Notes under the pieces: generated by a model
Databases searched by the model: none
The model's input: only the letters and a program-made list of their open reading frames with translations
What the model was told of the DNA's origin: nothing
Source of the DNA: a virus
Length of the DNA: 64,000 bases
Virus record (IMG/VR): IMGVR_UViG_3300018013_000001
Location: 6,028-70,027 of that record
Reading direction: 5' to 3' (one strand)
Part shown: in pieces, positions 1 to 64,000 of the stretch
Numbering within the stretch: position 1 is the stretch's first letter
Layout: each line of letters opens with the position of its first letter
Made by a program: the position numbers and the translations under genes

Positions 1-2
1 AT

Positions 3-482
3 CAGATCGTAGACTTCATCCTTTCCCACGAAGATCCCACGCTGAGTGGAAAAGTCACGACCGATACCGGGGGAGTCACGCGCTGGGGCATCGCCAGCCG
101 CTTCCATCCCGACCTGGATGTTGCCAACCTCTCTCTTCTGGACGCCCGCAGCATCTATCTTCAGGAGTACGTTCTGCCCTATCACCTCGACCAGCTTCGC
201 GATCAGGACGTTGCGAACGCCTGCGGCGACTGCTTGGTGAATCCGGGCTTGGGTGCCGGAGCCCACGTCATCCAGCAGGCGATCAACCTATACCGGGCCG
301 GGACTGTGATTGAGGATGGCGAGATCGGGCCAGACACGATCTCGCACCTCAACGGCTGCGCGGAGAACGACATCCTTCCCAGGCTTCGGGTTGCTCGGGT
401 GCTTTACTACATCAAGGACGTGCAGGCCAATCCCTCGTTGGCTGGAAACCTCACCGGCTGGCTGATTCGGGCCTGCGGTTGA
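3..482 (+). CDS. Endolysin, glycoside hydrolase family 108-like with C-terminal peptidoglycan-binding region (5' truncated by window edge)
   Basis: Frame 3 is open from base 3: QIVDFILSHEDPTLSGKVTTDTGGVTRWGIASRFHPDLDV...VIQQAIN...EDGEIGPDT...GWLIRA. The E...D-x-GG-x-T-x-WGI and DG-x-IGP-x-T motifs are typical of GH108 phage lysozymes. Confidence 0.8.
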   Translation, partial: QIVDFILSHEDPTLSGKVTTDTGGVTRWGIASRFHPDLDVANLSLLDARSIYLQEYVLPYHLDQLRDQDVANACGDCLVNPGLGAGAHVIQQAINLYRAGTVIEDGEIGPDTISHLNGCAENDILPRLRVARVLYYIKDVQANPSLAGNLTGWLIRACG

Positions 483-490
483 GCTCCAGA

Positions 491-508
491 TGTCCGTTAT
501 AATTGACT
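491..508. promoter_or_regulatory. Copy 1 of an 18-bp palindromic box (TGTCCGTTATAATTGACT)
   Basis: Near match to the perfect palindrome AGTCCATTATAATGGACT at 20822; intergenic. Confidence 0.5.
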
Positions 509-828
509 TTTCCGCAACGAAGATTTCGCTTTACAATTGCGAATTTGTTTTGTAGGATGATCTTGTCATTGGAAGTCGCGCTCCGGTGGCAAGGATTGAA
601 TTTCGGGGCCAGACCAGAGACTGGCCCCAGAATCCCGACTCTGGCGGGAAATGAAATTTGCCCTCCAATTCGATCCCACACAAATTGACCTGACAACTCA
701 GGACCAGCCATGTGGTCTCTCGGGATTTGCGCGAAAAAATGGGGACTTATATACATGACTCCCGTGATTGAGACTAGCATCCATAACGACTTTCTTGTTG
801 CTTTCACGCCGACATTACGAAGAGCGGC

Positions 829-1629
829 TCATAATCCACACATACCTTCACATTCATTCGTGAACAAGTATCCACTTTTTCTTCTTTGCTTGTTCGCCAC
901 TAGGCCAGCAAGGTCAATCTGTACGAGTGGAACCCTGGAAGAATGGACAAAGACTTCGCCACGAAAATGGCCAATCATTTCAGGACTTCGGAGCCTCGCA
1001 TCAAAGGCGATAAGTTCAGTGAAGGCCGCAGGGTCCGTCTCTTTCAGATGGAGCAGGTGATCATCATCTTGGAACGGGCATTGTTTGCAGGCAGACTTAG
1101 GGGCTGAACGGTGGAACCTGTCCCAAAGCCATCGCTTACACTCTTCCCGGCTCATCATGACGCTATCTTCCAAGAGCGGCCACCGATTCACTATGAACTT
1201 GACACCGGAGGGCTTCATCCTGTCAGCCTCATCGGTTGAGATTCCTATCCATTGGCTGACTGAGCCTGGGGCTATGTACGAACGCGGGCTGAATCCAAGA
1301 ATTTCTCGAACCTTCCTACGTATCGGGCGGATTTTGAAATTCCTAGTGCATTGTCTCTTAACGAGCCCCCCTGCCTTTATAAAGAACGGAATGCGGGCCA
1401 TGTGGTTGCCCTTGAGCAATTGCTCGCTGAGTTTCCCTCTTGTGGTGATGTACACTGGGAACGGCAACATAGACTGGAGCCACGCAAGATGAGAATAAAC
1501 TTCCGCAGGCTCGTCTTGAGTGTCAGCGAAAATGGCCGCATAGGGCATCGGGCTAAGTTCCCCACAGGCGGCCATCAGTGCCATTGTGGAAGATTGCACA
1601 CCTGCTCCGAGGCTAATGATGTGCTGCAC
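829..1629 (-). CDS. PAPS-reductase/adenine nucleotide alpha-hydrolase-like protein (phage type)
   Basis: ISLGAGVQSS PP-loop-like motif, IFADT, RQCT, WIGISTDE, KSACxxCPF and a terminal ECEGMCG. Confidence 0.75.
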   Translation of the reverse strand: MQHIISLGAGVQSSTMALMAACGELSPMPYAAIFADTQDEPAEVYSHLAWLQSMLPFPVYITTRGKLSEQLLKGNHMARIPFFIKAGGLVKRQCTRNFKIRPIRRKVREILGFSPRSYIAPGSVSQWIGISTDEADRMKPSGVKFIVNRWPLLEDSVMMSREECKRWLWDRFHRSAPKSACKQCPFQDDDHLLHLKETDPAAFTELIAFDARLRSPEMIGHFRGEVFVHSSRVPLVQIDLAGLVANKQRRKSGYLFTNECEGMCGL

Positions 1630-1683
1630 GTTTCACCTTCTTTGGTTTCTTCGGCTTTGGATGGTAGGCAAGGACCGCATCCG

Positions 1684-1779
1684 TTATGCGGTCCAGCGGC
1701 CCTCAAGGTAGAGCCTAGCAGACTCTTCATTCGGGAATGTCTCGAAAAGCTTGAAAGTGCTTATGGTGGATTTGCTCAT
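1684..1779 (-). pseudogene. IS1595-family transposase N-terminal remnant
   Basis: MSKSTISTFKLFETFPNEESARLYLEGR resembles the N-terminus of IS1595 transposases but stops after 31 aa. It has a GGAGAG RBS and lies just inside the right inverted repeat. Confidence 0.65.
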
Positions 1780-1865
1780 TTGCTTTCTCTCCTCACCAGT
1801 ATAGTAGTTGATTCCCTCAAGGGAGTCAAGTACTATATTTCCTTTGTTTTCAACGTGAGGGAGTT

Positions 1866-2114
1866 ATGTATATAAGTCCCAATTTTTTCGCTGCCTTTAC
1901 CCAAGGCATGGCGTCCCTAACCTTGTTTCCGCAGACTAGCTACCTTAAATGGTTAAGGTTACCTGGGGACAACGAATGGGAAGGACTGATTAGAGATTGG
2001 TATGTTCTTGGCACGGATGTGCAAAGAGCAATTCTGAAATGCGGTCCCGAAGAACTGCGTGTCGAACCCTCCAACCAACCCGAGCGCACTAAAACCCTCT
2101 CCGCTGCCCGATGA
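1866..2114 (+). CDS. Small hypothetical protein, partner of DUF2335 gene
   Basis: ORF with DWxxxGxDxxxAI motif of the kind seen upstream of DUF2335 genes; the start is uncertain because it overlaps the IS repeat. Confidence 0.5.
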   Translation: MYISPNFFAAFTQGMASLTLFPQTSYLKWLRLPGDNEWEGLIRDWYVLGTDVQRAILKCGPEELRVEPSNQPERTKTLSAAR

Positions 2115-2544
2115 AAAACTCCGGGGAGTAATGGTCTCTGCGAGCTATATCGGGCCATTACCCCCGCCATCTATCCTAAGACAATACGATGAAATCTGTC
2201 CTGGCTGCGCAAAAGAGTTAGTATCAGCGTTTAGAGAAGAAGGTAATCACCGTAGAGCCTTGGAATCAAAGATGGTAGAAGCAAACATTGACGGAATGCG
2301 CAGACAGTTCGCTGAGGCTAGGATCGGTCAGATTTTCGCGTTCATTCTCAGCTTAGCCTTTCTGTTCACAGGGGCGTACACCGCGATTCGAGGCCACTCG
2401 TGGGTAGGCGGATTTTTGGGGGCTATGGGAATCGGGAGCATACCAAACATTCATGAATCTTATAGGCTATTTGTACTTGAATTGTGGCACTCAACTTGCT
2501 CTAATAATTCTTTAGGCAATTTAAGATTTCTCTTGACAACCTAA
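2059..2544 (+). CDS. DUF2335-like membrane protein (C-terminus possibly altered)
   Basis: SYIGPLPPPSILRQYDEICPG...E..HR motif followed by two hydrophobic helices. Confidence 0.75.
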   Translation: MSNPPTNPSALKPSPLPDEKLRGVMVSASYIGPLPPPSILRQYDEICPGCAKELVSAFREEGNHRRALESKMVEANIDGMRRQFAEARIGQIFAFILSLAFLFTGAYTAIRGHSWVGGFLGAMGIGSIPNIHESYRLFVLELWHSTCSNNSLGNLRFLLTT

Positions 2545-2561
2545 GAAGGATAATTGATAAT
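2533..2561 (+). promoter_or_regulatory. Sigma70-type early promoter
   Basis: TTGACA (2533-2538), 17-nt spacer, GATAAT (2556-2561), upstream of a GGAGG RBS and ATG 2580. Confidence 0.65.
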
Positions 2562-2579
2562 TGCTTGCATGGAGGAGAT

Positions 2580-2744
2580 ATGAAGGCAGCAAACGTCACG
2601 ATCAATTATAAAATTCCCGCTGAACTCCGCAAGACAATCAGAATGATAGCGGCGGAAACAGGTATGAGGATGGAGCCGCTGATTGTGCAACTCCTGAAGG
2701 AGGCGATTGCGAACCGCAGCAAGGCAGAACAAAAAGGGAAATGA
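2580..2744 (+). CDS. Ribbon-helix-helix (Arc/CopG-like) regulator, 54 aa
   Basis: Translated manually: MKAANVTINYKIPAELRKTIRMIAAETGMRMEPLIVQLLKEAI..., a beta-helix-helix pattern with a strong RBS. Confidence 0.7.
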   Translation: MKAANVTINYKIPAELRKTIRMIAAETGMRMEPLIVQLLKEAIANRSKAEQKGK

Positions 2745-2851
2745 CTGTTGCGGCCTGCCTCCAATGGGGGCAGGAGCCGGAACGCTCAGCGTTCCCGCCC
2801 ACGGTAGGCGAGCACGATCAAAGCCACAGTCGGGCGACAAGGAGAACTCAG

Positions 2852-3919
2852 ATGGAACTTTTCAAAGCGCACAGGCAATGGGCAGAACGACCAGCAGATG
2901 AAAGATTCAGTGATCTTCCGACTCTTTACTCAGCCACAAAGAAATACGCTAGCCAGGCTGGCACAAAGGAAATTCCGTACAGCGACGTTCGCGTTCAAGC
3001 AGTCGATGATGATGTTCAACTCGTGGGCCGGGCGAACGTTCCGGCAACCTTCACAAATTGGGCATTCGGCCAGCTTTGCCGCATGGTTCAGGCCCCTGCC
3101 GAATATCTGCAAAGGATTCCGGCCACCCTGGCGGCGCAGAATCTCAATTATGGATTGGCAAACAAGCCACCCGAAGGCAAAGGCCAGCTTCTCTTCCACA
3201 CAAACGGCGGCTTGCTGCTGCGCGCCTTCACGAGCGATAAGTACACCCGAATTTGGAACTATGAAGTCGCTGATAGGATGCTTACGCTGGCTGACAAAGG
3301 GTGGCAGCCAGCGCGCCCGGACTTCAACAGCAGCCCGGATGACTTCCCGGCTCTATATGCCAGCGATCATGATATGTTTGCCTTTCTCTGCAACTCAAAT
3401 ATTACCATCTCAGAGCCAGGCAATCCTGACAGCTTGAAACGCGGCGTCATCGTGGAAAATTCTGAGGTCGGCGCTGCGGCACTCAAATTGACCCGCTTCC
3501 TCTATCGCGCTATGTGTGGGAATCACATCATTTGGGGAGCTACGCAGGTAACAGACATCAGTATCCGGCACGTGGGCGAGGCGCGCGAGAAGTGGGGGCT
3601 TTGGGCCACGGAGATACGGCGATATGCCGAGGAATCGGCCAGCGATGAAGAGGCCAAGATTGCGCGTGCGAAATCGCGCATGATCGCGGCCACCAAAGAG
3701 GAAGTCTTAGACAAGCTCTTTGGCTTACGTTCGCTGAATCTGACCCGCAAGGTGATCGAGGCTGGTTATGATGCGGTTCTCCCGGCGCAAGACGGCGATC
3801 CGCGGACGCCTTGGGGAATCACGCAGGGTATAACCCGGCATTCACAAACCATCCCCTTTACAGACCAGCGTAATAACATTGACCGCGCCGCTGGCAAGAT
3901 CCTCGAGATCAACTTCTGA
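2852..3919 (+). CDS. DUF932-family phage protein
   Basis: RAFTSDKY, YASDHDMFAFL, NSEVG, CGNHIIWG motifs; AGGAG RBS before ATG 2852. Confidence 0.75.
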   Translation: MELFKAHRQWAERPADERFSDLPTLYSATKKYASQAGTKEIPYSDVRVQAVDDDVQLVGRANVPATFTNWAFGQLCRMVQAPAEYLQRIPATLAAQNLNYGLANKPPEGKGQLLFHTNGGLLLRAFTSDKYTRIWNYEVADRMLTLADKGWQPARPDFNSSPDDFPALYASDHDMFAFLCNSNITISEPGNPDSLKRGVIVENSEVGAAALKLTRFLYRAMCGNHIIWGATQVTDISIRHVGEAREKWGLWATEIRRYAEESASDEEAKIARAKSRMIAATKEEVLDKLFGLRSLNLTRKVIEAGYDAVLPAQDGDPRTPWGITQGITRHSQTIPFTDQRNNIDRAAGKILEINF

Positions 3920-3925
3920 GTGTGA

Positions 3926-3945
3926 GCCCCGGCACCGACCGGGGC
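3926..3945 (+). terminator. GC-rich hairpin after DUF932 gene (possible terminator or processing site)
   Basis: GCCCCGG-caccga-CCGGGGC; no U-tract on the + strand. Confidence 0.3.
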
Positions 3946-3998
3946 AAACAGGAAAAGTCCCCAGGCGAAAGCTGGCGAGGGGGCAGAAGCGAGGATGA

Positions 3999-4361
3999 AT
4001 GAGCGAATTATTTTTGAACAAGCTAGCCTATAAACTAGAATTTCCCTGCGAGGGATGCTTTTGCAAGCTGGAACCAATCGCAATCCCTGAAGGCCATCCG
4101 ATTGCTTTCAAGATTGTCCACTGTGATCTTCACAGGTCGGCGCCAAGACTGCGCAATTCACTTAAGTTTATGATGGAGCGCATTGAGGATGGCACATTGA
4201 TCCGCAACATCGCCAGTGACGAAAAATCGGATTGGACATTAAGGATGATGCACTTTGTAAAGGACTTGACTGAGGCTCAGGCTGCACTCTATTTGAGCGA
4301 GGTGTGTGGGAAGTGTGGCCATGCTACGCATGAGCCGGACAAATGCGAACTGGATGATTGA
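3999..4361 (+). CDS. Hypothetical protein (Cys/His clusters)
   Basis: ORF with RBS, CxxCxC and CxxCxH motifs. Confidence 0.55.
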   Translation: MSELFLNKLAYKLEFPCEGCFCKLEPIAIPEGHPIAFKIVHCDLHRSAPRLRNSLKFMMERIEDGTLIRNIASDEKSDWTLRMMHFVKDLTEAQAALYLSEVCGKCGHATHEPDKCELDD

Positions 4362-4428
4362 TAGCGCGGGCAGGCGGCTGAACCTGTTCCGGTGACAGCG
4401 CCAAGGGATACCCGCATGGGAGGAAAGC

Positions 4429-5568
4429 ATGGCGACGAAGAAAGAGAGAGACGACGGGCTGGCGCGTCAGACCAGCCAGACAGACGAGATCGCGCCCGAG
4501 CGCTTGGCGGAAGAGGCCAGGATTGACATCCAGAGCGCGATCATCGTGGCTCGGAAGTTCCCGCGAAATGAGCAGCAGGCATACCAGAAGCTGATGCATG
4601 CCTGCGAACGCACCAGCTTTGCCGAGGATGCGCAATACTCGTTTCCGAGATGGTCTTCTGAGGAACAGCGCAAGGTAGACATCATCGGTCCTAGCGTTAA
4701 GCTCGCTCGTGAAGCTGGACGCTTGTGGGGTAACATCCGCTGGGGAATCACGATCATCGCGGACGGAGATGACACGCGCACCATCGAAGGTTGGGCATAT
4801 GATCTGGAGACGAATGCTCGCCCTGCCTATCAGGATACGTTCACGAAGATGGGCTACGTCAAGGGCGGAGGCTGGGAACCGTTGAACGAGCGTGGCCTAA
4901 GGGAAACCACCTCGCGTCGAGGAGCGTTCCTGATCCGCAATGCGATCTTGAACTTGATTCCTTCCGACTTCATTGACGATGCGATGCAATCCGTGGACAA
5001 AACGCTGGCTTCGGAGGCGAAGAAAGACCCCGATGCCGAGAACAAACGCATCATATCAGCATTCGACAGCATCGGCGTTCAGGTTGCAGAACTAGAATCG
5101 TTTTTGGGTCACGGATTGAGTTCGGCCAGCCCTGCCGAGATCAAGAAACTCCGTGGTATCTACAAGAGCATTGACGACGGCAACTCGACCTGGGCCGAAT
5201 ACCTCGGTAAGAAAGAGGCATCGGCTGATTCTGGAAAGAAGCAGCCATCGGGACCGGCTCCCGCTGCCAGTACGAACGAGAAACCAGTTGCCGCAGCGCA
5301 AGGCAATGGTGCTCCGCCTCCGACGAGCAACGGAAAGCCGATCAGCGAGTCGCTAGGGACCGGCGGGAAGACGATCAGCGACCAGGAGAAAGGGCTTGTG
5401 TGGCAGATGGCGCGCAAGAAGGGTTGGGCCGTGGGAAGTGGCAAGCCTGACGATGCACTTCATCTACTGCTGAAGAGCAAGCCTTACGAGATCGATTCGG
5501 TTACTAAGATCAAATCTGTTGATCTTCCGGCGATCCTCAACGCGCTGGCCAACGGACCTGCGGCGTAA
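4429..5568 (+). CDS. Putative recombination / single-strand-annealing protein
   Basis: IQSAIIVARKFPR...YSFPR...GPSVKLARE..RLWGN N-terminal domain plus low-complexity linker; adjacent to a PD-(D/E)XK nuclease; GGAGG RBS. Function inferred from context. Confidence 0.5.
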   Translation: MATKKERDDGLARQTSQTDEIAPERLAEEARIDIQSAIIVARKFPRNEQQAYQKLMHACERTSFAEDAQYSFPRWSSEEQRKVDIIGPSVKLAREAGRLWGNIRWGITIIADGDDTRTIEGWAYDLETNARPAYQDTFTKMGYVKGGGWEPLNERGLRETTSRRGAFLIRNAILNLIPSDFIDDAMQSVDKTLASEAKKDPDAENKRIISAFDSIGVQVAELESFLGHGLSSASPAEIKKLRGIYKSIDDGNSTWAEYLGKKEASADSGKKQPSGPAPAASTNEKPVAAAQGNGAPPPTSNGKPISESLGTGGKTISDQEKGLVWQMARKKGWAVGSGKPDDALHLLLKSKPYEIDSVTKIKSVDLPAILNALANGPAA

Positions 5569-5590
5569 GTCAAGGGAAGAGGATGGAAAC

Positions 5591-6232
5591 GTGAGTCGTC
5601 CCCCGAATGGTTATTGGAAGAACAATCTTCGCATCGTCAGCGTCACCGAGGCGCTGAGCGCGTCCAGGGTCAGGCGGTGGGCTGGCAAGCCCTCTGCCTG
5701 GGCTCGGCGCGCAGAGATCGGGAGCGCGGTGCACAAGGCAACGGCCATCCTTGACGTGAACGGCTTGACCTGGGACGCGGCGTCGCGCGAGTGGGTCGAG
5801 CCCTACGACGCCGTGAGCCGCGAAGTCCGGGGCTTCTGCCTGTCCTGGGAGAAGCTGAAGCGCGAATGCGATTTCGTGCCCGTCCTGATCGAGCATACCT
5901 TGTTCGCCAAGTCCGGCATAACCGACTTCGCCACGACGCTCGACCGCGTCGGCTTGCTGGCTGGTGCTCAAGCGATCATCGAACTGAAAACCCCGAAGGT
6001 GGTTGAGCCATACTGGGGGCCGCAGCTCGCGGGCCAGGAAGAGGCGCTCATGCAGACCTTCGGGCCACCGACCGACCGGCCTTTCAAGTACACGCGCTGG
6101 GCGGCGCAGCTTTTCTCGAGCGGGAAGTGCGGACGGCTCGTCCCGTTCACGGACCCGAACGACCGCAACGTGTTTCTATGGTCGCTCGCAATAGCAGTCT
6201 GGACAATGAACGCTTATGGCGACACGCGCTGA
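5591..6232 (+). CDS. PD-(D/E)XK (Cas4/RecB-like) exonuclease
   Basis: SVTEAL, GSAVH, IEH, TLDRVG, IIELKT, QLAG motifs. Confidence 0.7.
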   Translation: MSRPPNGYWKNNLRIVSVTEALSASRVRRWAGKPSAWARRAEIGSAVHKATAILDVNGLTWDAASREWVEPYDAVSREVRGFCLSWEKLKRECDFVPVLIEHTLFAKSGITDFATTLDRVGLLAGAQAIIELKTPKVVEPYWGPQLAGQEEALMQTFGPPTDRPFKYTRWAAQLFSSGKCGRLVPFTDPNDRNVFLWSLAIAVWTMNAYGDTR

Positions 6233-7547
6233 AGTTGAAGAACTTGCAAAGCAGTTGACGCCGGATGAGAAAAGAGCTTTCGGGGTTGACCATTTACTTG
6301 CTCGGAAGTCGTGGACGTATCACGGCGCAACAGATGTTGTTTATTCTTTGGCGATGAACAAACTGAAAAACCGCGAGCGGCAGACGACGCCAGCCACGGA
6401 ATCGAAGGGGGAAACACAGATGGCGAAAGCGGAAGTCCAGGAGAACAGGATAACGGACATCGTGAGGGCGGAGCCGGCGGAAGTCGCCGGTCCCATAGTC
6501 ATTACATCAGGAGCCTTGGGAGAGCTTGCGGCGGCGATCACCGCATCAATAGGCCAGACTCTCCACGAGAACATAGCAGTCCAGATCGAGAAGGCGAGCT
6601 CGTGGCAGAACATCACCGACGCCACAATGTACTTGGGCGCCTCGGAGCACAGGAAGCTGCTGAGAAGCCTGATCGCCAAAAAGGGTGAGATGTCAGACCC
6701 GAATCGTTTCCGCGTTCGGGTGAGCCTGGGGATCATGGACGGCGTCGGGCAGAGGATCGCGGTCGCGGCCGAGACGACGGTGGGGACGGTGAGCCTTGAT
6801 GATCTGTATGGCCCGCTCGCCGGGCTGCTTGATAAGCTGCACAAGGCGACGACGCAGGGGCGTGCGGAGGCTGCTGAGCGGATCGAAATGGCGCGGGCTA
6901 AGCTGGAAGGTGCCGTGCTGCGATGGCAAGACGAGCAGGAGCGCAGGAAGAGAGAGGCGGAAGTCAAGCAGCGCCTGATCAACGAACAGCTTGACAGGAC
7001 CGACCGAGCGAAGCACTGGATGACGCTGCTCGTTGAGCATGGCTATCAACTCGAAACACTCCAAAGCATCCTTGACAACCCGATTGACCAGGTGACGGAT
7101 CTGGAGGTGAACACGCTTGAAAACCTTCTGCGCGAGAAGCTGCTGGCTGAGGAGAAGGCGAAGCAGGATGCGGAGCTGGCCGAAGCCATCCAGACGGCCA
7201 AGAACCTCGGCAGACAGGACGCGGTGGAGATACTGGAAGGCAAGATGAACGAGCCGGTCGTGGTGGCTGCTCCGCCGCCTCCGCCCGCTCCAGTTGCCAG
7301 GCCGGTGTCAACGGCCGTGGCTCAAGCCGAGACTCCGAAGGTGAAGGGACAGGGCAAGCAAACGGTCTATGACGTGAAGATCGACGATCCGAGAGCGATC
7401 CCTGCCGAATGGCTGCTGCCTCCAGACGAGCATCTTCTGGATCCCGACTGGTACCCGCGCATCAAGAAAGCCGCATCGGGACAAGGAACGGCGCTGAAGA
7501 TTCCGGGGATTACGATCACTCCGAGACAGAAGTTGACGCAGAGATGA
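6216..7547 (+). CDS. Coiled-coil phage protein (alternative start at 6420)
   Basis: Long helical region; C-terminal IDDPRAIPAEWL...IPGITI motif common in phage recombination-module proteins; internal RBS GGGGG before ATG 6420. Confidence 0.6.
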   Translation: MATRAEVEELAKQLTPDEKRAFGVDHLLARKSWTYHGATDVVYSLAMNKLKNRERQTTPATESKGETQMAKAEVQENRITDIVRAEPAEVAGPIVITSGALGELAAAITASIGQTLHENIAVQIEKASSWQNITDATMYLGASEHRKLLRSLIAKKGEMSDPNRFRVRVSLGIMDGVGQRIAVAAETTVGTVSLDDLYGPLAGLLDKLHKATTQGRAEAAERIEMARAKLEGAVLRWQDEQERRKREAEVKQRLINEQLDRTDRAKHWMTLLVEHGYQLETLQSILDNPIDQVTDLEVNTLENLLREKLLAEEKAKQDAELAEAIQTAKNLGRQDAVEILEGKMNEPVVVAAPPPPPAPVARPVSTAVAQAETPKVKGQGKQTVYDVKIDDPRAIPAEWLLPPDEHLLDPDWYPRIKKAASGQGTALKIPGITITPRQKLTQR

Positions 7548-7563
7548 GAATAGAGAGGAAGCA

Positions 7564-8142
7564 ATGGAAATCGTATTCTTTGACTTCGAAACTGCGGGCG
7601 TGCTCGAAACGCAGCCGAACATCCAACTAGCCGCTATAGCTGTTGATGACAACTGGTGCGAGACCGAGACTTTTGAGAAGAAGATTTTCTTTGATGAATC
7701 TCTGGCTGATTCGAAAGCGCTCGAAATCAATCACTACGATCGCGCCGTGTGGGCGAAGGATGCGGTTACCGAAGCTATGGCGCTGGCTCATTTTGATAGA
7801 TTTCTTTGTCATCACAAGTGTATCGAAATGGTGAGCAAGCGAACCGGGAATCCGTATTCAGTGGCCAGACTCGCGGGCCATAACGCTGTGACGTTTGACA
7901 TGCCGCGGCTGCGTAAGATGTACGGCGAACGATTTCTGCCAGCTCATCCTTTAGTGCTTGATACTCTGCAACTCGCGCTGTGGTGGCACGTCGGGAAGTC
8001 TCAGCCAGAAAATTATCAACTGTCCACGTTACTACATATCTTTGGGATCGAAATCGGAGGAAATGCTCACGACGCCCTGACCGATGTCCGGGGAGCCGCA
8101 TCTTTGGCTCGGTATCTTCTAAATGCCGCACGAAAGGATTAA
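7564..8142 (+). CDS. DEDDh 3'-5' exonuclease (DnaQ-like)
   Basis: FFDFETAG, AGHNAVTFD, DTL, AHDALTDV motifs. Confidence 0.9.
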   Translation: MEIVFFDFETAGVLETQPNIQLAAIAVDDNWCETETFEKKIFFDESLADSKALEINHYDRAVWAKDAVTEAMALAHFDRFLCHHKCIEMVSKRTGNPYSVARLAGHNAVTFDMPRLRKMYGERFLPAHPLVLDTLQLALWWHVGKSQPENYQLSTLLHIFGIEIGGNAHDALTDVRGAASLARYLLNAARKD

Positions 8143-8426
8143 TGATGGCTCAAATGGTTCTGAAGCAATGGAGAGTGAAATTCGCCGTTGGCCCTGAGCT
8201 GATGTTATGGGCCAAGGACGGTGAAGACTTGCGGCTGCTCCGCATCGGCGGAGTGAAATCAATCACCCCGACCGGTGCTCGTGCAAGGGAGCGGGACATG
8301 GCAAGGGCATGTCGGAACAGGAAATGAAGCAGGCCAAGATCAAAGGCTTCGATCTTCGGACGTTGCGCGGAAGGTTCGAAGCTGCTGGTCAAGGCAGACT
8401 CTTTGATGACGCGGAGGTTTCAAGTC

Positions 8427-8753
8427 ATGGCAGAAAATCAAGAAGCCAAGTCAGCCTGGGATGATCTTGTTGCCGCCGAGCGAACCAGAGTTGCAGAAAA
8501 GCCTCTGGCTTCCGGTGACGACTTCCTTCTCTTTGACTGGATAACCCTGACCGATTTGAAGCGCAAGAAAGAGCGGGTCTACGTCAGCGAACAGGCTTAC
8601 AACCGTGACGTGGACAGCGCATACAAGCAGGGCCGGAAAGATGAACATGCCGTGAAATTAGAAAAACGCGCCATTGACCGCTTGTTCGGGTGCTCCATGT
8701 TCATCGTGTCGTTGCTTGCGCTGGCGGCGGTCGTGAAATGGATGTTCGAGTGA
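8427..8753 (+). CDS. Hypothetical protein with C-terminal TM helix
   Basis: GGAGG RBS; hydrophobic C-terminus. Confidence 0.5.
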   Translation: MAENQEAKSAWDDLVAAERTRVAEKPLASGDDFLLFDWITLTDLKRKKERVYVSEQAYNRDVDSAYKQGRKDEHAVKLEKRAIDRLFGCSMFIVSLLALAAVVKWMFE

Positions 8754-8844
8754 CATGTGGGCGGGACACTCCGAGACTTGCTGACTCATTTAGGCTCTCA
8801 GCTCACGAGGAGAACCCGCCCCAACCCTTGAAGAGAGGTTCATC

Positions 8845-9057
8845 ATGGCGGTTCAACACATCGAGAACGTGCCGGACAGATACAACGAGCTCTTGGCTGC
8901 GGAGATTCTTGACCAGGAGCCGCGCAAGACGATCCTGCACGCGATTGGGCATCTGAATGGCATCGCTGTTTTTCAAGAGGATAGCAATTCAGAAGAGCGT
9001 GCCCTTCAAGTTCTGTGGGCCGCTTACTGTCGATTGGTGACGGAGAAGAACTGTTGA
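8845..9057 (+). CDS. Hypothetical protein
   Basis: GAGG RBS, co-oriented in the operon. Confidence 0.5.
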   Translation: MAVQHIENVPDRYNELLAAEILDQEPRKTILHAIGHLNGIAVFQEDSNSEERALQVLWAAYCRLVTEKNC

Positions 9058-9284
9058 GCTGGCCTTATAACAGCGCGAAGCCGAGAGCATGGGTTCCCGT
9101 GGAGCACTTTCCGGCGACCGAGAGCGTCTTTTGTGTGAACTGTGGAGAGGTGGTTCGCATTCGGGATGGCGATAATAGGTTCACGACCAACGGGCATTGC
9201 TTGGCGTGTGGAAGTCGCAGCATCTTGCCTCTGATGCGCGTGATCGCGGGATTGAAAACCTCGGAAGCGAAGATCAAGCCATGA
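9054..9284 (+). CDS. Small zinc-ribbon protein
   Basis: CVNC...CLAC; start approximate. Confidence 0.45.
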   Translation: MSWPYNSAKPRAWVPVEHFPATESVFCVNCGEVVRIRDGDNRFTTNGHCLACGSRSILPLMRVIAGLKTSEAKIKP

Positions 9285-9466
9285 GCGGAACGCCGCTAAG
9301 ATGGAAGACCCGAAGTCTGGTCGAGAATCGAGTTTACAGAAGCCAGATGAGGAACCGGCAAAGGCCAAGGATGCTTGTCTTCTGCTGTCCGCGCTGCCTG
9401 TTCTCGACCTCAGTGGAAGCGGAATACAAGGCGCATTGGCAATCACGGCATTCTGAATTGAGGTGA
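9281..9466 (+). CDS. Small C2H2-type zinc-finger protein
   Basis: CPRC...HWQSRH; ATGA overlap with the upstream ORF. Confidence 0.45.
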   Translation: MSGTPLRWKTRSLVENRVYRSQMRNRQRPRMLVFCCPRCLFSTSVEAEYKAHWQSRHSELR

Positions 9467-9469
9467 AAC

Positions 9470-9781
9470 ATGGTGCTTGTCCCATTTCAAGTCGAACCAG
9501 GACAGTATAGTGTGTTCGTGATCCTCCAAGATGATAACTTAGAGCGCATTAAGACATATGATCCGGCAGAAATTACTCTCAACAAAATGCCGGACCCATG
9601 GATTTCCATGAAACTCAAGGATATTCTCATCGGCTATGCTTCGGAAAGCGAAACTGCCGATCTGTTGGCCTGTAACGATGAAGAGTCTCGCCAATCATTT
9701 CTGAGGCGACTTTCTCGAGGCTGGAAGTTTAGATCTGAAAGAGGAGACCATGACCGGTCGTACTGGAGAGGTAGGACATAA
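9470..9781 (+). CDS. Hypothetical protein
   Basis: GAGGTG RBS, 103 aa ORF. Confidence 0.55.
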   Translation: MVLVPFQVEPGQYSVFVILQDDNLERIKTYDPAEITLNKMPDPWISMKLKDILIGYASESETADLLACNDEESRQSFLRRLSRGWKFRSERGDHDRSYWRGRT

Positions 9782-9974
9782 AATAGTTCTGGACTTGCGC
9801 AGGCGAGAAATGTTAGAAATAGAGATGTCGCCCTCGACGGAGTGGCGGCGGCCTCCGGGCCTTTGAGGATCGCCGGGGAGTACCAGCAGGCTCCCCGGCA
9901 ACTTCCCTGCTGGAAAGGTCAAATCCCTTTCCAATCAGACCCGCCAGACCATCTCAATTTGAGGTGATGTCTAA

Positions 9975-10808
9975 GTGGATATTGAAACGATCTTTGAGAC
10001 GCCAATCGCTTTTCATCGTTCTTTAGTTCATCTAACGGGCAGCATAACCGCTGCTCTGATGCTCGGTCAGGCTTGGTATTGGACTGCTAGAACCCAAGAT
10101 CCAGATGGATGGTTCTACAAATCGGCCGATGAATGGCAAGAAGAGATCGCCATGACGCGCCGAGAGCAGGAAGGCGCCAGAGTTAAGCTCCGAGAACTGG
10201 GTTTCTGGAAAGAGGAAAGACGCGGCATTCCTTGTCAGTTATACTTCAGGATAGACAAGACGGCGTTTCGCTCTTTTCTGAAAGCCTGTCCTGGAGGAAA
10301 CTTGATTCGACAAAAAGGTAAAACTGGACAATCCAAAAGCGGCAACCCAGCTTCTACAAAAAGTGAAATCTATAAAGAATCAGAGATTACCTCAAAGACT
10401 ACATCAATAAGAGAATCAGCGTCCTTTGTTCTTCCTGACTGGATACCACAGGAAGCATGGATGGGATTTGAAGAGATGCGCAAGAAAATCCGAAAGCCTC
10501 TCACCGATCGAGCGAGGCGGCTTACCATCTCAACGTTGACCAAGCTAAAGAGGCAAGGACACGATCCCATCGCCTGTCTTGACCAATCAACTCAACGAGC
10601 TTGGCAAGGAGTTTTCACGGTTAGGGAGGATGACTCTCCGCAGGGTCAGATATTCGAGCGCCATGACAGCGCTCCGACCGGCCAAAGATTGATTGAGCAG
10701 TACAAGGCCGAGAATGCACGGCTAGAACTAAAACAGCGCATGATGGACGGAATCAATAATGTTGGAACAACGGGACAGCCGGCAGCAGAACCGCCAACAA
10801 ACTGCTGA
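9975..10808 (+). CDS. Phage replication initiator protein
   Basis: N-terminal wHTH-like (AALMLGQAWYW...GWFYKS..EW..E), C-terminal LPDWIP..AW..F.EMRKKIRKP...WQGVF; directly upstream of DnaB. Confidence 0.75.
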   Translation: MDIETIFETPIAFHRSLVHLTGSITAALMLGQAWYWTARTQDPDGWFYKSADEWQEEIAMTRREQEGARVKLRELGFWKEERRGIPCQLYFRIDKTAFRSFLKACPGGNLIRQKGKTGQSKSGNPASTKSEIYKESEITSKTTSIRESASFVLPDWIPQEAWMGFEEMRKKIRKPLTDRARRLTISTLTKLKRQGHDPIACLDQSTQRAWQGVFTVREDDSPQGQIFERHDSAPTGQRLIEQYKAENARLELKQRMMDGINNVGTTGQPAAEPPTNC

Positions 10809-12198
10809 GCGCACCGCACCTCACAATTTGGAAGCCGAGCGAGCTCTGCTGGGCTCCGTGCTCCTAGATAACACGGCGCTTGATCTCGTGCTGGAGGGCG
10901 GTTGCGCACAAGAAGATTTCTTCTCTGAGGCTCATCGCCTTGTTTTTCAGCGCATGGTGGACCTCGCAGAGACCGGGCACAAGATCGACCTCGTGACACT
11001 GAGCGAAGAACTTTCCCGAGACGGACTCATGGAGAAAGCTGGCGGTGCGGCGTATCTTGCGGCTCTGACGGACGGGGTTCCCATTGGAACCTCGATCGCG
11101 GTGTCAGAATACTGCCGGATCGTGAGGGAGAAGGCCACGATCCGCCGGGTCATCAACATCTCCAGCAACACGGTGGCCAGGGCGCTCGAGGGCGTGGAGG
11201 ATGCCACGCAGCTTGTCGAGCTGGCGCAGTCTCAACTCTACGACATCGTCGAGCAGCGCATCGCATCGCGCTTCGTGAGCGTGGGTGAAGCTGTCCGCGG
11301 AAGTTTCGGCACGATTGATGGGCTCATGGAAGGCGGGCCCAAAGGCGACGGAGTGGAGACCGGATTCTGTGATCTGGACGCCATGATCGGATGCCTGCAC
11401 AACAGCGACTTGATCGTTCTCGCCGCCAGGCCGTCGATGGGAAAAACAGCGCTTGCCTTGAACATCGCGGCGCATGCGTCTGTTCAGGAGAGAAAGGGCG
11501 TAGGGATTTTCTCCCTTGAGATGGGAGTCTCGCCGTTGCTAATCCGGCTCTTGTGCGCTGAGGGCGAAGTCAATTCTCACAAGCTGCGAAGTGGATTCGC
11601 CGCTAAAGAAGATTGGAAAAAGCTCGTCAGCGCTCTTGGAAGACTGGACAACGCTCCGCTCTACATCGACGATTCGCCAACGCTGAGTATCCCCGAGATG
11701 CGGGTCAAAGCGCGGAGGCTCAAAAACGAGAAGAAGATATGTCTTGTCATCGTGGACTATCTCCAACTCATGAAGGGACAGGGCGAGAACCGTACTCAGG
11801 AAATCTCGTCTATCTCGCGCGGATTGAAAGCGATGGCCAAGGAGCTTCAGCTTCCGGTACTGGCTCTCTCGCAGCTTAACCGGGCCCCGGAGATGCGGCG
11901 CGGACCGAAACCTCAATTGTCTGACCTTCGGGAGAGCGGGGCAATCGAACAAGACGCCGACGTGGTGATATTCCTGTTCCGGTATCCGAAGAAAGTCAAG
12001 GGAACTGAAGACGGTGATGACGATGCTGAGGGTTACGGAGGCATCTTGACTGCGGTCAGCATCGCCAAACAGCGCAACGGGCCGACCGGAGAGGCCGAGC
12101 TGGTTTTCCTCAGCGCGTTCACGAAGTTCGTCAACAAGGCGCAACAGTATTTGGAACCTGATACGAAGGCCATGGCCGCCAATGATCCATCACAGTAA
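10759..12198 (+). CDS. dnaB: Replicative DNA helicase DnaB
   Basis: PHNLEAERALLG, AARPSMGKT (Walker A), FSLEM, IVDYLQL, LSQLNR, DLRESGAIEQDAD, KQRNGPTG. Confidence 0.95.
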   Translation: MLEQRDSRQQNRQQTAERTAPHNLEAERALLGSVLLDNTALDLVLEGGCAQEDFFSEAHRLVFQRMVDLAETGHKIDLVTLSEELSRDGLMEKAGGAAYLAALTDGVPIGTSIAVSEYCRIVREKATIRRVINISSNTVARALEGVEDATQLVELAQSQLYDIVEQRIASRFVSVGEAVRGSFGTIDGLMEGGPKGDGVETGFCDLDAMIGCLHNSDLIVLAARPSMGKTALALNIAAHASVQERKGVGIFSLEMGVSPLLIRLLCAEGEVNSHKLRSGFAAKEDWKKLVSALGRLDNAPLYIDDSPTLSIPEMRVKARRLKNEKKICLVIVDYLQLMKGQGENRTQEISSISRGLKAMAKELQLPVLALSQLNRAPEMRRGPKPQLSDLRESGAIEQDADVVIFLFRYPKKVKGTEDGDDDAEGYGGILTAVSIAKQRNGPTGEAELVFLSAFTKFVNKAQQYLEPDTKAMAANDPSQ

Positions 12199-12221
12199 GG
12201 CGGCCTGGCGAGGAGAAGAAC

Positions 12222-12494
12222 ATGGCAAAAGACAAAGGGGAAAGCGATAGATTGCCGGGGATGGAAGAGCCAGCCATAGAGGAACTCGAACAACTTGCAA
12301 AAAAGTACACGCGCATTCGAGACCAGCGGCAGGCGCTCACCGTGCAAGAGGTTGATCTGAAGGGGCTGCTGCTGAAGGCCATGAAGAAGAACAAGAAAAC
12401 CGAATATTCTCACGGCAAGGTCACCATCAAGATCGTGGCCGAAGAAGAGACGGTGAAGGTAAGGATCGCCAAAGACGGTGAAGAGAACGATTGA
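12222..12494 (+). CDS. Hypothetical phage protein
   Basis: AGGAG RBS, 90 aa charged ORF. Confidence 0.6.
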   Translation: MAKDKGESDRLPGMEEPAIEELEQLAKKYTRIRDQRQALTVQEVDLKGLLLKAMKKNKKTEYSHGKVTIKIVAEEETVKVRIAKDGEEND

Positions 12495-12499
12495 GCTTG

Positions 12500-12561
12500 C
12501 GGGGCCGCTGTCCACCAACTGGCGTAGGTGGAGCATGGAGTGATCCCCTCCGGCGGCCCCG
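12500..12561 (+). ncRNA. Candidate structured RNA (three-way junction)
   Basis: CGGGGCCGCT pairs with GGCGGCCCCG, enclosing TCCACC/GGTGGA and GGAG/CTCC hairpins. Confidence 0.35.
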
Positions 12562-12703
12562 ACTATAATGAGAGCGTGCGGCGTCCAGTGCCTGCCGGAG
12601 TGACCGCTGGCGAGTGTAGAAGTCCTCGGGTGTGGATAGAACGTCACATCGCTTAGGTGGAAGGAACGTCACCGAAAAATGCTATCCGGCCACGCTCTCA
12701 GAA

Positions 12704-12721
12704 AGTCTGTTATAACGGACA
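12704..12721. promoter_or_regulatory. Copy 2 of the 18-bp palindromic box (AGTCTGTTATAACGGACA)
   Basis: Near match to 20822; immediately upstream of the RBS and ATG 12734. Confidence 0.55.
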
Positions 12722-12942
12722 CGGAGAAAAGGCATGCGAATCCGTAAAGTGAAAACCGGTCTGAATCGCGGTCGAGTTTTCGCCGCAAAGCTTGGACCTC
12801 TGCTTATTACACTGAAAGGTTCTAGGGCATTGGATGCATTCCCAGCTTATAAGGGCAATAATTTACGTGACTCGCCCAGTCAGCAGAGTCAAGATAATAG
12901 CGCGGGTGTCGATGATGCGCCAGCGCAACGCGGGGGTGCGCG

Positions 12943-13809
12943 ATGAGTATTCTAATATCGCGACTCCTAGACATCTTGCTTCCGACCGGAGGATATGCCG
13001 TGCAGCTAGTTGAGGCATATTTCGATGAGAGCGGTTCAAGTGATACTTCTCTGGTCCTTTGTGTTGCTGGGTATGTTATCGAAAAAGAAGCTTGTAAGAG
13101 TTTGGATTCAGATTGGGAAAAAGTCCTCGACAACTCTAATCTCCCATTCTTTCGAATGTCGGCCTGCGCTCATGGTAGCCGTCCGTTTTCGTCATTACTA
13201 AAAGAGGACCGTATTGATATCGAGAAAGAGATGATTGCGATTATCAAACGGAGCATCTCATGCGGTCTAGCGGTCACTGTAGAACCCAGGCAATTTGCCG
13301 ACATCATGCCAAATTCTAAGGCCATCGGAAGCGCGTATAGTTTCTGTGCCCACGCATGTTTGACGGCAGTCCAATGGTGGGCCAATAAGAACAACTACAA
13401 TGGTGATATCGCCTACTTTTTTGAGGCTGGCCACAGGAGCCAAACAGAAGCAAACGGCATCATGAACGAGATTTTCACCGACAAAAATCTACGAGCTAAA
13501 CACAGATATGTAGCCCATTCATTTGTTGATAAACGGAAAGTAAGGCCAGTACAAGCCGCTGACTTAATTGCCTGGCAATGGTACACCGATCACGTGCGCA
13601 GATTGAAGCGGAATTTGAGGCCACGAAAGGATTGTTATGAATTGATGCATGACCAGAATTATCATGTCATCCACTATAATGAGGCGCTTCTCAGGCGGGT
13701 GGCATCAATCATCCTTCGCAATGAATACCCCATGACATTTGTTGGCTGGCCAGCTATCGTTGAAGGAAATGTATATGAAGACGCAGGATTCGGAATTTGG
13801 AAAATTTGA
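12943..13809 (+). CDS. DUF3800-family protein
   Basis: AYFDESG N-terminal motif and VQAADLIAW C-terminal motif; lower GC than flanks. Confidence 0.8.
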   Translation: MSILISRLLDILLPTGGYAVQLVEAYFDESGSSDTSLVLCVAGYVIEKEACKSLDSDWEKVLDNSNLPFFRMSACAHGSRPFSSLLKEDRIDIEKEMIAIIKRSISCGLAVTVEPRQFADIMPNSKAIGSAYSFCAHACLTAVQWWANKNNYNGDIAYFFEAGHRSQTEANGIMNEIFTDKNLRAKHRYVAHSFVDKRKVRPVQAADLIAWQWYTDHVRRLKRNLRPRKDCYELMHDQNYHVIHYNEALLRRVASIILRNEYPMTFVGWPAIVEGNVYEDAGFGIWKI

Positions 13810-13915
13810 TGCAGTCCTCAGCAAGGTTCTCTCGGTGTCGCACGATGAATTGGTGCGCCGCGAAGCGAAGTGGAAAAAACAGAGAGCGGCCAAGAAGAAA
13901 TCCAAAAAGAGATGA
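13775..13915 (+). CDS. Small basic protein (46 aa) of the type found next to IS1595 transposases
   Basis: Manual translation MKTQDSEFGKFDAVLSKVLSVSHDELVRREAKWKKQRAAKKKSKKR; AAGGA RBS. Confidence 0.5.
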   Translation: MKTQDSEFGKFDAVLSKVLSVSHDELVRREAKWKKQRAAKKKSKKR

Positions 13916-13927
13916 AGGTGGGACGGC

Positions 13928-14590
13928 ATGAGAAATACCCTTGAATCTCTACTCCTTTTCGTGTGTCTATGCTTTCCAGCTTCCGCGCAAATAACCGATG
14001 CTTGCCGGGCCTCAGTACAGCATTTGATTTTGCCATCCACTATCGAATCGCCAGCGATGCACCCTGCCCAACCTCTCACATCTATCAAGTTTCTCTTTTC
14101 GCTGGGAGGAAAGGACGTTTACTTGGCAACGGCTTTGAAACCTCCATATCCGTGGATTCTGACTACAGATCAGCCGTTGACTCTTTTGATCGTTTACCAA
14201 GAGGAAAAAGACCGTCAAGACGCAATCGCTTTTCTGCGCAGCATGGGGTCCGGTGGAATGCTTCTTAACTTGTCCCCACCGGCCCTTGACAACCTCAAAT
14301 ACGCAGCAGTTCATTGTGAGAATAGATGGAGCGAGTTTCTGTCAACGGGAAGCTGCACGGTTCATGACTGGCAGTATTACGAGCCCCCGTCATGTATCGT
14401 CATTCCTACGGCGAACAGTCCCGACGAGATGTCAAGATTGGCGATGCTCAATCCGCGCAATCGGTTTGATGTTGTAAACAATTTCAATTGGCTTAACGGA
14501 TTCCAAATACCATTGGGAGCACCAGTTCAGAAGCTGAAATTCCCAGTTGCCAAGATAAAGGAATTCGCAGCCCGAAACCAAGGTCATTGA
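13928..14590 (+). CDS. Hypothetical exported protein
   Basis: Signal-peptide-like N-terminus (LLLFVCLCFPASA|Q). Confidence 0.6.
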   Translation: MRNTLESLLLFVCLCFPASAQITDACRASVQHLILPSTIESPAMHPAQPLTSIKFLFSLGGKDVYLATALKPPYPWILTTDQPLTLLIVYQEEKDRQDAIAFLRSMGSGGMLLNLSPPALDNLKYAAVHCENRWSEFLSTGSCTVHDWQYYEPPSCIVIPTANSPDEMSRLAMLNPRNRFDVVNNFNWLNGFQIPLGAPVQKLKFPVAKIKEFAARNQGH

Positions 14591-14626
14591 GACGGAAAGG
14601 AGATGGCAGGATTGCAGAAAAAATAG

Positions 14627-14655
14627 AAAAGCCCCGGTTCCCGCCGGGGCCTCTC
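14627..14655. terminator. Intrinsic terminator hairpin (U-tract on - strand)
   Basis: AAAA-GCCCCGG-ttcccg-CCGGGGC-CTCTC. Confidence 0.55.
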
Positions 14656-14698
14656 AGAATCTTGGGCACAATTCTAAGATAAGGGAGATTTTCGTCCA

Positions 14699-14879
14699 AT
14701 GCAAGTCCAAAATTCTACGGCTGTAGAAATCCAGGAGATACCAGTGCATTGTCCGGTGTGTCATGAAGAATCTAACCAGAAGGCATTTTACTGCCCTGGC
14801 TGTAAAAGATTTGTCGTCTCTCTGTACGGACGGTCAACTCAATTTCTGCCCGAGATGTGGATGCAAGCTCACTGACTGA
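14699..14879 (+). pseudogene. Zinc-ribbon protein, frameshifted
   Basis: MQVQ...CPVC...CPGC in one frame (stop 14875); DGQLNFCPRCGCKLTD continues in the +1 frame to 14879. Confidence 0.45.
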
Positions 14880-15045
14880 GTAATTGAGTTCCACATTGCC
14901 CGCAGAAAGCGCCTGTTTTGTAAAATGGTTTGTTGCAACCGGGACACTCGTTTACCAATTTCGTCCCGCACTTTTTGCAGAATTCTTCATATGTTTTTGG
15001 CTCGAATTTCTTGCATGAGGGGCACAGTGAATATTGCTCAATATG
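14869..15045 (-). CDS. Double zinc-ribbon domain (start codon not evident)
   Basis: CPSC...CKKC...CPGC...CGQC at the 3' end of the 14869-15453 ORF. Confidence 0.5.
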   Translation of the reverse strand, partial: HIEQYSLCPSCKKFEPKTYEEFCKKCGTKLVNECPGCNKPFYKTGAFCGQCGTQLLSQ

Positions 15046-15285
15046 GCTCTCTTTCAGGATTCCGGGCAGAGTCCAGAGCGGCGTGACGAGGAAGCGACGG
15101 AGATCGCTCGGAAGCTCCGTGACTGGTTGGCTGAGGACCCACAGCAGATAGAGTTGTTCGACTCCAGATCGAGCGTGTTCCTGACTGACATGCTGAGCAG
15201 GCTTCAGAGATTCGGGTCGCTGAAGTACGTGAATCCCAAGATGCTTTACTGGCTGCGGGACCTCAAAGCAAAGGCGGAAATCTGA
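15043..15285 (+). CDS. Hypothetical protein
   Basis: About 80 aa ORF with phage-like codon usage. Confidence 0.5.
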   Translation: MALFQDSGQSPERRDEEATEIARKLRDWLAEDPQQIELFDSRSSVFLTDMLSRLQRFGSLKYVNPKMLYWLRDLKAKAEI

Positions 15286-15303
15286 TGCGTCATCAGGATA
15301 GAT

Positions 15304-16422
15304 ATGGCAGTTTATTACAATGAGATTGACCCATTTGCGGCGGCGTGGTTGCGGGAACTGATTAAGGCGGGACATATCGCCAAAGGGGAAGTCGATGGCC
15401 GACCCATTAAGGAAGTCAAGAGCGACGAACTTCGCGGGTTCGCCCAATGCCACTTCTTCGCCGGGATCGGCGTGTGGAGTTACGCCCTTAGAGCGGCTGG
15501 ATGGGCAGACGATACTCCCGTTTTTACAGGCAGTTGTCCCTGCCAGAGTTTCAGTGCGAGCGGGAAGCGGGGAGGCTTCTCAGATCAGCGTCACTTATGG
15601 CCCGCATGGTTCAGGCTCATCCGAGAGCTACACCCTGACACAATCTTTGGCGAGCAGGTTGCGTCCAAAGACGGCCTCGCTTGGCTCGACGTTGTTTCGG
15701 CTGATTTGGAAGGAGCGGGTTACGCCATCGGGACGGCGGATTTGTGCGCTGCGGGCTTCGGGGCGCCGCACATCCGGCAGCGATTGTACTTCGTGGCCGA
15801 GTCCGCAGGCGTTCGATTCGAGTCCTTGCGAGAAATCAGGCGAAGCAATGAGCAGGGCAATGGCTGGGAGGGCGATTCCAGGGCGCAACGGCGGTCCACC
15901 AGCGAACCTTCGCGAGAAGGCGAAGCTGGCTGCATGGCCGACGCCGAACTGTATGGACAGCCTACCAAGCGGGAATCTGGAGGAGCGCAAGACGAAAGGC
16001 GGCTGCATCAACCTGAAGGACGTGGCTCCGCTGGCGACCTGGGCGACACCGCACAGCGAGGACTCGGAATGCGTGGGAGCACATCGGGGGAACGCGGACG
16101 GGCTGCACAGCCAGAGCAAACTAACGAATTGGACATCACCAACGTCGAGGGATTGGAAGGGCGACAGTCGGAAGATGCAGGCCAAGGGACCGAAAGTGCC
16201 GGGCGGTGTAAGATTACCGGGCGAGGCTTTACTAACGGCTTCTGGGCCGACGCCGAATGGATCTGGTGCCGGGACCAAAAGTACCGGCCAGTTGAACCCG
16301 GCACATTCCCGCTGGTTACAGGGGCTACCAACCGTGTGGGACGATTGCGCGGCTATGGTAATTCCCTTACGGCGCCGGTCGCGGAAGAGTTTATAAGAGC
16401 ATACATGGAGCTCAATCGATGA
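15304..16422 (+). CDS. DNA (cytosine-5)-methyltransferase, alpha polypeptide
   Basis: YYNEID, FFAGIG (motif I), GSCPCQSFS (IV), GEQV (VI), PHIRQRLYFV (VIII), RLRGYGNS (X). Confidence 0.9.
   Translation: MAVYYNEIDPFAAAWLRELIKAGHIAKGEVDGRPIKEVKSDELRGFAQCHFFAGIGVWSYALRAAGWADDTPVFTGSCPCQSFSASGKRGGFSDQRHLWPAWFRLIRELHPDTIFGEQVASKDGLAWLDVVSADLEGAGYAIGTADLCAAGFGAPHIRQRLYFVAESAGVRFESLREIRRSNEQGNGWEGDSRAQRRSTSEPSREGEAGCMADAELYGQPTKRESGGAQDERRLHQPEGRGSAGDLGDTAQRGLGMRGSTSGERGRAAQPEQTNELDITNVEGLEGRQSEDAGQGTESAGRCKITGRGFTNGFWADAEWIWCRDQKYRPVEPGTFPLVTGATNRVGRLRGYGNSLTAPVAEEFIRAYMELNR
15395..16396 (+). CDS. Overprinted C5-methyltransferase beta polypeptide (alternative frame; true start uncertain)
   Basis: 333-codon open frame nested in the methyltransferase gene, with SLASRL...GSTLFRLIWKERVTPSGR, W(P/A/T)(S/T)P repeats and GQLNPAHSRWLQGLPTVWD (motif IX-like). 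Confidence 0.7.
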   Translation: MADPLRKSRATNFAGSPNATSSPGSACGVTPLERLDGQTILPFLQAVVPARVSVRAGSGEASQISVTYGPHGSGSSESYTLTQSLASRLRPKTASLGSTLFRLIWKERVTPSGRRICALRASGRRTSGSDCTSWPSPQAFDSSPCEKSGEAMSRAMAGRAIPGRNGGPPANLREKAKLAAWPTPNCMDSLPSGNLEERKTKGGCINLKDVAPLATWATPHSEDSECVGAHRGNADGLHSQSKLTNWTSPTSRDWKGDSRKMQAKGPKVPGGVRLPGEALLTASGPTPNGSGAGTKSTGQLNPAHSRWLQGLPTVWDDCAAMVIPLRRRSRKSL

Positions 16423-17039
16423 CGCGCCAACAAGAAGCGAGAAAATTAACCGATGATGCGAAAAAACTCGTGCTTCAGATGGGCCGAACTCATCTCGCGC
16501 TGGGCAAGATATTCTCGCGGGTGAGGGATGGTAAGTTCTACAAGGAAGCCGGGTACGAGAGCTTCGCTGACTGGGCTCAGGCCGTGGCGGACATCGGTCG
16601 ATCCTGGGCGTACACGCTGGCTGATCTTTACACTGAAGTCGAGGCAACGGTGCCGGCAGAAGCCATCCCGACGATCACGGTCGAGAATGCGAAGCTCCTG
16701 GTGAAGCTGCCCGAGAACAAGCGCTCTGACCCAACCACCTTGGCCGCCGCTCAGGAGATGACCGGCTCCGAGTTTCATGATTACGTGGACAAGGCGCATC
16801 CGGGCCTTCACATCGAGAAGCGCCACCATGAAACATATTGGCTGTCAGACGATGACCACAAGATCGTGGAGATGGCGATCAAGCTGGCGATGGCGCGCTA
16901 TGGGATGGCGACGAAATCCGAGGCGCTGGCGAAAATCTGCGAGGACTTTCTGAACTCAGAAGGTGAAGAGATTCCCGGCAAGCAGGCCGACTCGCCTCTC
17001 ATGCGGGACATAGTGGCAGCCACGGAAAGGGCGCAATGA
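16419..17039 (+). CDS. Hypothetical phage protein (helical)
   Basis: GYESFADW...IGRSWAY motif; ATGA coupling. Confidence 0.65.
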   Translation: MTRQQEARKLTDDAKKLVLQMGRTHLALGKIFSRVRDGKFYKEAGYESFADWAQAVADIGRSWAYTLADLYTEVEATVPAEAIPTITVENAKLLVKLPENKRSDPTTLAAAQEMTGSEFHDYVDKAHPGLHIEKRHHETYWLSDDDHKIVEMAIKLAMARYGMATKSEALAKICEDFLNSEGEEIPGKQADSPLMRDIVAATERAQ

Positions 17040-17359
17040 ATGATGGATATTGTGAAGCGCATTTAGTTAGAACGGGCGAGAAGATTCCTGTTTATAGGGT
17101 TAGCCTTTGCCGTGCGTGTTTTCAGGGCAAGGAATTAAAGACGGGTCAGACAGAGTTTACATCGGACGCTGGCAGCCAAGATCAAGAGCAACCAAACATT
17201 GCAACGTTAGAGCCGGTCGCAGATATACACGGAGACTCTAATGTCTGCTACGTGGTCACTGAGAAAAATGTAACTTGGCCTCCTAAAATAGAGACAGTTT
17301 TGAGATACCATAACTGGGCTACATATTTGGGGCTGCCACCTAAAGCGAAAAGGATGTGA
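17036..17359 (+). CDS. Hypothetical protein
   Basis: Coupled ORF, CxxH/CxxC. Confidence 0.5.
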   Translation: MNDGYCEAHLVRTGEKIPVYRVSLCRACFQGKELKTGQTEFTSDAGSQDQEQPNIATLEPVADIHGDSNVCYVVTEKNVTWPPKIETVLRYHNWATYLGLPPKAKRM

Positions 17360-17706
17360 AACGATCAAGCATCCTCCGGAGCACTCCCATGAAGCGGGCG
17401 GCTTTCAGGCAAAGGCCGCGAAAGGCCAAGATCACGAAGTCGGGGCGCGTGATTCTGTCGCGTGCTCAGTACGTGGTTCTCTGTCATGAGGTGTGGCTCC
17501 GGGATCATGGTGAGTGCCAAGTCAGGCATCAAGGTTGCTGGGGGAAGCTGCCGTATTTCTCGACGCGCTGGGTAGACCACATCATCAAGAGAAGTCAGGG
17601 CGGGAGCGACACACTTGAAAACACAAGACTGGGTTGCCCACCATGCCACGATTGGGCTGACAATCGAGGGGGCAAGCTGTCGGCAAAGCAGAAGGCTAGA
17701 TCATGA
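17356..17706 (+). CDS. HNH endonuclease
   Basis: RDHGECQV...VDHIIKRSQGGSD..EN..GCPPCH. Confidence 0.85.
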   Translation: MKRSSILRSTPMKRAAFRQRPRKAKITKSGRVILSRAQYVVLCHEVWLRDHGECQVRHQGCWGKLPYFSTRWVDHIIKRSQGGSDTLENTRLGCPPCHDWADNRGGKLSAKQKARS

Positions 17707-19091
17707 CCGAAAGTTATCAAGATTTCATAGAGCGAAAGTCTCAGCTTCAAGGGATGGACGGCCTGAAAGCTAAATGGATTCCCAGCGTGATGTTCGACTT
17801 TCAGGCCTTCTTGACGGAGTGGGCTTTGTTGAGGGCTCGTGCCGCGATCTTTCTGGACTGCGGACTGGGAAAGACTTTGATGGAGTTCGTGTGGGCTCAG
17901 AATGTGGCAGAAGAAACCAACAAGCCGGTCTTGATTTCATGCCCCTTAGCCGTCAGCTACCAGATGCTCAAGGAAGCGAACAAGTTCGGAATAGAGCTGC
18001 ATCGCTCGTCGGATGGGAAGGCGCATAAACCGATCACGGTCACGAACTATCAACGACTTCATCTTTTCAATGAGGCTGAATTCTCGGGCATGGTGTGCGA
18101 CGAGTCGGGCATTTTGAAAGGGTATGACGGCGCGACGCGGAAGATCATCACGAACTTCATGCGCAAGATGAAGTACCGCTTGCTGGCGACGGCGACTCCG
18201 GCCCCAAACGACTACATCGAGCTCGGCAACTCGTCGGAAGCTCTCGGCTATCTTGGTTCACCGGAGATGCTGGTTCGGTTCTTCAAGAACGAGCAGAACA
18301 ATTCTGATCAAAAGAGCAAATGGGTTGGCAAGGGCGGTGGGACTCCGAAATGGAGATTCAAGGGCCACGCGGAGGAGCATTTCTGGCGTTGGGTATGCTC
18401 TTGGGCACGGGCTGGACGAAAGCCATCTGATGTTGGTCAGTTCTCGGACGAGAAGTTCATTCTGCCCGGCCTGATTCAACGCGACTGGATTGTGGAGCCC
18501 AGGTCGTTGCCCGAAGGGAAACTATTTCAAGTTCCAGCTTTCAGCCTCTATGAGCAGCGCGAGGAGAGGCGCAGGACGATTCGCGAGCGGTGTGAGAAGG
18601 TTGCAGAATTGGTGTCGGAAAAGAGCCAGCGGCCGGCTGCCGTTTGGTGCCATTTGAATCCCGAGGGGGATCTTCTGGAGAAGATGATTCCCGACTGCAT
18701 CCAGGTCAAGGGTGCCGACAGCGACGATGAGAAGGAAGAGAAGTTGATGGCTTTCACCAACCTCCAAGCCGACTGCATCGTGAGCAAGAGCCAGATCGCC
18801 GGATGGGGCCTTAACTGGCAGCACTGTTGGCACCAGACCCACTTTCCAACCCATTCGTTCGAGCAATGGTTTCAGTCCGTGCGCCGCTCTCTGCGCTTCG
18901 GTCAGACGCGAAAAGTCTTGCTCGATCTGATTTCAACCGAGGGCGAGAAGATCGTGATGGATAACCTGAAATCCAAAGCTGTCGCCGCTGACAGGATGTT
19001 TGATAGGATCGTGGCGCTGATGAGCAAAGAGCTGAAGATAAATCGCCGGGAGCAGTTTGATGAGGCCGAGATGATCCCGGCCTGGATGTAG
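17703..19091 (+). CDS. SNF2-like helicase
   Basis: DCGLGKT, DES, TATPAPND, GLNWQH, RRSLRFGQ. Confidence 0.85.
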   Translation: MTESYQDFIERKSQLQGMDGLKAKWIPSVMFDFQAFLTEWALLRARAAIFLDCGLGKTLMEFVWAQNVAEETNKPVLISCPLAVSYQMLKEANKFGIELHRSSDGKAHKPITVTNYQRLHLFNEAEFSGMVCDESGILKGYDGATRKIITNFMRKMKYRLLATATPAPNDYIELGNSSEALGYLGSPEMLVRFFKNEQNNSDQKSKWVGKGGGTPKWRFKGHAEEHFWRWVCSWARAGRKPSDVGQFSDEKFILPGLIQRDWIVEPRSLPEGKLFQVPAFSLYEQREERRRTIRERCEKVAELVSEKSQRPAAVWCHLNPEGDLLEKMIPDCIQVKGADSDDEKEEKLMAFTNLQADCIVSKSQIAGWGLNWQHCWHQTHFPTHSFEQWFQSVRRSLRFGQTRKVLLDLISTEGEKIVMDNLKSKAVAADRMFDRIVALMSKELKINRREQFDEAEMIPAWM

Positions 19092-19096
19092 GAGAG

Positions 19097-20197
19097 GTGG
19101 TCATGGCCGTTCAAGAGCAAAAAGTGACGGAACGATATGCGGTCTACCTCGGGGACGCCATCGAAGTTCTGAAGAACTTCCGAAAGGAATCCGTTCACCT
19201 TTCGATCTACTCCCCGCCGTTCGCCACTTCCGGGGGTGCCCTTTACAGGTATTCATCGAGCGAACGAGATATTTCAAACTCGTTGAGCTATGAGCAATTC
19301 TTCGATCATTATAGCTACCTAATGCATGAAGTGTGGAGGCTGACCATGCCGGGGCGAATCAGTGCGGTCCACTGCATGGACATCGCTTCTGGGAATACGG
19401 GCAACGATCATTTGACCGACTTCCCCGGTGACATTATCCGTCTCCACGCGGGCTGCCGCGAAAAAAACTGCAAGGCGAATCACTACGACCGCACGAGCGG
19501 AAAATGCGGACACGGCCTCTGGCATCACACCGGGCGCTACTGCGTCTGGAAAGAACCTCTCAAGGTGAGGAACAGGACGATGGCCAAGCATCTTTTCCAC
19601 AAGGTTGCCGTGGAAGATTCGGCGCGTTGCAGCCCGGCTCTCGCCGATTATGTTCTGATTTTCAGAAAGAAGGGTGACAACGCGGTCCCGATTGCTCATC
19701 CACGCGGCCTGATCTATTATGCCGGAGAGCGCAAGCCCCCGGCAGACGTGCTTCATTACAAGGGCTGGAAGGGGGATCAGATTCAGAACAGATACTCGCA
19801 TTGGATTTGGCGTCAATATGCGTCTGCCTTTTGGGATGACATCCGCGTTGATCACGTTCTGAAGCACCGGCAGGCTAGGGACGAGCAGGACGAGGACCAT
19901 GTTCATCCGCTCCAACTGGACGTCATCGACCGGATCGTTACGCTCTGGTCGAATCCTGGAGAGACCGTGTTGAGCCCATGCGCGGGAGTAGGCAGCGAAG
20001 TCTACGGAGCTCTGTGTAATGATCGGAGAGCCATCGGCGTGGAACTCAAGCCGTCCTATTATCGGATGATGCTGAAAAACATCTCTGAGGCTAAAGTTCG
20101 GGAAGATGATGACGAGCCGACCTTCAGTTTTTACGAGAAATCAACAGAGGGGGAAGTTGAGGATGTCGAAGCTGAAGAGGCCGAAGCAACCGCCTAA
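19097..20197 (+). CDS. DNA N4-cytosine/N6-adenine methyltransferase (beta-type motif order)
   Basis: YSPPF (motif IV) precedes HPLQLDVI...VLSPCAGVGSE (motif I) and GVELKPSY. Confidence 0.85.
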   Translation: MVMAVQEQKVTERYAVYLGDAIEVLKNFRKESVHLSIYSPPFATSGGALYRYSSSERDISNSLSYEQFFDHYSYLMHEVWRLTMPGRISAVHCMDIASGNTGNDHLTDFPGDIIRLHAGCREKNCKANHYDRTSGKCGHGLWHHTGRYCVWKEPLKVRNRTMAKHLFHKVAVEDSARCSPALADYVLIFRKKGDNAVPIAHPRGLIYYAGERKPPADVLHYKGWKGDQIQNRYSHWIWRQYASAFWDDIRVDHVLKHRQARDEQDEDHVHPLQLDVIDRIVTLWSNPGETVLSPCAGVGSEVYGALCNDRRAIGVELKPSYYRMMLKNISEAKVREDDDEPTFSFYEKSTEGEVEDVEAEEAEATA

Positions 20198-20366
20198 AGA
20201 GAAAAGCATGTGCGAATGCGGCGAGGGGTTTGATGTGATCTCGGAATCTCCACGCTTGGCCATGATGCAGTGCATTAACAAAAAATGTAATAATTTTGGC
20301 AGAACGGCCATCGGTCCTAACCTGAGCTATCTGGAACTGTTGAACAGAATGGAGCGGACGACATGA
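20163..20366 (+). CDS. Small Cys-containing hypothetical protein
   Basis: CECG...CxNxxC; GAGG RBS. Confidence 0.4.
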   Translation: MSKLKRPKQPPKEKSMCECGEGFDVISESPRLAMMQCINKKCNNFGRTAIGPNLSYLELLNRMERTT

Positions 20367-20554
20367 AGATCACTCAAGAGCAGAAAGGGTTCAACGAGGA
20401 CATGATTCACCGCAGCGATCTGCTGCACAAAGCTATGGATCCTCCTGGGGAAGCGGGAAAGGCCCCTAGGATGCCATTTGCCAGCGTCAGGAGCCAATCC
20501 TAGGCGTTGTCGGGCAAGAACTATAGCAAGGGCCAAGCAAGAAAGGACGGAGAC

Positions 20555-20815
20555 ATGAGAATTTGCAGATGGTGCCAAGCAGCTTTTGAGCCAAAAGCAA
20601 AGAATCAACTCTCATGTTGCCCGCAGCACACGGCGGCATACTGGGCTTGGAAGCGTCCGGTAGCCAGGATAAGGCGCAAAGCCATGAACAAGAGGATCAG
20701 GAAAGGGGTTTCAGGAGGGAAGCGTCTTGTTACAAGGGCTGGACTCAGCCTTGCGGCTGATTGGTTGGCTGAAAAGTGGAGGGTAACCAACGGAATCCGC
20801 TTGGAGTGCGGATAA
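20555..20815 (+). CDS. Small zinc-binding hypothetical protein
   Basis: MRICRWCQAAFEP....Q..CCPQH; GGAG RBS. Confidence 0.5.
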   Translation: MRICRWCQAAFEPKAKNQLSCCPQHTAAYWAWKRPVARIRRKAMNKRIRKGVSGGKRLVTRAGLSLAADWLAEKWRVTNGIRLECG

Positions 20816-20821
20816 ACAGAA

Positions 20822-20839
20822 AGTCCATTATAATGGACT
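20822..20839. promoter_or_regulatory. Perfect 18-bp palindrome AGTCCATTATAATGGACT (copy 3)
   Basis: Exact inverted repeat containing TATAAT on both strands, 13 nt before ATG 20853. Confidence 0.65.
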
Positions 20840-20852
20840 CGGAGAACAAACC

Positions 20853-21341
20853 ATGGCGATCACGATGCAGATAAGCCTGCCGGGATTCACGACGAAGGCC
20901 CAGCAGAAGTTCAACAAGAGGTCGGGCCAGCTCGTGGCGGCCCTGAATCAGCGGATGCGCAAGAAAGGATTCTCCGGTAATCTTCCTCTGAAGAAGGGAC
21001 GCGAGATTCTGGCGTCGGGCGTTGGTCAGCCGTGCAAGTTCTGCGGAGAGCGGATCAAGATCAGCACGATGAGCCCGGATCATCCGATGCCGATAGCGCG
21101 GGGTGGTGATCCCTGGACGATGGAGTGCATCTGCATCTCGTGTCAGAGAGAAAAGGGAGAACTCACGGCCGAGGAGTTCGCGCAGTTCCTGGCGGACGTC
21201 AGGAAATACTCGCCGGAAGCTCAGGCGGATATTCATCAACGGATGAGGGCTGGAGGGGCGTTCGCTAAGATGCAATTCGCCATGCGTCGAATGATGGCAA
21301 GCAAGGACAAGATGCGCGAAGCATTGCCCGGTCAAGTGTAG
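20853..21341 (+). CDS. HNH-like nuclease
   Basis: CKFCG...SPDHPMPIARGG...CICISCQREKG. Confidence 0.7.
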   Translation: MAITMQISLPGFTTKAQQKFNKRSGQLVAALNQRMRKKGFSGNLPLKKGREILASGVGQPCKFCGERIKISTMSPDHPMPIARGGDPWTMECICISCQREKGELTAEEFAQFLADVRKYSPEAQADIHQRMRAGGAFAKMQFAMRRMMASKDKMREALPGQV

Positions 21342-21353
21342 GCAGAATGAGTT

Positions 21354-22025
21354 ATGAGCGAGAGCTGTGGTAGATGCCCTCGTTTCCATGAAGGTGATCC
21401 AGGAGGCCAAGAAATGATCAAAGATGAGAGGTTTGAACAATGGTGGCGAGAATGGGTAGCTGTTCCGTACATGCAATCTAAGGATACGGCAAGAGCGGGT
21501 TGGGACGCTGCTATAGCCGAGATGCAGAAGCCCCAGGATCTCTCGACCTGCCCAGTGGGGCATTCGAGGGCGGAGCTGAGAAACATTGATATGGGCCAGC
21601 ACACTACAAAAAAAGGAGATAATCCCCCGACGCGGGCTACTTTTATGTGCTGCGGAGCTTGCCTTGACCAAGCTGAGGCCGTCACCAAGGCCGAAGCCGT
21701 GACCGTGGAGAGGTGCTCAATACTAGTGTGCGCCCTCTGTACAGAAGGCAATCCTGTTGAGTGGCAAGAGTCCAAGCAGCGTTGGATTCACCGGGATACC
21801 GGCATCACGGTAAAGTGTGGAGCATCTGAGATTCGCTCCCTCCGCCCTGACCCGGACTTCCTGAACCGCGTGCGGCTGGAGGCGAGGCTGGAAGAGGCCA
21901 AGCTGGGATTGCATTACGCCAGTTGTGATCCTAGTCAAGGGGGATGCTGGCAGGAACGGCGCATTGCCGACCTCAAGCGCCAGATCAGGGAGGAGGGGGT
22001 GCAAAGTGGCGGTAAGCCCAGGTAA
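21354..22025 (+). CDS. Hypothetical protein (modular, Cys-rich)
   Basis: 223 aa ORF in operon. Confidence 0.55.
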   Translation: MSESCGRCPRFHEGDPGGQEMIKDERFEQWWREWVAVPYMQSKDTARAGWDAAIAEMQKPQDLSTCPVGHSRAELRNIDMGQHTTKKGDNPPTRATFMCCGACLDQAEAVTKAEAVTVERCSILVCALCTEGNPVEWQESKQRWIHRDTGITVKCGASEIRSLRPDPDFLNRVRLEARLEEAKLGLHYASCDPSQGGCWQERRIADLKRQIREEGVQSGGKPR

Positions 22026-22056
22026 GCCGTACGGGAAAGAGAAAGGGTGGCGAAGC

Positions 22057-22617
22057 ATGTCGATGAGTGAAAGAGAACTTCAAATCCAAAAGTTTGAGGA
22101 AATCTGCCGTCTAACCGCAGAGCTTGCTAAGTCAAAGTTCCAGTTGGCAGCGGCGCAACGTGAGCTTGGCAAGGCTGCTTCCAATTCTGTGAGGTTTTGT
22201 ATCGAGCTTCAGCGGGCGCAGGATGAAGTGAAACGCCTCATCAAAGCCAACGAGAAGTTACATGCGAAGTGCGCGGAGATGCGACAACACCTGGTCCTTC
22301 CAGCCATCAATCGGAAAGGATTCTACTGCGTCGTGTGCAATAACGGCCAACCCCGTGACGAGGGTGAGGTCGCGTGTACCCAGGATGGAACCGAAAAGCA
22401 CTCTGCCGAGTGCATTCTTGCCGGCGACAACCCCGGCGCGGCTCTGCTGAAGGAACTAACGGCGCTCAGGCGGGTGAGGGATGCCCTGGAAAGCCTAATG
22501 TCTCTCTTAGAGTTGGAACTTACAGGCTTTCCTAAGAATGTTCCGAAGTCCACATGGGCAGCGCAATGGGATGTTGTCTGTGAGGCTTTGGCTACGTGCC
22601 CCAAGGCAAAGGAATGA
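22057..22617 (+). CDS. Hypothetical coiled-coil protein with CxxC...HxxxC
   Basis: ORF in operon. Confidence 0.55.
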   Translation: MSMSERELQIQKFEEICRLTAELAKSKFQLAAAQRELGKAASNSVRFCIELQRAQDEVKRLIKANEKLHAKCAEMRQHLVLPAINRKGFYCVVCNNGQPRDEGEVACTQDGTEKHSAECILAGDNPGAALLKELTALRRVRDALESLMSLLELELTGFPKNVPKSTWAAQWDVVCEALATCPKAKE

Positions 22618-22770
22618 CCCCCCGATAGGGTTATGGGAAAGGCTGACACGTTTTGAGCATGGACACTTCCGGAGCCTATACCCGTTTGCAAAGATTGTGC
22701 TCCGAGCTGGCAGTTCCCGATTCAGGTTCCGTTTCAGGTACGGTAGTGGCTGCTGACATAGGAGAATCTA

Positions 22771-23085
22771 ATGGCAAAACGAATTCAGCGGAAACGCACA
22801 AAGGGCTGGAGGATGCCCGAGGGCGTTGTCTACGTTGGGAGGCCGTCCAAATGGGGTAATCCTCTTCCCATGTCGAGGTATGTTGACGCCCAAACCTGCA
22901 TAGATGATTATAAAACTCTCGTGTACGTTGAAAAACCAGAATCATTTCGCGACTCAATTAGGAAAGAATTGCGCGGCAAGGATTTAGCCTGCTGGTGTAG
23001 CCTGTCAAGCCCTTGCCACGGGGACATCCTCTTGGAAATAGCGAACGGCCCGCACCAGACATTGAGGCTTTCGCTGGCGGGGTGA
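22771..23085 (+). CDS. DUF4326-family protein
   Basis: RIQRKRTKGWR, YVGRPSKWGNP, LRGKDLACWC...CHGDIL. Confidence 0.9.
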   Translation: MAKRIQRKRTKGWRMPEGVVYVGRPSKWGNPLPMSRYVDAQTCIDDYKTLVYVEKPESFRDSIRKELRGKDLACWCSLSSPCHGDILLEIANGPHQTLRLSLAG

Positions 23086-23138
23086 CGGGCCTGAGCCTGT
23101 CGCGGATATGAAGTCAAAGCCGGTTTGACTGAGGAGAT

Positions 23139-23360
23139 ATGGTGATGGTAAAGCGCCGAAAGCGTAGCCGTAACATTAAGAAGCAGGAAGCGGTTGTTTC
23201 CGCTTTGTGGAACTTTGCCGCAGACATAACAAAGCGGGGGCTGGAAGGTACACAGTGCGCAAATGTGCGTCTCGGCGTCTCCGTTTCTCTAAAGCATATT
23301 GGGACGGCTTTGGGATCAATCATGGACGTCTTCGGATATGATGTTGCGGAAGTTCAATAA
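23139..23360 (+). CDS. Hypothetical protein
   Basis: GAGGAG RBS. Confidence 0.5.
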   Translation: MVMVKRRKRSRNIKKQEAVVSALWNFAADITKRGLEGTQCANVRLGVSVSLKHIGTALGSIMDVFGYDVAEVQ

Positions 23361-23452
23361 ACGTGTGAGCAGGCTCCTCCGTCGCGCTGAGTTCTCCCTC
23401 TCCTGCGGCGGAGTCCTGCTCGCCAATGACGAAACATGAAAAGGAGAATGAA

Positions 23453-23812
23453 ATGAAAAAGGTTTGGATGATGGTTTGCATTTTGGGGATCGTGGGCAAC
23501 GTCACCTCCGGCCAACAAGGCCAGAAGGTTCCGCAAACATCTCAAGGGCCTCAGATGGTTCAGTTGAGTCCTTCAGGAAAGCTGGCATTCAGGACCGTTC
23601 AGCAGGAGCTTGCACAGCTTCAGGCAGACATCAACGAACTCGTGTCGGCAGAGGTAAAAGTACAGGGCTTGACGGGAGAAGGGTGGCAGCTTAATTTTCA
23701 GACAGGTATGTTGGTGCGGGTACCTCCCGCAACTCCACCACCAGCCAATCCTCCTGCGGCCCAGCCGGAAAAGAGCAAGGCGGCCATCGGGCAGGAAAAG
23801 CAGAAGCGGTAA
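23453..23812 (+). CDS. Hypothetical exported protein
   Basis: MKKVWMMVCILGIVG signal-like start, AGGAG RBS. Confidence 0.55.
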   Translation: MKKVWMMVCILGIVGNVTSGQQGQKVPQTSQGPQMVQLSPSGKLAFRTVQQELAQLQADINELVSAEVKVQGLTGEGWQLNFQTGMLVRVPPATPPPANPPAAQPEKSKAAIGQEKQKR

Positions 23813-23823
23813 CGGGAGTTTCG

Positions 23824-23954
23824 CCGGGCGCTCTGCCCTGTCTCTTCCTTGGCGCGGACGATCGTAAAGAGCCAAGGGTGGCGGGAGAGTAGAGGTTGTT
23901 CGTAGTGGAGCCCTGTTCCCTCCCTCGACTGAGGGGACGGGGCAGAGCGCCCGG
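23824..23954 (+). ncRNA. Candidate structured RNA / long stem-loop
   Basis: CCGGGCGCTCTGCCCTGTCTC pairs with GGGACGGGGCAGAGCGCCCGG (G-U allowed); internal CCTTGGC/GCCAAGG hairpin. Confidence 0.45.
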
Positions 23955-23956
23955 AG

Positions 23957-23974
23957 AGTCTGTTATAATGGACT
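23957..23974. promoter_or_regulatory. Copy 4 of the palindromic box (AGTCTGTTATAATGGACT), containing an extended -10 TGtTATAAT
   Basis: Upstream of the GGAGG RBS and GTG 24007. Confidence 0.6.
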
Positions 23975-24006
23975 CCTGAAAAAGCGATTGAAATCGGAGG
24001 GCCGAA

Positions 24007-24930
24007 GTGGTAAAACGCAAGGCAATGAAGCATAAGCCGATCACGCATCTCAAAGACTTGCATGCTGATCCGCGCAACGCTCGACTCCACGACAAGCGCA
24101 ACATCGGCATGATTGAGCAATCGCTTGAGCAGTATGGTGCCGCGCGATCAATCGTGATAGATGAAACCGGCCAGATTATCGCTGGGCACGGAGTTCTAGA
24201 AGGTGCCGCCAACGTGGGGATCGAAAAGGTGATTTCTGTAGAGGCTACCGGCAACGAGATCGTGGCCGTGGTACGCCGTGGCCTGACGCCGAAGCAGAAA
24301 GCGGAGTTGGCGATTGCCGATAACAGAGCATCAGATTTGAGCGAGATGGACCCTGCAATGCTGAAGTCTCTTTCCGATGAAGGGCTGGCCGATCTTGACA
24401 AGTTCTTCTTCCCGGAGGAATTGACGGCGCTCTTTGCCAATGCTCTCACGGAAGGCGACGCTGAGCACATCACGCCCGAAGAAGCGCACAAGACGCTGGC
24501 GGAGAGGTTCATTGTGCCTCCGTTCTCCGTGTTGGATGCCCGGCAGGGCTATTGGCAGGACCGCAAGCGGGCTTGGCTAGCACTGGGGATTCAGAGTGAA
24601 CTGGGACGCAGGGAAACGAACTGCCCTGGCAGCCCTGGCGATAAGCGTGGCCCGGAGTGGAAACATTTCGCAGGTGACAAACAAACAAACAAAGCCAAAC
24701 CTTCAAGGGCGGAGCACTATTCAGAGGCGGCGAATTCAGCGACCCGATTGACGCCAAGAACGCCTTCGGAAAGCGGATTGCAGAGAGAGAGAGAGAGAGA
24801 GAATATCAGCCTTCAAGAGCCAAGGGCGGCTAAACGAATTTCAGCATCGCCGGGCGGTTCACCAAGGCCAGCGGCAGACTACAGCAAAAGGCAGCGGGGT
24901 GATGGAAGGGGAAGGCCGATAGATGGGTAA
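24007..24930 (+). CDS. ParB/Srx-like N-terminal domain plus N-terminal part of a phage DNA methyltransferase
   Basis: PRNARLH...SLEQYG..RSIVID...IAGHG...ADNR, then LAERFIVPPFSVLDARQGYWQDRKRAWLALGIQSELGR. Confidence 0.8.
   Translation: MVKRKAMKHKPITHLKDLHADPRNARLHDKRNIGMIEQSLEQYGAARSIVIDETGQIIAGHGVLEGAANVGIEKVISVEATGNEIVAVVRRGLTPKQKAELAIADNRASDLSEMDPAMLKSLSDEGLADLDKFFFPEELTALFANALTEGDAEHITPEEAHKTLAERFIVPPFSVLDARQGYWQDRKRAWLALGIQSELGRRETNCPGSPGDKRGPEWKHFAGDKQTNKAKPSRAEHYSEAANSATRLTPRTPSESGLQRERERENISLQEPRAAKRISASPGGSPRPAADYSKRQRGDGRGRPIDG
24678..24693 (+). repeat. (CAAA)4 microsatellite inside CDS
   Basis: Directly read. Confidence 0.85.
24782..24801 (+). repeat. (AG)10 microsatellite inside CDS
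   Basis: Directly read. Confidence 0.95.
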
Positions 24931-25923
24931 GAACGCGCGGTGTTTCGGGCAAGATCTGATGCGGGGAGAGAATGCGAAATTTAACCTGGGTCGTAGGCAG
25001 GCAGGCAGGCAGGCAGGCAGCTTGACGATACAAGCCAGCGAATTCTGAAAGGTGGAAGAAAGGCAATGGCCCGAACTTGGTCCGCATCCCCGAACGCTTT
25101 AGCGGAAAGAATTGAACGACTGAAGCCGGGGGAAGAATATCTTGAGACAGTATATGGTGCCGATGGGCAGCCAACCGGCACGAGCATATTCGATGCCACC
25201 CTCTGTGAATTGATCTATCGCTGGTTTTGCCCTCCCAAGAGCAAAGTACTCGACCCCTTCGCTGGGGGGAGTGTGCGTGGAATAGCGGCGGGCATCTTGG
25301 GCCTTGATTACGTGGGAATCGAGCTATCAAAGGGCCAGCTTGAGGCCAACCGAAAGCAAGCAAAGGATATTCTGAGTACTGGGGCGAACGGCTGGGCGGG
25401 AAAGAAAAGCTTTGGTCGAGTGCAGTGGATTGAAGGCGACGCCCTGAAAGCAGCGGTCCTCGCGCCGGGTAGCTACGATCTCATCTTCTCCCGTCCACCT
25501 TATGGGGATTTGGAGGTTTATTCGGATGATCCGCGCGATCTCTCCACAATGCCCCACGATAAATTCCTGGAGGCATACCGCCAGGTGATCCGCGTCTCTT
25601 GCGGAATGCTGAAGCCTAATCGCTTTGCCTGCTTCGTGGTGGGAGATTATCGTGACAAGCAGGGCTTTTACCGAAACTTCGTGAGCGATACGATTGCAGC
25701 TTTTGAATCAGCCCACATGAAGCTCTATAACGAAGCTATTTTGGTGACGGCGGTGGGAAGTCTGCCCATCCGCATCGGGACGGCCTTTGGGAAGTACCGC
25801 AAGTTGGGAAAGACCCATCAAAATGTGCTGGTGTTCTATAATGGCGATGTGCGGGAAATCCCAAAGGAATTTCCTGAGATTGAAGTTGTTGAGTTGGCAT
25901 CTGCCTCGATAGAAGAATCGTAA
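24923..25923 (+). CDS. DNA amino-methyltransferase, frameshifted at the (AGGC)6 tract (catalytic ORF 25066-25923)
   Basis: ATG 24923 overlaps the upstream stop and reads MGKNARCFGQDLMRGE in frame 2. After the repeat, frame 1 reads LDDTSQRIL...GTSIFD..LCELIYRWF...VLDPFAGGSVRG...GIEL...FSRPPY..LEVYS...KTHQNVLVF. Confidence 0.75.
24995..25020 (+). repeat. (AGGC)6-AG microsatellite
   Basis: Directly read. Confidence 0.95.
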
Positions 25924-25985
25924 AGCATGGGAAGCGATTTAAATCCCGCCTTGTAAATCATCCCCATAGCTGCTATATCTGACGC

Positions 25986-26594
25986 ATGGCCCCGCGCAAG
26001 CTCGACCTGAGAACCCGCCAGCGACTAATGAAGTCGAGGATGGGGAAGGCGCCCAAGCGCCAGCCTCCCAAGGTCAAGAAACCTGTCGGCAGGCCGCCCA
26101 TGTACAGCAAAGACAAGGCGGCTCGCATCTGCATCGAGATCGCCACGACGACCCGCAGCCTGAAGGACATCTGCGACAGCAATCCTACCTTTCCAGACCC
26201 AAGGACAGTTTATAAATGGCTTTCCTTGAATGAAGAGTTCAGGCAGATGTATCAATCAGCCAAGCAGGATCAGGCTCAGATTCTGGCTGACGAGCTGATC
26301 GCGATAGCCGACACTCCCAAGCACGGGCAAGTCATAACGGCGTGGCCCGGTCAGAAGGATAGGGCCGGGAATCCCAAGCCAAAAGAGATCAAGGTTGCCG
26401 ACATGATCGAGCACCGACGCCTTCAGATCGAGACGCGGCGCTGGCTGCTCTCAAAGCTCAGGCCGAGGGAGTATGGCGACAAGATCGAGGTGACTGAGGG
26501 AAGCGACCCACTGCAAGAGCTTCTGGACGCATGGCGCGAGGAGCACGCTCAGCAGGTGAAAAAGGAACAATCCAGTGTCAAGCCAGCGACTTAA
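25986..26594 (+). CDS. terS: Terminase small subunit
   Basis: GRPPMYS...ICIEIA...SL..IC...P...TVYKWL...ADELIAIAD...RLQIETRRWLLSKL.P..YGDK. Confidence 0.9.
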   Translation: MAPRKLDLRTRQRLMKSRMGKAPKRQPPKVKKPVGRPPMYSKDKAARICIEIATTTRSLKDICDSNPTFPDPRTVYKWLSLNEEFRQMYQSAKQDQAQILADELIAIADTPKHGQVITAWPGQKDRAGNPKPKEIKVADMIEHRRLQIETRRWLLSKLRPREYGDKIEVTEGSDPLQELLDAWREEHAQQVKKEQSSVKPAT

Positions 26595-28725
26595 CTTCGG
26601 AGAGAGACTTGGAAGGTTCGCCAAAACCCCTCCCGAAGAAGACTGCAAGCTCAGCATCCTAGAAGGCTCCGTCCGGTCAGGCAAAACTTGGGCACAGCAT
26701 GCTAAGATTCTTTGGGGCTGCCGGTACAACGTCGCCGGATGGAAGGTTCTCACTGGAGTAACCAAAGACACCGTTTTCAAGAATGTGCTCAACGATCTGT
26801 TCTCTTTGATCGGTCCCCACAGGTACTCTTACAACCATCAATCCGGGCTGCTGAGAATCGACCGCTCGACATGGACGGTGATGGGAGCGAAGGACGAGGG
26901 CTCGGAGAAGTTCATCCGCGGGTTGACCGTTGGTTACGTGGTCTGCGACGAGCTCTCGCTGATGCCCTTCGAATTCCTTCAAATGCTCATCACGCGCATG
27001 TCGCCGGAGGGGGCGCGGCTCTACGGCAGCACCAACGCTGACACGCCTCTTCATCCTCTGAGGACAGAGATCCTGGACAACCAGAAGCTGACGGACGCCG
27101 GGCTGCTGTACTCGATGCATTGCACGATGGACGATAATCCGAATCTCACGGAAGAGTACAAAAAATCTCAGGAGCTTCTGTACACTGGGCTTTTCTATCA
27201 GCGCTACATCAAGGGCTTGTGGGTGATGGCCGAGGGCGTGATCTACAGAGACGCGTGGAAAGACGAGAGCACGTTCACGGACAAAGACTTGCCTGTCGGC
27301 TTGATGTGGGGCGGACAGACTCGTGAGCGCGTTATCTCGGTCGATTACGGAACGGTGAACCCGAACGTGTTTCTGGATTGGCGCGATGATGGAGTGACGG
27401 CCTGGTGCTACAATGAAAAACGTTGGGATTCCGCCAAAGAGATGAAACAGAAGACGGATTCTGAGCTTGCCGACGACTTGTACGAGTTCACGGAGCATGA
27501 CCAATCTCCTCAGATCGTGGTCGATCCCAGCGCGGCCAGCTTCAAGCAGGAGCTGACGAACCGAGGCTGGTGGGTGACGGATGCCGTGAACGACGTTCAG
27601 TCTGGCATTTCAAAAACTTCCACCGCGCTGGCCAAAGGTGTGATAAGGTTTCACCGTGACAACTGCAAGGCGACGATCGCCGAGTTCCAAACATACGCCT
27701 GGGACCCTAAGAGGGCGCTGCGCGGGATCGAGGAGCCAATTAAATCTGGCGATCATGGATGTTTTATAGCAGGAACGAAAATCATGACTCCTGATGGCGA
27801 AAGAAATATTGAAGAGTTCCGTGCCGGAGATCGTGTCCTTACTCCCCTCGGTCAGTGTAAAGTCCTTACAGTCCGAGAAATTCCCGACCAGCAGATTGTC
27901 GAGTGGCATCGCTTGCGAGGACTGCCGAATCATCCAATCGCTACGAGAAAAGGCTGGACAAGGATTGATGCCACGAGATATAATGAGCAAGTATGCGAGT
28001 GGAATCCAGAACATTCAACGGTATCATTTTCAGGCGCTATCCAGAAGCTAAAGACTGGTCTAGCCGCAATTATTTCAGGCCGAGCCAGGTTCATGGTCGT
28101 AAGAGAGTGGAGAGCCTTCACCGGGAAGTGTGGAAAAAATATCATGGTGCTATTCCAAAAGGCTATGATGTTCATCACGCGGATGATGATACCGGAAACA
28201 ATGACATCACCAATCTGGAATTGTTGCCCGGGCCTATTCATGATTCGCTTTCTGGAAAGAAAGCATCTCATGATTTCGAGCACCTTGCCAGAATACGGCC
28301 ACTGGCTAAAGCATGGCACGCATCACCAGAAGGATTGGACTGGCATCGAGATCATGGGAAAGAAGCGATGCAAAAACGCAAGGCTGTTGGATTCATCTGT
28401 CAGAACTGCGGTGCGCATTTTCTTTCGAAACAGCGCGGCGAATGCGCTAAATTCTGCTCTAACAAGTGCAAGTCGGCTGCCAGGCGTAAATCGGGCGTGG
28501 ACGATGTTCCCAAGATTTGCGCGACATGCAGCGAGACTTTCCTCGCTAATAAATATCAAAGAATCCTCAATTGTCCAAAGTGCCGTTAAAGATGCTGGCA
28601 GAGCAAGTGTCTTTGCACTGAGAACGGAGCATGGGTGCTATTATGCGAATGGCATCCTTGTTAGCAATTGTGACGCGGCCAGATATTTCTGTGCCACCAA
28701 GATTCCGGTCTGGCGGCTGATGTGA
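26575..28725 (+). CDS. terL: Terminase large subunit containing an intein
   Basis: EGSVRSGKT Walker A, VCDEL Walker B, SVDYGTVNP, VDPSA, and DHG-[intein]-CDAARY. Confidence 0.92.
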   Translation: MSSQRLNFGERLGRFAKTPPEEDCKLSILEGSVRSGKTWAQHAKILWGCRYNVAGWKVLTGVTKDTVFKNVLNDLFSLIGPHRYSYNHQSGLLRIDRSTWTVMGAKDEGSEKFIRGLTVGYVVCDELSLMPFEFLQMLITRMSPEGARLYGSTNADTPLHPLRTEILDNQKLTDAGLLYSMHCTMDDNPNLTEEYKKSQELLYTGLFYQRYIKGLWVMAEGVIYRDAWKDESTFTDKDLPVGLMWGGQTRERVISVDYGTVNPNVFLDWRDDGVTAWCYNEKRWDSAKEMKQKTDSELADDLYEFTEHDQSPQIVVDPSAASFKQELTNRGWWVTDAVNDVQSGISKTSTALAKGVIRFHRDNCKATIAEFQTYAWDPKRALRGIEEPIKSGDHGCFIAGTKIMTPDGERNIEEFRAGDRVLTPLGQCKVLTVREIPDQQIVEWHRLRGLPNHPIATRKGWTRIDATRYNEQVCEWNPEHSTVSFSGAIQKLKTGLAAIISGRARFMVVREWRAFTGKCGKNIMVLFQKAMMFITRMMIPETMTSPIWNCCPGLFMIRFLERKHLMISSTLPEYGHWLKHGTHHQKDWTGIEIMGKKRCKNARLLDSSVRTAVRIFFRNSAANALNSALTSASRLPGVNRAWTMFPRFARHAARLSSLINIKESSIVQSAVKDAGRASVFALRTEHGCYYANGILVSNCDAARYFCATKIPVWRLM
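27760..28668 (+). mobile_element. Intein (303 aa) in the TerL nuclease active-site motif
   Basis: Begins CFIAGTKIMTPDGERNIEE..GDRVLT, has block B (NHPI) and ends VFALRTEHGCYYANGILVSN followed by extein Cys. Removal restores DHG-CDA. Confidence 0.92.
27993..28589 (+). CDS. HNH homing endonuclease with C-terminal zinc fingers, nested out of frame within the intein
   Basis: LHREVWKKYHGAIPKGYDVHHADDDTGNNDITNLELL (HNH_3-like), then CQNC, CSNKC, CATC, CPKC. Confidence 0.85.
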   Translation: MRVESRTFNGIIFRRYPEAKDWSSRNYFRPSQVHGRKRVESLHREVWKKYHGAIPKGYDVHHADDDTGNNDITNLELLPGPIHDSLSGKKASHDFEHLARIRPLAKAWHASPEGLDWHRDHGKEAMQKRKAVGFICQNCGAHFLSKQRGECAKFCSNKCKSAARRKSGVDDVPKICATCSETFLANKYQRILNCPKCR

Positions 28726-28734
28726 GGCGTTGAC

Positions 28735-30267
28735 ATGCCGAAAGCCAAGAAGCACAAGAAGCAAACTCCCTCCAAGAAATCTCCAGCCATCGTTCAATCT
28801 CTTGATTCCAGGGACGGCCTGTCCGTTGGCTTCGATTACTTCCGCAACCTCGCGGCCAGGATGGGCTATGGCACGCCGTCGCTTGCCGAGGGCACAGAAT
28901 ACGAGATGGTCAGGCTGAGCAACGATTACTGGCTCATGCTGACCCTGTACCGAAACCATTGGATCTCGCGGCGCATCGTCGATCTTCCTTCTGACGACAT
29001 GACCAAGTCGTGGTGCCATCTCACTTCCCAGCTCCCCCCTGATGACATACAGAAGTTTGATCGCGTGGTAGAGCGGACGTTCACGCCGCTGAAGATCAAC
29101 CAAGCTATCAAATGGTCTAGACTGTACGGCGGTGCAGGTGCGCTGATTCTCGTCAAGGGGCATGAGAGTAAGCTGGCGGAGCCCCTGGACTTGGACGAGG
29201 TGAATCCGGGAAGTTATCTGGGCTTGATTCCCTTTGACAGGTGGAGCGGAATCTGGCCGAAGGGGAACGTTGCTCAGGACATCGAGCGTCCGCTCGAATG
29301 GGGATTGCCTGAAATGTATGAAGTTACTCCGCCGGGCGGATCGGTCACGTATGACGTTCACACGAGCCGCATCCTCAGATTCACCGGACCGGAAGTTCCG
29401 AAACCCGAGAACCAAGCGCAACTGTACTGGGGCATCTCCGTTCTTGAGATTGTGTACGAGGAACTGCGCAAGCGGGACAACGCCTCGTGGTCGATCCTGC
29501 AACTTCTTTTTCGAGCTCAGATTCTTGCTCAGCGCAACAAGGAACTAGCCCAACTTTTGTCGGGCGTAGGCATGAGCCAAAAGGCGCTCCAGATGTTCGA
29601 GGCGCGCATGAACGCTCAGAACCAGCTCCTGTCGAACCAATCCATGCTCATTCTGGGAGAGGACGGCGAACTTCAGAGCCATCAGTTCACGTTCAGTGGT
29701 CTGGCCGAAGTTTACGCTCAGTTTCAGATGGATGTGGCAGGAGCAGCGGAGATTCCGGTCACGCGGTTGTTCGGGCGCACGATCACGGGCCTCGGGCAGT
29801 CGAACGATGCCGACGAGCGCATCTACGAGGAGAAAATCGCGCACGAGCAGCAGGACAAGCTGAAGCCGCAGCTCACCAAGCTCTATCCCGTGATCTGCAT
29901 GAGCGTGCTGGGGGAAGTGCCGGACGACCTGGACTTCAAGTTTCCGTCTGTGCGCGTGTTGACCGAGGAGGACAAGTCGGAGATGACGACCAAGGCGTCA
30001 GCTCCCATCATCGCCTCATACAACGCTGGCATCACGGGTCGCAAGACGACTCTCAAGGAGCTTCGCGAGCTATCCGACAAGACGGGCGTGTTCACCAACA
30101 TCACGGACGAGCAGATCGACAAGGCAGAAGAGGAGCCGGAGCTGCCGGGAGAAGGCATGGAGGGGGAGTTTAGCCGGGTCAACCCGCAGCGCGAGGAGAG
30201 GAAGCTGGCGCAAGGAGCGATGGATTCGGAACCATCGAAGACCGACACTGTTGAGACGCGAGATTGA
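28735..30267 (+). CDS. Portal protein (DUF1073-type)
   Basis: LYRNHWISRRIVD, WSRLYGG, WGISVLE, AGAAEIPVTRLFG; follows TerL. Confidence 0.9.
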   Translation: MPKAKKHKKQTPSKKSPAIVQSLDSRDGLSVGFDYFRNLAARMGYGTPSLAEGTEYEMVRLSNDYWLMLTLYRNHWISRRIVDLPSDDMTKSWCHLTSQLPPDDIQKFDRVVERTFTPLKINQAIKWSRLYGGAGALILVKGHESKLAEPLDLDEVNPGSYLGLIPFDRWSGIWPKGNVAQDIERPLEWGLPEMYEVTPPGGSVTYDVHTSRILRFTGPEVPKPENQAQLYWGISVLEIVYEELRKRDNASWSILQLLFRAQILAQRNKELAQLLSGVGMSQKALQMFEARMNAQNQLLSNQSMLILGEDGELQSHQFTFSGLAEVYAQFQMDVAGAAEIPVTRLFGRTITGLGQSNDADERIYEEKIAHEQQDKLKPQLTKLYPVICMSVLGEVPDDLDFKFPSVRVLTEEDKSEMTTKASAPIIASYNAGITGRKTTLKELRELSDKTGVFTNITDEQIDKAEEEPELPGEGMEGEFSRVNPQREERKLAQGAMDSEPSKTDTVETRD

Positions 30268-30273
30268 ACGCAC

Positions 30274-30495
30274 ATGCCCAAGCGCCGCATGTGCCGTAAG
30301 TGCGGGAAGCACCGGGCGATCTTCTGGCTCGGGCGTCTGGGGCACAGGCGCAAGGTGGCGGCGGACAAAGACCACGACCTGTGCATAGCGTGCTGGCGCG
30401 CGGCGCTGAACAAGGAATACTCCACGGAACTTCGTGAAGCTTACCAATCGGACTCCGCACGAGATAAATTAGAATCGCTGAAACTTTACTCTTGA
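30274..30495 (+). CDS. Small zinc-finger hypothetical protein
   Basis: CRKC...HDLCIAC. Confidence 0.55.
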   Translation: MPKRRMCRKCGKHRAIFWLGRLGHRRKVAADKDHDLCIACWRAALNKEYSTELREAYQSDSARDKLESLKLYS

Positions 30496-30520
30496 CATTC
30501 CAAAGCGCTTTGGATATATT
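30492..30520 (+). promoter_or_regulatory. Sigma70 promoter with a perfect 16-bp operator in the spacer
   Basis: TTGACA, 17 nt, TATATT; palindrome TCCAAAGCGCTTTGGA at 30499-30514. Confidence 0.75.
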
Positions 30521-30526
30521 CGCGTC

Positions 30527-30673
30527 ATGGCTAAAAATCCTCACGCGGTTGCCTTGGGTCGCAGGGGTGGGAAATCAAAGAGTGAAGCAAAGTTACGTGC
30601 GGTCCGTGAGAACGCTAAGAAGGGGGGAAGGCCAAAGAGAAAATTAAGAGGGAGCAGCGACAATGCAAACTAA
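30527..30673 (+). CDS. Small basic putative DNA-binding protein (48 aa, probably leaderless)
   Basis: Manual translation MAKNPHAVALGRRGGKSKSEAKLRAVRENAKKGGRPKRK... Confidence 0.7.
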   Translation: MAKNPHAVALGRRGGKSKSEAKLRAVRENAKKGGRPKRKLRGSSDNAN

Positions 30674-31451
30674 ACTTGTAACTGTGAGTCCAAAGATGGC
30701 CATGGAGTTTTTAAGCGTGAACGTACTCAACAGGCCAATCAGAGAATCCCTGGTCAGGTTATACGCCAGCGACATGAAAGAAGGTAGATGGAGAGTCACG
30801 CATCAGGGCATTGCCTTCGATGAAGACAACAATCTTTTGGACGGTCAGCAACGGCTAAGCGCCATAATCTTGGCCGGAGTTTCAATTCAAATGCTGGTCA
30901 CTTATGGCGTTCCGCGCTTTCACAATGAAGGCATCGACATTGGAGCGAGGAGGAACTTTGCCGACACTGCCTGGTTTATGGGTAGGCTTAATGGCAATTC
31001 TGAATATCGTAAATGGTACGGAATTGTCGCTAGGGGGATGCATGTCGCCGCCTTTACTGGTCGTGTTCTTAGCTTTTCGATTCCGGCAGTTCTTGAATGG
31101 GCTAAGAAACATGACTCGGCAATCACTTTTGCTTTGGAAACGTTCTCAAGACCGCATCAGTTCCCGGTTCACGTGAAGTGCCAACAGACGCTAGGTTCAG
31201 TTGCGAGAGCATTCTATAGTCAAGATCACCCTAGGCTCAACTCGTTCGCAAACGTTTTGGCTACCGGCATGCCGGAATCTGAAGACGATGTGGCAGCCAT
31301 CAAACTAAGAAACTATCTTATCCAGGGGACGGCTGATTATCGCCAGCTTCGCGCTCGCAAATGCGCCCGTGCTCTTATGGCTTTCTGTGTGAGAGAACGG
31401 CTCACTAAGCTCTATGATCCTGGCGATCCTGTGTTTGAAATTCCTGAGTGA
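30663..31451 (+). CDS. ParB/Srx-like (DGQHR-type) domain protein
   Basis: NRPIR...YASDM..GRW...QGIAFD...LLDGQQRLSAI. Confidence 0.8.
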   Translation: MQTKLVTVSPKMAMEFLSVNVLNRPIRESLVRLYASDMKEGRWRVTHQGIAFDEDNNLLDGQQRLSAIILAGVSIQMLVTYGVPRFHNEGIDIGARRNFADTAWFMGRLNGNSEYRKWYGIVARGMHVAAFTGRVLSFSIPAVLEWAKKHDSAITFALETFSRPHQFPVHVKCQQTLGSVARAFYSQDHPRLNSFANVLATGMPESEDDVAAIKLRNYLIQGTADYRQLRARKCARALMAFCVRERLTKLYDPGDPVFEIPE

Positions 31452-31505
31452 AGTAGCGTCAGCAGCAGTGCGCGCCAAATCTGAGTAACTTGAGGAGAGG
31501 ATGAA

Positions 31506-32402
31506 ATGAAACGCCGCAATTTCTTCGCATCAATGTTGGGTTCTATCTCGTGTATCCCAGGATTTTCGTCCATCGCATCGGTTGTGCCGGGCAGTTCGCA
31601 GATAAGCCGAAAGGAGTTTCACGATCAATTCTTCAAAAACTCAAACGCCATAGCACTGAGTTTTGGCTCGGCTGACAATCGGCTGTATTCGAACTCCCGT
31701 GTTGAGCACAAGGATGAGAGCATGAAATTCACCAAGCTACGTTGTCGCCTAGCATTTGCCATTTGGAATCCTGCCCTGACTCACGTAGAGTTGGAGGGCA
31801 TTCACGTCGATGACGGGTCTTCGCCATTCATTAGTTTGGAGATAGGGCATTCTGCGGCAGTCTACAAGCAGGATGGAGACTATGACTGGCAGAATCTGGA
31901 TAACTTCGTTGATTTTAAAAGTGAGCACTGCCCTCTCAGGGATGCGAATTGGAGAATGTTCACACAAATTATTAAGGACTTTCAATCAAGGGGTTCTGCT
32001 GAAACTGGCAACCCTCTACAAATTCAGGCCCTCAACTGGATTCGATCAATCGAAGTCGGAAGTCTTAAGTTGGATCGAACCAACTTCTATTCTTGGCAGC
32101 ATGTGGTGAACGGGAAACCTGGATTGGATTACGGCGTTCAGGCCTTCTTCATTGGCCAGTCCTTGCACTACAAAGTTGACATCGAATACCGAGGGATTTC
32201 AGAAAAGCCAAAAATCTGTTGCTTTATGAGCGAACCTGATACTTCCAAAATGGATTTCATGGGCGGCTACGAGGAACTTTCTCCGAAAAGCAGGAGCACC
32301 GTAGAAGACTGGATTTCCGGCCACGAGAAATGGTATTTAGAAAGGCGTGAAGATGCACGTGAGTCTATGAATGATAACACTGCATCAGATGTGTTAAGCT
32401 AA
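31506..32402 (+). CDS. Hypothetical protein with twin-arginine-like N-terminus
   Basis: MKRRNFFASML; GAGGAG RBS; lower GC. Confidence 0.6.
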   Translation: MKRRNFFASMLGSISCIPGFSSIASVVPGSSQISRKEFHDQFFKNSNAIALSFGSADNRLYSNSRVEHKDESMKFTKLRCRLAFAIWNPALTHVELEGIHVDDGSSPFISLEIGHSAAVYKQDGDYDWQNLDNFVDFKSEHCPLRDANWRMFTQIIKDFQSRGSAETGNPLQIQALNWIRSIEVGSLKLDRTNFYSWQHVVNGKPGLDYGVQAFFIGQSLHYKVDIEYRGISEKPKICCFMSEPDTSKMDFMGGYEELSPKSRSTVEDWISGHEKWYLERREDARESMNDNTASDVLS

Positions 32403-32407
32403 TCGGC

Positions 32408-33241
32408 ATGGAGCCGAAGGATTGGACCCCGCGACAACGGATCGAGAACGAGTACCGAAGCCTGATCGACCAACTCCTGCAAAAATACTTCACTCTGCCT
32501 GACTCGGCCACGCTCGGGGAGATCACCGAGGCGCTGGTCAATTTCGGGAACGTGTCCCGCTTGTTCGAGGATGCGGCCACGTACATCGCCTCGCGGATGG
32601 CGACGCAGCTAATGGTCAGCAACGCTCGCTCTTGGCGCGAGGCGGCACGCATCGGGAGCCGCGGAAGGGAAATCTACAACGCTCTGCGGAGGGAAATGGG
32701 CACGAGGGTTGGAGTGCGCGTTGACGAGATCGTGCGAGAGAACGCTCAACTGATCTCGTCCATCCCTTTTGATGTGCGGGAGTCAGTGAACGGTGAGATC
32801 GCCCGCATGGAGCGCGAGGGGTTGCGGCCTGAAGCCATCGCCAATGAGATTCGGCAGCGCGTGCCGGAGTTGACAAAGACGCGGGCCAAGCTCATCGCCA
32901 GGACCGAGACATCGAAGGCGGCCACGGCGCTGACCCAGGCGCGAAGCGAGGACTTGGGGATTCCCGCCTATGTGTGGGAGACCAGCCGGGATGCCAGGGT
33001 GAGAGAATCGCACATGCTCATGCAGGGCGTGATCGTGTTCTGGATTGATCCTCCGGCGCCTGAGAGTTTGGCGCGCATCCCATCGAAGCTCGGTCACTAT
33101 CATGCAGGCAACTGTCCGAACTGCCGATGTGACAGTTATCCCATCCTCAGGATTGAATCACTAGATTGGCCATGCAGAGTCTACAGGCAGGGCCGTATCC
33201 GGTCGATGACTCTGGCGAGATTCAGGGCGCTGACCGTTTAG
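32408..33241 (+). CDS. Head morphogenesis protein (SPP1 gp7 / Mu gpF family)
   Basis: RAKLIARTETSK, YVWETSRDARVRESH, HAG..NCRC. Confidence 0.9.
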   Translation: MEPKDWTPRQRIENEYRSLIDQLLQKYFTLPDSATLGEITEALVNFGNVSRLFEDAATYIASRMATQLMVSNARSWREAARIGSRGREIYNALRREMGTRVGVRVDEIVRENAQLISSIPFDVRESVNGEIARMEREGLRPEAIANEIRQRVPELTKTRAKLIARTETSKAATALTQARSEDLGIPAYVWETSRDARVRESHMLMQGVIVFWIDPPAPESLARIPSKLGHYHAGNCPNCRCDSYPILRIESLDWPCRVYRQGRIRSMTLARFRALTV

Positions 33242-33525
33242 ATTTCCAGGCGGTCGCGGATGTCCAGGATCGCGTTCGCCAGTCTGACGATCATGAAATT
33301 ATGATCCTCGATGCGATTAGCTAGAGGAACAAACTGCGGCTCTGGGCTTTTTCCCTCGGTGCTTTCTTTATTCCGAAGGATCGGGCTTAGACGCTCTTCT
33401 AAACAGCCCAAGACCTCCTGAGCGCCTTCGAGCGCGTTTTGTTGCCTGTCTAGCGCGGCGATCACTTGCTTTTCGGGTGTCTCATCAACTGCTGCATCTC
33501 TCATCACTTTAGATTTGTTCTTCAT
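33238..33525 (-). CDS. Hypothetical coiled-coil protein
   Basis: AAGGAG RBS on the - strand. Confidence 0.65.
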   Translation of the reverse strand: MKNKSKVMRDAAVDETPEKQVIAALDRQQNALEGAQEVLGCLEERLSPILRNKESTEGKSPEPQFVPLANRIEDHNFMIVRLANAILDIRDRLEI

Positions 33526-33545
33526 GTTAAGTCTCCTTTGTGATT

Positions 33546-33764
33546 TCAGAATTTGATTTCCTCTCTCTTGGCCATATCCCTCACGGCGAGTTCCAAAACG
33601 TGAGTTCTTCCCACGCCGAGCTTCTTTGCTAACGTTATGATGATCGTCTGCGCTTCGATGCTCAAGCGGAAGTGCTGCATCGACCGCTCGCTCAGGCTGA
33701 TGCGGTGTGGGATCATGATTGGTTTTGGTGGTTTCGGGCGGATCGAATCAGGTTGGTTATTCAT
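33546..33764 (-). CDS. Ribbon-helix-helix-like regulator
   Basis: QHFRLSIEA..II..LAKKLGVGRTHVLELAVR; extended -10 (TGGTATATT) 7 nt before the ATG. Confidence 0.65.
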   Translation of the reverse strand: MNNQPDSIRPKPPKPIMIPHRISLSERSMQHFRLSIEAQTIIITLAKKLGVGRTHVLELAVRDMAKREEIKF

Positions 33765-33879
33765 CTGAGACAATATACCACACAAGTCAAATACAAATTC
33801 TAAAGATTGTGAATTGCGGCGTCGCCTTTGCGCTTGCATCGTCCAAAAGCGGTGTATGGTAGATACGTTGGAGGAACGA

Positions 33880-34533
33880 ATGGACCCATCACCTACCCAG
33901 GTTCTCTGTCAGGTTCCCGGCGAATCAGCCACTCCTCAATACCTTCCGTTGTCAGAGGTGACGCGCGCGGTCGTGAAGACCGCGGCGAACCCGTACGTCG
34001 CCACCATCGCGGACGAGACGATCTTGTGTTGCGGGCTCTCCAATCAGGTCGTCACTCTGCCCACGGGCCCCGGCGTTCCCGTCGGAAAGACGTTCACGAT
34101 CAAGGTGGTCGGTGCCGGAGTTCCCGTCAACGTCTGGGCTGCTCCTGACCCGGCGGGCGACAACGTCCCGATAGACGAATGGCAGGTCGCTTGGCCGAAT
34201 GGAGGCAATTTTCAGCTTTGGAACGCTCCGTCCACCACTCAGAACGGAAGCGCGGTCACTCTGCGATGGGCAGGCCGCTACGTTTACGACGGCGTGATGA
34301 GCTCCACCGCCGCTCAGACGCATCTGAAATCCGCGAGCGCCGCGTTCACCGCCGACGACGTGGGAAGCGTGGTGAGAGTTGCGGGAGCGGGCGCGGGCGG
34401 CATCGATCTCATGGCCACCATATCGAGCCTAGTGAGCGCAACTGAGGTCGTCTTGGGCGGTTCATGCGCCACCACGGTGGCTGCGGCCCGTGTCAGCGTC
34501 GGAGCGCAGTACTGGGTGGTCGGCAAGGTCTAG
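33880..34533 (+). CDS. Putative virion decoration protein (beta-rich)
   Basis: GGAGG RBS; VTLP...GKTFTIK motif; C-terminal domain shared with the tail sheath. Confidence 0.6.
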   Translation: MDPSPTQVLCQVPGESATPQYLPLSEVTRAVVKTAANPYVATIADETILCCGLSNQVVTLPTGPGVPVGKTFTIKVVGAGVPVNVWAAPDPAGDNVPIDEWQVAWPNGGNFQLWNAPSTTQNGSAVTLRWAGRYVYDGVMSSTAAQTHLKSASAAFTADDVGSVVRVAGAGAGGIDLMATISSLVSATEVVLGGSCATTVAAARVSVGAQYWVVGKV

Positions 34534-34564
34534 GTTCCACGTAGAACGTCGAAGGTTTTGATTC

Positions 34565-34807
34565 ATGCCACTAAAGCAAGGCAGTTCGCAGGAAACGATC
34601 AGCCAGAACATCGCGACTGAGATCAGGCACGGGCACGATCCCAAGCAGGCGGCCGCGATTGCTTATGCTACGGCTCGCAAGGCAAAGGATTGTGATGCTG
34701 GCAAGTGCGGCATAGACGCCATCGTGGGTCAGTATCCGGTCCACAACGCCACGGGCATCCAGTGGCCTGTGACGGAAGGAACAGAAGTGCCTGGGAGCAA
34801 GAAGTGA
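34565..34807 (+). CDS. Small conserved head-module protein
   Basis: [19 protein letters not shown]...KQAAAIAY motif. Confidence 0.7.
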
Positions 34808-34808
34808 G

Positions 34809-36350
34809 ATGCCTGTCGCCCTCGATGCCGTGCGTTATCTCGGCGAGCACCTCAGCGAGAACATCGCTCGCACTCCAGAGGGATACCTCATCTGCAAGAA
34901 CGCCATCATTGGACGCACCGGATTCCAAGGTTACACGGTCGGAGAGATTGAGCCGAAGAAGTCCACTGACAGTGGAGAGATCAGCGAGAACTGGAAGCTC
35001 TGGGATTCTTATTTTCAGGGCCGCTCCAGGGATGAACGAATCGATCTCTGGCGCGATCCCCAGGAGGTTTTCTCTCCAGCCACTCTCGCCAGCTTCGAAG
35101 GAAAAACTTTCACTCTCACTCATCCTGACACCAACCTTGATCCCGAGAACGAACAAGAGCATCACGTCGGACATGTGCAGAACGTGCGCAAGGGTGAAGA
35201 ACCTCTGGACTCTGGCGACTGGCCGATGCTTGCTGACATCATCGTCACAGACGCCGGGGCGATTAGGGCCATCGAGGGTGGAGACAGAGAACTTTCCTGT
35301 GGCTACACTTACCGGCTCGCCAAGAATGGTGAGCGGCTTGAGCAACACAAGATCATCGGAAATCACGTGGCTCTGGTCCCGAAGGGCAGGGCTGGTGATG
35401 AGGCAAGGATCAATGACGCCGCACCAACGAAGGAGACTCCCGTGAAAACTGACTTTTTGAAACGCATCTTCGCATTGGGATTCCAGGCGTTCGCGAAGGA
35501 CGCGAAGCCGGAAGAGTTGGCCACGGCCATCGAGGAAGTTGGCAAGGCAGAGCCCGTGCTTAAGGAGCCTCGCTTCGTGAAGATCGGCACCACGAGCGAC
35601 GGTGTGGACATCTTCAAGAGCGTCGCCTTCGACGACGATGACAAGGGGAAGGACGACGACAAGAAGAACGCCAAGGATGCCGCCGAGGGTGGAGTCCAGG
35701 AAGAGGCAGAGCGCCGGGCCATGGACGACAGAGGAAAGCGCTTGCATGGTGCTCTTGATCTTCTTTTGCAAAAGGAAGGCGAGAAGAAAGCCGCCGGAGA
35801 TGCGGACTTGGCCGAGCTGGGCAAGCTCTTCTCGCAGTTCATGGCCGAGGAAGGGGCCGAGCAGGAGCACGCCGGAGACGACGACAAGGGCAAGGCCAAG
35901 GACGACAAGAGCGAAGAGGAGCTGAAGCCCATCGGCGATGACGACAAGGGGAAGGATGACGATGAGGGCAAAGGCAAGGATGACGACAAGGGCAAGGGGA
36001 AAGATGATGCCGAGATCGTGAGTCCCGAACCCGACCTGGAGAAGAAACAAGTGCCGGAGTCTCAGTTCGACACGGCCGCCGTTCTGCTCAAGGGTCTTCG
36101 TCCGTTCATCGCCAAATGCGGAGACAAGAAAACCATCGCGGCCTTCAACACCGCCCTGGACTCCCTGAACGCCGCCCGCAAGAAAGCCGGCGATGGCACA
36201 GGCAGCTATGCGAGCTTCGAGAGCGCGGCTCAGAGTCTTGGCAAGGACACCGCGATGCAGGGTGAATCTCCGGTGCAGAAGGAAGCCAAGCGCATAGACG
36301 CCATCTACAGGGCGGAGATGGAGAAGCGCAGCCGCCGGGGAAAGAAGTAA
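34809..36350 (+). CDS. DUF2213-family prohead protease/scaffold
   Basis: TPEGYLIC...IGRTG, ELSCGY, NHVALVPKGRAG; acidic DDDKGK-repeat scaffold region. Confidence 0.9.
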   Translation: MPVALDAVRYLGEHLSENIARTPEGYLICKNAIIGRTGFQGYTVGEIEPKKSTDSGEISENWKLWDSYFQGRSRDERIDLWRDPQEVFSPATLASFEGKTFTLTHPDTNLDPENEQEHHVGHVQNVRKGEEPLDSGDWPMLADIIVTDAGAIRAIEGGDRELSCGYTYRLAKNGERLEQHKIIGNHVALVPKGRAGDEARINDAAPTKETPVKTDFLKRIFALGFQAFAKDAKPEELATAIEEVGKAEPVLKEPRFVKIGTTSDGVDIFKSVAFDDDDKGKDDDKKNAKDAAEGGVQEEAERRAMDDRGKRLHGALDLLLQKEGEKKAAGDADLAELGKLFSQFMAEEGAEQEHAGDDDKGKAKDDKSEEELKPIGDDDKGKDDDEGKGKDDDKGKGKDDAEIVSPEPDLEKKQVPESQFDTAAVLLKGLRPFIAKCGDKKTIAAFNTALDSLNAARKKAGDGTGSYASFESAAQSLGKDTAMQGESPVQKEAKRIDAIYRAEMEKRSRRGKK

Positions 36351-36423
36351 GCCAGGCTTCAGACTGTAGGGTTTTGGAACGAGCGGGCCGGGAGCCCGCA
36401 GAGCAGAAGAGGAGAAGAAAATC

Positions 36424-37233
36424 ATGTTGACAATCCATTCAGGGAAATTGGCATTGCTCCGTTGGCTGGACCGGCACTTCGCCAAGCACGGATACAACAG
36501 GGCTTTCGAGCGCCATGTGGCGCGATTGCTCTATGACCCGAGTGGAATTTCGGAGACGGGTAGCGGGACCCCCTTCGGTGCCGTGATCCCGGTGACAGGA
36601 TTGAACATCGGATTCCTCGGCCAAGTTTCGAGAACCGGCGAGCGCGTGATCGCGGCCGGCCAGGCATCTGCTCAACTGACTCCGTTCGTGGCTGATGCGA
36701 TCGCCTTCGGAGATGCGGTCTATCTGGTGCCCGACACGACCGCTCAGGGAGCAACGCCCTCAGCTCCGACACAACCCGCCCCTCTCACGTCATCCTTGGG
36801 TGGAACGTACATGTCGCTCAGGGCCGCCATCATCGGGACAGGCACTCCGGGTTCTCCGAGCGGAGGGATAACCTTCAGCGCTCCGTATTTCTCAGGCATC
36901 GCCGTCCGCTTGGTGAAGACGATGCTTGGGTATCCTCAAGTGCCCGGAACTCTGGCGATCGGCTCCTACGCGCCCGGAGAGGTGATGGAAGTTCTGGAGC
37001 GAGGTTCTGTTGTCGTGAGAGTTTGGGCTGGCACGCCGCAGAGGAACCAGCCGGTGTATCTGCGAACCGCGTACAACATCATTTACTCGCCCGGCCCCGT
37101 CGGCGGACTCGAAGCATACGTCTCCGCGAGTTCCGCGAGTCAGGTCGCCCTCGTCGGAGTCGTGTTCCGCACCGGGTACGTGGACGGCAACGGATGCTGC
37201 GAGATCACGCTGTTGTCGCGGCAGTCTGCGTAG
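36424..37233 (+). CDS. Capsid decoration/cement protein
   Basis: Between scaffold and capsid; IAFGDAV, VLERGSVVV, VYLR motifs. Confidence 0.7.
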   Translation: MLTIHSGKLALLRWLDRHFAKHGYNRAFERHVARLLYDPSGISETGSGTPFGAVIPVTGLNIGFLGQVSRTGERVIAAGQASAQLTPFVADAIAFGDAVYLVPDTTAQGATPSAPTQPAPLTSSLGGTYMSLRAAIIGTGTPGSPSGGITFSAPYFSGIAVRLVKTMLGYPQVPGTLAIGSYAPGEVMEVLERGSVVVRVWAGTPQRNQPVYLRTAYNIIYSPGPVGGLEAYVSASSASQVALVGVVFRTGYVDGNGCCEITLLSRQSA

Positions 37234-37296
37234 CGACTGGTCGGCCGGTTGGTTGAGAGAGTTCGATCATTGATGAGACTGTTTGGAGGATCAGAA

Positions 37297-38298
37297 ATGT
37301 TCAAACACAATTGGACAGGGAGTGTGGCAAAGGACGCCGCCAGCGGCGCGGGTTTTGCTTTTCTCCAATCTCAGCTTGAGTTGCCGGACGTCAGGCTCAT
37401 CGAGCCCTTGGCGTCGGTCACCCACCCTCGGGACATTCCCATCAAGACGGGCGGAGGATTCCCCGAGTTCGTGAGCCGCTGGGCCTCTGATTATGCCACC
37501 GTCGGCGGGAACCAGTATGGCCTACAGCTAACTCAGAACACCGACGTGCCGACGGTCCAGACCAACATCAACAAGGGCGTGTGGCGCACGTTCATCTGGC
37601 AGGCGTCCATGCTCATCACCCATCTAGACCTCCAGCGCCTGATCGACGCCAAGCGCTTCGGAATGCCGATGCCATTCAGCATCCAGGACCTGCTCGACCG
37701 AGGAGTCAGGGTGATCTGGGGCAAAGCCCTGGATCGCGTGACCTACCTGGGTTGGGCGGGTCAGCCGGGCCTCATCAACAACACGGCGATTGGCTACACG
37801 GCAGCCTCGAACGGCGCGGCCGGTTCTCCGCTGTGGTCGAGGAAGACGACCACCGAAATCCTGAACGACATCAACCAGATCCTGCTGGCCACACAGCAGG
37901 CATCAGGATACGATGTGGCCGGGATGGCGGACACGATTCTGATGGACTATGAGCACTACGACATCATGACGCAGCCCATGACCATCGGCGGGTTCAACTC
38001 CCTGCTCGAATGGGTTCTGGCGAACAACATCGCGAAGCGCCAAGGGATCGAAGTGGAGATCCTTCCCCTCCCGGATCCGTGGATCGTTGGCCAGGGGCAG
38101 GTTGGCAGCCTGGCCAGATTGCTTGCGTACCGCAAGAACGACGAGACCGTGGAGCTTCAGATCCCGCAGCCGATCCAGAAAGTGATGACGGTCCCGAGCG
38201 TGAAGGATGGCGGAGCTTACGAGACGCTGTTCAACGGTTGCGTGTCTCAGGTTCAGGTGTTCCGCAGCACCGCGATGGCTTATCTTGACGGCATTTAA
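37297..38298 (+). CDS. Major capsid protein (DUF2184-type)
   Basis: FLQSQLE..D..L.EPL..VT..RDI, YLG....GLIN, EILNDINQ; GGAGG RBS. Confidence 0.9.
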   Translation: MFKHNWTGSVAKDAASGAGFAFLQSQLELPDVRLIEPLASVTHPRDIPIKTGGGFPEFVSRWASDYATVGGNQYGLQLTQNTDVPTVQTNINKGVWRTFIWQASMLITHLDLQRLIDAKRFGMPMPFSIQDLLDRGVRVIWGKALDRVTYLGWAGQPGLINNTAIGYTAASNGAAGSPLWSRKTTTEILNDINQILLATQQASGYDVAGMADTILMDYEHYDIMTQPMTIGGFNSLLEWVLANNIAKRQGIEVEILPLPDPWIVGQGQVGSLARLLAYRKNDETVELQIPQPIQKVMTVPSVKDGGAYETLFNGCVSQVQVFRSTAMAYLDGI

Positions 38299-38360
38299 GC
38301 GTCAGGGTGTATAATGCTTGTCGCCGGGTTCCAGAAAAGATCGGTCCGGCGACGAGGTGA

Positions 38361-38678
38361 ATGATGTACCAAAGGGTTCAGCGCACGATGTTCTTGACGA
38401 AGCGAGACGGGCATCCGGCGATCAGGCTGATGGCATCGCCAGAGCCACAGCATCTTCCGGCGTGGTTCACGGCGACGGAGTTCTACAAGGAAGCCGTGGA
38501 GCGCGGAAACATCTTGGAAGTGAGGGGCAAGCCACCGGCACCGCCAGCGGAGGAGTTCAAGGGTGAGCCCAAGATTCCGATGGGTCTTCCGACGCCTCCC
38601 AACCAGCCAGAGACGGCGCCACTCACAGTCGGCGCAAAGAACAGAGGCAGAAGCAAGGCCGCCCAACCAAGTGCGTAG
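38361..38678 (+). CDS. Hypothetical head-associated protein (paralog A)
   Basis: ASPEPQHLPAW...YKEAVERG. Confidence 0.65.
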   Translation: MMYQRVQRTMFLTKRDGHPAIRLMASPEPQHLPAWFTATEFYKEAVERGNILEVRGKPPAPPAEEFKGEPKIPMGLPTPPNQPETAPLTVGAKNRGRSKAAQPSA

Positions 38679-38690
38679 GGTGAATCAGAA

Positions 38691-39083
38691 ATGCTAGTGA
38701 TAATCAAAAACAGTTTTTTCCTCCGATGCCCCGATGCCAGCCAAATGCTTTATCACCAGAATCTTCACCTCCACGCTTCTCCCGAGCCGCAGGAGATTCC
38801 CGAATGGGTGGCCGAGGCGGAGGTTTACAAGGAAGCCCTCAAGAGGGGAACGGTCTTGGAGATCAAGGTTGCCTCCGCCGAGATCAAGCCACAGGCTGAT
38901 CCAGTGACCGAAAAACCATCCGCCTCGGATGCCAGTGATTCAAAGCACCAGTCCAAGGCTGACGCGAAGGCTGACGCTGAGGCAAAAGCCCAAGAAGCGT
39001 GCGATGCGGAAGAGGAAGCGGACGAGCTGGTCGATGAGGACCAAGCTGCGGCCGATGCTCAGAAGAAACAGAAGAGTGCGTGA
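38691..39083 (+). CDS. Hypothetical head-associated protein (paralog B)
   Basis: ASPEPQEIPEW...YKEALKRG. Confidence 0.65.
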   Translation: MLVIIKNSFFLRCPDASQMLYHQNLHLHASPEPQEIPEWVAEAEVYKEALKRGTVLEIKVASAEIKPQADPVTEKPSASDASDSKHQSKADAKADAEAKAQEACDAEEEADELVDEDQAAADAQKKQKSA

Positions 39084-39811
39084 GGAGTGATGTGGGTGGG
39101 TTCCCAGATTACAGCGAGTGGCTCGAGTCGGTTTGGGGATGGCCTGACGAGTCGGGCGGGATGCTGCCCACCCTCGCGGGTGCCTCGAACGTAGTCTACG
39201 GAACGAACCCACCCTACACCGTTCAAGATTTTCTCGCCCTCTATCCCAAGTTCGCGGGACCGCCTCTGATCTCGCCCGTGACCACGGTTTCGGGAAGCGC
39301 AAGCGTAAGCGTTCCAGACGCAACGGGACTGACGATTGGCAACGCCGTCGCCGGACCTGGAATACCGAACGGAACCTTCATCTCGGGCATCGCTGGCTTG
39401 GTCCTGACGCTCTCGCAGAACGCCACCGCAAGCGCGTCGATCAGCCTCACCATCTGGAACGCTCCGCCGATACCGTTCGCCGTCATCACCGCCTATCTTT
39501 ACTTGGCCACCGCATCTCTTGTTCAGGCTCGCTGGCAGGAGCAGTGGGTGCTCGCTGTCGCGCTGTACGTGGCGCACTTCCTCACCCTGTACGCGAGGTC
39601 TGATGGCGATCCGAACTCCAGCGTCGGGCGGATCGCGGCCCAAGGGCTGGCGACCGGAATAGCCGTTGCGAAGTCGGTCGGCGACGTGAGCGTGAGCTAT
39701 CAGCCGGTGCAAGGCTTGGAGAACTGGGCGAGCTGGAACCTGACGCAATACGGCCAGATGCTGGCGACGATGGCCAAGGTGATCGGCAGCGGGCCGATGC
39801 TGGCATGGTGA
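39080..39811 (+). CDS. Head-tail adaptor (DUF4054-like) with inserted beta domain
   Basis: FLALYPKF...LYVAHFLTL...KSVGDVSVSY...WNLTQYG. Confidence 0.85.
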   Translation: MRSDVGGFPDYSEWLESVWGWPDESGGMLPTLAGASNVVYGTNPPYTVQDFLALYPKFAGPPLISPVTTVSGSASVSVPDATGLTIGNAVAGPGIPNGTFISGIAGLVLTLSQNATASASISLTIWNAPPIPFAVITAYLYLATASLVQARWQEQWVLAVALYVAHFLTLYARSDGDPNSSVGRIAAQGLATGIAVAKSVGDVSVSYQPVQGLENWASWNLTQYGQMLATMAKVIGSGPMLAW

Positions 39812-39815
39812 GAGC

Positions 39816-40304
39816 ATGATGCCTCAAATCTCGGTTTCGAGAAGCGGTAGCGGCCCGCTGGCCCTCTACCAGGCGCTCTCCAAGATCAGGCGCGCAGAGG
39901 TGCTGGTCGGCATCCCGCAGCGGACGGCTGGCCGGCCTCGGCAGAAGATAAACAACGCCGCCCTGCTCTACATCCACACGCACGGCTCTCCGGTTCGGGG
40001 CATCCCCGCCCGTCCCGTCATCGAGCCAGCGATCCAGGCCGAGGGCAACAGGCAGGCCATCGCGGTGGAGCTTGAGGCTGCGGCCAAGGCATGGCTCGAC
40101 AAGAATCCAGTGAAGGCCACTGCTTTCCTGCGTCGCGCCGGAATCGCCGGGGTGAACGCCTCGAAGTCCTGGTTCGTCGATCCGCGGAACCGCTGGGCAC
40201 CGAACGCTCCGTCCACCATCAAGCGGAAGGGTTCGGACAGACCCCTGATCGACACCGGAGCCATGAGAAAGTCCATCACGTTCGTGGTCAGGGAAGAGAC
40301 ATGA
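39816..40304 (+). CDS. Neck protein
   Basis: VLVGIP, IPARP, PNAPSTIKRKGSDRPLIDTG. Confidence 0.85.
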   Translation: MMPQISVSRSGSGPLALYQALSKIRRAEVLVGIPQRTAGRPRQKINNAALLYIHTHGSPVRGIPARPVIEPAIQAEGNRQAIAVELEAAAKAWLDKNPVKATAFLRRAGIAGVNASKSWFVDPRNRWAPNAPSTIKRKGSDRPLIDTGAMRKSITFVVREET

Positions 40305-40666
40305 TCGACGTTTCCGAAGTGGTCAACGATCCTGAGAACGCGCAGAGTTACAGCATCCTGCGCTCGGCTGGAACCTGGGTCAACGGCGTGTGGCAGCCGA
40401 ACGCGGAGACGCTTCAGGGCTACGGGAGAATCTCCGTCGCCAGACCGCGCGACGTGGAGATGATCCCCGAAGGAGACAAGATCGTCGGGGCGATGGTCTT
40501 CTGGTCCAGCACCGCGATCTTTGGGACCAGAGCAGACAGCGCTGGAAACGGCGGCTCGAGCGACATCCTGATGTGGAGGGGAAAGAAGTTCCGAGTGCTG
40601 AGCGTGTATCAATATTCTGACTATGGTTATTGGAAGGCGATAGCCACGCGGATGGAGGCGGCCTGA
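40301..40666 (+). CDS. Head closure / neck protein
   Basis: MIDVSEVVNDP...PEGD...W.G..FRV...YGYWKA; position in module. Confidence 0.75.
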   Translation: MIDVSEVVNDPENAQSYSILRSAGTWVNGVWQPNAETLQGYGRISVARPRDVEMIPEGDKIVGAMVFWSSTAIFGTRADSAGNGGSSDILMWRGKKFRVLSVYQYSDYGYWKAIATRMEAA

Positions 40667-41286
40667 TGACCACGACCACCTATCCAAACACGCAGCAGCT
40701 CGTGAGTTCGGCGCTGACCATCTCTCAGGTCAACGCCGTCTTGCAGCCGCTCACGCTCGGCATGCTCGGCCTGCTGGTGGAGATCAACTCTTCTGCCGTC
40801 CGCGTCGAGTGGCCCAAGGAAGGCGCGCCGTTCGTGAACACTCCAGATGACGACGTGTGCTTCCTGCGATGCGTTCCCGAGGATGGCGAGTACAACAAGG
40901 TCCGAGACAAGGCCGTCATCCAGAACGACGACGATGCGGAGTCGATCACGGAACGGTTCAGCTACACGCGCGTCTGGCGAATCACCTGGTGCCTCTATGG
41001 TCCCAACTCGACGGACAGAGCGAGGGCCATCAAGAGCGCCATCTTCGAGGTTGATTACTTCCTCGACCAGCTTTCGCTGAGCCAGCTTTTCCCGGTCAGC
41101 GAGTACGGAGAGCCGGTCCGCGCACCGGAGAACATCGACGGCCAGTGGTTCGAGCGGGTGGACTATGAGGTGACGATGTACGAGTTCGTGGTCGAGACCA
41201 TCATCGATCAGAGCGTGAAGAGCGTGGAAGTGAAGACGTTCGAGCACGCTGGGCAGTTTGCTGATTTTACAGTGACAGGTAGCTAA
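40666..41286 (+). CDS. Tail terminator / neck protein
   Basis: YGPNS.DRA, PE..DGQWFERVD; immediately upstream of the sheath. Confidence 0.75.
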   Translation: MTTTTYPNTQQLVSSALTISQVNAVLQPLTLGMLGLLVEINSSAVRVEWPKEGAPFVNTPDDDVCFLRCVPEDGEYNKVRDKAVIQNDDDAESITERFSYTRVWRITWCLYGPNSTDRARAIKSAIFEVDYFLDQLSLSQLFPVSEYGEPVRAPENIDGQWFERVDYEVTMYEFVVETIIDQSVKSVEVKTFEHAGQFADFTVTGS

Positions 41287-41296
41287 GGAGTCCAAA

Positions 41297-42925
41297 ATGG
41301 TTCCCGAGCCTCTTCCGTTAAGCGACATCATACAGGTTAATGTGTCTGCGGCCTCGCCTCCCATCGGAGCGCTGGCCTTCAACCAGGGTCTCATCGTGGG
41401 CCCGTCCACCGTCATACCGTCCTACGGAAGCAACCCCAGGATGCGCCAGTACGCCAGCCTGGACGAGATGCTGGCCGACTTCTGGAACGGAACGGAGCCC
41501 GAGTATCTGGCTGCGACGATCTACTTCAGCCAGAAGCACACCCCGCAGTTCGTGTGGATCGGCAGGCGGGACCTGACCGCGATCCGCACCGCAATCCCCA
41601 GTGGTCGGACGGTGAACGACGGCATCATGAACAGCGTGACTGACCCGACGCATCTGACCTCTGCCACAGCCGCCTTCGTTTCTGGCGACATTGGGAAGAA
41701 AGTTCTGGTCACTGGCGCGGGAGCGGCGGGAGTTGATCTTGACACCACGATCGCGTCGATTAGCAGCGGCACGGTCGCCGTGCTCAACAGTCCATGTCTG
41801 CACACCGTCGCCGCCGCTCAGGCGAGCATCGGAGACACCGGGCGCGCTTACATGTCGGGAGATCAGGTGGGCGTGACTGAGGGAAGCGCCTCGAACGGCA
41901 TCCTGTCGGTTCTGACCGTGGGCGAGGGAGGTGTCGTGCTGACGCTGGGCACGACAATCGGAAATCAAGGGACCGGATACACGGTCACGACCGGACTCGC
42001 CACGACTGACGGATCGGGAACCGGACTGAAGGTGGACACCACGGCGATCGGAGAAACGTATCTTCAGGCCGTCGAGGCTTGCAACCTTGCCAGAAACAAC
42101 AATCCCGACCAGCAGTGGTACGGCTTCATGTGCTGCGCGGCCACGGACGGGGATCACCTTGATCTTGCCGCTTGGTCTTCGGCCAACTGGCAGGTGGCGA
42201 TGTATTTCGGTTCGTCCACCGACGTCGCGATCCCGTCCGGCACGGCAGGCAACATCGCGCTTCAGATCAAGGCTCTCACGGACCGGGCGTTCATCATGTT
42301 CAGCACCACCCAGCTCGGCCTCTACCCTAACAACATCTACGCGGCCGCCGGGCCCCTGGGAGAGGCGTGCGGATTGAACACGGGGCTTGCCGGGAGCGCG
42401 TTCACCTTGAACCTCAAGCAGATTGTGAACGTGGCACCGGAGCCGCTTACTCAGACTCAATACAACGCCATCGTCGCAGCCTACTGCAACGTGGTGTGCA
42501 GCTTCGGGCCCTACGCTGGTTATCTCGTGTCTGGCATCCTGTCCAGCGGAGAGTTCTTCGACCAGATACTCGACCGCGCCATGCTGATCAACCAGATCCA
42601 GGTCAACCTGATGAACCTGCTGATCGCGGTGCCGAAGGTTCCGCAGACGAACCCCGGCGAGCACCAGCTCATCGCACAGGTGGACGCCGCGTGCTCGAAC
42701 ATGGCCAGCATCGGCTACATCGCCGGCGGAGTGTGGGAGGGCGCGCCGGTGCTCGGCCTCAAGATCGGACAAGCTCTTCCGCTGGGATTCCTGGATCAGG
42801 CCCAGCCCTACGCGCTGCAATCTGCGGGAGATCGCGCGGCGCGAAAGGCGATGCCGATCTACTGCGCGATCATCGAGGCTGGAGCAGTCCATAGCGTCGT
42901 CGTACAAGTCAACGTGCAGCTATGA
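41297..42925 (+). CDS. Contractile tail sheath (DUF3383-type) with inserted domains
   Basis: LSDIIQVNV, PEYLAATIYFSQ, KVPQTNPG, DRAARKA.PI....AGAVH. Confidence 0.9.
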   Translation: MVPEPLPLSDIIQVNVSAASPPIGALAFNQGLIVGPSTVIPSYGSNPRMRQYASLDEMLADFWNGTEPEYLAATIYFSQKHTPQFVWIGRRDLTAIRTAIPSGRTVNDGIMNSVTDPTHLTSATAAFVSGDIGKKVLVTGAGAAGVDLDTTIASISSGTVAVLNSPCLHTVAAAQASIGDTGRAYMSGDQVGVTEGSASNGILSVLTVGEGGVVLTLGTTIGNQGTGYTVTTGLATTDGSGTGLKVDTTAIGETYLQAVEACNLARNNNPDQQWYGFMCCAATDGDHLDLAAWSSANWQVAMYFGSSTDVAIPSGTAGNIALQIKALTDRAFIMFSTTQLGLYPNNIYAAAGPLGEACGLNTGLAGSAFTLNLKQIVNVAPEPLTQTQYNAIVAAYCNVVCSFGPYAGYLVSGILSSGEFFDQILDRAMLINQIQVNLMNLLIAVPKVPQTNPGEHQLIAQVDAACSNMASIGYIAGGVWEGAPVLGLKIGQALPLGFLDQAQPYALQSAGDRAARKAMPIYCAIIEAGAVHSVVVQVNVQL

Positions 42926-43052
42926 GCGAGAGAAAGATGCAAAGCACTAAAATCACAATTTATTTGATTCATTAGACCAGAAGTCAAAGCGAAAATGCTT
43001 GGAAATAGAAACGCTGTTGACTGGCCGATGAAAGTTACTCAGAGAGGATAAC

Positions 43053-43511
43053 ATGCCATTAGTTCAAACCACTTATTCATTTCGTGATCTAGTCGGGGTC
43101 TTGAACAATCCGCTGATGGACGGTCCTTTGCAGATCGCGGGCGGCAACATCGGCCTCGGAACCATCACCATCAGGATGCTGACCACGCGCACGGAGCATG
43201 AGGTGGGGACGGACGGAGTGGTCATGCCGAGCTACATCGCGGGAGACAACGCTGAGATCACCATCGAGATGCAGCAAACCTCGGCGCTACACCATTCGCT
43301 CCTGGACCTCTTCAACCTGATGATCACGGCTGCCAATAACGGCGACGTGAGCGGCTGGGCCACGACCGTGCTGAGCCTGCGCACGATCCTGGACGGCTCG
43401 GGGCATCTCCTGTCAGGAATCTCCTTCCAGAAGACTCCCGACAAGCCGTACGCGGCGAGGGGTCAGAACGTGACCTGGGTGTTGATGGCGGCGTATTGCG
43501 TAAATCAGTAG
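43053..43511 (+). CDS. Tail tube protein
   Basis: TYSFRD, VGTDG, ITIEMQQTS, terminal W; follows the sheath. Confidence 0.85.
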   Translation: MPLVQTTYSFRDLVGVLNNPLMDGPLQIAGGNIGLGTITIRMLTTRTEHEVGTDGVVMPSYIAGDNAEITIEMQQTSALHHSLLDLFNLMITAANNGDVSGWATTVLSLRTILDGSGHLLSGISFQKTPDKPYAARGQNVTWVLMAAYCVNQ

Positions 43512-43535
43512 TCAGATCAAAAAAGAGGTTCGTTG

Positions 43536-43832
43536 ATGGCGAAAGATCAATTTGGAATAGACCTTCAGGAGGGGACGCGCGTCGTCGTCAAGCTGGGCAG
43601 TGAGATGGTCAACGGCATCATCACCAAGATCGAAGAGGGTGGATTGTCCTTGATTGGAAATGGTGCGCAAGGCATCAAGCCAGGCCATCTTGTGGTGCTT
43701 TGCGACGTGCATTACCAATGGAATCCCCAGCTCGGCGACAGGTTGGCCAATGTGATCGTGACGATGGATCAGCCGTCAACCTGCTCAGACCCCCTGGCGG
43801 AATCTTTGATCAAGGAAAGTAAACCCTCTTGA
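43536..43832 (+). CDS. Hypothetical protein (SH3/KOW-like)
   Basis: KDQFGIDLQEGTRVV...GIITKIE; GAGG RBS. Confidence 0.55.
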   Translation: MAKDQFGIDLQEGTRVVVKLGSEMVNGIITKIEEGGLSLIGNGAQGIKPGHLVVLCDVHYQWNPQLGDRLANVIVTMDQPSTCSDPLAESLIKESKPS

Positions 43833-43958
43833 CGCGAGAAATAGCGATTTAAGGCGTCATGGGCTAATCACACTGCCGAGGCCTTCGGGACGCTGGGAGG
43901 GGCAGGGAAACCGGAGCCACGGGGCATTAAACGTCGTTTCTGAGAGAAAAGGAGGCTC

Positions 43959-44453
43959 ATGAAGCCCAAAACTAAGACCGTAGAGATCGGCGACGCGAAG
44001 TATCAGATCCGCAAGCTCTCGCCGGACATTGGATCCTTCATCCTCATGCAGAGCATCCGGGCCGCCATGAAGTCCGGCAACATGGCCGGCGCGCCATCGG
44101 GTGGAACTCAAGCCGTCGAGGAAGTTCCAGAAGCTGAGAGAAATCCCGAGGACATAGTGCGCGCCGTCGCTAACGCCGCGTTCCTTGGAGGATTCGATTT
44201 CGAGACGCATCGCTTCGTGCAGACAAGCTGCCTGGCAGCCTGTTCGCGACTCGAGATCGCGGAAGCTCCCGGTGGAGTCGAGATCCCGATGCCGATAGTC
44301 AACAGTTTCGGCGCGTGGGCCATCCTTGAGATCAGGGACGACGTGGCGCTCGTGATGCGCCTGGCGGTCGAGTGCATGGTGTTCAACTTCTCGGATTTTT
44401 TCTCCGAGGGGGGGCTGGCGATGCTCGCGGGAACCCAGGCTTCGACGCAGTAG
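43959..44453 (+). CDS. Tail assembly chaperone (gpG-like)
   Basis: Between tube and tape measure; ends FNFSDFF at a slippery site. Confidence 0.8.
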   Translation: MKPKTKTVEIGDAKYQIRKLSPDIGSFILMQSIRAAMKSGNMAGAPSGGTQAVEEVPEAERNPEDIVRAVANAAFLGGFDFETHRFVQTSCLAACSRLEIAEAPGGVEIPMPIVNSFGAWAILEIRDDVALVMRLAVECMVFNFSDFFSEGGLAMLAGTQASTQ

Positions 44454-44632
44454 ACTTCCCCTCCCTCGACGCGTTCCTGTGGCGGCCTGTGATGGCCGGC
44501 ATGTGGAGGCAGCACGAGCTTTTCGACGGCACGTATTCGTTTGATGATCTTCTGCAAGTTCATGAATTTCTCGATACGCGGGAAGAGAACGAGCGGCTGT
44601 ACTGGGAATGGAGAAAGAATCACCCGGAATGA
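44396..44632 (+). CDS. Tail assembly chaperone -1 frameshift extension (gpT-like)
   Basis: Slippery T TTT TTC at 44396-44402; the -1 frame encodes FLWRPVMAG...ELFDGTYSFDDL...E.LD. Confidence 0.75.
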   Translation, partial: FFLRGGAGDARGNPGFDAVDFPSLDAFLWRPVMAGMWRQHELFDGTYSFDDLLQVHEFLDTREENERLYWEWRKNHPE

Positions 44633-44635
44633 GCG

Positions 44636-46288
44636 ATGGGCAACTTCAAAACAATGGAGAGCTACCTCGTAGCTCTCGGATTTTCCGTAGATTCGGTCGG
44701 ATATTCCAAATTCGCCGCCGCTCTTCGTGACGCATCTTCGTTAGTTCAAAACCAAACATCTGGAATCGTGAAGTACATGTTGGGGGCTCAGACCGCCATC
44801 ACCGGTGGATTCGCCGCTGCGGGTGCCTCGGCTCTCGGCATAGTGGACAAGGTGGCGATGGCCGACCAGCAGTACCGGATGCTGGCGCTGCATATGTATA
44901 CCACCACGGGAGTAGCCCGAGAACTGAAGATGGCCACGGACGCGCTGGGCCAGCCGCTCGAAAACATCATTTGGGACCCGGAACTTTCCAGCAGATTCCA
45001 GCACCTCATCGAAATCCAGCGGGCGATGACTAATCAGTTAGGTTCGAGCTTCGAAACGCAGATGGTAAGAATCAGGGATTTGCGCGCTGAGTTCTCGTAC
45101 TTCGGCGTCGAATTGAAATACTTGACCATGAAGGTGGTCAGTGATTTTGGCAAAGTCCTCGGCATAGACATCGACCAGCTCCTCGTGAAGATGCAGGACT
45201 TCAACAAGTGGTTCGTCAACAATCTGCCTTGGATAACGAAATGGTTAGAGAGCAAGCTGAAGCCAGCGATGGTAGACATCAGAAGCGTTCTTTCCGAGAC
45301 TTGGGATCTGCTGAAGCTCGGGGCGGTAGATTTCCAGAATCTCATCGGTCTGCTTTCCGGCGATAAATCCATCGAGGGCACAGCAGCCAGCTTTGACAAG
45401 ATGGCAACTGCCATCCAGCGTTGCATGGGCTGGATAACAGATTTCACTAAGGCTGTGATACATGCGCAGGAAATCTTCCTACACCTCGTGAATGCTGGAT
45501 TGCTCGCAGCAGCGGGAAAATTCACTGATGCCTTGGCAGAATTGAAAGCGGCCAGCGGCCTGATAACCACAGGAAGCACAGCCGTAGTCGGCGCCGCGCT
45601 TGGTGGAGCAGTCGGGGCCGTAACTCCAATCCCTGGAGGAATGGTGGGCGGCGCCGCACTCGGAGGGTCTCTGGCGGGCGGGGCTGCGTCCCTCTATGGA
45701 ACTTTCAAGCATGGTGGATGGACGGAGTTGAAGGCCGCACTTGTTGCCCAGAACGCGCGCACATTGGCGATAGACGCTGGCATGAGGCTTGGCATTCAAC
45801 CTGATTTGATCTACCGGCAATGGCAGGAAGAGACCGCAAATTTTACCGCCATAAATGCCGCCAGCAATCTTGCGGGCATCAAACGTCAAGGAAAACTCGT
45901 GGATTTCCAGACGTTGAAGGATTTTGAGGATTACTACGTCGGCATCTTGAGTGGCAGCAGATATGCGGGACTGCAAAAGCCGTCGAATGTTCAAGATTGG
46001 GCCAAGTATCTCGCAAAGGGTCACTATTACACACACGGCAAAGACTTGCCCGCCACGCCAGAGGAGATGTTCAACTACGCCGCTGGAATGGGACGCTACG
46101 GAGGCATGGAAACTCGTCCCGTCATCATAAATCACAACAACTTCGACATTGACATAACTCATCCCGGGGAGAGCGGTCAACAAATCGGAGATGCGATAGT
46201 AAAGAAACTAAAAGAACATCAGGACAAGCAGTCTCAACGGGTCCAGGCGGATGCCCTGTCTACGTTCTGGGCTTCAGGAGGCCAGTGA
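44636..46288 (+). CDS. Tape measure protein with C-terminal lysozyme-fold (glucosaminidase-like) domain
   Basis: YLVALGF start, helical body, QWQEETANF...NLAGIK...F.TL.DF...Y...YYT. Confidence 0.8.
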   Translation: MGNFKTMESYLVALGFSVDSVGYSKFAAALRDASSLVQNQTSGIVKYMLGAQTAITGGFAAAGASALGIVDKVAMADQQYRMLALHMYTTTGVARELKMATDALGQPLENIIWDPELSSRFQHLIEIQRAMTNQLGSSFETQMVRIRDLRAEFSYFGVELKYLTMKVVSDFGKVLGIDIDQLLVKMQDFNKWFVNNLPWITKWLESKLKPAMVDIRSVLSETWDLLKLGAVDFQNLIGLLSGDKSIEGTAASFDKMATAIQRCMGWITDFTKAVIHAQEIFLHLVNAGLLAAAGKFTDALAELKAASGLITTGSTAVVGAALGGAVGAVTPIPGGMVGGAALGGSLAGGAASLYGTFKHGGWTELKAALVAQNARTLAIDAGMRLGIQPDLIYRQWQEETANFTAINAASNLAGIKRQGKLVDFQTLKDFEDYYVGILSGSRYAGLQKPSNVQDWAKYLAKGHYYTHGKDLPATPEEMFNYAAGMGRYGGMETRPVIINHNNFDIDITHPGESGQQIGDAIVKKLKEHQDKQSQRVQADALSTFWASGGQ

Positions 46289-47007
46289 TGGCAACGTCTT
46301 CTGCTTGGCGTCCGCCCCAGTGGGCTTCCGGCCCATCAGTCAGCACCGTGCTTCTCAAATTTCCGGGTCTTCCTAACGCGGTGCAGTACAGTCCATCAGG
46401 AATAGGAGCAACGCTTCCGACCGCACCGACCACCTATGTGTTTGATGTGGTTATCAGGGTTGGTCATGAGCAGCAGGTCAGGAAGACTGAGCATCCCGTC
46501 CAAACCGGAGCGAACATCTCTGATCATGCGTATGCCATGCCTGCCAGGGTTGTTCTTGACGTTGGCATGTCGGATGCCATGGATTCCTTCACCCTCGGCC
46601 AGTGGGCGGGATCGAGAACGAAAAGCGTTTCAGCATATCAGATTATGCTGGCAATGCAGTATGCGCGTGTTCCATTGGTTCTGGTCACGAAGTTGCGCAC
46701 TTACTCGAACATGATAATCACGTCCATAAGTCCGGAAGAGACGGTCAAGACGATAGCAGGATTGCGAATGCGCGTGGATTTGGAGGAAATATTCGCTGCC
46801 AGCATCGAGACCGTTCAGGATAGTGCGAGGCCGGACGCAACAGAATCCAGCAGTCAGGGGACCGTGGTGGCGACGCCTGTTAGCGCAACCCAGCAGGCGC
46901 AGAACGGCGTGACGGCCGGGATGGGACCGGCGCCGGTCAACTCGCCGGGTGCTGGAGCCTATTCGAGTTGCAACAACAAGAACCTTGATGAACTTCACGG
47001 CCGGTGA
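46288..47007 (+). CDS. Tail tube initiator / Dit-like baseplate protein
   Basis: TEHPVQTGANISDHAY..P, T.LRTY.NM.I motifs. Confidence 0.8.
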   Translation: MATSSAWRPPQWASGPSVSTVLLKFPGLPNAVQYSPSGIGATLPTAPTTYVFDVVIRVGHEQQVRKTEHPVQTGANISDHAYAMPARVVLDVGMSDAMDSFTLGQWAGSRTKSVSAYQIMLAMQYARVPLVLVTKLRTYSNMIITSISPEETVKTIAGLRMRVDLEEIFAASIETVQDSARPDATESSSQGTVVATPVSATQQAQNGVTAGMGPAPVNSPGAGAYSSCNNKNLDELHGR

Positions 47008-47009
47008 CC

Positions 47010-47357
47010 ATGTCTGATCAGATCGTTCCGCTCACGTCCGCTTACAATCAGACCTTCACGGTGGAGCTTCAAGTTGACGGCGCTCCTCTAACCTTGAATC
47101 ATGCGATCCGCTGGTCAGAAATGGCAGGTTACTGGCTCTTGTCGGTGAGTGATTCCGCAGGCAACCTGCTGGTCGATTCCGTTCCCCTAATCACCGGCTG
47201 GTATCCGGCGGCGAATCTTCTCGCCCAACATCAATACCTGAAGATCGGCAGCGCTTACATCCTGAACGCTGGAAACTCGAAGGTCGACTATCCAGGGAGA
47301 AATAATTTGGGCAGTGATTTTGTTTTGCTTTGGGGAGACACAAACGAGGTTGCATGA
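47010..47357 (+). CDS. Baseplate protein
   Basis: NQTF.V.L...W......W...V.D...PL..G..NLL.Q. Confidence 0.75.
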   Translation: MSDQIVPLTSAYNQTFTVELQVDGAPLTLNHAIRWSEMAGYWLLSVSDSAGNLLVDSVPLITGWYPAANLLAQHQYLKIGSAYILNAGNSKVDYPGRNNLGSDFVLLWGDTNEVA

Positions 47358-48373
47358 GCACATCCACACTCTCGCTTTTTGGAAGAGCTTACGCGCTGAC
47401 GGTCACGTCGAGAAACGGGCAAAAGAAGAAACTATCATGCGAGGCGTGGGAGCCCGAGGCGTTGCGCGTCACTTTCGACGTGCTTGAGACGACGCTTCCG
47501 GCCCAAATGTGGTTTGCGGACATAACGATCTACAATGTCAATGAAGCCGAGATGCTTGACTGTTTGTGGAATGCTAGCTGGATCGAACTTGAGGCAGGTT
47601 TTCAGAAAGGGCCGAACAAGTCGTCGCTCATTTGGGGTGGTCCGGTACTCCAGGTCATGTTCGACCGCGAGAACGTGGTGGACTTCAAGATCACATTTAA
47701 CTCCATCGGCGGCGTGCAGTTCTGGCAGGACAACTTCATCAACGCCTCGAATGGTGCGATGTCAAGCCAGTATCAGATAGTCTCAAACATGATCACGCAG
47801 ACCCATGGAAACGTGAAAGATAACATCGGTCCGGTTGCAGCAGAAAAACTAAAGGCAAAACAGTATCCCCGAGGCCGAACTCTTTTTGGAAGCACGGCCA
47901 AATATCTTGCGCAGATCGCGCAGGACAACGGATTGTCTCAATGGATAGCGCAGAACCAAGCATATATGAGCGAACTGGACTCAGGAGTGAACATGACGCC
48001 CGCGATTACTTACGGGCCGCCTTTTCCGCCAGGATACAAGTCGACCGCATCAGAGAAGAACGTCACCAGAAGCATCTTGGGTGTTCCGAAGATGTTTCAA
48101 TACGGGACGATTTTCACGGTGTTGCTCGATCCTCGGCTTGCCGTGGTTGTTCCTCCTCTCCTGGTGCGGCTTGACAAGACAGTCATCACACAGTTCAAGC
48201 TGATTCCGCTGGTCAACCTCCCGGTGGCGCTTGATCAGAACCTCAATCTCATTGCCGCTCAGGTGCGCCATTATGGAGACACGCGCGGGAACGATTGGTG
48301 CACAGAAGTCACCGGATACACGCGGGGCTATGCACAGAAACTTTTGCTCCAAGTTCTCAATGCGGGTAAATGA
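47354..48373 (+). CDS. Baseplate hub protein
   Basis: FGR.Y.L, ITIYN, LEAGF, GDTRGNDW. Confidence 0.8.
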   Translation: MSTSTLSLFGRAYALTVTSRNGQKKKLSCEAWEPEALRVTFDVLETTLPAQMWFADITIYNVNEAEMLDCLWNASWIELEAGFQKGPNKSSLIWGGPVLQVMFDRENVVDFKITFNSIGGVQFWQDNFINASNGAMSSQYQIVSNMITQTHGNVKDNIGPVAAEKLKAKQYPRGRTLFGSTAKYLAQIAQDNGLSQWIAQNQAYMSELDSGVNMTPAITYGPPFPPGYKSTASEKNVTRSILGVPKMFQYGTIFTVLLDPRLAVVVPPLLVRLDKTVITQFKLIPLVNLPVALDQNLNLIAAQVRHYGDTRGNDWCTEVTGYTRGYAQKLLLQVLNAGK

Positions 48374-49092
48374 TGATAGTCAGGTCTCCAGCTCAAATCA
48401 CTCCCGGCCAGATCACTTGTTCCGTAAGTCAGCAGTTCCGCGAAATGATCCGACAGGCTCTCGTTGATCTGCGCGTGTCAATTCCTGCGATAGTCCAATC
48501 TTTCGATTCTGGCACGCAAACGGTCACCGTGCAGATCGCAATCCGCGAACAGGTACAGTCACCGAAAGGCCCGGTAGATACTGCCATCAAGCCGATCATT
48601 AGAGTTCCTCTATTGTTCTTTTCTGGCGGTGGTTTTTCAGTGACATTGCCAGTTGCGCCGGGTGATGAAGGCTGGCTCATCTTCTGCGACATGTGCTTTG
48701 ATCTTTGGTGGGCTCGTGGAGGAGTTCAAGATCAATTTGCTGTCCATCGACATGACGTGTCCGATTGTGGATTCTATCCTGGCGGACGCAGTCAGCCGCG
48801 CAAGCTATCGAACTATTCCACAGCTTCGGCTCAGCTTAGGAGCGACGACGGCTCCGTTATAGTGGACTTGGCCTTAACCGGCATCACGCTGACGGCTCCG
48901 AAGGTTCAAATGATCACGACCGGAGACAGCGACATCACGGCGACCGGCAAGCTGAATCTCTCTGCGGGGAAGATTTCGGTGGGTTCATTGCCGGTCTTTG
49001 CGAGCAACTTATTGGCCTTGGCGGGAGGCTTGACGGCGGGCGATCTCTACAGGAACGGAGCGGACCCGGATCATATCTGCGTGGTTCACTAG
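48370..49092 (+). CDS. Baseplate spike (Gp138-like N-terminal OB fold)
   Basis: PAIVQSFD, VP.....GGF..TLP..PGDEG..IFCD, RHDVSD. Confidence 0.85.
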   Translation: MMIVRSPAQITPGQITCSVSQQFREMIRQALVDLRVSIPAIVQSFDSGTQTVTVQIAIREQVQSPKGPVDTAIKPIIRVPLLFFSGGGFSVTLPVAPGDEGWLIFCDMCFDLWWARGGVQDQFAVHRHDVSDCGFYPGGRSQPRKLSNYSTASAQLRSDDGSVIVDLALTGITLTAPKVQMITTGDSDITATGKLNLSAGKISVGSLPVFASNLLALAGGLTAGDLYRNGADPDHICVVH

Positions 49093-49210
49093 TTTTTCGT
49101 GTATTAAGTGATTTGGTGTATCATCATGCTGGAGAAGGTGATGCTGGCTGGTTTCATCATGGTGATCTTCGTTCTCGGAATCATGGTCGGAAGATGGTCC
49201 AAGGACTGAC

Positions 49211-49600
49211 ATGGCGTTCATTCAATATCTTCGCCTCGATACGTCGAATGATCCGATCCTGATCCCAGACGTGTCATTGACCGACATCAGCGCGGTGGCT
49301 CAGGCGATCCTCACGCGCCTGAGGCTGTTTCAAGCTGAGTGGTGGGAAGACTTGAACGAGGGCACGCCGATGTTCCAATCCATCCTGGGAGCGTCTGGAT
49401 CTCCTAAGAACCAGCAGGCCATGACGCTCGCCCTCATCGAGCGAGTCTCGGGCACGCCGTACGTTTCAGGGCTTCAAGACATCTCGTCACGATTCGACAG
49501 CAGAACCAGAAAGTTTTCGTTTTCAGCGACCGCGCAAACCGCCTTCGGGCCAGTTCCCGTTAGTTTCACTCCCGGAGTGGGAGCGGGTTTAGGGGTTTAA
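49211..49600 (+). CDS. Baseplate wedge protein (gp25/gpW-like)
   Basis: AVAQAILTRLRLFQAEWWEDL.EGTP. Confidence 0.8.
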   Translation: MAFIQYLRLDTSNDPILIPDVSLTDISAVAQAILTRLRLFQAEWWEDLNEGTPMFQSILGASGSPKNQQAMTLALIERVSGTPYVSGLQDISSRFDSRTRKFSFSATAQTAFGPVPVSFTPGVGAGLGV

Positions 49601-49601
49601 G

Positions 49602-50816
49602 ATGGCACCATACGCAGCTCCGAGCATAGGCCCTTCAGGTCTCACGATTCCAGGCTATGAAGATATTTTGAGCGACAACCTTCAAGGGTTTTTGAATCTG
49701 TTTGGCCAGAATCAATATGTTGGACGCGACAGCGCTATATTTCAGCTTCTTTCAATCCTGAGCTTGAAGCAGTCAGATACGATGGAGGCAGCCCAACTTG
49801 CATATAATCAGCGCTCGCCGCTCACGGCGGTCGGCGCGGGGCTGGACGGAATCGTGAAGTTGAACGGGATCGCGCGCGCCGCCTACACGTACTCGACGGC
49901 GCTTGAGACCATCACCGGCACGCCGGGAACGGTCATCGCTAACGGCTTCGTCCAGGACGTGAACGGCAACCAGTGGGCGCTACCCGGACTCGTGACCATA
50001 CCGGGAGGCGGAAGCATCGCCGTAACCGTGACCTGCACGACTCCTGGGAACGTGGTCGCGGAGCCGGGAGAGATCGCGGTCATCGCCACGCCGGTGGGCG
50101 GCTGGCTCACCGCGACCAATGCATCGGCATCCACGCCGGGGCTTCCCGTGGAGAGTGACTCGAAGCTCCGTGCGCGCCAGGCCATCTCGGTGGCCCTCCC
50201 GTCGAGAACGATGCTGGCCGGAACGGTCGCGGAGATCGCGGCGATTCCGGGAGTCACAAGATACAACGTGCTGGAAAACCCAACCGGATCGACGGACACT
50301 TATGGGAATCCCGCGCACTCCGTCACGGCCGTAGTGGAGGGTGGAACGAACCTGGCCGTCGCCACCGCGATCTATGACAACCGGGGAATCGGCTGCCTGA
50401 CGAACGGGAAGGTGAGCGGGTCATCGACGGCACAGACAGTGACGGTGAACGTGACGGATCCCAACACGGGCTACGTGATGGCGATCAGTTTCCTCACTCC
50501 GCTTTACGTGCCCATCTACGTGTCCCTTTCGGTTCACAAGCTGGCAGGGGCGACCAGCGCGACCCTGGCCGCGATCGTAACGGCGGTCGTGAATTATCTG
50601 AACAGCCTCCAGATCGGGGAGAGCGTGACGCTTTCGGCGCTGTACGCTGCGGCGATGGCCGTCACGCCGAATCTCTCCCAGCCGCTGTTCGCAATAGAGG
50701 CTTTGACGTTGGATACTTCGCCAACCCCAACGGGGACCACGGACATCGCCATCGCATTCCAGGAAGTCGCACAGGGAATAGACGATGGAGTTCACGTGAT
50801 CGTGACGAGCGTGTAA
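49602..50816 (+). CDS. Baseplate J-like protein
   Basis: TAVGAGLD, ESDSKLRARQ, PAHSV..VVEGG. Confidence 0.9.
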   Translation: MAPYAAPSIGPSGLTIPGYEDILSDNLQGFLNLFGQNQYVGRDSAIFQLLSILSLKQSDTMEAAQLAYNQRSPLTAVGAGLDGIVKLNGIARAAYTYSTALETITGTPGTVIANGFVQDVNGNQWALPGLVTIPGGGSIAVTVTCTTPGNVVAEPGEIAVIATPVGGWLTATNASASTPGLPVESDSKLRARQAISVALPSRTMLAGTVAEIAAIPGVTRYNVLENPTGSTDTYGNPAHSVTAVVEGGTNLAVATAIYDNRGIGCLTNGKVSGSSTAQTVTVNVTDPNTGYVMAISFLTPLYVPIYVSLSVHKLAGATSATLAAIVTAVVNYLNSLQIGESVTLSALYAAAMAVTPNLSQPLFAIEALTLDTSPTPTGTTDIAIAFQEVAQGIDDGVHVIVTSV

Positions 50817-51464
50817 ATGCCTGCTTTGCCATATCCGCAGACTTACGGGATCGGGGGCTACGGCTCTGGCCTTTATGGGAACCAGCCCATCGAGACGTTG
50901 CCCATTGGTTATTACCTGAGCCTGCTGACGTCGGAATACGCTCTGCCGAACTCTCCGAAGTGGAACGCCTTTCTTTACTTGCTTTTGAAAAAGTTCGACG
51001 ACGTGTCACAATGCCTCGTGCAGATGGACACGGCGTTCGACATCGACTTCGCGGTGGGAGTGCAGCTCGACGCCGTGGGAGTGATCGTGGGCCAGAGCCG
51101 CACCGTGGGATTCCAGCCGAGCGGCGGAGTGAGTCCGGTTCTCGATGACGCAACTTATCGAATCCTGCTCAAAGCAAGAGTAGCTCAGAACCAGTGGGAC
51201 GGAACCATCGGCGGGATGCAGGCAATCTGGCAGAGCCTTTTCCCTTCGGGCCGCATCATCATCGCCGACCAGCAGAACATGACGGCGGACATCCTGGTGA
51301 CCGGATCGTTCACGTCGATCATCGAGGACTTGATTGTGAACGGATACATCGTGCCCAGGCCCGAGGCGGTTTTGTATAACTTCATCTTCCCACACTTCCC
51401 GATGTTCGGCGCCGATCTGGACAATGCTTTCATTGCCGGGGCCGATCTCGGATATACGACGTAA
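50817..51464 (+). CDS. Baseplate wedge protein (DUF2612-type)
   Basis: FDID.AVGVQLD.VG.IVG.SR, LDD.TYR.LLKA....N.WDGT. Confidence 0.85.
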   Translation: MPALPYPQTYGIGGYGSGLYGNQPIETLPIGYYLSLLTSEYALPNSPKWNAFLYLLLKKFDDVSQCLVQMDTAFDIDFAVGVQLDAVGVIVGQSRTVGFQPSGGVSPVLDDATYRILLKARVAQNQWDGTIGGMQAIWQSLFPSGRIIIADQQNMTADILVTGSFTSIIEDLIVNGYIVPRPEAVLYNFIFPHFPMFGADLDNAFIAGADLGYTT

Positions 51465-51473
51465 GGAGCAGAC

Positions 51474-52094
51474 ATGGGCAGCTCGAACTTCTTGCAACAC
51501 AATCCGACGCAGACCAACCAGGAATCTGACAGCTCATATACTGCGGAGTCTCTTCGATCTGGAGGAATCCCAGTAGACGCGATCCTTCCTTCGCCCTGGC
51601 TGAACAAAATCTGGTATCAATGCACGACCGCTGTCGCCGCATTGATGCAGATGATGGCCTCAAAGGGTTATGTTTTGTCGGACGCGAACCTGAACGTGCT
51701 GAGCGGAGTGCTTGCCAACATTTTGACCTGGGCGGATTTTCCGCTCGGCCTGCCCAAGATCACCGCAAAAGTCGATCTTGTAGGATACAGCGGATCAGTC
51801 ATAGCTTACCTGATCACACCTGCTGCGGCTGGATTCTACAGAGTGTCCGCTGAAGCATTCATCTATTCACCTACGGTCACTTCCACGTTGGCCGTTGAGA
51901 TCAATTGGACTCAGAACGGACAGGGACTAAGCGGCACGCTGATACCCTCGACGACGGTGGTCACATCCATCGCGGCTGCGCAAGGTGAGTGTGTCTTGTA
52001 TGGCGATGCCGGAATCCCTATTCAGTACGTGGTGAGTTGGTCTGGACCAGGATTAGATCATTATGACGTGCATATACGATTGGAAGCATTATAG
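51474..52094 (+). CDS. Short tail-fibre / baseplate anchor protein
   Basis: N-terminal S...NK...Q.T....AL.Q fibre-attachment-like segment; no signal peptide. Confidence 0.7.
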   Translation: MGSSNFLQHNPTQTNQESDSSYTAESLRSGGIPVDAILPSPWLNKIWYQCTTAVAALMQMMASKGYVLSDANLNVLSGVLANILTWADFPLGLPKITAKVDLVGYSGSVIAYLITPAAAGFYRVSAEAFIYSPTVTSTLAVEINWTQNGQGLSGTLIPSTTVVTSIAAAQGECVLYGDAGIPIQYVVSWSGPGLDHYDVHIRLEAL

Positions 52095-52114
52095 AATCTG
52101 TGCGTGGTGAGAAC

Positions 52115-55100
52115 ATGAATCTGTCGAGAAAAACCTCTTGGCTTTCACTGTGGTGCATGCTGTTGTGCGTTTCTGCTTTTGCTCAAGGGCCTGTCCTGAC
52201 GACCGTCGCTTACACTTACGCTCGACCGGACGGAAGTTTACCGTCAGGCACGATCAGCATAATGAATCCTCCCTTCACGAGCCCGGACGGGTTCCCAATC
52301 GCGGCAGCGAACAAGACGGCGCAGTTCTTCACGGGAGCGATTTCAGTTCAACTGGTCCCCACTCAGGGTGGAAGTCCTGACAGGCAGCTCTACACCGTGC
52401 TGATAACTCCGCAAGGTAATCCGATGGTGCAGGAATTTTGGTCGGTTCCGCAGTCTGCAGGAGCCGTGAATCACGCAGCCGTGATCTCATACCAGACTCC
52501 CCTGCCGAATCCCTTGATAGGCATACCGGAGGGCGGTACAGGAGCGAGCACGGCTGCTCAGGCGCGTGCTAACCTCGGCATCACCAGCGGAAGCGTCACG
52601 GGATTCAGCGCAGGCAATCTACTTCCTCTTTTCAACTCCTCCGTCGCCACCCCGTCCAGTACGCCAGCCCTGAGCTTCTCTCTTCTGACGACCGAGCCAG
52701 ACTCGATTTTCGGCAATTTTTCAGGAGCGACCGCCCGTCCTGCTTATGGAGGGGGATTGATTTCCTGCGGCGATTCCACTCACGCATTGGGATATTTGAA
52801 CCATGTTTTTGAATGTCAATCTCTGTCGTCTGGCACTCCGCTTCCAGCGAACACCGATCCTTTAGCCGCCGATAGTTTCGGTGCTGCCATCGCCTCGAAA
52901 ACCATCGTCAACGTGATGAACTACGGTGCGAAGTGCGATGCCACGACTGACGACAGCCCAGCGTTCACGGCGGCGGTGGCTGCCATGCCTGGAGGAACGC
53001 CTTATCCAGCACTCAACACGGTTGGAGGTGGCATACTTCTCATTCCGGCCAGTCCCACACCCTGCAACCTGGTCTCTGCGAGGCTGGCAATCACCAAGGC
53101 CAACGTCAAGGTATCGGGGTACGGTGCTTCACTGCTTTGCACGGTTGCCGATGACTGCGTGACGCTGGGCGATCTCACCAACGTCAATTCAGGGATCAAC
53201 AACATAACCATCGAAGGTCTCGCCATCGAGCCGGGCGTGGGCTCGGTTGGGCATTCTGCGATCCGCGACAACGCGCAGGGCACCCGCATCGTGGATGTCA
53301 GCGACGTTTATAACTACACCGGATGGCCAGCGCACTACGGCTTCAACCACTTCATCGAGAACGATGACGACTTCTTTCAGCAAGTCGAGCATCTTTACAT
53401 AAGTGGCGGCACGCTGCGCTGCGACCCGACCTTCTGCGGCTCCTACATTTGGGGGCCGGGGCCGTTTGCTACAAATGCCGGGATCACCTATCTGTCGGGT
53501 GGATTCAATATTTCGCCAGAATGCTCTGGCAATGGGATTGACTGGAACAACAATAACACTCTCAGTATCAGGGATGGGGTGATTGAGGGATATAACCAAT
53601 TTGCTATTCGGGCTTGGGCTAGCAATAACCCTAGCGCCCTTAGTGTGAATCACGTCTACATGGAACGTGGAAGTTGCACCAACCCCTTCGGTAATGTGGG
53701 TAGTGCTGGGGTCATAACTTACAGCCCAACCACTTGGGTTGGCAGTCAACTCGGCGGCGGGAGCGTGCCGGTGTTCACGCATTCCGGCTCGGGCTCAGGC
53801 ACCAACTATCAGTATTACATCGTGGGCAAGAATGCTGGTGGCGCTGTGACCGTTCCGATGAGCGCCGGATACATCACCAATGCTCTGGTGGGCGCGTCTG
53901 ACTCGATCACAACCAACTGGATACATTATGGAGCAACCTCCTACACTATGCTCCGGCAGGAGGGATACGGAGTCATAACCGCAGCTCCATACGGCACGGG
54001 AAATTGGGCCGTAGCTGTCGATCTAGCGGCATCGAGCGCGTGCAACGCTGCGGGCCTTTGCACCTTCGTTGATACGGTGGCGAGTCCGTCGTCTTACACG
54101 GTTAGCACCAGTCCGACCTATTCGCCCACCATCACATTTTGGGGCGGTGCGATTGTTCTTGCTGGTAGCGGCGCAACCTACTCGGGTAGTCCTCTTTCAT
54201 TGGGTGGGATTTTCGTAAGTCCCAACGCTCCCAACGCCGGTCAAATTAACCTGACCGCAGGACCAACCACAGCTTACTATCAAGACCCTGAACCTTTCAG
54301 TCCTGTTCGCATTAATGTCCCCCCAGGTTCAGGAGTCCTGTATCAGCCTCAAAACGCAATCCTGATGGACCAGGGTTATGGGGCGGTTTTAGGGAGTAAA
54401 AAAGGTCTAATTAATTTGGGGCAGGCGTCCAGAGCCTATACTGTAGACACGATTACACTCGGCGACAGTAATCCCAACAAAACGTCCGCATCTATCAGTG
54501 GGCGACCTGCCAGTGATGTTGGAGATGCCGCTGTATGCGTGGATCACGCCGGTACTTGTTTTAGAGACCCGATAGCCCTTACTGAGTACATTAATAGCCT
54601 CGGGAATAATGTAAGTTGGTTGGAGCGGCTGACCGCAAGTCTCAAGATATTCAATGTGCCCTTGACGGCTTTTTCGGTGGCTCAGCTTGTTGCGCCGTTT
54701 TGCGGTTATCTTGCCGATATTCCAACTGGCGGGATGCTCCTCCCTGGCCACCAGTACTGCTATATTGCTACGACTCTGGATTACTTAGGCGAAAGTTATC
54801 ATGACCGACCGGAAGGTTGCATCACGACAGCTAATGACGGGAACAGTACGCATCAAGTCCAAGCGTACTTCAAATCAAATGAAGGGGCCACTAGGGGGTA
54901 CAATGTCTACGGTCGCGAGACGGGCACCGAGCAGTTGATGACCCCATCGCATATTGCCAACACTTGGCCAGACTATTATTTCATCTTTACCGATACTGGT
55001 TCAGTGACCCCCAGCGGGGCGATGCCGACGAAGGATACGACGGGGCAGATTTCGGCTACGCAGTTTAATGGTCGCGTTGCCCATGGAATCAGTTTCACGA

Positions 55101-55432
55101 TGGGTGACCCCGTCAACAATACGGCGCTGACAACCTCGGAAGTCCAGTACGTGACTGTGCCCTTTGCCTGCACGATTCAGGCTTACAACCTCGCCATTGA
55201 TGCAGGCACGATCACGGTTAAATTCTGGAAGGTAGCAAGCGGAACTGCGATCCCCACGGCCTCGAACTCGATCAACACGGCTGGGGTTTCGATTGCAGGT
55301 GGAACTGCCATCCATAGCGGCACACTGACCGATTTCACCACCACCGATGTTGTGACTAATGACATCATGGCAATGGCGGTAACGGCTGTTGCGACCGCCA
55401 AATTCGTGAATGGTGTTCTTCAATGCCAGTGA
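52115..55432 (+). CDS. Tailspike/fibre-like protein with pectate-lyase-like beta-helix and N-terminal signal peptide
   Basis: SWLSLWCMLLCVSAFA|Q; GGTGASTAAQARANLG fibre motif; VNVMNYGAKCD..TDDS.AF beta-helix cap. Confidence 0.7.
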   Translation: MNLSRKTSWLSLWCMLLCVSAFAQGPVLTTVAYTYARPDGSLPSGTISIMNPPFTSPDGFPIAAANKTAQFFTGAISVQLVPTQGGSPDRQLYTVLITPQGNPMVQEFWSVPQSAGAVNHAAVISYQTPLPNPLIGIPEGGTGASTAAQARANLGITSGSVTGFSAGNLLPLFNSSVATPSSTPALSFSLLTTEPDSIFGNFSGATARPAYGGGLISCGDSTHALGYLNHVFECQSLSSGTPLPANTDPLAADSFGAAIASKTIVNVMNYGAKCDATTDDSPAFTAAVAAMPGGTPYPALNTVGGGILLIPASPTPCNLVSARLAITKANVKVSGYGASLLCTVADDCVTLGDLTNVNSGINNITIEGLAIEPGVGSVGHSAIRDNAQGTRIVDVSDVYNYTGWPAHYGFNHFIENDDDFFQQVEHLYISGGTLRCDPTFCGSYIWGPGPFATNAGITYLSGGFNISPECSGNGIDWNNNNTLSIRDGVIEGYNQFAIRAWASNNPSALSVNHVYMERGSCTNPFGNVGSAGVITYSPTTWVGSQLGGGSVPVFTHSGSGSGTNYQYYIVGKNAGGAVTVPMSAGYITNALVGASDSITTNWIHYGATSYTMLRQEGYGVITAAPYGTGNWAVAVDLAASSACNAAGLCTFVDTVASPSSYTVSTSPTYSPTITFWGGAIVLAGSGATYSGSPLSLGGIFVSPNAPNAGQINLTAGPTTAYYQDPEPFSPVRINVPPGSGVLYQPQNAILMDQGYGAVLGSKKGLINLGQASRAYTVDTITLGDSNPNKTSASISGRPASDVGDAAVCVDHAGTCFRDPIALTEYINSLGNNVSWLERLTASLKIFNVPLTAFSVAQLVAPFCGYLADIPTGGMLLPGHQYCYIATTLDYLGESYHDRPEGCITTANDGNSTHQVQAYFKSNEGATRGYNVYGRETGTEQLMTPSHIANTWPDYYFIFTDTGSVTPSGAMPTKDTTGQISATQFNGRVAHGISFTMGDPVNNTALTTSEVQYVTVPFACTIQAYNLAIDAGTITVKFWKVASGTAIPTASNSINTAGVSIAGGTAIHSGTLTDFTTTDVVTNDIMAMAVTAVATAKFVNGVLQCQ

Positions 55433-56472
55433 ACGGCTTACTCAGAAAATTCGCTTTCGGGTTATGCGTAGTGCTGTGCTGCCTACCTGCCCACGCGGGC
55501 TGGACACTCAAAAATTCCACAATCACGGCGGGAAGCACAGCGAATCCTTTCGTCATGGGCGCCTTTGCTCATCCCCTTACGCCGGGGAGTATCATCATCG
55601 TGAGTTTCGGGGCCAATGGGACGAGTATCCCAGTCCCAACCGATGACGCTGGGAACACTTACTATGACTATGGCGGAGGTCCTGTTCAGGATCATTTGAC
55701 GCTCTATGATTACAACTTTTATGCTTTGAACACTCACAGCACAGCCTTAAATAAAATCTACATCTCCAACAGTGGCGGGTCCTTCATTTACGGTAGCGTC
55801 GGTTCAGAGTGGACGGGTGGCGTGCCATCCAGCCCAGTTGATGTTTATGCCATTACTGCATTGGGGATCGCGGGCAGCGGCACTGATAATGCTTCGACGG
55901 CATCCGCTGACACCACTCAAAAGGGCGATTTGATTTACGGCCACGTTATTTGTTGGGGCGGTCCTGCCCATTCGGCTGGAACAGGTTTTACCTACATCGG
56001 CAACAATAACTATCCAGGAGAGTACTTGATTCAATCCTCACTGGGAACAGTGGCCGCAACTTGGACAGTGGGTTCTGGAGACTACTACGGAGCGATCATG
56101 GTAGCGTTTAAGCAGGCTCCCATTGTCAGCCTTTCGGCTTCTACTTTGGGCTTCGGAGCTTGGCCAGTCGGCGTCACAAGTTCTTCCCACACGGAAACGA
56201 TTACGAATACCGGCATCGTGGATTTGGTCATTTCGACAGTTACGATCACGGGCACGGATTTTGGAGACTTCTCGAATGTAGCCGATACGTGCAGCGGCGA
56301 GACCGTCACGTCCGGCAATACCTGCGCGGTTAGCGTGACGTTCACGCCATCTGCGATCGGAAGCCGCAGTGCTTCGCTGAATTTTGCCGACAATGCCAGC
56401 GACACTCCACAGGCAGTGGTTTTGGCGGGAACGGGTGGAGTGGCCAACAGTGGCCACAGCGGGATCATGTAG
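55423..56472 (+). CDS. Exported beta-sandwich protein with C-terminal ASH/Ig-like domain
   Basis: FGLCVVLCCLPAHA|G signal; L.FG...VG.TS....TITNTG...C.V.VTF.P...G.R...L...DNA...PQ.V.L.GTG. Confidence 0.75.
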   Translation: MPVNGLLRKFAFGLCVVLCCLPAHAGWTLKNSTITAGSTANPFVMGAFAHPLTPGSIIIVSFGANGTSIPVPTDDAGNTYYDYGGGPVQDHLTLYDYNFYALNTHSTALNKIYISNSGGSFIYGSVGSEWTGGVPSSPVDVYAITALGIAGSGTDNASTASADTTQKGDLIYGHVICWGGPAHSAGTGFTYIGNNNYPGEYLIQSSLGTVAATWTVGSGDYYGAIMVAFKQAPIVSLSASTLGFGAWPVGVTSSSHTETITNTGIVDLVISTVTITGTDFGDFSNVADTCSGETVTSGNTCAVSVTFTPSAIGSRSASLNFADNASDTPQAVVLAGTGGVANSGHSGIM

Positions 56473-56492
56473 CATGATATGATGGAGGTGTT

Positions 56493-59400
56493 ATGATGCG
56501 TTTCAAAAAACTTGGCTGTCTCTTGATCCTTGGTTTATTCCTTGCAATTCGTGCTCCCATCCCAGGATTGTCACAGGGAAACTCGTGCGGCATCTCCGGC
56601 GCGTGCAAGGGAAACATCACGACCAACGGTGACGCTGTGATCCTTCCCGTCCCCCAGGACACCGCGACCATCGTTGTGACCGTGGCTGGCACATGGACAG
56701 GAACCCTTCAGTTTCAGCAAAGCTCGGACAGCGCCTCGACCTGGCACTCCTCGAGCGGGAATCCACAGCCTTCAGGAACAGGGGCAACGTTCACCACGGC
56801 CAACGGGCAGTGGCGCTTCGTCGGTTCTGGACTCACAAACTTTCAGGTCATAGCCTCCGCAACGATCAGCGGAACGGCTAACGTAACCATAACTCCATCT
56901 AAGGGATCCGCGGCATCTGGAGGATCCGGATGCTTCTCCGGGGGCGATCTGACAGGATGCTCGCCAAACCCTACCGTGGCCAACGCGAACGGGGTGCCCC
57001 TTCCGACGTTGGCCGGGCAGTCTGGATATTTGCTGGACACCAACGGGACTCTCTCGCTGAACGCTGGCATCGCGGTAGCTCATAATCTTCTTTCAGCCAC
57101 GCACAGCGACACCACTCCGGCCGCCGTCGAACGCGGCGCCATTATCACCGGTCAGGGTGTCAATCCAACTTGGGCAAAACTTCTGGCAGGTGTTCAATAT
57201 CAAAGTCTCGTGATGGGCGTGGCTGAACCCGGATGGGGCGCGCTTGATCTTAGTCAAGCGGCGGCGGTCACGAACAACCTCGGTACGGGGCATGGAGGAA
57301 CCGGCGCCGCCACTGCTGCTGCGGCCTTAGTCAATCTCTTGCCGGCTGGAACGAGAGTTGGTGACATGCTCTATTGCACAACCTATGCGGCTGGTGCTTG
57401 CTCGGCATGGACGCTGCTCGCGGGGAATACCACGAGCACCGCTTGGCTGCAAGAAACCGCTGGCGGCGTCGCGTCCTGGACCGTACCTCCGGGGGCTGCG
57501 CCTGCTGGCTCTGGCAGCGAGGTGCAATACCGTTCCAGTGCCTCGGCTTTCGGGGCCGTCACGGGATCGAGCTTCAGCGCAGGGGCGCTGACACTTCCCA
57601 AAATCATTGGGACCGCGTCTACCACGGCAGCGGCCGCATTCAACATCCCAAGCGGCGTGGCTCCAACAACCGGACTAGGCACTGGAGACCTCTGGAATCT
57701 TTCCGGCATCCTGCAATTCTACGATGGCACTAACACGCAGTCGGTGGCTACGATTCAAACTCCAAGCGTGAACGGCAATTATGCCTCGTTCAGTGGCACC
57801 GGTGGGCTGCTGCAAAACAGCGGATATGCTGTGGGCAATGCCGTAAACTTCAACGGGGCTGGCGTTTCCATCAACATCCCCGTACTGGCAACGAATGGTT
57901 CAGGCCAGCTTGTGGCATCCACGGGGCACCAAGTATCAGTTCCTCTGGCTTGCGTGGCCGGTGGGGGCTCGCACACGGCCTACACCTGTACGACCGCGCC
58001 GACTTTTGCCCCTGTTGCCGGAGATGAAATTCTATTCAAGGCAGATGTCGCCAATACGGGGGCCTCAACGCTGGTTGTCAATGCTCAGGCGGGAACGCCT
58101 GCGATTGACAAGCAAGGGGGAGCTACAGCGCTTTCGCCTAATGACCTGTTGGCTGGCCAGTATGTATTCATGATTTTTGACGGCACGAACTGGACGATGC
58201 AAGGACAATCAGGAAACGGTATCGGCGGGGCTCTCCAGGTTTCAGCGAATACGCTGAATAATACGAACACCACCTCCCAAGTGTTGATTACAGGCGGCAA
58301 TGATGCTTCTTCAGCCGGGACGGTTGGGCCGCTCAATCTGCGTGGGGGAAACCAGACCGGCACGGGTGGAGCAAGTTCGCAGGGTGGCAGCGCTTGGTTA
58401 CATGGCGGCAATAACGCTGGAACCAATGCAGGTTCACAGGCGGGGAACGTCGAAATCATAGGCGGTGAGTCTACGGCAGGAGGAAAGCAGGGTCTCCAGG
58501 TGAGTGGCGCATGGTTCGCCAAGGGTGTAGGAACTTCGACACCGTGGAACCTGCAATGCCTGACTACGGCGATGACCGTAAATGACTGCGGGGCATCGCC
58601 GGGCAATTGGCTGGGAATTGCCGCTCTGGTACACACAAGCTCGGTGGAAGTAATCTTCCCGACTGCCGAAACGCTCGTCAACGCGAGTGCTGCGGTGACG
58701 CTGGGGGACACAGTCTGCGCAGGATCGACAGCAGGTCAAGTTACGGATTCCGGCGGGACATCTACCTGCACCGCTACGCAAGGCTCTCAGCTCGGCGTCG
58801 TCATTGCGACGAGCGGTACGTGGACCCTGCCTGACGGGACTACATTTACACCTACCACGACCTTGCCACTCATTGCAGTACAGACCGCAGTGCGGGCATT
58901 GAACATGACAGGCGCTACCGACACGATTCTAATGGGTAACGATGCGGGCGTCGGGTCCCTTCCAGCCTATAAGACTGGTCCTTCAGGTGGGACTACCGGA
59001 TGTGCGGGTGCTACCGATACGCCGACCTACAACACGTCAACCCATGCTTGGGGATGCCACCAGATCACGCCAGGTACGGGCACTGTCACAGCCTCGGGAA
59101 CCCCCGCTCAGTACGATTTCCCCTACTGGACCACCGCGACCAATTTGACGAAGATCACCGCACCCACCACCAAGGGCAAGTTTTCTGTCGGCTACAATCT
59201 CCCCACCGACGCTGCGGCGGCTCCCAGCGTCATGCAGGTTGGCTATGGTCCCCCTCGTGGCGTAACAGGGACGACAAGCACAGATACAGTCTTATTCACC
59301 GACTGTAATAGCGGTATCCTATTTCAAACATCAGTCGCAGTGGGCGAAACTCTGCCTACCGCGACGACGCTTGAGAATGCGGCCTGCAACATTCAAATGG

Positions 59401-60974
59401 ACAACCGCACCACTGGTTCTAATACAGCGGTGACGGTCACGCCCGCGACCTGGCAAATCAGCAAGAACGGGGGCACGCCGGGGGCGACGCTTACCATAGA
59501 CCAGGGCCAATCGTGCTTCGTGTACGTAATCCCGACAGGCGCTGGGTGGGATGCCAACTGCCACAATGCTACGCTTGTCGCGGGGACAGGCATCGCTTTG
59601 ACACGCGCTCCTGATACTTTGACTATTGCCAATACAGGTGTCACGAGCGTAGCGACTGCGGCTCCTCTGAGTGGTGGGCCGATTACTTCGACAGGCACTC
59701 TTTCTTGCCCCACCTGCCTAACCGGTCCCAACGTGAACACCGTGGGTGGGATCATCGGGACGGATTTTGTACAAGGTGTACAGGCTGCTTCCAGATTCTA
59801 TGCTTGGTTCGCCAGTGGGCAAGCGAGCAATCAGCAGTTTGTTTCTCCTTTGACGGTGTGGCTGTCAAACTTTACGGCGCTTGTTTACGCAGTTCCCAGT
59901 CCTAGTAATTACTCTTCACTCCAAACAGGGCTTGCCGTGACAACTGGCAATACGGTTAGTCTTCCCTATTGGACGGTTCCTGGAAGCACGGCTGCGGGTG
60001 CAGTTGCTTCTAGCGCAGATCAGGGACTCCGCCCGTTGCTGGTTCCGCAGGGCTTGGCAATTTCTATACCGGCTAACGGTGTCGGTGGACCGCTTTTATC
60101 GAGCTACACTGCCGAAATATTGGGTTCGACTGCACAGATTCTCGGCACCAATCTCAATGCGGCCACGGTGGGGACTGGCGCTATTGTCTACACTTCATTT
60201 TCTCAATCTACTACTCCATCAGCTACCGAAACAACCGTGGAAGTTCCAGTTCCGTGGACTTTAGGTGGTACGGCGAAAAATCTTTGTTGGTATCAGAGTA
60301 CGGCTAATGGAGCAGGTGGAGCACTTACGGTTACACTTCGGCAGGGAGTGGGCGCGGCTGGAGCTTTGGGGGATACAACTCTGACGCAAAACTCACCCTT
60401 GAGCATGGGTTTGAACAACGCCTATTGTGACTATTACGCAACCACAAGTCATAGTGTGGCACTTGCACAAGGGGATCGAATTACGCTCGGACTCGTCAAC
60501 GGAAACGCCTCTGCCGCATCCGGCGCTGTCGAGGGGTTTTCGATGCAGGTTGATCCCAACGGCCTTGCTAATGGTTGGATCATTTTCGGTCTGAACAGTT
60601 CGACGTTGCCTAATGCCTCCGCTACCTATCTCTGTCCCTTTACAAATCGCCAAACCACCACGATAACCTCGGCTTCGGCTGGGATGCCAGATGCTAGGGT
60701 TGCCGTGAATCTCATTGGCTATTGTACCGCTGCTCCGGGCACCGAACCGGCTACGTTCACGCTCTACAAAAATGGCTCTCCCACCAGTATCGTTGCCACG
60801 ATCCTTACGGCCTTTAGTGCTCCAGGGGAAATTTCTGATTTGTATGCGAGCACTGGTCATTCAGTGGCCTACGCCGCTAAAGACATATTCACATTGAAAT
60901 ACAACCAACTAGCGACAGGTACGGCACCGACATGCACAGCGTTCTCTTTAGAGACTGCTTCGGCAGCGGAGTAA
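56493..60974 (+). CDS. Very large Gly/Thr/Ala-rich fibre/adhesin-like protein with signal peptide
   Basis: MRFKKLGCLLILGLFLA; GGTGAATAAAAL and TGVTSVAT...LSGGPITSTGTL fibre-type motifs. Confidence 0.7.
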   Translation: MMRFKKLGCLLILGLFLAIRAPIPGLSQGNSCGISGACKGNITTNGDAVILPVPQDTATIVVTVAGTWTGTLQFQQSSDSASTWHSSSGNPQPSGTGATFTTANGQWRFVGSGLTNFQVIASATISGTANVTITPSKGSAASGGSGCFSGGDLTGCSPNPTVANANGVPLPTLAGQSGYLLDTNGTLSLNAGIAVAHNLLSATHSDTTPAAVERGAIITGQGVNPTWAKLLAGVQYQSLVMGVAEPGWGALDLSQAAAVTNNLGTGHGGTGAATAAAALVNLLPAGTRVGDMLYCTTYAAGACSAWTLLAGNTTSTAWLQETAGGVASWTVPPGAAPAGSGSEVQYRSSASAFGAVTGSSFSAGALTLPKIIGTASTTAAAAFNIPSGVAPTTGLGTGDLWNLSGILQFYDGTNTQSVATIQTPSVNGNYASFSGTGGLLQNSGYAVGNAVNFNGAGVSINIPVLATNGSGQLVASTGHQVSVPLACVAGGGSHTAYTCTTAPTFAPVAGDEILFKADVANTGASTLVVNAQAGTPAIDKQGGATALSPNDLLAGQYVFMIFDGTNWTMQGQSGNGIGGALQVSANTLNNTNTTSQVLITGGNDASSAGTVGPLNLRGGNQTGTGGASSQGGSAWLHGGNNAGTNAGSQAGNVEIIGGESTAGGKQGLQVSGAWFAKGVGTSTPWNLQCLTTAMTVNDCGASPGNWLGIAALVHTSSVEVIFPTAETLVNASAAVTLGDTVCAGSTAGQVTDSGGTSTCTATQGSQLGVVIATSGTWTLPDGTTFTPTTTLPLIAVQTAVRALNMTGATDTILMGNDAGVGSLPAYKTGPSGGTTGCAGATDTPTYNTSTHAWGCHQITPGTGTVTASGTPAQYDFPYWTTATNLTKITAPTTKGKFSVGYNLPTDAAAAPSVMQVGYGPPRGVTGTTSTDTVLFTDCNSGILFQTSVAVGETLPTATTLENAACNIQMDNRTTGSNTAVTVTPATWQISKNGGTPGATLTIDQGQSCFVYVIPTGAGWDANCHNATLVAGTGIALTRAPDTLTIANTGVTSVATAAPLSGGPITSTGTLSCPTCLTGPNVNTVGGIIGTDFVQGVQAASRFYAWFASGQASNQQFVSPLTVWLSNFTALVYAVPSPSNYSSLQTGLAVTTGNTVSLPYWTVPGSTAAGAVASSADQGLRPLLVPQGLAISIPANGVGGPLLSSYTAEILGSTAQILGTNLNAATVGTGAIVYTSFSQSTTPSATETTVEVPVPWTLGGTAKNLCWYQSTANGAGGALTVTLRQGVGAAGALGDTTLTQNSPLSMGLNNAYCDYYATTSHSVALAQGDRITLGLVNGNASAASGAVEGFSMQVDPNGLANGWIIFGLNSSTLPNASATYLCPFTNRQTTTITSASAGMPDARVAVNLIGYCTAAPGTEPATFTLYKNGSPTSIVATILTAFSAPGEISDLYASTGHSVAYAAKDIFTLKYNQLATGTAPTCTAFSLETASAAE

Positions 60975-60975
60975 A

Positions 60976-63810
60976 ATGCGAAAACTGATCCTCATCCTCG
61001 CTTTTCTAGCTTTCCCGGTCCTGGGCTGGGCGACAGCCTGCGACGTGCCGAACTCCGCTTGCTATGTGCGTGCGGGAGCCACCGGGACAGCCGACGGGAG
61101 CGACTGGACGAATGCCTACACCGTGCTTCCGGCCACGCTGACGCGGAGTTACACCTACTATTTGGCCAGCGGGACGTATCCCGAGTACTACGCGAACACG
61201 GCGAACTCAGGAACCACAACGATCACCATCCAAGCGGCGACCACAGCCAGCCACGGGACGGCGGTGGGCTGGTCGAGCGCCTACGCCACGGACGTTTCAG
61301 GCCCAGCGATTTTCAACGCCAGCACGGGAGGCACAGGGCTCAGCTTCAATAACAACTCCAGCTATTGGAACGTGACCGGAGCCGGAACCTACACGGGCAT
61401 GGGCTGTGGTCCTGGTGGTGCGGGCTGCGGTCTCAAGATTGACGGGAGCGCTTGCACCTCCGCGTACTGCTACAACTTGGGACTCTGCCTGGCCGCCTAT
61501 CACGGCTGGACTTCCTGCCCGCATGACATCAGCGTGAGCTATCTCGAAATCCTTGGCGCTGGGTTCGCCAACGCGGACACCCACGTAGACAGCAACGTCC
61601 ACATGGATTCGGACGGATGGACAAGCAGCAATGGAGGCGGGAGCAACTTTACGCTCTCGCACCTGTATCTCCACGGTTCGAGCGGCGGTCCCTTTTTCAC
61701 CGAGTTCGTCACCGGCATCACTCTCGACCACTCCTACATTACCGGCAACGTCTCGACCTCCACCCACCACGGCGAAGCCTGGGCGGACATGGGGTCGAGC
61801 AACGTCACGATCAGCAACGATAACTTTGAGGATGCAGAAGGCTCAGGCTTCATTGTGGAGCTTGACCGGGGCGGCTGCACGGCGTCCTGCATCGCTAATA
61901 ACTGGTTGATGTACGGGGACATTTTCTATTACGACAATGGGAACACTCGAAGTTGCACCACTGCGCCGTGCAACACCGGAATCGGCGATGGCGTGATCGA
62001 CTGCATCAACGGGATGATCTGCACCGGATGGGTGATCGAACAGGACACTTTTGCGAATCTGTATGGGATCAATGCCGCGCTATGCGAGGACTGCACCGCC
62101 GAGGGCAACGTAGCCTCTACCTGGACCGTCCGAAACAACCTCTGGTACGGCAACACGAATGGCGGTATCGAGATGGGCTCCGAAGAACACAAATGCGCGG
62201 CCTGCACGGTGACAGAGGACTACAATTCGATTTTAGGGTACAACACCGGAACCTTGGACACAGGGTTTTTCAGCGGGGCGCACGACGTTATCCTTGTGGC
62301 GACGCCGAGCAGCCCGTTTGTGTCTTGGACAGCTAATCCGCCCAATTTTCACCTTGTTGGGGACAATGCGGACTGGAATGGAGGCGTCACACTTACCTCT
62401 CCATACAATATTGATCCCGATGGAGTAGTACGTGGGATCAGTGGATCCTGGGACCGAGGAGTTTTCCAGCTTACTGGAGCCCCAGCGGGTTGTGGACCAG
62501 GAACCGATCAAAGTCTGTGCGGCAATGTGGGCGACCCCTATGCGGGTGGGGGGGCGCCGACGCCAGATGCCACGATTGCTGCGTGTGGCGCGCTGACTCC
62601 GGCAAGTCCCGGTTACGTTTACCGCGTGACGGCGAATATTGGAAGTGACGCCACCGCAAATTGTATCACTTGGTCTTACACGAACTCGTTTGTGCTCGAT
62701 TTGTACGGACACACAGTCACGGGGATGATCCACGGAACCAACTCCCCTTACGGCCTGACCATAATGAACGGCACGGTGAACTGCAATTCCGTGGCGACCG
62801 GCTGCGTGGATGTCGGTCAGGATGCGACGGCGGCAGCCTATGACAAGATTCACCACCTGACGATCAACCAGGCGGCCCTCGGCGGGAGGATTATCAATTT
62901 CAACCAGAACAATCTCTACTCCCCTGTGGCTACCCGGTATATCCAGGTGTACAACGTCCAAGGCACGCTTCCCAATGCGAGCGAGGATGGCAACCGCGCG
63001 TACTTCGTTTGGGTAAACGGCGGCAACACCGTCCCGGCAGAAGTATGGAATTCTACCGTTTCCCCCGGTGCGAATCTGAATGCCTTCCAGGGAATCGCCA
63101 TGTATGCGACGCCGGGGAGTCTGGTGCGGAACAATTACATCATCCTGCCACACCCAACCTACGACACGGGTGTGTACGACCCGCCCCGCGCCATCCTGTT
63201 CGACTGCGAGGGGAAGGTGGGAAGCCCGTGTGGCGGCAACGAGGCAGCGTACAACCAGATCGTCGCAGATGTGAGCCGAGCCATCCGAGTCAGGGCGGAA
63301 ACTGGAGACCTGATCCACGATAATCTCCTGCAAGATTGTAGGTTTGCGGCCATAAGCGGTGGCTGCATCAACATCGGGGACACCGACATTCAGGGCGAAG
63401 CAAGTTCGGCGGAGGTTTACGCTAACACCATCGAATTGAACGATGGGAATGGGATCAACCTGGGCGGAGACAGCCACAGCACGGCAAACGTTCACGGCAA
63501 TACCGTCACCTGTTACCTGGGAAGTTGCAGCAGCGCTCTCTGGTTTGCCATGACGCAGATAACCGAGTCGAGCTTCACGCACCCCATTGCTGGCCCGACC
63601 TTGACGGTTAATAACACAGACTTTCCTGCTGGATGGGGAAGCAGAAATGCGGTCTTATCGTGCGGGCCAGCAGGCAACCCGAGTTACGTCTGCGGCGTTG
63701 CGGATGACACCGCGAGCGTGATCTCCTGCAATACCGGTGTGGTGGTCGGAAACGGAAACAAGACATCGGATTGCTTTGCGCCCATAAATTTGCGGGCGGT
63801 ACCGCATTAG
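60976..63810 (+). CDS. Exported Cys-rich parallel beta-helix protein
   Basis: MRKLILILAFLAFPVLGWA signal; YV.AGA.G..DGSDWTNA, NN-rich beta-helix repeats, D.DG..R....WDRG.F motif. Confidence 0.75.
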   Translation: MRKLILILAFLAFPVLGWATACDVPNSACYVRAGATGTADGSDWTNAYTVLPATLTRSYTYYLASGTYPEYYANTANSGTTTITIQAATTASHGTAVGWSSAYATDVSGPAIFNASTGGTGLSFNNNSSYWNVTGAGTYTGMGCGPGGAGCGLKIDGSACTSAYCYNLGLCLAAYHGWTSCPHDISVSYLEILGAGFANADTHVDSNVHMDSDGWTSSNGGGSNFTLSHLYLHGSSGGPFFTEFVTGITLDHSYITGNVSTSTHHGEAWADMGSSNVTISNDNFEDAEGSGFIVELDRGGCTASCIANNWLMYGDIFYYDNGNTRSCTTAPCNTGIGDGVIDCINGMICTGWVIEQDTFANLYGINAALCEDCTAEGNVASTWTVRNNLWYGNTNGGIEMGSEEHKCAACTVTEDYNSILGYNTGTLDTGFFSGAHDVILVATPSSPFVSWTANPPNFHLVGDNADWNGGVTLTSPYNIDPDGVVRGISGSWDRGVFQLTGAPAGCGPGTDQSLCGNVGDPYAGGGAPTPDATIAACGALTPASPGYVYRVTANIGSDATANCITWSYTNSFVLDLYGHTVTGMIHGTNSPYGLTIMNGTVNCNSVATGCVDVGQDATAAAYDKIHHLTINQAALGGRIINFNQNNLYSPVATRYIQVYNVQGTLPNASEDGNRAYFVWVNGGNTVPAEVWNSTVSPGANLNAFQGIAMYATPGSLVRNNYIILPHPTYDTGVYDPPRAILFDCEGKVGSPCGGNEAAYNQIVADVSRAIRVRAETGDLIHDNLLQDCRFAAISGGCINIGDTDIQGEASSAEVYANTIELNDGNGINLGGDSHSTANVHGNTVTCYLGSCSSALWFAMTQITESSFTHPIAGPTLTVNNTDFPAGWGSRNAVLSCGPAGNPSYVCGVADDTASVISCNTGVVVGNGNKTSDCFAPINLRAVPH

Positions 63811-63818
63811 GAGCAAAC

Positions 63819-64000
63819 ATGAAACGACTTCTACTTTTGGTTGCTAGTGTTTTCACAGTTTCAGTGGTTGCCGCTGCGCAAGCGCCAACCCAACTGGCCG
63901 TCTCTCTGCAATTCATTTATGGCTCCTGGCCAGTTTGCACGGCCACGGTGACGACAAATTGCATCGCCGGGTTCAACATTTACGATACGACCACGACAAA
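63819..64000 (+). CDS. Exported protein, possibly Fn3-like (3' truncated)
   Basis: Manual translation MKRLLLLVASVFTVSVVAAAQA...CTATVTTNCIAGFNIY; AGGAG RBS. Confidence 0.65.
   Translation, partial: MKRLLLLVASVFTVSVVAAAQAPTQLAVSLQFIYGSWPVCTATVTTNCIAGFNIYDTTTT

Follow-up and report, generated by a model that had tools for sequence, protein, structure and literature searches.

A two-gene ParB-methyltransferase module punctuated by slippage-prone repeats: a candidate contingency-type locus in an uncultured phage

Haemophilus modA is an example of a phasevarion, and lic1 of Haemophilus influenzae carries a tetranucleotide translational switch with several start codons in different frames. Few phage genes vary as much as those for orphan methyltransferases, which shield the phage's own DNA against restriction by the host. 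In bacteria, mod/hsd methyltransferase genes of restriction-modification systems that are phase-variable and contain simple repeats are termed phasevarions (PMC7383803, PMC7394358). For phages, the available sections of a preprint by Gomez, Barrick and Waters (bioRxiv 10.1101/2025.10.21.683753) describe contingency loci formed by homopolymers in T2 agt and T4 rIIA, whose frameshifted subpopulations are proposed as bet-hedging against host defence; the same sections report poly-G tracts in Fletchervirus receptor-binding genes (Sorensen 2021) and in bpm, an adenine methyltransferase gene of Bordetella phage BPP-1 (Liu 2004). Fusions of a phage ParB fold with an N6_N4 methyltransferase (phrog_498) appear in the available part of a further preprint (bioRxiv 10.1101/2025.10.10.680097). 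We found no paper on repeats in ParB-methyltransferase modules; the supplements of these two preprints might list related cases.

The DNA analysed here (the window, 64,000 nucleotides) is part of a phage genome of 70 kb that is complete, bears direct terminal repeats and derives from peat and wetland metagenomes; its ParB/methyltransferase module adjoins the terminase genes. Repeat tracts were called at thresholds of at least 8 units for mono-, 5 for di-, 4 for tri- and 3 for tetra- to heptanucleotides, and four passed in the window, a number that did not rise over the full 70,027 bases of the genome. Three of these four (SSR1, SSR2 and SSR3) are packed into 342 bases of the module, at the positions where the first-pass annotation had placed (CAAA)4, (AG)10 and (AGGC)6; it had seen no comparable tracts elsewhere in the window, and the sole further one is (ACCG)3 at 6067. 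Dinucleotide-preserving shuffles of the genome (n = 200) gave a mean of 6.07 tracts and a maximum tract length of 18 nt; since no shuffle passed 18 nt, the locus tracts, which reach 20 and 24 nt, exceed chance length. As in contingency loci, the repeats lie within reading frames (ORF1 and ORF2) and have units of 4, 2 and 4 bases, none divisible by 3. Every tetranucleotide repeat gives one tetrapeptide whichever of the three frames is read. The features of the locus are as follows.

24007..24930, + strand: ORF1, 307 aa, comprising a ParB-like domain, a variable linker and a conserved tail ...SPGGSPRPAADYSKRQRGDGRGRPIDG (ORF, phrog profiles, homologs)
24007..24609, + strand: ParB-like domain, ending at the conserved ...PPFSVLDARQGYWQDRKRAWLALGIQSELGR block (invariant alignment columns, PHROG matches)
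24677..24692, + strand: SSR1, (ACAA)4, that is (CAAA)4 counted from 24678 (repeat scan)
24694..24781, + strand: cassette A, conserved reading in frame 3, SQTFKGGALFRGGEFSDPIDAKNAFGKRIAE (three-frame translation, relatives)
24782..24801, + strand: SSR2, (AG)10 (repeat scan)
24803..24930, + strand: cassette B, frame 1, ..LQEPRAAKRISASPGGSPRPAADYSKRQRGDGRGRPIDG, then stop (codon changes between window and L002, homologs)
24920..24930, + strand: stop/start junction TAGATGGGTAA, with frame-2 TAG, ORF2 ATG and frame-1 TAA (same in the sister lineage)
24923..25048, + strand: ORF2 as present, 41 aa, MGKNARCFGQDLMRGENAKFNLG(RQAG)n..., then stop (ORF list, homologous starts)
24944..24970, + strand: FGQDLMRGE motif, family-wide hallmark of the gene 2 N-terminus (homologs)
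24972..24994, + strand: second ATG, frame 3 (MRNLTWVVG...), directly 5' of SSR3 (frame 3 translation)
24995..25018, + strand: SSR3, (AGGC)6 (repeat scan)
25021..25065, + strand: frame-1 remnant LDDTSQRILKGGRKA, second half of an LTWVxGxR....LDDTSxKIL cassette (translation, relatives)
25066..25923, + strand: methyltransferase ORF, 285 aa, PF01555, entire folded core (Pfam, PHROG, homolog model)
25492..25494, + strand: motif IV codon CGT (Arg), where C25492T would give Cys (homologs, contigs)

A minus-strand ORF at 24830-25363 was taken as spurious.

ORF1 and the methyltransferase ORF correspond to opposite ends of phrog_498: residues 12-191 of ORF1 align with positions 37-205 (E = 2e-31), and residues 35-276 of the methyltransferase ORF with positions 355-613 (E = 7e-73), while the locus itself is divided into three ORFs instead of encoding one polypeptide. 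ORF1 also matched the ParB-like phrogs 15396 and 620; no Pfam family, ParBc (PF02195) included, matched it even at E <= 10, so that the label "ParB-like" is owed to PHROG families and to how annotated relatives are named. The methyltransferase ORF scored 40.8 bits against PF01555, above the gathering cut-off of 26.7, and its motif I (DPFAGGSVRG) precedes motif IV (SRPPY). An intact homolog, P0195, in which the FGQDLMRGE motif, W.SPN.LAERI.RLKP and GTSIFD all lie in one frame, matches solved beta-class enzymes, e.g. 2zie, in two permuted stretches. We found no close cultured phage; the best identities were 30-46% for ORF1 and at most 59% for the methyltransferase.

In many homologs the ParB-like domain is followed by a tail ..SPGGSPRPA..RGDGRGRPI and then a stop, which is also how ORF1 finishes, and many methyltransferase homologs start MGKNARxFGQDLMRGE. 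That motif is in frame with the methyltransferase in 57 of 115 viral clusters and in 35 of 48 loci from bacterial genomes and MAGs; true ParB/methyltransferase fusions account for 28 of the 115. The first-pass annotation had taken SELGR and GTSIFD as parts of one protein and treated the locus as that protein divided by repeats. This view applies to the fused subfamily only, two genes being the norm here, and the notion of a single split protein falls, as homologs show a ParB-plus-tail gene and a separate MGKNARxFGQDLMRGE methyltransferase gene. Judged by these relatives, the locus is a two-gene module of wide occurrence and not one broken gene.

ORF1 crosses SSR1 and SSR2 in frame 1 and remains open for 307 codons; because it stays in frame past both repeats, the slips at the two compensate for each other, an out-of-phase entry into cassette A at SSR1 being cancelled on leaving it at SSR2. 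Between them, cassette A, currently translated in frame 1, gives a stop-free run of unrelated residues, and three-frame translation agrees with the earlier reading that after (CAAA)4 frame 3 gives SQTFKGGALFRGGEFSDPIDAKNAFGKRIAE and frame 2 stops. The ..SPLERK.. cassette is present in the relatives P0005, P0003 and P0009, the first of which has QTNKQSQVFNGEALRRGGEAADP in one frame across the SSR1 site. By frame arithmetic, 5 units at SSR1 would bring ORF1 into the conserved frame of cassette A, and 3 units would end it at a frame-2 TGA. Beyond (AG)10, two stops adjoin the start of gene 2 and frame 3 ends at 24831-33, again as annotated before: TAG 24920-22, ATG 24923-25 and TAA 24928-30 touch or overlap, so that the ORF2 start overlaps the ORF1 stop.

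A sister lineage, with 84% amino acid identity over the methyltransferase match, has (AGAAC)3 at the place of the window's (AG)10 and (GAAC)4 at that of (AGGC)6. The block between these tracts, of which SSR2 is the 5' edge, is 87% identical between the two, and the DNA outside it could not be aligned. Within the block, comparing the window with L002 in the conserved frame of cassette B gives 10 synonymous against 2 non-synonymous codon changes, and the two remaining frames give 3/10 and 0/12; cassette B is also conserved in distant homologs. This codon pattern shows purifying selection on cassette B, though the sister consensus has the cassette out of frame.

ORF2 is the 5' part of the methyltransferase gene, starting MGKNARCFGQDLMRGE and severed by a frameshift at SSR3. 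As the first-pass annotation had calculated, 4 or 7 AGGC units put ATG 24923 in frame with the methyltransferase; the 6 units present join nothing. From the frame of the second ATG, which the sister lineage also has just upstream of its (GAAC)n, we infer that ATG 24972 would join the methyltransferase frame at 5 or 8 units. The NLTWV.G that follows it is the first half of a cassette known from relatives, and a frame-1 TAG at 24994-96 is formed by a T and the first AG of SSR3. At this type of site L002 and L268 have (GAAC)4 and (GAAC)2, L118 (ACCG)6, L158 (GCAG)5, and 18 clusters a poly-G run; the 6, 4 and 2 units of the window, L002 and L268 all leave the methyltransferase out of frame with the MGKNAR start.

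We compared tract density between linkers and flanking DNA in 114 viral clusters, the window left out. The linkers held 70 tracts in 45,240 nt and the flanks 102 in 752,385 nt (Poisson P = 3e-48), an approximately 11-fold enrichment, and contigs from bacterial genomes and MAGs replicated it (13 in 19,328 nt of linker vs 39 in 294,540 nt of flank, P = 3e-6). Two hot spots emerged: a non-triplet tract 27-100 nt past the motif start in 22 of 83 motif-bearing clusters, with gene 2 out of frame in 12 of these and in frame in 10, and a tract within 30 nt after SELGR in 11 of 114 clusters. Non-triplet tracts accompanied a broken gene 2 in 17 of 21 clusters and an intact one in 16 of 57 (Fisher P = 5e-5). 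Where clusters are free of SSRs, linker lengths vary solely by multiples of 3. On the methyltransferase tree the state changes no fewer than 20 times, and supported branches force at least 9 of these changes as independent gains or losses. The earlier expectations that repeats would recur at homologous junctions, and that cassette peptides would be conserved in particular frames, were thus both borne out, with other units or poly-G runs at the junctions and with cassette A, cassette B and gene 2 peptides in relatives. Because the same junctions recur across the family, the tracts look evolved or recurrently retained for contingency.

Length alleles were evident among close relatives. The near-identical genomes L017 and L021 carry G10 and G10 and G9 and G9, respectively; L268 and L002, 99.45% identical, differ as (GAAC)2 vs (GAAC)4, a tract to which the 8 gap positions between them can be attributed; and P0264 reads as (AGAAC)2 vs (AGAAC)3 in P0002.

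Taking these results together, we favour, with some reserve, the reading that this two-gene module punctuated by three slippage-prone repeats is a contingency-type locus whose phasotype is fixed in the present population. Unit gain or loss at any repeat would change which conserved cassette is read in which frame, and replication slippage would now and then yield progeny of a different phasotype. On SSR1 and SSR2 would depend what the ParB tail contains or whether it is truncated, and whether the ORF1 stop falls beside the ORF2 start. At SSR3, 4 or 7 units would produce a methyltransferase with the N-terminal FGQDLMRGE extension, 5 or 8 units one starting at the second ATG, and 3, 6 or 9 units neither. 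At the observed 4/10/6 setting, cassette A is mistranslated, the conserved tail (cassette B) is kept and ORF2 ends after 41 codons. Tracts of 4, 10 and 6 units are short compared with classical phase-variable tracts, and switching rates may be low.

In contigs of four public runs the tract lengths were the same for SSR1 (4/4), SSR3 (4/4) and SSR2 (3/4, the fourth not bridging it); three of these runs are not the source, and they have the same allele wherever a repeat is bridged. All nine non-fragment members of the ORF1 protein cluster (301 or 307 aa, approximately 40 contig records) share the tail, and 21 contigs carry an identical 41-aa ORF2. The near-identical proteins included no methyltransferase that was longer and in frame. 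A metagenome scan for other (AGGC)n lengths in this phage gave none, though near-identical records may escape it. Protein clusters and contigs of the four runs held no length variants of this phage beyond 4/10/6, a survey that excludes just frequent switching at the consensus level, as contigs hide minor alleles. Two earlier proposals therefore stand in part: repeat-length alleles exist in the sister lineage, whereas this phage has 4/10/6 in every assembly, and the multi-dial switch keeps its cassettes, junction repeats and relatives' alleles but acts, if at all, on two genes and with an allele that is fixed here. OFF is the setting at which this population is fixed, and its methyltransferase may be on the way to losing activity.

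Such fixation is also what tolerated decay would produce, with a little-constrained linker or dispensable module, repeats as neutral by-products, a pseudogenising methyltransferase and no switch; we regard this account as possible, though rather doubtful. Motif IV, which is (D/N/S)PPY in PF01555 enzymes and CPPY in this subfamily, reads SRPPY in the window, a replacement found in this variant alone (the Cys is kept by 119 of 120 homologs), and because Arg replaces the catalytic-motif Cys, the methyltransferase may be inactive in the window variant. Sibling contigs of the same phage carry CPPY, making the site polymorphic in the population. Further population variants, which hit conserved positions, comprise F42V, D148Y and a 5-residue deletion beside GTSIFD, alongside one frameshifted ParB fragment; together the module variants would fit a dispensable or decaying module under relaxed constraint. 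A contig of run X19 joins 23984 to 25943 via 496 other letters, from which it follows that a relative lacks the whole module. Non-triplet tracts are absent from 4 of the 21 viral clusters with a broken gene 2, and any tract from 2 of 7 broken loci in bacterial genomes or MAGs. Orphan methyltransferases are also the commonest gene type in phage metagenomic islands, according to the portion of PMC7468147 consulted. Against decay stand the 10 synonymous to 2 non-synonymous changes in cassette B despite its disconnection in the sister consensus, the openness of ORF1 over two compensating slips and of the methyltransferase ORF over 285 codons, and the placement of tracts at the same two junctions in many lineages instead of scattered over the linker. 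Approximately half of tract-bearing genes are in frame, and none of the 28 fused clusters has a non-triplet tract in a total of 5,940 nt of linker.

A second alternative, which we judge unlikely, takes up a condition that the first-pass annotation had set against its own reading, namely constitutive methyltransferase synthesis from ATG 25066; ORF1 would then supply ParB, and the repeats would alter nothing but dispensable appendages, without regulatory meaning. In the AlphaFold model of an intact homolog the fold starts at GTSIFD, and the N-terminal 63 residues, including the motif, have low confidence; because the modelled fold begins there, the 285-aa product of ATG 25066 could be a complete enzyme, and the catalytic core could still be made from this start whatever the repeat number. 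Many database homologs are annotated with just 10-40 residues ahead of GTSIFD, and a purine-rich GGTGG lies approximately 10 nt upstream of ATG 25066. The model gave no placement for the FGQDLMRGE peptide; that peptide is, however, among the most conserved stretches of the family, which argues for its importance. Many of the short annotated starts (MPLDR..., MRGEH...) fall just past poly-G or motif sites and may be frameshift products. No sigma-70-like promoter was found in 23700-26100, and the motif IV Arg speaks against this strain's 285-aa product being under strong selection.

A bolder version of the favoured contingency reading, which we put forward as speculation and think improbable, is a repeat-bounded cassette system evolved in a large group of uncultured phages, whose repeats would serve both as frame dials and as joints for cassette exchange, giving combinatorial epigenetic bet-hedging. 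Two starts in two frames would then leave progeny with a methyltransferase that is ParB-tethered, free or absent. Cassette exchange is suggested because tetranucleotide repeats keep their tetrapeptide in all frames, because the block shared with L002 ends at repeats, and because (AGGC)n flanks the LDDTS..KIL.GGR cassette on one side in the window and on the other in L231.

Recoding, in which ribosomal frameshifting or transcriptional slippage fuses products from a fixed DNA allele with no DNA switching, would suit one out-of-frame allele being fixed while cassettes remain under selection, and homopolymer tracts, as in relatives, could support transcriptional slippage; yet DNA-level length alleles exist in relatives, we know of no di- or tetranucleotide repeat that acts as a recoding signal, and we give this explanation very little credence. 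Ribosomal frameshifting at AAATTTA near 24977 was considered and rejected, the site being phased for frame 3 to frame 2, the wrong direction. Assembly or sequencing error, which the first-pass annotation had named as an alternative, is scarcely credible: repeats are generally error-prone in assemblies and the X19 contigs leave a gap between 24761 and 24811, about (AG)10, which could mean heterogeneity or low depth, but tract lengths agree in contigs of independent runs and identical ORFs occur on 21 to approximately 40 contig records from several sources.

If the tracts switch the methyltransferase or its coupling to ParB, one burst would hold differently methylated progeny, which would be a cheap hedge against hosts with differing restriction or methylation-dependent defences. 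The comparative result carries the very recent notion of phage contingency loci beyond coliphage homopolymers, to di- and tetranucleotide repeats and to a defined, widespread gene module of phages from the environment. It also points to two functional elements of ParB-methyltransferase systems that have gone unstudied, namely the conserved FGQDLMRGE peptide and the SPGGSPRPA..RGDGRGR tail.

Like phasevarions, the locus has non-triplet repeats within the 5' part of a methyltransferase gene, where a unit change shifts the frame of the catalytic domain, and the repeat unit at a given place differs between its lineages. Unlike them, it pairs an orphan PF01555 enzyme of a phage with a ParB-like gene and has three short tracts of differing unit sizes; the gene is not part of a Type I or III restriction-modification system, being a phage gene with no restriction gene among the ORFs in 22000-28000. 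With the loci of Gomez, Barrick and Waters, as far as the available sections of their preprint describe them, it shares slippage-prone phage tracts, and the poly-G runs of its relatives are of the same kind. Those loci are homopolymers of at least 6 bases in cultured coliphages, whereas here di- and tetranucleotide repeats stand at the cassette junctions of one module in uncultured phages, and the evidence is comparative. The bpm enzyme of BPP-1 is likewise a PF01555-type phage methyltransferase, and in AY029185 its gene has the genome's only homopolymer of at least 8 bases (G8 at gene position 585); it differs from the window enzyme in standing alone without a ParB partner, in having motif IV before motif I and in carrying one tract, and the best BLASTP stretch between the two covers 42 residues (E = 1e-6). 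Relative to phrog_498 fusions, which have short linkers and no non-triplet repeats, the window holds a split form with an FGQDLMRGE start to gene 2. The nearest parallel in layout is lic1: two ATGs (24923 and 24972) in two frames lie upstream of (AGGC)n, a likeness based on frame arithmetic, while other tract-bearing lineages, e.g. L118, are without the second ATG. Depending on the repeat number modulo 3, a long product, a short one or no product could result, as in lic1.

The window covers bases 6028-70027 of a 70,027-base virus record flanked by direct terminal repeats. Within it, the locus at 24007-25923 immediately precedes the genes for the small (Sf6-type, 25986-26594) and large terminases. 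Tandem Repeats Finder and our own scan located three simple sequence repeats (SSRs) there, with the positions and units that the first-pass annotation had given for 24600-25120 when it proposed a frame-switching device.

Genes and repeats of the locus
24007-24930, + strand, ORF1 (307 aa)
24677, SSR1, (ACAA)4, equivalent to (CAAA)4 from 24678
24782, SSR2, (AG)10
24923-25048, + strand, ORF2 (41 aa)
24995, SSR3, (AGGC)6
25066-25923, + strand, methyltransferase ORF (285 aa, PF01555)

ORF1 matched ParB-like PHROG families, and a Pfam profile search returned no ParBc match to it. The fused ParB-methyltransferases of phrog_498 were matched at their N-terminal end by ORF1 and at their C-terminal end by the methyltransferase ORF. 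Just upstream of ORF1 lies an inverted repeat (23821-23957; 27-nt arms, 85% complementary, 83 nt apart), whose left arm contains the only terminator-like hit of the region. The large terminase ORF (26575-28725) carries Hint/intein-type domains (PF13403, PF14623) mid-ORF and is overlapped by an other-frame ORF at 27993-28589.

The whole genome contained one further tract at our scan thresholds, (ACCG)3, and no homopolymer longer than 7 bases. Since 200 dinucleotide-preserving shuffles yielded a mean of 6.07 short tracts and a maximum length of 18 nt, chance does not account for the two long tracts or for finding three tracts clustered within 342 bases. Assembly error as their source was ruled out: contigs from three public runs (X15, X17 and X3, the last a possible source sample) bridged all three repeats without a gap, and contigs from a fourth (X19) bridged SSR1 and SSR3.

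Comparison with homologues indicates that the locus comprises two genes rather than a single disrupted one. Searching with ORF1 retrieved 2,838 relatives, many of which are 240-360 residues long and terminate, as ORF1 does, in ...SPGGSPRPA..(D)Y....RGDGRGRPI, with a stop codon immediately after. Matches to the methyltransferase ORF were mostly stand-alone proteins of 250-330 residues, and many of its homologues start with MGKNARxFGQDLMRGE or a close variant. One intact homologue, P0195, reads ARCFGQDLMRGEH, then W.SPNSLAERISRLKPSEE, then GTSIFD in one frame throughout; because it carries the ORF2-type start and GTSIFD together, ORF2 and the methyltransferase ORF represent one gene (gene 2) interrupted at (AGGC)6. 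The sister lineage has the same stop/start overlap between ORF1 and ORF2, TAGATGGGTAA.

We derived the consequences of repeat number from three-frame translation, which bore out the earlier frame claims, including the joining of the methyltransferase to ATG 24923 by 4 or 7 AGGC units. Cassette A denotes the stretch between SSR1 and SSR2 (24694-24781) and cassette B the conserved tail of ORF1 (24803-24930).

Frame outcomes by repeat number
SSR1, 4 units (present): ORF1 reads into cassette A out of frame, with no stop
SSR1, 5 units: ORF1 reads into cassette A in its conserved frame
SSR1 and SSR2, 4 and 10 units (present): net in frame; cassette A mistranslated, cassette B kept
SSR1 and SSR2, 5 and 11 (or 8) units: conserved frames read in both cassettes
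SSR3, 4 or 7 units: methyltransferase joined to ATG 24923
SSR3, 5 or 8 units: methyltransferase joined to the second ATG, 24972 (frame 3, MRNLTWVVG...)
SSR3, 6 units (present): neither ATG joined; TAG 24994-96 closes frame 1

The conserved frame of cassette A was confirmed by the homologue P0005, which has QTNKQSQVFNGEALRRGGEAADP within one frame. The 4/10 combination now present implies mutually compensating slips at both SSR1 and SSR2. At SSR3, the frame-1 stop codon TAG shares bases with the first repeat unit, and reading from ATG 24972 gives NLTWV.G, which relatives carry as the first half of a cassette.

We then surveyed 206 viral loci, in which 151 sequences with both the SELGR and TSIFD anchors (the window and its own-genome locus counted) formed 115 clusters. 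With the window excluded, the linkers between the anchors held 70 tracts in 45,240 nt versus 102 in 752,385 nt of flanks (1.55 versus 0.136 per kb, P = 3e-48). Non-triplet tracts occurred in 0 of 28 fused clusters, 16 of 57 split clusters with the FGQDLMRGE motif in frame with the methyltransferase, 17 of 21 with the motif out of frame (window excluded), and 3 of 8 split clusters without the motif; they were commoner in out-of-frame than in in-frame split clusters (Fisher P = 5e-5). One hot spot, 27-100 nt after the motif start, held a non-triplet tract in 22 of 83 motif-bearing clusters: 18 poly-G after GEHVV or nearby, and 4 made up of (GAAC), (ACCG), (GCAG) and poly-G plus poly-A. Gene 2 was out of frame in 12 of these and in frame in 10. 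A second hot spot, within 30 nt past SELGR, held a tract in 11 of 114 clusters.

A second survey, of bacterial genome and MAG contigs (60 loci, 48 with both anchors), gave 13 tracts in 19,328 nt of linkers versus 39 in 294,540 nt of flanks (P = 3e-6); the many Rhodobacterales and Hyphomicrobiales prophages had intact two-gene modules without repeats. FastTree was used to build a tree of 111 methyltransferase domains, on which tract presence required no fewer than 20 changes; supported branches forced at least 9 of these. Shuffled labels required a mean of 31.3, reaching as few as observed in 0 of 500 trials. The trait is phylogenetically clustered, yet with many gains or losses.

Homologues carried SSRs at the same junctions with different units, both at these hot spots and in the nearest (sister) lineage, L001/L002 (84% amino-acid identity in the methyltransferase match). 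The window and this lineage share a 161-base block, 87% identical, from cassette B through the FGQDLMRGE motif, beyond which their DNA does not align. At its 5' edge L001/L002 have (AGAAC)3 versus (AG)10 in the window, and about 20 bases beyond its 3' edge (GAAC)4 versus (AGGC)6. A Gemmatimonadaceae MAG contig, L231, has (AG)7, (AGGC)8 and (GAGCACG)4 at linker offsets 24, 113 and 351; its AGGC tract follows the LDDTS..KILRGGR cassette, whereas that of the window precedes it. The relatives P0131, P0128 and P0187 contain in-frame repeat-encoded peptides: a 9-residue unit (ATGTGTENV) in three copies; GKQASKQASK at the SSR3 site, perhaps from (GCAA)n; and ARERERERERD.

Tract length varies in relatives and not within the window's own lineage. 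The nearly identical loci L017 and L021 have two tracts whose lengths each differ by a single G, and the frame is lost at a different tract in each contig. L268 and L002 are 99.45% identical over 2,001 bases with 8 gap positions, which we attribute to the GAAC tract (2 units versus 4), and P0264 reads as an (AGAAC)2 allele of P0002. Where repeat-free clusters had several distinct contigs (11 clusters), their linkers were of equal length or differed by multiples of three. Within the window's lineage, the same ORF1 tail was present in 9 of 9 non-fragment cluster members (about 40 contig records), identical copies of the 41-aa ORF2 on 21 contigs, and a 285-aa methyltransferase on 11 plus 12 and more contigs, with no longer in-frame form among near-identical proteins. 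The ORF1 cluster also includes P0249, a 184-aa ParB variant that loses frame inside PPFSVLDARQGYW, outside any repeat, which reflects a sequencing error or else a broken copy.

Codon changes between the window and L002 were 10 synonymous to 2 non-synonymous in cassette B when read in its conserved frame, versus 3/10 and 0/12 when read in the other two; the first 15 codons of ORF2 (frame 2) showed 3/1. In L002 and its (AGAAC)2 allele this cassette B frame is unconnected to ParB; selection on it despite the disconnection implies current or past use of the frame, by way of switching, a very recent break or recoding.

Several signs of decay were observed in this population. Motif IV of the methyltransferase reads SRPPY in the window versus CPPY in 119 of 120 homologues. 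At position 25492 the window and X3 carry C (Arg), but X15, X17 and X19 carry T (Cys); the Arg form occurs on 11 contigs and the Cys form on 12. This was the sole difference within the ParB-methyltransferase genes across the four runs; the remaining three on the list fall at 23961-23987, ahead of ORF1. Further variation among cluster members comprises F42V, D148Y, loss of five residues beside GTSIFD, and a frameshifted ParB fragment. The methyltransferase in this population may be inactive.

The AlphaFold model of P0195 (44 aligned sequences, mean pLDDT 77.7) has low confidence for residues 1-63, including the motif, and a confident core from about residue 64, so the 285-aa product would hold the whole fold. 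By its sequence, the enzyme is circularly permuted relative to beta-class enzymes such as 2zie. Large inserts between motifs I and IV occur in L007, L008 (about 280 residues in both), L009 and P0127; the P0127 annotation pairs PF01555 with a PLP-enzyme domain (PF00291), and L009 appears to have an additional intein-like insertion at CPPY. In one X19 contig, 23984 and 25943 are linked by 496 unrelated bases, indicating a relative without the module; the module is replaced whole there and so behaves as a swappable island.

The first-pass annotation was correct in all its observations and in part of its interpretation. The family-wide comparison provides strong evidence for a contingency-type locus. 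The proposed switch gains support from SSRs at the same junctions and length alleles in relatives; in this phage population it is fixed in one setting, and active switching and its benefit are candidate properties. Our literature search found no paper on repeats in ParB-methyltransferase modules. In bacteria, phasevarions switch restriction-modification methyltransferases through simple repeats within the gene (PMC7383803, PMC7394358). Phage contingency loci are described in T2 and T4 (bioRxiv 10.1101/2025.10.21.683753), ParB-fold/N6N4 fusions show enrichment in phages (bioRxiv 10.1101/2025.10.10.680097), and phage metagenomic islands contain orphan methyltransferases more often than any other gene type (PMC7468147). 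In phage BPP-1, the bpm methyltransferase (29758-30513) contains a G8 that is the only homopolymer of at least 8 bases in the 42.5-kb genome. In general kind the present locus is already known; its setting is new and its anatomy unusual, with three repeats of different unit at the junctions of cassettes within a ParB/methyltransferase module of two genes.

What the first reader, a model, noticed from the sequence alone, without database searches (positions are those of the whole stretch)
27760..28668. TerL intein whose homing endonuclease is a separate gene nested in a different reading frame
Seen: the intein frame is open for 303 codons with canonical splicing ends (C1, block B His, terminal SN followed by Cys). 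Its central ~200 aa look like off-frame text (Met/Trp-rich, no LAGLIDADG or HNH motif). Frame 3 over the same DNA (27993-28589, own ATG and TAA) encodes a clear HNH endonuclease with zinc fingers. Established: intein endonucleases are normally in-frame domains of the intein. Inference: a free-standing HNH gene invaded a mini-intein and the intein frame was kept stop-free, so about 600 nt are dual-coding, and splicing and homing are expressed separately. Splicing is required because the intein interrupts the DHxCD nuclease motif. This architecture is at least rare; I cannot confirm it is unreported.
Basis: partly seen in the sequence, partly recalled or inferred. Interest (0 to 1): 0.85.

Follow-up and report, generated by a model that had tools for sequence, protein, structure and literature searches.

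The report
Terminase intein with overlapping out-of-frame HNH
A phage DNA-packaging gene carries a self-splicing protein insert (an intein), and the middle of that insert also encodes, one base out of step, a complete HNH nuclease gene that probably spreads the insert; the layout is real and widespread, but layouts of this kind are already in print.

Summary
terL (26575-28725) carries a 303-codon intein (27760-28668). An intact 198-aa HNH_3/zinc-ribbon gene (27993-28589) lies inside it in another frame.

It is not an assembly error. An identical intein sits in a second terL background (L001). A natural intein-less allele exists (L002, and a contig of run X23). Contigs of four runs show no indel.

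The open intein frame is only modestly unlikely in this window alone (P about 0.06). Comparison decides it: 67 of the 80 IMG/VR relatives of the HNH kept by the search (38-48% identity, one of them the window's own intein) lie in the same relative frame inside a terL intein at the same site. So do three cultured phages.

Only the HNH frame is conserved (42.7% against 22.5%, null 21.2%) and only it folds (pLDDT 93.5 against under 50).

The kind is known: Brucella phage terL (PMC4422536) and preprints of 2025 and 2026. This scan also noted it on other DNA before (29 findings hold the search words). I file it as a new member of a known kind, of low to moderate interest.

The parts
26575..28725 (+). 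terL precursor ORF (716 aa): N-extein 26575-27759, intein 27760-28668, C-extein 28669-28722, stop 28723-28725
   Evidence: ORF. (weak Terminase_6N and Terminase_3 hits). (intein-less homologue L002: Terminase_6N E 1.5e-11). (boundaries from the intein-less allele).
27760..28014 (+). Intein N-terminal splicing domain (intein aa 1-85; Cys1, block B ...LPNHPI...)
   Evidence: Hint_2 E 2.9e-8. (pLDDT 89-97 over residues 1-80). (Foldseek: gp41-1 intein E 2.3e-4 and other mini-inteins). (conserved columns).
28015..28557 (+). Intein-frame linker (about aa 86-266): the off-frame reading of the HNH gene, kept stop-free but otherwise unconstrained
   Evidence: pLDDT under 50 for residues 86-241 and 243-266. 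(identity among relatives 22.5%, against a 21.2% null). (no Pfam hit).
28558..28668 (+). Intein C-terminal splicing domain (about aa 267-303; ...VFALRTEHGCYYANGILVSN), followed by the +1 Cys at 28669-28671
   Evidence: pLDDT 79-97 over residues 271-303. (conserved VYNLTV..HEFFANGxLVHN block in relatives).
27993..28589 (+). Overprinted HNH_3/zinc-ribbon endonuclease gene (198 aa, frame 3; the terL frame is +1 relative to it); 597 nt of dual coding
   Evidence: PF13392 E 4.4e-14. (70 relatives; 23 columns invariant in a 27-sequence alignment that includes the window). (pLDDT 93.5). (I-HmuI Z 6.8).
27981..27986 (+). TAA TGA in the HNH frame, two codons before its ATG; they close that frame against read-in from upstream
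   Evidence: sequence. (every one of 63 relatives has a stop in the HNH frame 0-186 nt upstream of the match start).
27955..27984 (+). Sigma-70-like promoter match TGGACA-18-TATAAT (11 of 12), ending 8 nt before the HNH ATG; candidate leaderless transcript (inferred)
   Evidence: (promoter-like score of 9 or more in 8 of 63 relatives, against 24 of 2053 control ATGs).

Best explanation
A class-1 type mini-intein sits in the D-H-G|C-D-A-A-R-Y stretch of the TerL nuclease domain. A gene of a free-standing HNH_3/zinc-ribbon homing-endonuclease family occupies the intein's endonuclease-insertion loop, on the same strand but one base out of step.

Ribosomes that translate terL read through the HNH gene in the wrong frame. 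This makes a linker of about 180 aa with no predicted structure between the two halves of the Hint fold. The Hint domain then splices itself out and restores TerL (inferred).

The HNH is translated separately from its own ATG at 27993. In this phage the likely route is a short-leader or leaderless transcript from an internal promoter (inferred). The enzyme then cuts intein-less terL alleles, and repair copies intein plus HNH into them (homing; inferred from population data).

Selection on the essential terL keeps the intein frame free of stops. Selection for homing keeps the HNH frame intact.
For: Anatomy.

Precise insertion: the intein-less allele L002 lacks exactly the 909 nt. An intein-less contig occurs in the same run (X23) as the intein-bearing form.

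Recent transfer: L001 equals L002 over about 2.1 kb upstream (3 differences). From 27693 it equals the window (0 differences) through the intein and to the contig end. The switch lies about 70 nt before the insertion site.

Conservation of the layout: 67 of 80 IMG/VR loci have the +1 frame open across the HNH and continuous with TerL-N/intein-N and intein-C/CDAxRY. Frame +2 is never open. The same holds in Acinetobacter phage Highwayman, Tetrasphaera phage TJE1 and Clostridium phage phiCDHM19, which are viable isolates.

Controls: the 12 non-nested members carry 3-12 stops in frame +1, mean 7.0.

Which frame is selected: HNH-frame identity is 42.7%. Intein-frame identity is 22.5%, against 21.2 +/- 0.1% after synonymous shuffling.

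Folds: intein residues 1-85 and 267-303 are confident and intein-like, and residues 86-266 have pLDDT under 50. The HNH has pLDDT 93.5 and its best solved match is I-HmuI (Z 6.8, rmsd 3.5, 75 residues aligned).

Expression signals: SD-like 4-mers precede 28 of 63 HNH starts, against 155 of 2053 control ATGs. Promoter-like sites of score 9 or more precede 8 of 63, against 24 of 2053, and the window is one of them.
Against: No experiment or RNA data is available: splicing, HNH translation and cleavage are all inferred.

The window alone is weak statistically (P about 0.06).

This intein has Leu instead of the block-B Thr, and Ser instead of the penultimate His.

The HNH ends about 10-15 aa earlier than most relatives.

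Only one recombination breakpoint is seen because the L001 contig ends. Ordinary mosaic recombination could therefore give the same pattern.

The promoter match is a consensus hit. The region as a whole has 3 sites against 1.4 +/- 1.2 in shuffles.

The window's HNH start has no SD-like motif.
Confidence: 0.82

Rival explanations
1. Assembly or sequencing artefact: two compensating indels hide an ordinary in-frame HNH intein.
For: None found.
Against: L001, from another data set and another terL background, has the intein with no base difference. Contigs of four runs, three of them not flagged as a possible source, show no inserted or missing letters (table 4). In the HNH frame TAA and TGA lie two codons before the ATG. 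67 of 80 independent relatives have the same frame relation.
Confidence: 0.01
2. The HNH is made as part of the intein polypeptide by two programmed ribosomal frameshifts (-1 near 27990, +1 near 28590).
For: The two frames overlap on one strand. No SD-like motif precedes the window's HNH ATG.
Against: It needs two efficient shifts in an essential gene. Stops close the HNH frame 0-186 nt upstream of the match start in all 63 relatives. The ATG aligns with the N-terminus of free-standing family members. I noticed no slippery heptamer near 27987-27993 when reading, but ran no formal search. SD-like or promoter-like signals are enriched at the HNH starts.
Confidence: 0.03
3. The nested HNH is mainly a terminase-associated packaging cofactor, like the HNH proteins encoded next to terminase genes in cos phages, and not a homing endonuclease.
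For: Every family member examined lies in or next to terminase genes: inside terL, directly downstream of terL (L016, L018, L021, L069, L078, L083), or upstream of terS in Acinetobacter phage BP10. PMC4422536 (passages) raises a functional link between such HNH proteins and terminase.
Against: L002 has neither intein nor HNH in the stretch held (terS-like gene, terL, portal), though it is identical to L001 over about 2.1 kb upstream of the site. Intein-bearing and intein-less alleles coexist in run X23. The best solved match is the homing endonuclease I-HmuI. Free-standing homing endonuclease genes are expected to lie beside their target gene (established knowledge, recalled).
Confidence: 0.08
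4. Relic: the intein still splices, but the HNH no longer acts and is only coasting.
For: The HNH C-terminus is shorter than in relatives. Stop-avoidance alone could be explained by selection on terL.
Against: The window keeps the residue shared by all 26 relatives at each of the 23 invariant columns, including the His/Asn and all Cys pairs. Purifying selection is visible in the HNH frame across the family. The same intein occurs, base for base, in two terL backgrounds and across many runs of 2017-2025. Alleles with and without the intein coexist.
Confidence: 0.1

Closest known systems
Brucella phage Tb/Pr terL intein with an out-of-frame HNH gene (GenBank JN939331 ORF07 'intein present' and ORF08; PMC4422536, Virol J 2015)
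   Same: The host gene is the same (terL). The intein ORF is contiguous, and a separate HNH ORF is fully nested on the same strand in another frame. [quoted passage not shown]
   Different: The insertion site differs: the ATPase domain (...GNRAD|C...HN|CVIIDDP) rather than the nuclease motif. The relative frame differs: the HNH starts at +1 of terL there and at +2 here (coordinates). The HNH build differs: zinc ribbons come first and the HNH last, and BLASTP finds only short local matches (best E 0.003).
[quoted passage not shown]
   Same: The intein is contiguous and the endonuclease is encoded on the same strand in another frame. The in-frame middle is unstructured in AlphaFold models. The proposed origin is invasion of an intein by a free-standing endonuclease gene. 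Many cases are in terL (abstract, sections 8 and 15, passages).
   Different: The endonuclease family there is Endo VII-like (IPR004211), not HNH_3 with zinc ribbons. tblastn with the window's HNH found 54 phage records at E up to 1e-3. None was from a Mycobacterium, Gordonia, Arthrobacter or Microbacterium phage, and the only actinobacterial host was Tetrasphaera. The authors call the architecture rare; here it holds in 67 of 80 relatives.
Cyanobacterial dnaX intein with an out-of-frame LAGLIDADG endonuclease (bioRxiv 10.64898/2026.09.14.751524; first proposed by Gorbalenya 1998, which I know only as cited there)
   Same: The endonuclease frame overlaps the intein frame. Purifying selection acts on the endonuclease frame and is relaxed on the intein frame. 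A secondary invasion of a mini-intein is proposed (abstract and section 17).
   Different: It is a cellular gene (dnaX) with a LAGLIDADG enzyme, not a phage terL with an HNH.
'Fractured genes': split inteins with a free-standing endonuclease gene between the halves (Dassa et al. 2009, PMC2677866)
   Same: A free-standing endonuclease gene sits at the intein's endonuclease-insertion point, and the 3' end of that gene overlaps the downstream intein-C ORF. One locus there is a terminase (passages). Six relatives found here are of exactly this split type (L064, L071, L072, L073, L079, L081).
   Different: In the window the intein frame has no stop, so one precursor is made and cis-splicing is expected. 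Their endonucleases were GIY-YIG and Vsr-like, not HNH.
ShiLan-domain 'hidden' out-of-frame HNH insertion in a phage methylase (Arsenault et al. 2025, PMC11855218)
   Same: An HNH gene is read out of frame inside a host ORF that stays stop-free. Uninvaded alleles carry Pro at the residue after the site, as L002 does here (abstract, section 19, passages).
   Different: That element has no splicing domain. The window has a clear Hint fold at both ends.

Membership tests
Intein (class 1, Hint fold) | Hint/intein splicing fold | tested here: met
   Hint_2 E 2.9e-8, above the cut-off. In the AF2 model residues 1-85 and 267-303 have pLDDT above 90. Foldseek best hits are gp41-1 intein (E 2.3e-4), Prp8 and DnaB inteins.
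Intein (class 1, Hint fold) | N-terminal Cys/Ser, C-terminal Asn, and Cys/Ser/Thr at +1 | tested here: met
   C at 27760-27762, N at 28666-28668 and C at 28669-28671. C1 and N303 are invariant in 41 aligned relatives.
Intein (class 1, Hint fold) | Block B TxxH and a penultimate His | tested here: inconclusive
   The His is present (H58, invariant). The Thr is Leu here but at least 90% conserved in relatives. The penultimate residue is Ser, as in many relatives. Both positions are known to vary in active inteins (recalled).
Intein (class 1, Hint fold) | Precise in-frame insertion relative to an intein-less allele | tested here: met
   L002 and a contig of run X23 lack exactly the 909 nt.
Intein (class 1, Hint fold) | Protein splicing activity | not testable with these tools
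   Inferred from the essential host gene and from viable cultured phages with the same layout.
HNH_3 (PF13392) homing endonucleases | HNH_3 profile match and conserved His/Asn/Cys positions | tested here: met
   52.3 bits against a cut-off of 24.8. 23 columns are invariant in the 27-sequence alignment that includes the window.
HNH_3 (PF13392) homing endonucleases | beta-beta-alpha-metal fold like solved HNH homing enzymes | tested here: met
   Model pLDDT 93.5. I-HmuI 1u3e: Z 6.8, rmsd 3.5, 75 aligned residues, and the only row with Z of 5 or more. The profile-to-PDB match is weak (E 0.036), and Foldseek on the whole model gave nothing at E up to 0.001.
HNH_3 (PF13392) homing endonucleases | Site-specific cleavage of the element-free allele, and homing | not testable with these tools
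   Indirect only: coexisting alleles with and without the intein, and an identical intein in two terL backgrounds.
Non-canonical inteins with an out-of-frame, same-strand endonuclease | Contiguous intein ORF, stop-free across a complete endonuclease ORF in another frame of the same strand | tested here: met
Non-canonical inteins with an out-of-frame, same-strand endonuclease | Same endonuclease family as a published case (Endo VII-like, or the Brucella phage HNH) | tested here: not met
   No PhagesDB-type actinophage among 54 tblastn records. Against Brucella phage Tb ORF08 only short local BLASTP matches (best E 0.003), with a different domain order.
Split-intein 'fractured gene' | Stop codon(s) that separate intein-N and intein-C into two ORFs | tested here: not met
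   The window's intein frame has no stop. Six of 80 relatives are of the split type.

The most novel reading that the evidence does not exclude
This HNH_3/zinc-ribbon lineage at the TerL D-H-x-x-D-A-x-R-Y site may be an undescribed, very large and old case of stable overprinting of a homing endonuclease on an intein.

Three states survive side by side: free-standing next to an intein-less terL, inside a split intein, and overprinted in a contiguous intein. The relative frame is always the same. A subset, including this phage, appears to use an internal promoter placed so that the nuclease mRNA is leaderless.

Such a lineage would allow a direct test of the model that free-standing endonuclease genes invade mini-inteins and that split inteins arise from them.
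Probability: 0.4. Interest if true: 0.45.

Novelty: new member of a known kind. Interest (0 to 1): 0.3.

Why it matters
The locus shows that an essential phage gene can tolerate about 180 residues of translated 'nonsense' inside an intein, and that about 600 nt can stay dual-coding over deep divergence (HNH identity down to about 38%).

For annotation, these HNH genes are usually missed. In three cultured phages only 'terminase large subunit' is annotated over them.

For evolution, the family holds free-standing, split and overprinted states. That bears on how inteins acquire endonucleases and how split inteins arise.

For tools, it points to mini-inteins that tolerate long unstructured inserts, and to a family of probably site-specific HNH nucleases.

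None of this is new in kind.

Tried and rejected
- **DNA search of cultured phages.** blastn of terL against 50,697 phage records found nothing. Protein-level searches were needed instead.
- **The look-up of encoding contigs.** P0002's N-terminal extension looks like an intein-N tail read in frame, but this is untested.
- **In-frame versions.** A search of longer proteins found 2 among 298 candidates. Both are TerL-N/intein-N fused in frame to the HNH and end at or inside the HNH. No fully in-frame intein was seen. The tool itself calls such a blank weak evidence.
- **Within-gene synonymous shuffling.** For the window alone this gives P(0 stops) = 0.19. That null is too conservative, because the gene's codons are already shaped, so I also used genome-wide codon usage.
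- **Foldseek with the whole HNH model.** Nothing at E up to 0.001; the model is extended and multi-domain. VIA-align was used instead.
- **RNA evidence.** No RNA holder was listed. All runs laid were contigs, so starts, strand and expression could not be read.
- **Terminators.** None were predicted in 27400-28900.
- **Intein boundary regexes.** They delimited only 47 of 63 relatives. The other 16 were left out of alignment A2, which used 40 of the 47 plus the window.
- **Not used.** The search of protein representatives, complex prediction and the RNA tools.
- **Literature.** Searches found no paper describing this particular HNH_3/zinc-ribbon family at the terL nuclease site. Subscription journals and supplementary files were not searchable. 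The supplementary tables of the 2025 preprint may list related cases.
Full report
**What is there.**
The window is 64 kb of a complete 70-kb virus record with terminal repeats. Its genes lie almost all on the + strand.

- ORF 26575-28725 (716 aa) is the terminase large subunit. It gives weak Terminase_6N and Terminase_3 hits. Its intein-less homologue L002 gives Terminase_6N at E 1.5e-11.
- Residues 396-698 (27760-28668, 909 nt) begin CFIAGTKIMTPDGE and end YYANGILVSN, followed by Cys.
- Pfam sees Hint_2 at the first 36 residues of this insert and nothing in its middle.
- In frame 3, an ATG at 27993 opens a 198-codon ORF that ends with TAA at 28589. It matches HNH_3 at E 4.4e-14.
- In that frame TAA and TGA lie two codons upstream of the ATG.

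**Is it an error?**
No.

- IMG/VR holds two relatives. L001 carries the same 909 nt with no base difference, in a terL whose 5' half differs from the window at 241 positions.
- L002 is an intein-less allele. It reads ...SGDHG|PDAARY... and lacks exactly the 909 nt, with CCC (Pro) in place of TGT (Cys).
- The stretch occurs in 24 listed wetland and peat runs of 2017-2025. Of these, 21 are flagged as possible sources.
- I laid contigs of four runs, three of them unflagged. They show no inserted or missing letter.
- One run (X23) holds both the intein-bearing form and a contig that skips 27755 to 28672 with CGGGCCC between, which is the L002-type intein-less allele.

**Is the open frame more than chance?**
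For this window alone, only modestly.

- I kept the HNH protein and drew synonymous codons from the phage's own usage. The intein frame was stop-free in 5.8% of 20,000 draws, with 2.4 stops expected.
- Only 16 dipeptides in the HNH can give a +1 stop at all.
- In other genes of the window, 4 of 145 stretches of 198 codons have an open +1 frame.
- Shuffling synonymous codons within the gene gives 0.19. That null inherits the gene's already adapted codons.

**Comparison settles it.**
The HNH has 70 relatives with E up to 0.001 among 109 candidates. Most are 200-220 aa, 34-52% identical and cover the whole length. In a 27-sequence alignment the window's Met aligns with the family N-terminus, and 23 columns are invariant, including the His, Asn and Cys residues.

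A scan of IMG/VR with this alignment found 463 relatives and returned the best 80.

- **Overprinted, 67 of 80.** This count includes L004, which is the L001 contig. The frame +1 relative to the HNH, the same relation as in the window, is open across the whole HNH gene. It is part of a long ORF, 700-900 aa where complete. That ORF reads TerL ...DH|C[FLI]xxGT...HPxW..GWxRxDxLRYGD, then about 200 off-frame residues, then VYNLTV..HEFFANGxLVHN|CDAxRY. Frame +2 is never open and holds a mean of 18 stops.
- **Free-standing, 6 of 80.** The HNH stands free directly downstream of an intein-less terL (L016, L018, L021, L069, L078, L083).
- **Split intein, 6 of 80.** TerL-N/intein-N, the HNH, and intein-C/TerL-C are separate ORFs (L064, L071, L072, L073, L079, L081).
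- **Other, 1 of 80.** L065 follows a different terminase.

The 12 free-standing and split members carry 3-12 stops in frame +1 (mean 7.0). The family's sequence therefore does not keep that frame open by itself.

Three cultured phages show the overprinted layout under a single 'terminase large subunit' annotation: Acinetobacter phage Highwayman, Tetrasphaera phage TJE1 and Clostridium phage phiCDHM19. The layout is thus compatible with viable phages.

**Which frame is under selection?**
I compared 63 non-redundant overprinted genes.

- Mean pairwise amino-acid identity is 42.7% in the HNH frame and 22.5% in the intein frame.
- Thirty synonymous shuffles that keep the HNH proteins give 21.2 +/- 0.1% for the intein frame.
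- The intein-frame text is therefore essentially free, apart from the absence of stops.

AlphaFold agrees.

- With 41 aligned inteins, residues 1-85 and 267-303 of the window's intein have pLDDT above 90. They match mini-inteins (gp41-1 E 2.3e-4, then Prp8 and DnaB). Residues 86-266 are below 50.
- The same DNA read as HNH gives mean pLDDT 93.5.
- The best solved match of that model is the homing endonuclease I-HmuI (Z 6.8, rmsd 3.5, 75 residues). The sequence-profile link to I-HmuI is weak (E 0.036).

**How it most likely works.**

- *Shown:* the anatomy, the precise insertion, and the selection pattern.
- *Inferred:* terL is translated through the HNH gene in the wrong frame. The two Hint halves fold around a floppy linker of about 180 aa and splice. 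The HNH is made separately and cuts intein-less terL.

Splicing is required. The site lies in the D-H-x-x-D-A-x-R-Y stretch, inside the Terminase_3C RNase-H-like match of the intein-less protein. That match covers residues 358-398 at E 1.9e-4, below Pfam's cut-off.

Evidence on separate translation of the HNH:

- A stop closes the HNH frame 0-186 nt upstream of the match start in all 63 relatives.
- By my start-picking rule, which favours ATG, an ATG is the chosen start in 52 of 63.
- SD-like 4-mers precede 28 of 63 starts, against 155 of 2053 control ATGs in the same ORFs.
- The window has no SD-like motif. It has instead TGGACA-18-TATAAT (11 of 12) ending 8 nt before the ATG.
- Such promoter-like sites (score 9 or more, -10 element ending 6-9 nt before the start) occur at 8 of 63 HNH starts, against 24 of 2053 controls. 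At score 10 or more the counts are 5 of 63 against 2 of 2053.
- A leaderless or near-leaderless mRNA is therefore my best guess for this phage. It is only a consensus match.

Evidence on homing:

- L001 equals L002 over about 2.1 kb upstream (3 differences).
- From 27693 it equals the window (0 differences) through the intein and for about 230 nt beyond, to the contig end.
- Against L002 this stretch shows 7 differences in the 67 nt before the site and 17 after it.
- This fits homing with co-conversion. Only one breakpoint is visible, so ordinary mosaic recombination is not excluded.

**Rivals.**

- *Compensating indels* are refuted (see above).
- *Double programmed frameshifting* is very unlikely. 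Stops lie before the ATG, the ATG aligns with the family N-terminus, and two shifts would be needed in an essential gene.
- *A packaging-cofactor role* for the HNH is suggested by its constant linkage to terminase genes. Against it, L002 lacks the HNH in the stretch held, and the two alleles coexist in one run.
- *A decaying relic* is argued against by the 23 invariant columns at which the window matches all 26 relatives, and by the identical intein in two terL backgrounds.

**Comparison with what is known.**

- **Brucella phages.** The concept of a contiguous intein whose endonuclease is a separate gene in another frame is in print for terL. [quoted passage not shown] GenBank JN939331 annotates ORF07 'intein present' with a nested ORF08 HNH. 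I checked that case. Its intein is in the ATPase domain, the relative frame is the other one, and the HNH has a different domain order with only short local similarity (best E 0.003).
- **2025 preprint.** It describes out-of-frame Endo VII-like and antisense endonucleases in actinophage inteins, many in terL, and proposes invasion of inteins by free-standing endonuclease genes.
- **2026 preprint.** It shows the same for the cyanobacterial dnaX intein.
- **Dassa et al. 2009.** They described the split-intein version.
- **Arsenault et al. 2025.** They described a hidden out-of-frame HNH without an intein, with Pro at the uninvaded +1 position, as in L002.
- **This HNH family.** The window's HNH is not detectably related to PhagesDB-type actinophage genes. 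Among 54 tblastn records none came from such phages.
- **Literature coverage.** My three literature searches found no description of this particular family. Supplements were closed, and subscription journals are not held.
- **Earlier in this scan.** A word search found 29 earlier findings holding the search words, on other genomes; the eight shown describe the same kind of locus. None shares this HNH sequence. One of them gave me the Brucella phage lead, which I then verified.

**Verdict.**
The window holds one more member of a large, widespread family of a known kind of non-canonical intein. Two things may be new beyond the literature I could see. One is the breadth and stability of this HNH_3/zinc-ribbon lineage at the terL nuclease site, with free-standing, split and overprinted states coexisting. 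The other is the hint of an internal promoter that would give a leaderless nuclease mRNA. Interest 0.3.

Noticed in passing
window 26500-27250 against L001/L002: terL is itself mosaic. The window differs from L001 and L002 at about 30-43% of positions in 26500-27250, but at 0-3 per 150 nt on either side (26050-26500 and 27250-27700). This suggests a swapped module in the ATPase domain, independent of the intein.
   Followed up: partly
L016:2971-3000, L018:2045-2074, L021:619-648: Free-standing HNH genes downstream of an intein-less terL are preceded, in the HNH frame, by short peptides such as TTRYALVM, VDAVRYAVYM and LDTMRYTVTM. These resemble the TerL 'DAxRY' motif or the intein-N motif 'LDALRYGD'. 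They may be remnants showing that these copies came out of inteins, or duplicated target sequence.
   Followed up: no
window 27975-27992, and the same place in relatives: The conserved intein-N motif RY(G/N)D(R/I/K) is encoded by ...TAYGGTGATAR... Read in the HNH frame, this supplies the stop codons (TGA TAG, or TAA TGA) that close the HNH frame. In several loci it also supplies a TATAAT box 6-9 nt before the HNH start. One stretch thus serves three readings.
   Followed up: partly
P0071 (685 aa), P0072 (428 aa): Two database proteins fuse TerL-N and intein-N in frame to this HNH family and end at or within the HNH. This is a fourth state, in which the endonuclease is fused to the N-intein half.
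   Followed up: partly
run X24, contig record 10, on window 28639-28673: A 187-nt contig matches only the last 35 nt of the intein and has unlike flanks on both sides. It looks like the C-terminal end of a different intein in another terL in the same wetland sample.
   Followed up: no
phage records MG592603/4, MG592610, NC_055735/6 (Vibrio phages 1.238.A/B and 1.245.O): Distant tblastn matches of the HNH (24-26% identity, E about 5e-4) lie under features annotated 'terminase large subunit' or 'hint domain protein'. These are probably more distant overprinted cases.
   Followed up: no
window 15304-16422 and 24600-25120: Other first-reader notes on this window mention a methyltransferase with a second frame open for 333 codons, and microsatellites in a ParB-methyltransferase locus. 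One search does list overlapping ORFs 15304..16422 and 15395..16396 on the + strand.
   Followed up: no

Follow-up and report, generated by a model that had tools for sequence, protein, structure and literature searches.

Why would a tailed phage place secretion signals on the proteins at the tip of its tail? Assembly of tailed-phage particles is regarded as wholly cytoplasmic, and canonical tail fibers and tailspikes carry no signal peptide and fold and assemble in that compartment. We examined a window of 64,000 nucleotides (positions 6,028 to 70,027 of IMG/VR virus record IMGVR_UViG_3300018013_000001), in which an earlier note had pointed to a short fiber anchor followed by five signal-bearing, Cys-rich ORFs. 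That note proposed that the encoded adhesins are exported, oxidatively folded in the periplasm and attached to virions during or after lysis.

The source phage is a soil myovirus with a contractile tail. Its 69.9-kb contig is a complete genome with a 123-bp exact direct terminal repeat (record class, direct terminal repeats; completeness, 100%). Because of this repeat, the contig is circular or terminally redundant, and the ORF at 63819 therefore runs on into the contig start. The repeat and the completeness estimate also rule out host genes beyond a prophage boundary; the suspicion that the leader-bearing ORFs might lie outside the phage does not hold, as they are inside a complete phage genome. 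The host is probably a member of the Acidobacteriota, with links to Acidobacteriota MAGs. A search of the complete genome for a tyrosine or serine recombinase (PF00589 and PF00239), integrase or resolvase found none. The features that matter here are as follows.

49602..50816, + strand: baseplate wedge protein (Baseplate_J; PF04865, E = 4.2e-12; phrog_6 baseplate wedge subunit, E = 5.5e-54)
50817..51464, + strand: DUF2612 baseplate protein (PF11041, E = 4.5e-30)
51474..52094, + strand: leaderless fiber stub ('anchor'), 206 aa, with a good Shine-Dalgarno motif
52115..55432, + strand: O1, 1105 aa; leader, N-terminal beta domain, fiber linker motif, parallel beta-helix (about 260-720) and C-terminal module
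55423..56472, + strand: O2, 349 aa; leader, unnamed beta-sandwich (27-232) and Ig-like domain (PF22544, E = 8.9e-08)
56493..60974, + strand: O3, 1493 aa; leader, then a long Gly/Thr/Ser-rich fiber-like protein
60976..63810, + strand: O4, 944 aa; leader, then two beta-helix-type modules
63819..64000, + strand: 5' part of O5 (whole protein, 133 aa); leader; continues over the terminal repeat into the contig start
genome positions 431-3166, outside the window: O6, 912 aa; sixth leader-bearing ORF, after O5, with lysis genes next
1..482, + strand: 3' part of the GH108 endolysin gene (PF05838, E = 6.6e-10), closing the lysis cassette that follows O6

Gene order thus runs from baseplate J through DUF2612 and the fiber stub to the six leader-bearing ORFs and then the lysis genes, of which the GH108 endolysin is the last. 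Together, the leader-bearing genes take up a fifth of the genome (about 15 kb) and are packed tightly within the late operon, with intergenic gaps of 1-87 nt. Sigma-70-like promoters showed no enrichment (9 found versus 8.9 expected). Terminator-like sites were fewer than in shuffled sequences (7 versus 16.4); both scans were uninformative.

Leaders were called with a rule-based caller built for this analysis, not with SignalP; on upstream phage ORFs, it returned 8/139 and 12/99 false positives. The caller flagged eight of the 84 genes in the genome, six of which form the consecutive run O1-O6. Of the remaining two, one is a 128-aa ORF at 23426 and the other encodes a membrane protein of the lysis cassette. 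All six ORFs of the run have the features of a Sec/SPase I leader (positive n-region, uncharged hydrophobic h-region and small residues at -3/-1). The five ORFs described previously are all present at starts 52115, 55423, 56493, 60976 and 63819, each with basic residues, an uncharged hydrophobic core and a small-x-small site, and both phage-fiber motifs reported at 52115 and 56493 were recovered; what changes is the number, as O6 extends the run of consecutive leader-bearing ORFs to six. Read by eye, the predicted cut sites (arrow) are AFA↓Q in O1, AHA↓G in O2, GLS↓Q in O3, GWA↓T in O4, AQA↓P or AAA↓Q in O5 and SRA↓Q in O6, with Gln at +1 in four of the six, and no twin-arginine motif was seen among the six N-termini. 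The Cys after the leader of O4 opens a conserved C-x6-C loop, and AxA cleavage fits better than a lipobox. Shine-Dalgarno-like motifs lie upstream of the leader-including starts of O1, O3, O4, O5 and O6 (5/6); the start of O2 overlaps the end of O1.

The same arrangement recurs among relatives. With the DUF2612 protein as the handle, 47 related viral loci were collected. Behind the stub in 13 related loci, leaders are present on 17 of the 19 large ORFs, compared to 8 of 139 upstream ORFs; in eight distant relatives, the corresponding count was 0 of 7. Homologs of O1 and O4 were flagged in 31/53 and 8/11 cases, respectively, and most of the unflagged sequences, when read, look 5'-truncated or over-extended. 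Leaders recur among relatives with shuffled protein bodies, and the number and kind of leader-bearing ORFs differ widely from one relative to another. Leader sequences vary yet keep the n-h-c design, as export signals do. In an alignment of homologs (A3), the leader is a clean N-terminal addition of 20-24 residues that ends where leaderless homologs begin. The module at this junction, 'TPNIGLQ..NWQVP', is found in two settings, as a leaderless protein of ~130 aa encoded immediately after the stub and, in large proteins, following a leader. Among the best 150 library representatives, 76 start at this module, 57 with a leader (median 646 aa) and 14 without (median 132 aa), and 46 of the 57 have a small-x-small↓Q site. 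Its members match PHROG 'tail fiber protein' families; a suspected likeness of the head to Pfam DUF2793 did not hold, as a Pfam scan of 13 members gave one DUF4183 match only. Another module, 'INP..QINWP', forms the mature N-terminus of the first leader-bearing ORF (11 ORFs in 10 related loci), and the conserved mature N-termini begin right at the predicted cut site. Of 24 loci from metagenomes, 19 have baseplate or stub genes upstream, and in six a large leader-bearing fiber directly follows the stub. This recurrence supports the view that the leaders are real features under selection.

A rule for all Acidobacteriota phages was considered and rejected, as cultured Tunturiibacter phages have no leaders on tail or fiber genes: there were 0 leader calls in the 28 CDS of Tunturi_3, and the two calls in Tunturi_4 fell on small proteins near lysis genes, with none on structural genes. 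The leader is therefore a lineage trait and not a host-phylum rule.

The cysteines support a second reading, that the proteins look built for an oxidizing compartment. Cys content is 2.08% in the six leader-bearing proteins versus 1.05% in the virion module; the label 'Cys-rich' thus holds as an enrichment, but a moderate one, with only O4 clearly high at 3.6%. O1 has 19 mature Cys, 16 of them in conserved close pairs, the 25 mature Cys of O3 are mostly in close pairs, and the 34 Cys of O4 form 17 close pairs. Leader-bearing relatives have an even mature Cys number in 70 of 75 cases (53/57 plus 17/18), leaderless virion proteins in 46 of 82 (Fisher p = 5e-8). The number is odd in four of this phage's own six leader-bearing proteins, which counts against the explanation proposed below. 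Hundreds of related phage proteins likewise combine secretion signals with paired cysteines. Disulfide networks can also form in tailed-phage virions without export, as is reported for phage Milano (PMC10811340). Taken together, leader conservation and the even mature Cys counts make export and oxidative folding of the leader-bearing proteins well supported as predictions. With secretion signals and paired Cys on all six, the host-recognition proteins very probably do not fold in the cytoplasm, the compartment in which the rest of the particle is built, but outside it.

Structure comparison places O1 among spikes and glycanases. Its central part models as a right-handed beta-helix (AF2 residues about 260-720; block pLDDT mostly 80-93), and Foldseek searches with the model returned Geobacillus virus E2 ORF18, GH55 glucanases, RbmB and the Sf6, AM24, Det7 and CBA120 tailspikes (E = 6.6e-07 to 1e-03); the helix resembles phage tailspikes and secreted glycanases alike. 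By sequence, O1 had no Pfam match at E <= 0.01, PF12708 included, while 6/53 of its homologs carry a precomputed PF12708. Searches of O1, O3 and O4 against Pfam and PHROGs gave no family, sequence searches of O1, O3, O4 and O6 against solved structures gave nothing significant, and tblastn with O1 and O3 against 50,697 phage records gave no match. Over its first 290 residues, O1 shares 83% identity with a protein whose body is different, and virion-attached receptor-binding proteins typically keep their head while exchanging the body. The C-terminal ~110 aa of O1 are a shared module. O2, which has ESM Atlas matches, is a conserved neighbor of O1-type genes, the same pair occurring in two related loci (L049 and L050), and residues 436-800 of O3 share 49% identity with a leader-bearing ORF of 2162 aa in a third (L018). 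O4 and O2 have no fiber-type head and look like modules of the ordinary multidomain enzymes that bacteria secrete.

Compared to canonical tail fibers and tailspikes (P22, Sf6, CBA120 and Acinetobacter; P2- and Mu-type fibers behind baseplate J and I genes), the set shares the place directly behind the baseplate wedge genes, the parallel beta-helix body of O1 (Foldseek: Sf6, AM24, Det7, Fri1 and CBA120) and the combination of a conserved N-terminal head, matching PHROG 'tail fiber protein', with shuffled distal modules. It differs in the Sec-type leader and paired cysteines on every distal protein.

In the family alignment (A2), the stub consists of a conserved N-terminal segment of ~95 residues and a beta-rich domain. 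Gp53-like_C (PF21882) is found in seven of 14 stub relatives and is absent from the 206-aa copy of this phage. The 'anchor' is thus short and signal-less, as had been said, but is better labeled the short form of the clade's leaderless tail fiber. As to the co-occurrence of short anchors with signal-bearing fibers, suggested as a check, the gene after the stub is leader-bearing for 6/12 short stubs versus 2/17 long stubs with their own receptor domain. Since 7/14 stub relatives have a receptor-binding domain that is complete and leaderless, it is not obvious that adsorption requires the exported proteins. The AF2 model of the stub (mean pLDDT 44) was unusable, and a complex prediction with three copies each of the stub and O6 residues 23-120, run without controls, scored 0.00 with the verdict 'no answer' and is evidence neither way.

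The best explanation as a whole, to which we assign a probability of about 0.45, is that this is a virulent myovirus whose six ORFs encode tail-fiber- or tailspike-type glycan-binding or glycan-cutting proteins of the late operon that dock on the stub after passing through the periplasm. Each protein would be made with a cleavable Sec/SPase I leader and translocated unfolded into the periplasm, where the leader would be cut, mostly exposing an N-terminal Gln. Folding, and probably trimerization, would follow there with local disulfide loops, and the products would build up until lysis by holin, endolysin and spanin merges the compartments. The conserved mature N-terminal modules would then dock on the leaderless stub, pre-mounted on the cytoplasmically built baseplate, so that the virion receives its distal receptor-binding gear last. 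We infer export, cleavage, disulfides and, above all, docking from the observed leaders and their conservation, the Cys pattern, the fiber/spike nature of the proteins, their synteny with the stub and the phage context. The sole pointer to translocation and cleavage, an indirect one, is that leaderless homologs begin at the leader's end. Attachment to virions after lysis is plausible: the conserved heads and the synteny with the stub would fit a virion-attached receptor-binding protein. Tentatively, the last step of tail morphogenesis might be extracytoplasmic throughout this widespread soil-myovirus clade and, by analogy, in other lineages, with Sec-exported, disulfide-locked fibers or tailspikes snapping onto a stub at lysis. 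Fiber-less particles would then be adsorption-incompetent inside the cell, and the fibers hardened for acidic, protease-rich soil.

It is possible, though rather doubtful, that the proteins are exported and never bound to the particle, the stub or its long form being the true fiber. As free periplasmic or released glycan-binding and depolymerizing proteins, they would strip or mask exopolysaccharide, capsule or LPS receptors of the host from within, before and at lysis, and progeny would escape the matrix and not be lost on debris. The leaders and the cysteine pattern fit this equally, and the receptor domain that 7/14 stubs have of their own, the widely varying number and kind of leader-bearing ORFs and the secreted-enzyme modules of O4 and O2 point the same way. 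So do the glycanase-like beta-helix folds, including a Foldseek match of the O1 model to Pantoea stewartii WceF (PDB 6tgf), described as a trimeric beta-helix of tailspike type that is exported and acts on the bacterium's own exopolysaccharide (PMC7949094). WceF differs in being non-viral, encoded by a bacterial gene in an EPS cluster, with a Tat and not a Sec leader and no fiber-type head. Free enzymes, however, would not need conserved fiber-type heads, long fibrous shafts or a fixed place behind the stub, and short stubs without a receptor domain more often adjoin a leader-bearing gene.

Leader-bearing proteins are also among the MS/MS virion proteins of Cellulophaga phage phi18:3 (NC_021794), a cultured Bacteroidota podovirus, which again speaks against free enzymes. 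Its gp085, gp086 and gp087, annotated as virion/tail proteins by MS/MS, have leader-like N-termini (3/3 versus 0/9 other MS/MS structural proteins), a comparison that rests on record annotation, with no sequence relation seen. Here too, three consecutive leader-bearing genes lie just upstream of endolysin/lysis genes; the phage family and host phylum differ, and the proteins have few cysteines (0, 1 and 3). The MS/MS detection could reflect co-purifying free protein.

Display on or in the envelope of an infected or lysogenic cell, serving superinfection exclusion, receptor masking or lysogenic conversion, appears improbable. The leaders and glycan-binding-type domains would suit it, and some phages are known to encode leader-bearing envelope proteins beside their tail genes (lambda Lom and Bor, and T5 Llp). 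With no integrase or resolvase found in the complete genome, however, lysogenic conversion is unlikely, and a tightly packed late operon without promoter enrichment differs from the temperate, independently expressed setting of Lom, Bor and Llp. Some 15 kb would be a large outlay for such a role, no outer-membrane anchoring or sorting signal was recognized in the leader-bearing proteins, and the fiber-head profile matched 0 of 401 bacterial genomes from one phylum, a weak negative, as an empty result shows little. The earlier interpretation is thus upheld for the leaders, through clade conservation, and for the oxidizing-compartment traits, through paired and even Cys, while its alternative of host-surface decoration or lysogenic conversion is disfavored.

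Very unlikely, finally, is that the hydrophobic N-termini serve no export of functional protein, either because this host does not use them as leaders or because the form assembled on virions in the cytoplasm is a leaderless one, translated from an internal start: O6 does have an in-frame GTG three codons past the predicted cut with GAGG 12 nt upstream, and some O1 homologs have a Met directly after the cut, where gene callers started, but in O1, O2 and O5 the several codons next to the cut include no start codon (dual-start isoforms were accordingly rejected as a general solution), the candidate internal starts of O3 and O4 lack a Shine-Dalgarno motif, the residue past the cut is not a conserved start codon among homologs, the n-h-c design persists in varying leaders, and even Cys counts indicate an oxidizing compartment.

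Docking of exported fibers would set these proteins apart from known Sec-exported phage proteins, namely signal-peptide and SAR endolysins, the T4 antiholin RI and filamentous-phage coat proteins (PMC8878798, PMC8385771 and PMC4823517). These are likewise phage-encoded and use the host Sec system; they are lysis regulators or enzymes or membrane-assembled virion proteins of non-tailed phages, and none is a tailed-phage fiber or spike. A literature search at the level of articles found none that reports Sec leaders for tailed-phage fibers. If true, a large conserved class of fibers and spikes with export signals would imply either a compartment-crossing last assembly step or an unrecognized exported arsenal of fiber-derived glycan enzymes. 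Such receptor-binding proteins would need periplasmic or oxidizing expression to fold, and some of the leader-bearing 'carbohydrate-active enzymes' that soil virome studies score as metabolic genes may serve host recognition; a CAZyme catalogue of this kind gives signal peptides on 5% of prophage CAZymes, tail fibers excluded (PMC13507307). The idea is directly testable in cultured phages such as phi18:3.

Leader style, such as Gln at +1, may also aid host prediction. The Q-rule, Gln directly after the SPase I cut, is stated in the cited passages to be exclusive to Bacteroidetes (PMC5837995 and PMC10653852), and Porphyromonas gingivalis phages are described there as using it for secreted proteins of unknown function (2023 paper, PMC10653852). 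The +1 Gln of four of the six ORFs and the small-x-small↓Q sites of the library representatives resemble this rule, whereas the host links of this phage lead to Acidobacteriota MAGs. In a 400-kb sample of a Terriglobia MAG, Gln stood at +1 in 7 of 23 strict AxA leaders.

Six consecutive ORFs behind the baseplate genes, here O1 to O6, carry predicted Sec/signal peptidase I (SPase I)-type signal peptides (leaders). The earlier note had counted five; all five have leaders, but the actual count is six, as O6 follows O5. Its signal-less anchor at 51474 was confirmed as a leaderless ORF, here termed the stub. Positions are window starts unless marked.

51474, + strand: stub, 206 aa, no leader, behind the DUF2612 gene
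52115, + strand: O1, 1105 aa, leader
55423, + strand: O2, 349 aa, leader
56493, + strand: O3, 1493 aa, leader
60976, + strand: O4, 944 aa, leader
63819, + strand: O5, 133 aa, leader; crosses the terminal repeat into the contig start
Genome 431–3166, + strand: O6, 912 aa, leader; sixth ORF of the run

O6 is followed by small membrane proteins and then the endolysin. All six N-termini combine basic residues, an uncharged hydrophobic core and a small-x-small site. Leaders were called with our own rule set, which flagged 8 of 84 genes genome-wide, with O1–O6 as an unbroken run within these. Shine–Dalgarno-like motifs lie upstream of the leader-including starts of O1, O3, O4, O5 and O6, and none was found at the internal Met of O6. 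The tight spacing previously described was borne out: intergenic gaps in the run are 1–87 nt, and O1 overlaps O2. No enrichment of promoter-like sites was seen, and shuffled sequence yields more terminator-like sites.

The window covers the final 64,000 bases of one contig of 70,027 bases. The contig ends are exact 123-base repeats of each other, and its record lists direct terminal repeats with 100% completeness. Every gene identified here and nearly all long ORFs lie on the + strand. PHROG and Pfam matches identified a DnaB-like helicase, large terminase, portal, head protease, major head protein, tail sheath, baseplate hub, spike N-terminal domain, Baseplate_J, DUF2612 and a GH108 endolysin. 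The genome is that of a complete myovirus of ~69.9 kb; therefore, the leader-bearing genes lie inside the phage and are not ordinary host genes in flanking DNA. The complete genome yielded no tyrosine or serine recombinase. Two further ORFs of the virion region were noted. At 31506–32402 (+), between the portal and a Mu-F-like head protein, a 298-aa ORF without a Pfam match begins with a twin-arginine-like motif (MKRRNFF...) and a hydrophobic stretch, making it a possible candidate for a Tat-exported protein in the head-gene block. At the tape-measure position, 44636–46288 (+), a 550-aa protein has a weak tape-measure PHROG match (E 0.0075) and a glucosaminidase-like segment that does not reach the Pfam cut-off (E 1.5e-05), possibly a wall-degrading domain.

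Related loci were collected using DUF2612 as the handle (47 viral loci), and leaders were compared on large ORFs (at least 300 aa) behind the first fibre gene and on upstream ORFs (at least 100 aa). In 13 non-redundant close relatives (52–70% identity), leaders were called on 17 of 19 large ORFs and 8 of 139 upstream ORFs, compared to 0 of 7 and 12 of 99, respectively, in eight distant relatives with other fibre types. Our caller flagged 31 of 53 library homologues of O1 and 8 of 11 of O4. Most of the unflagged ones, read by eye, apparently are 5'-cut, start inside or just past the leader, or have an over-extended start; about five members of the O1 set appear to be truly leaderless. Judged from these counts, the leaders are conserved and no accident.

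From the predicted cut site onward, the leader-bearing proteins show conserved mature ends. One such head module, TPNIGLQ..NWQVP, occurs without a leader as a 127–166-aa protein directly after the stub in 10 relatives and with a leader in O6 and two large ORFs of one related locus (L018); the aligned sequences show the leader as a clean addition of 20–24 residues. The head profile matched 991 representatives at E ≤ 0.001 among 1.84 billion proteins, and 76 of the best 150 of these start at the head. Of the 76, 57 were called as leader-bearing (median 646 aa, maximum 2562 aa), 5 have an N-terminal extension without a leader call (median 405 aa) and 14 are leaderless (median 132 aa). Members match PHROG 'tail fiber protein' families and no Pfam family. 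A second head, INP..QINWP, which contains a Cys pair, begins 11 leader-bearing ORFs in 10 loci.

The stub family (n = 14) has a conserved N-terminal region of ~95 residues and a beta domain; seven members continue into a Gp53-like_C tail-fibre domain and one into a Gp34 trimerisation domain. The 51474 protein, a stub, represents a shortened version of the ordinary tail fibre of the clade, which is leaderless. In a survey of short anchors next to signal-bearing fibres, suggested in the earlier note, the next gene bears a leader after 6 of 12 short stubs versus 2 of 17 long ones that have a receptor domain of their own. Of 24 metagenome loci found with the TPNIGLQ head, 19 have phage baseplate or stub genes upstream (the other five are short or are O6 of the present phage), and in 6 of the 24 a large leader-bearing fibre directly follows the stub. 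In 19 of 21 loci, the ORF that follows the small leaderless head protein bears a leader. One library protein (P0137, 474 aa) reads as a stub protein joined in frame to a now internal leader and TPNIGLQ head, which may be a missed stop, a frameshift or a real fusion.

The phage-fibre motifs previously quoted for O1 and O3 are both present. O1 is built of modules: over its first 290 residues it has 83% identity to a protein with a different body, its centre is common to ~20 beta-helix proteins and its C-terminal ~110 residues form a module common to >20 otherwise different fibre-like proteins. The AF2 model, confident for residues ~260–720 only, gives a parallel beta-helix there that matches phage tailspikes and secreted glycanases including WceF. 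The C-terminal module (55085–55432) has two conserved Cys and 60–83% identity across these otherwise unrelated proteins, unusually high for a fibre tip; it could be a common glycan-binding tip or assembly domain. O3 is long and fibrous; its residues 436–800 align over 417 positions, at 49% identity, with a leader-bearing ORF of 2162 aa in a relative. O6 combines a fibre-type head with a second pectate-lyase-like start, and its match to CBM_4_9 is weak, falling short of the Pfam cut-off. O4 and O2 have modules in common with secreted multidomain bacterial proteins, and an O2-type gene follows an O1-type gene in two further loci. O2-type proteins end in similar short, conserved tails (..SGHSGIM, ..SGHSAIM and ..PGHGTIF; the tail of O2 at 56440–56472, and the O2-like ORFs at 10426–11547 of L050 and 3483–4394 of L049, these being the two further loci), and ..AVPH ends O4 and three standalone homologues.

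The Cys-rich character with paired Cys claimed earlier stood in part. Cys content is 2.08% in the six leader-bearing proteins versus 1.05% in the virion module, and close pairs are evident: of the 19 mature Cys of O1, 16 are conserved across 8 or more of 15 homologues, in pairs such as 342/348, 436/441, 643/649 and 808/815, and the 34 Cys of O4 form 17 close pairs. However, four of the phage's own six proteins have one odd Cys. Mature Cys counts are even in 53 of 57 leader-bearing head-family representatives and in 17 of 18 large leader-bearing ORFs of relatives (the exception is truncated at the end of its locus), compared to 46 of 82 leaderless virion-module ORFs (Fisher test for parity, leader-bearing versus leaderless, p = 5e-8). 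Within the head family, Cys content is 1.69% with a leader and 0.50% without. A disulfide network has also been reported in a phage tail that involves no export (PMC10811340).

Export of the leader-bearing proteins is very likely from these sequence features, and the straightforward reading of the leaders and Cys pattern is that the proteins would be exported by Sec, cut by SPase I and oxidatively folded in the periplasm. Once lysis merges the compartments, they would dock onto the baseplate stub. The chief alternative sees them as free exported proteins that destroy receptors or clear matrix, as complete leaderless fibres in half of the relatives and the enzyme-like O4 and O2 suggest; the two roles are not mutually exclusive. 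We infer and favour docking because conserved heads go with shuffled bodies, the head modules have leaderless homologues adjoining the stub, the genes occupy the classical fibre position and leader-bearing proteins of phi18:3, a cultured Cellulophaga phage, carry virion or tail annotations based on MS/MS. Three such proteins lie beside the phi18:3 lysis genes, and nine other structural proteins identified by MS/MS in this phage all lack leaders. Free fibres join T4 particles spontaneously in vitro, so the docking step is physically plausible.

Examples of Sec-dependent phage proteins are known from lysis and from filamentous phages, and WceF is an exported tailspike-like enzyme of bacteria. 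Full-text literature searches, which covered main texts, turned up no account of Sec leaders on the tail fibres or spikes of a tailed phage. The present analysis contributes a complete genome with six leader-bearing fibre/spike-type genes, a clear architecture of stub and predicted exported fibre, and a library-wide census of the head family with Cys parity. There is a substantial chance that leader-bearing tail fibres and tailspikes point to a new assembly route.

Contigs of a Bryobacteraceae MAG and a Terriglobia MAG gave matches to the O1 tail module, and one O1 homologue is named from Candidatus Sulfotelmatobacter; the host is therefore probably in Acidobacteriota, although the matched contigs may be binned phage contigs. 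In the Terriglobia contig the O1/O2 pair lies inside a different tail module; therefore, the trait crosses phage types. Leaders as a general trait of Acidobacteriota phages are ruled out by the cultured Tunturiibacter phages Tunturi_3 and Tunturi_4, whose fibre genes have none. Gln occupies +1 in 46 of 57 members of the leader-bearing fibre family and is the commonest +1 residue in a sample of a Terriglobia MAG (G001, L078–L097, 20 x 20 kb), at 7 of 23 strict AxA-type leaders, a small sample with a crude caller. According to PMC10653852, the 'Q-rule' (Gln at +1) is exclusive to Bacteroidetes, so either Acidobacteriota would have a weaker form of it or many fibre-family members would infect Bacteroidota. 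Two early-region ORFs without a Pfam family, at 13928–14590 (+, 220 aa) and 23426–23812 (+, 128 aa), have leader-like N-termini and, read by eye, Gln directly after the likely cut.
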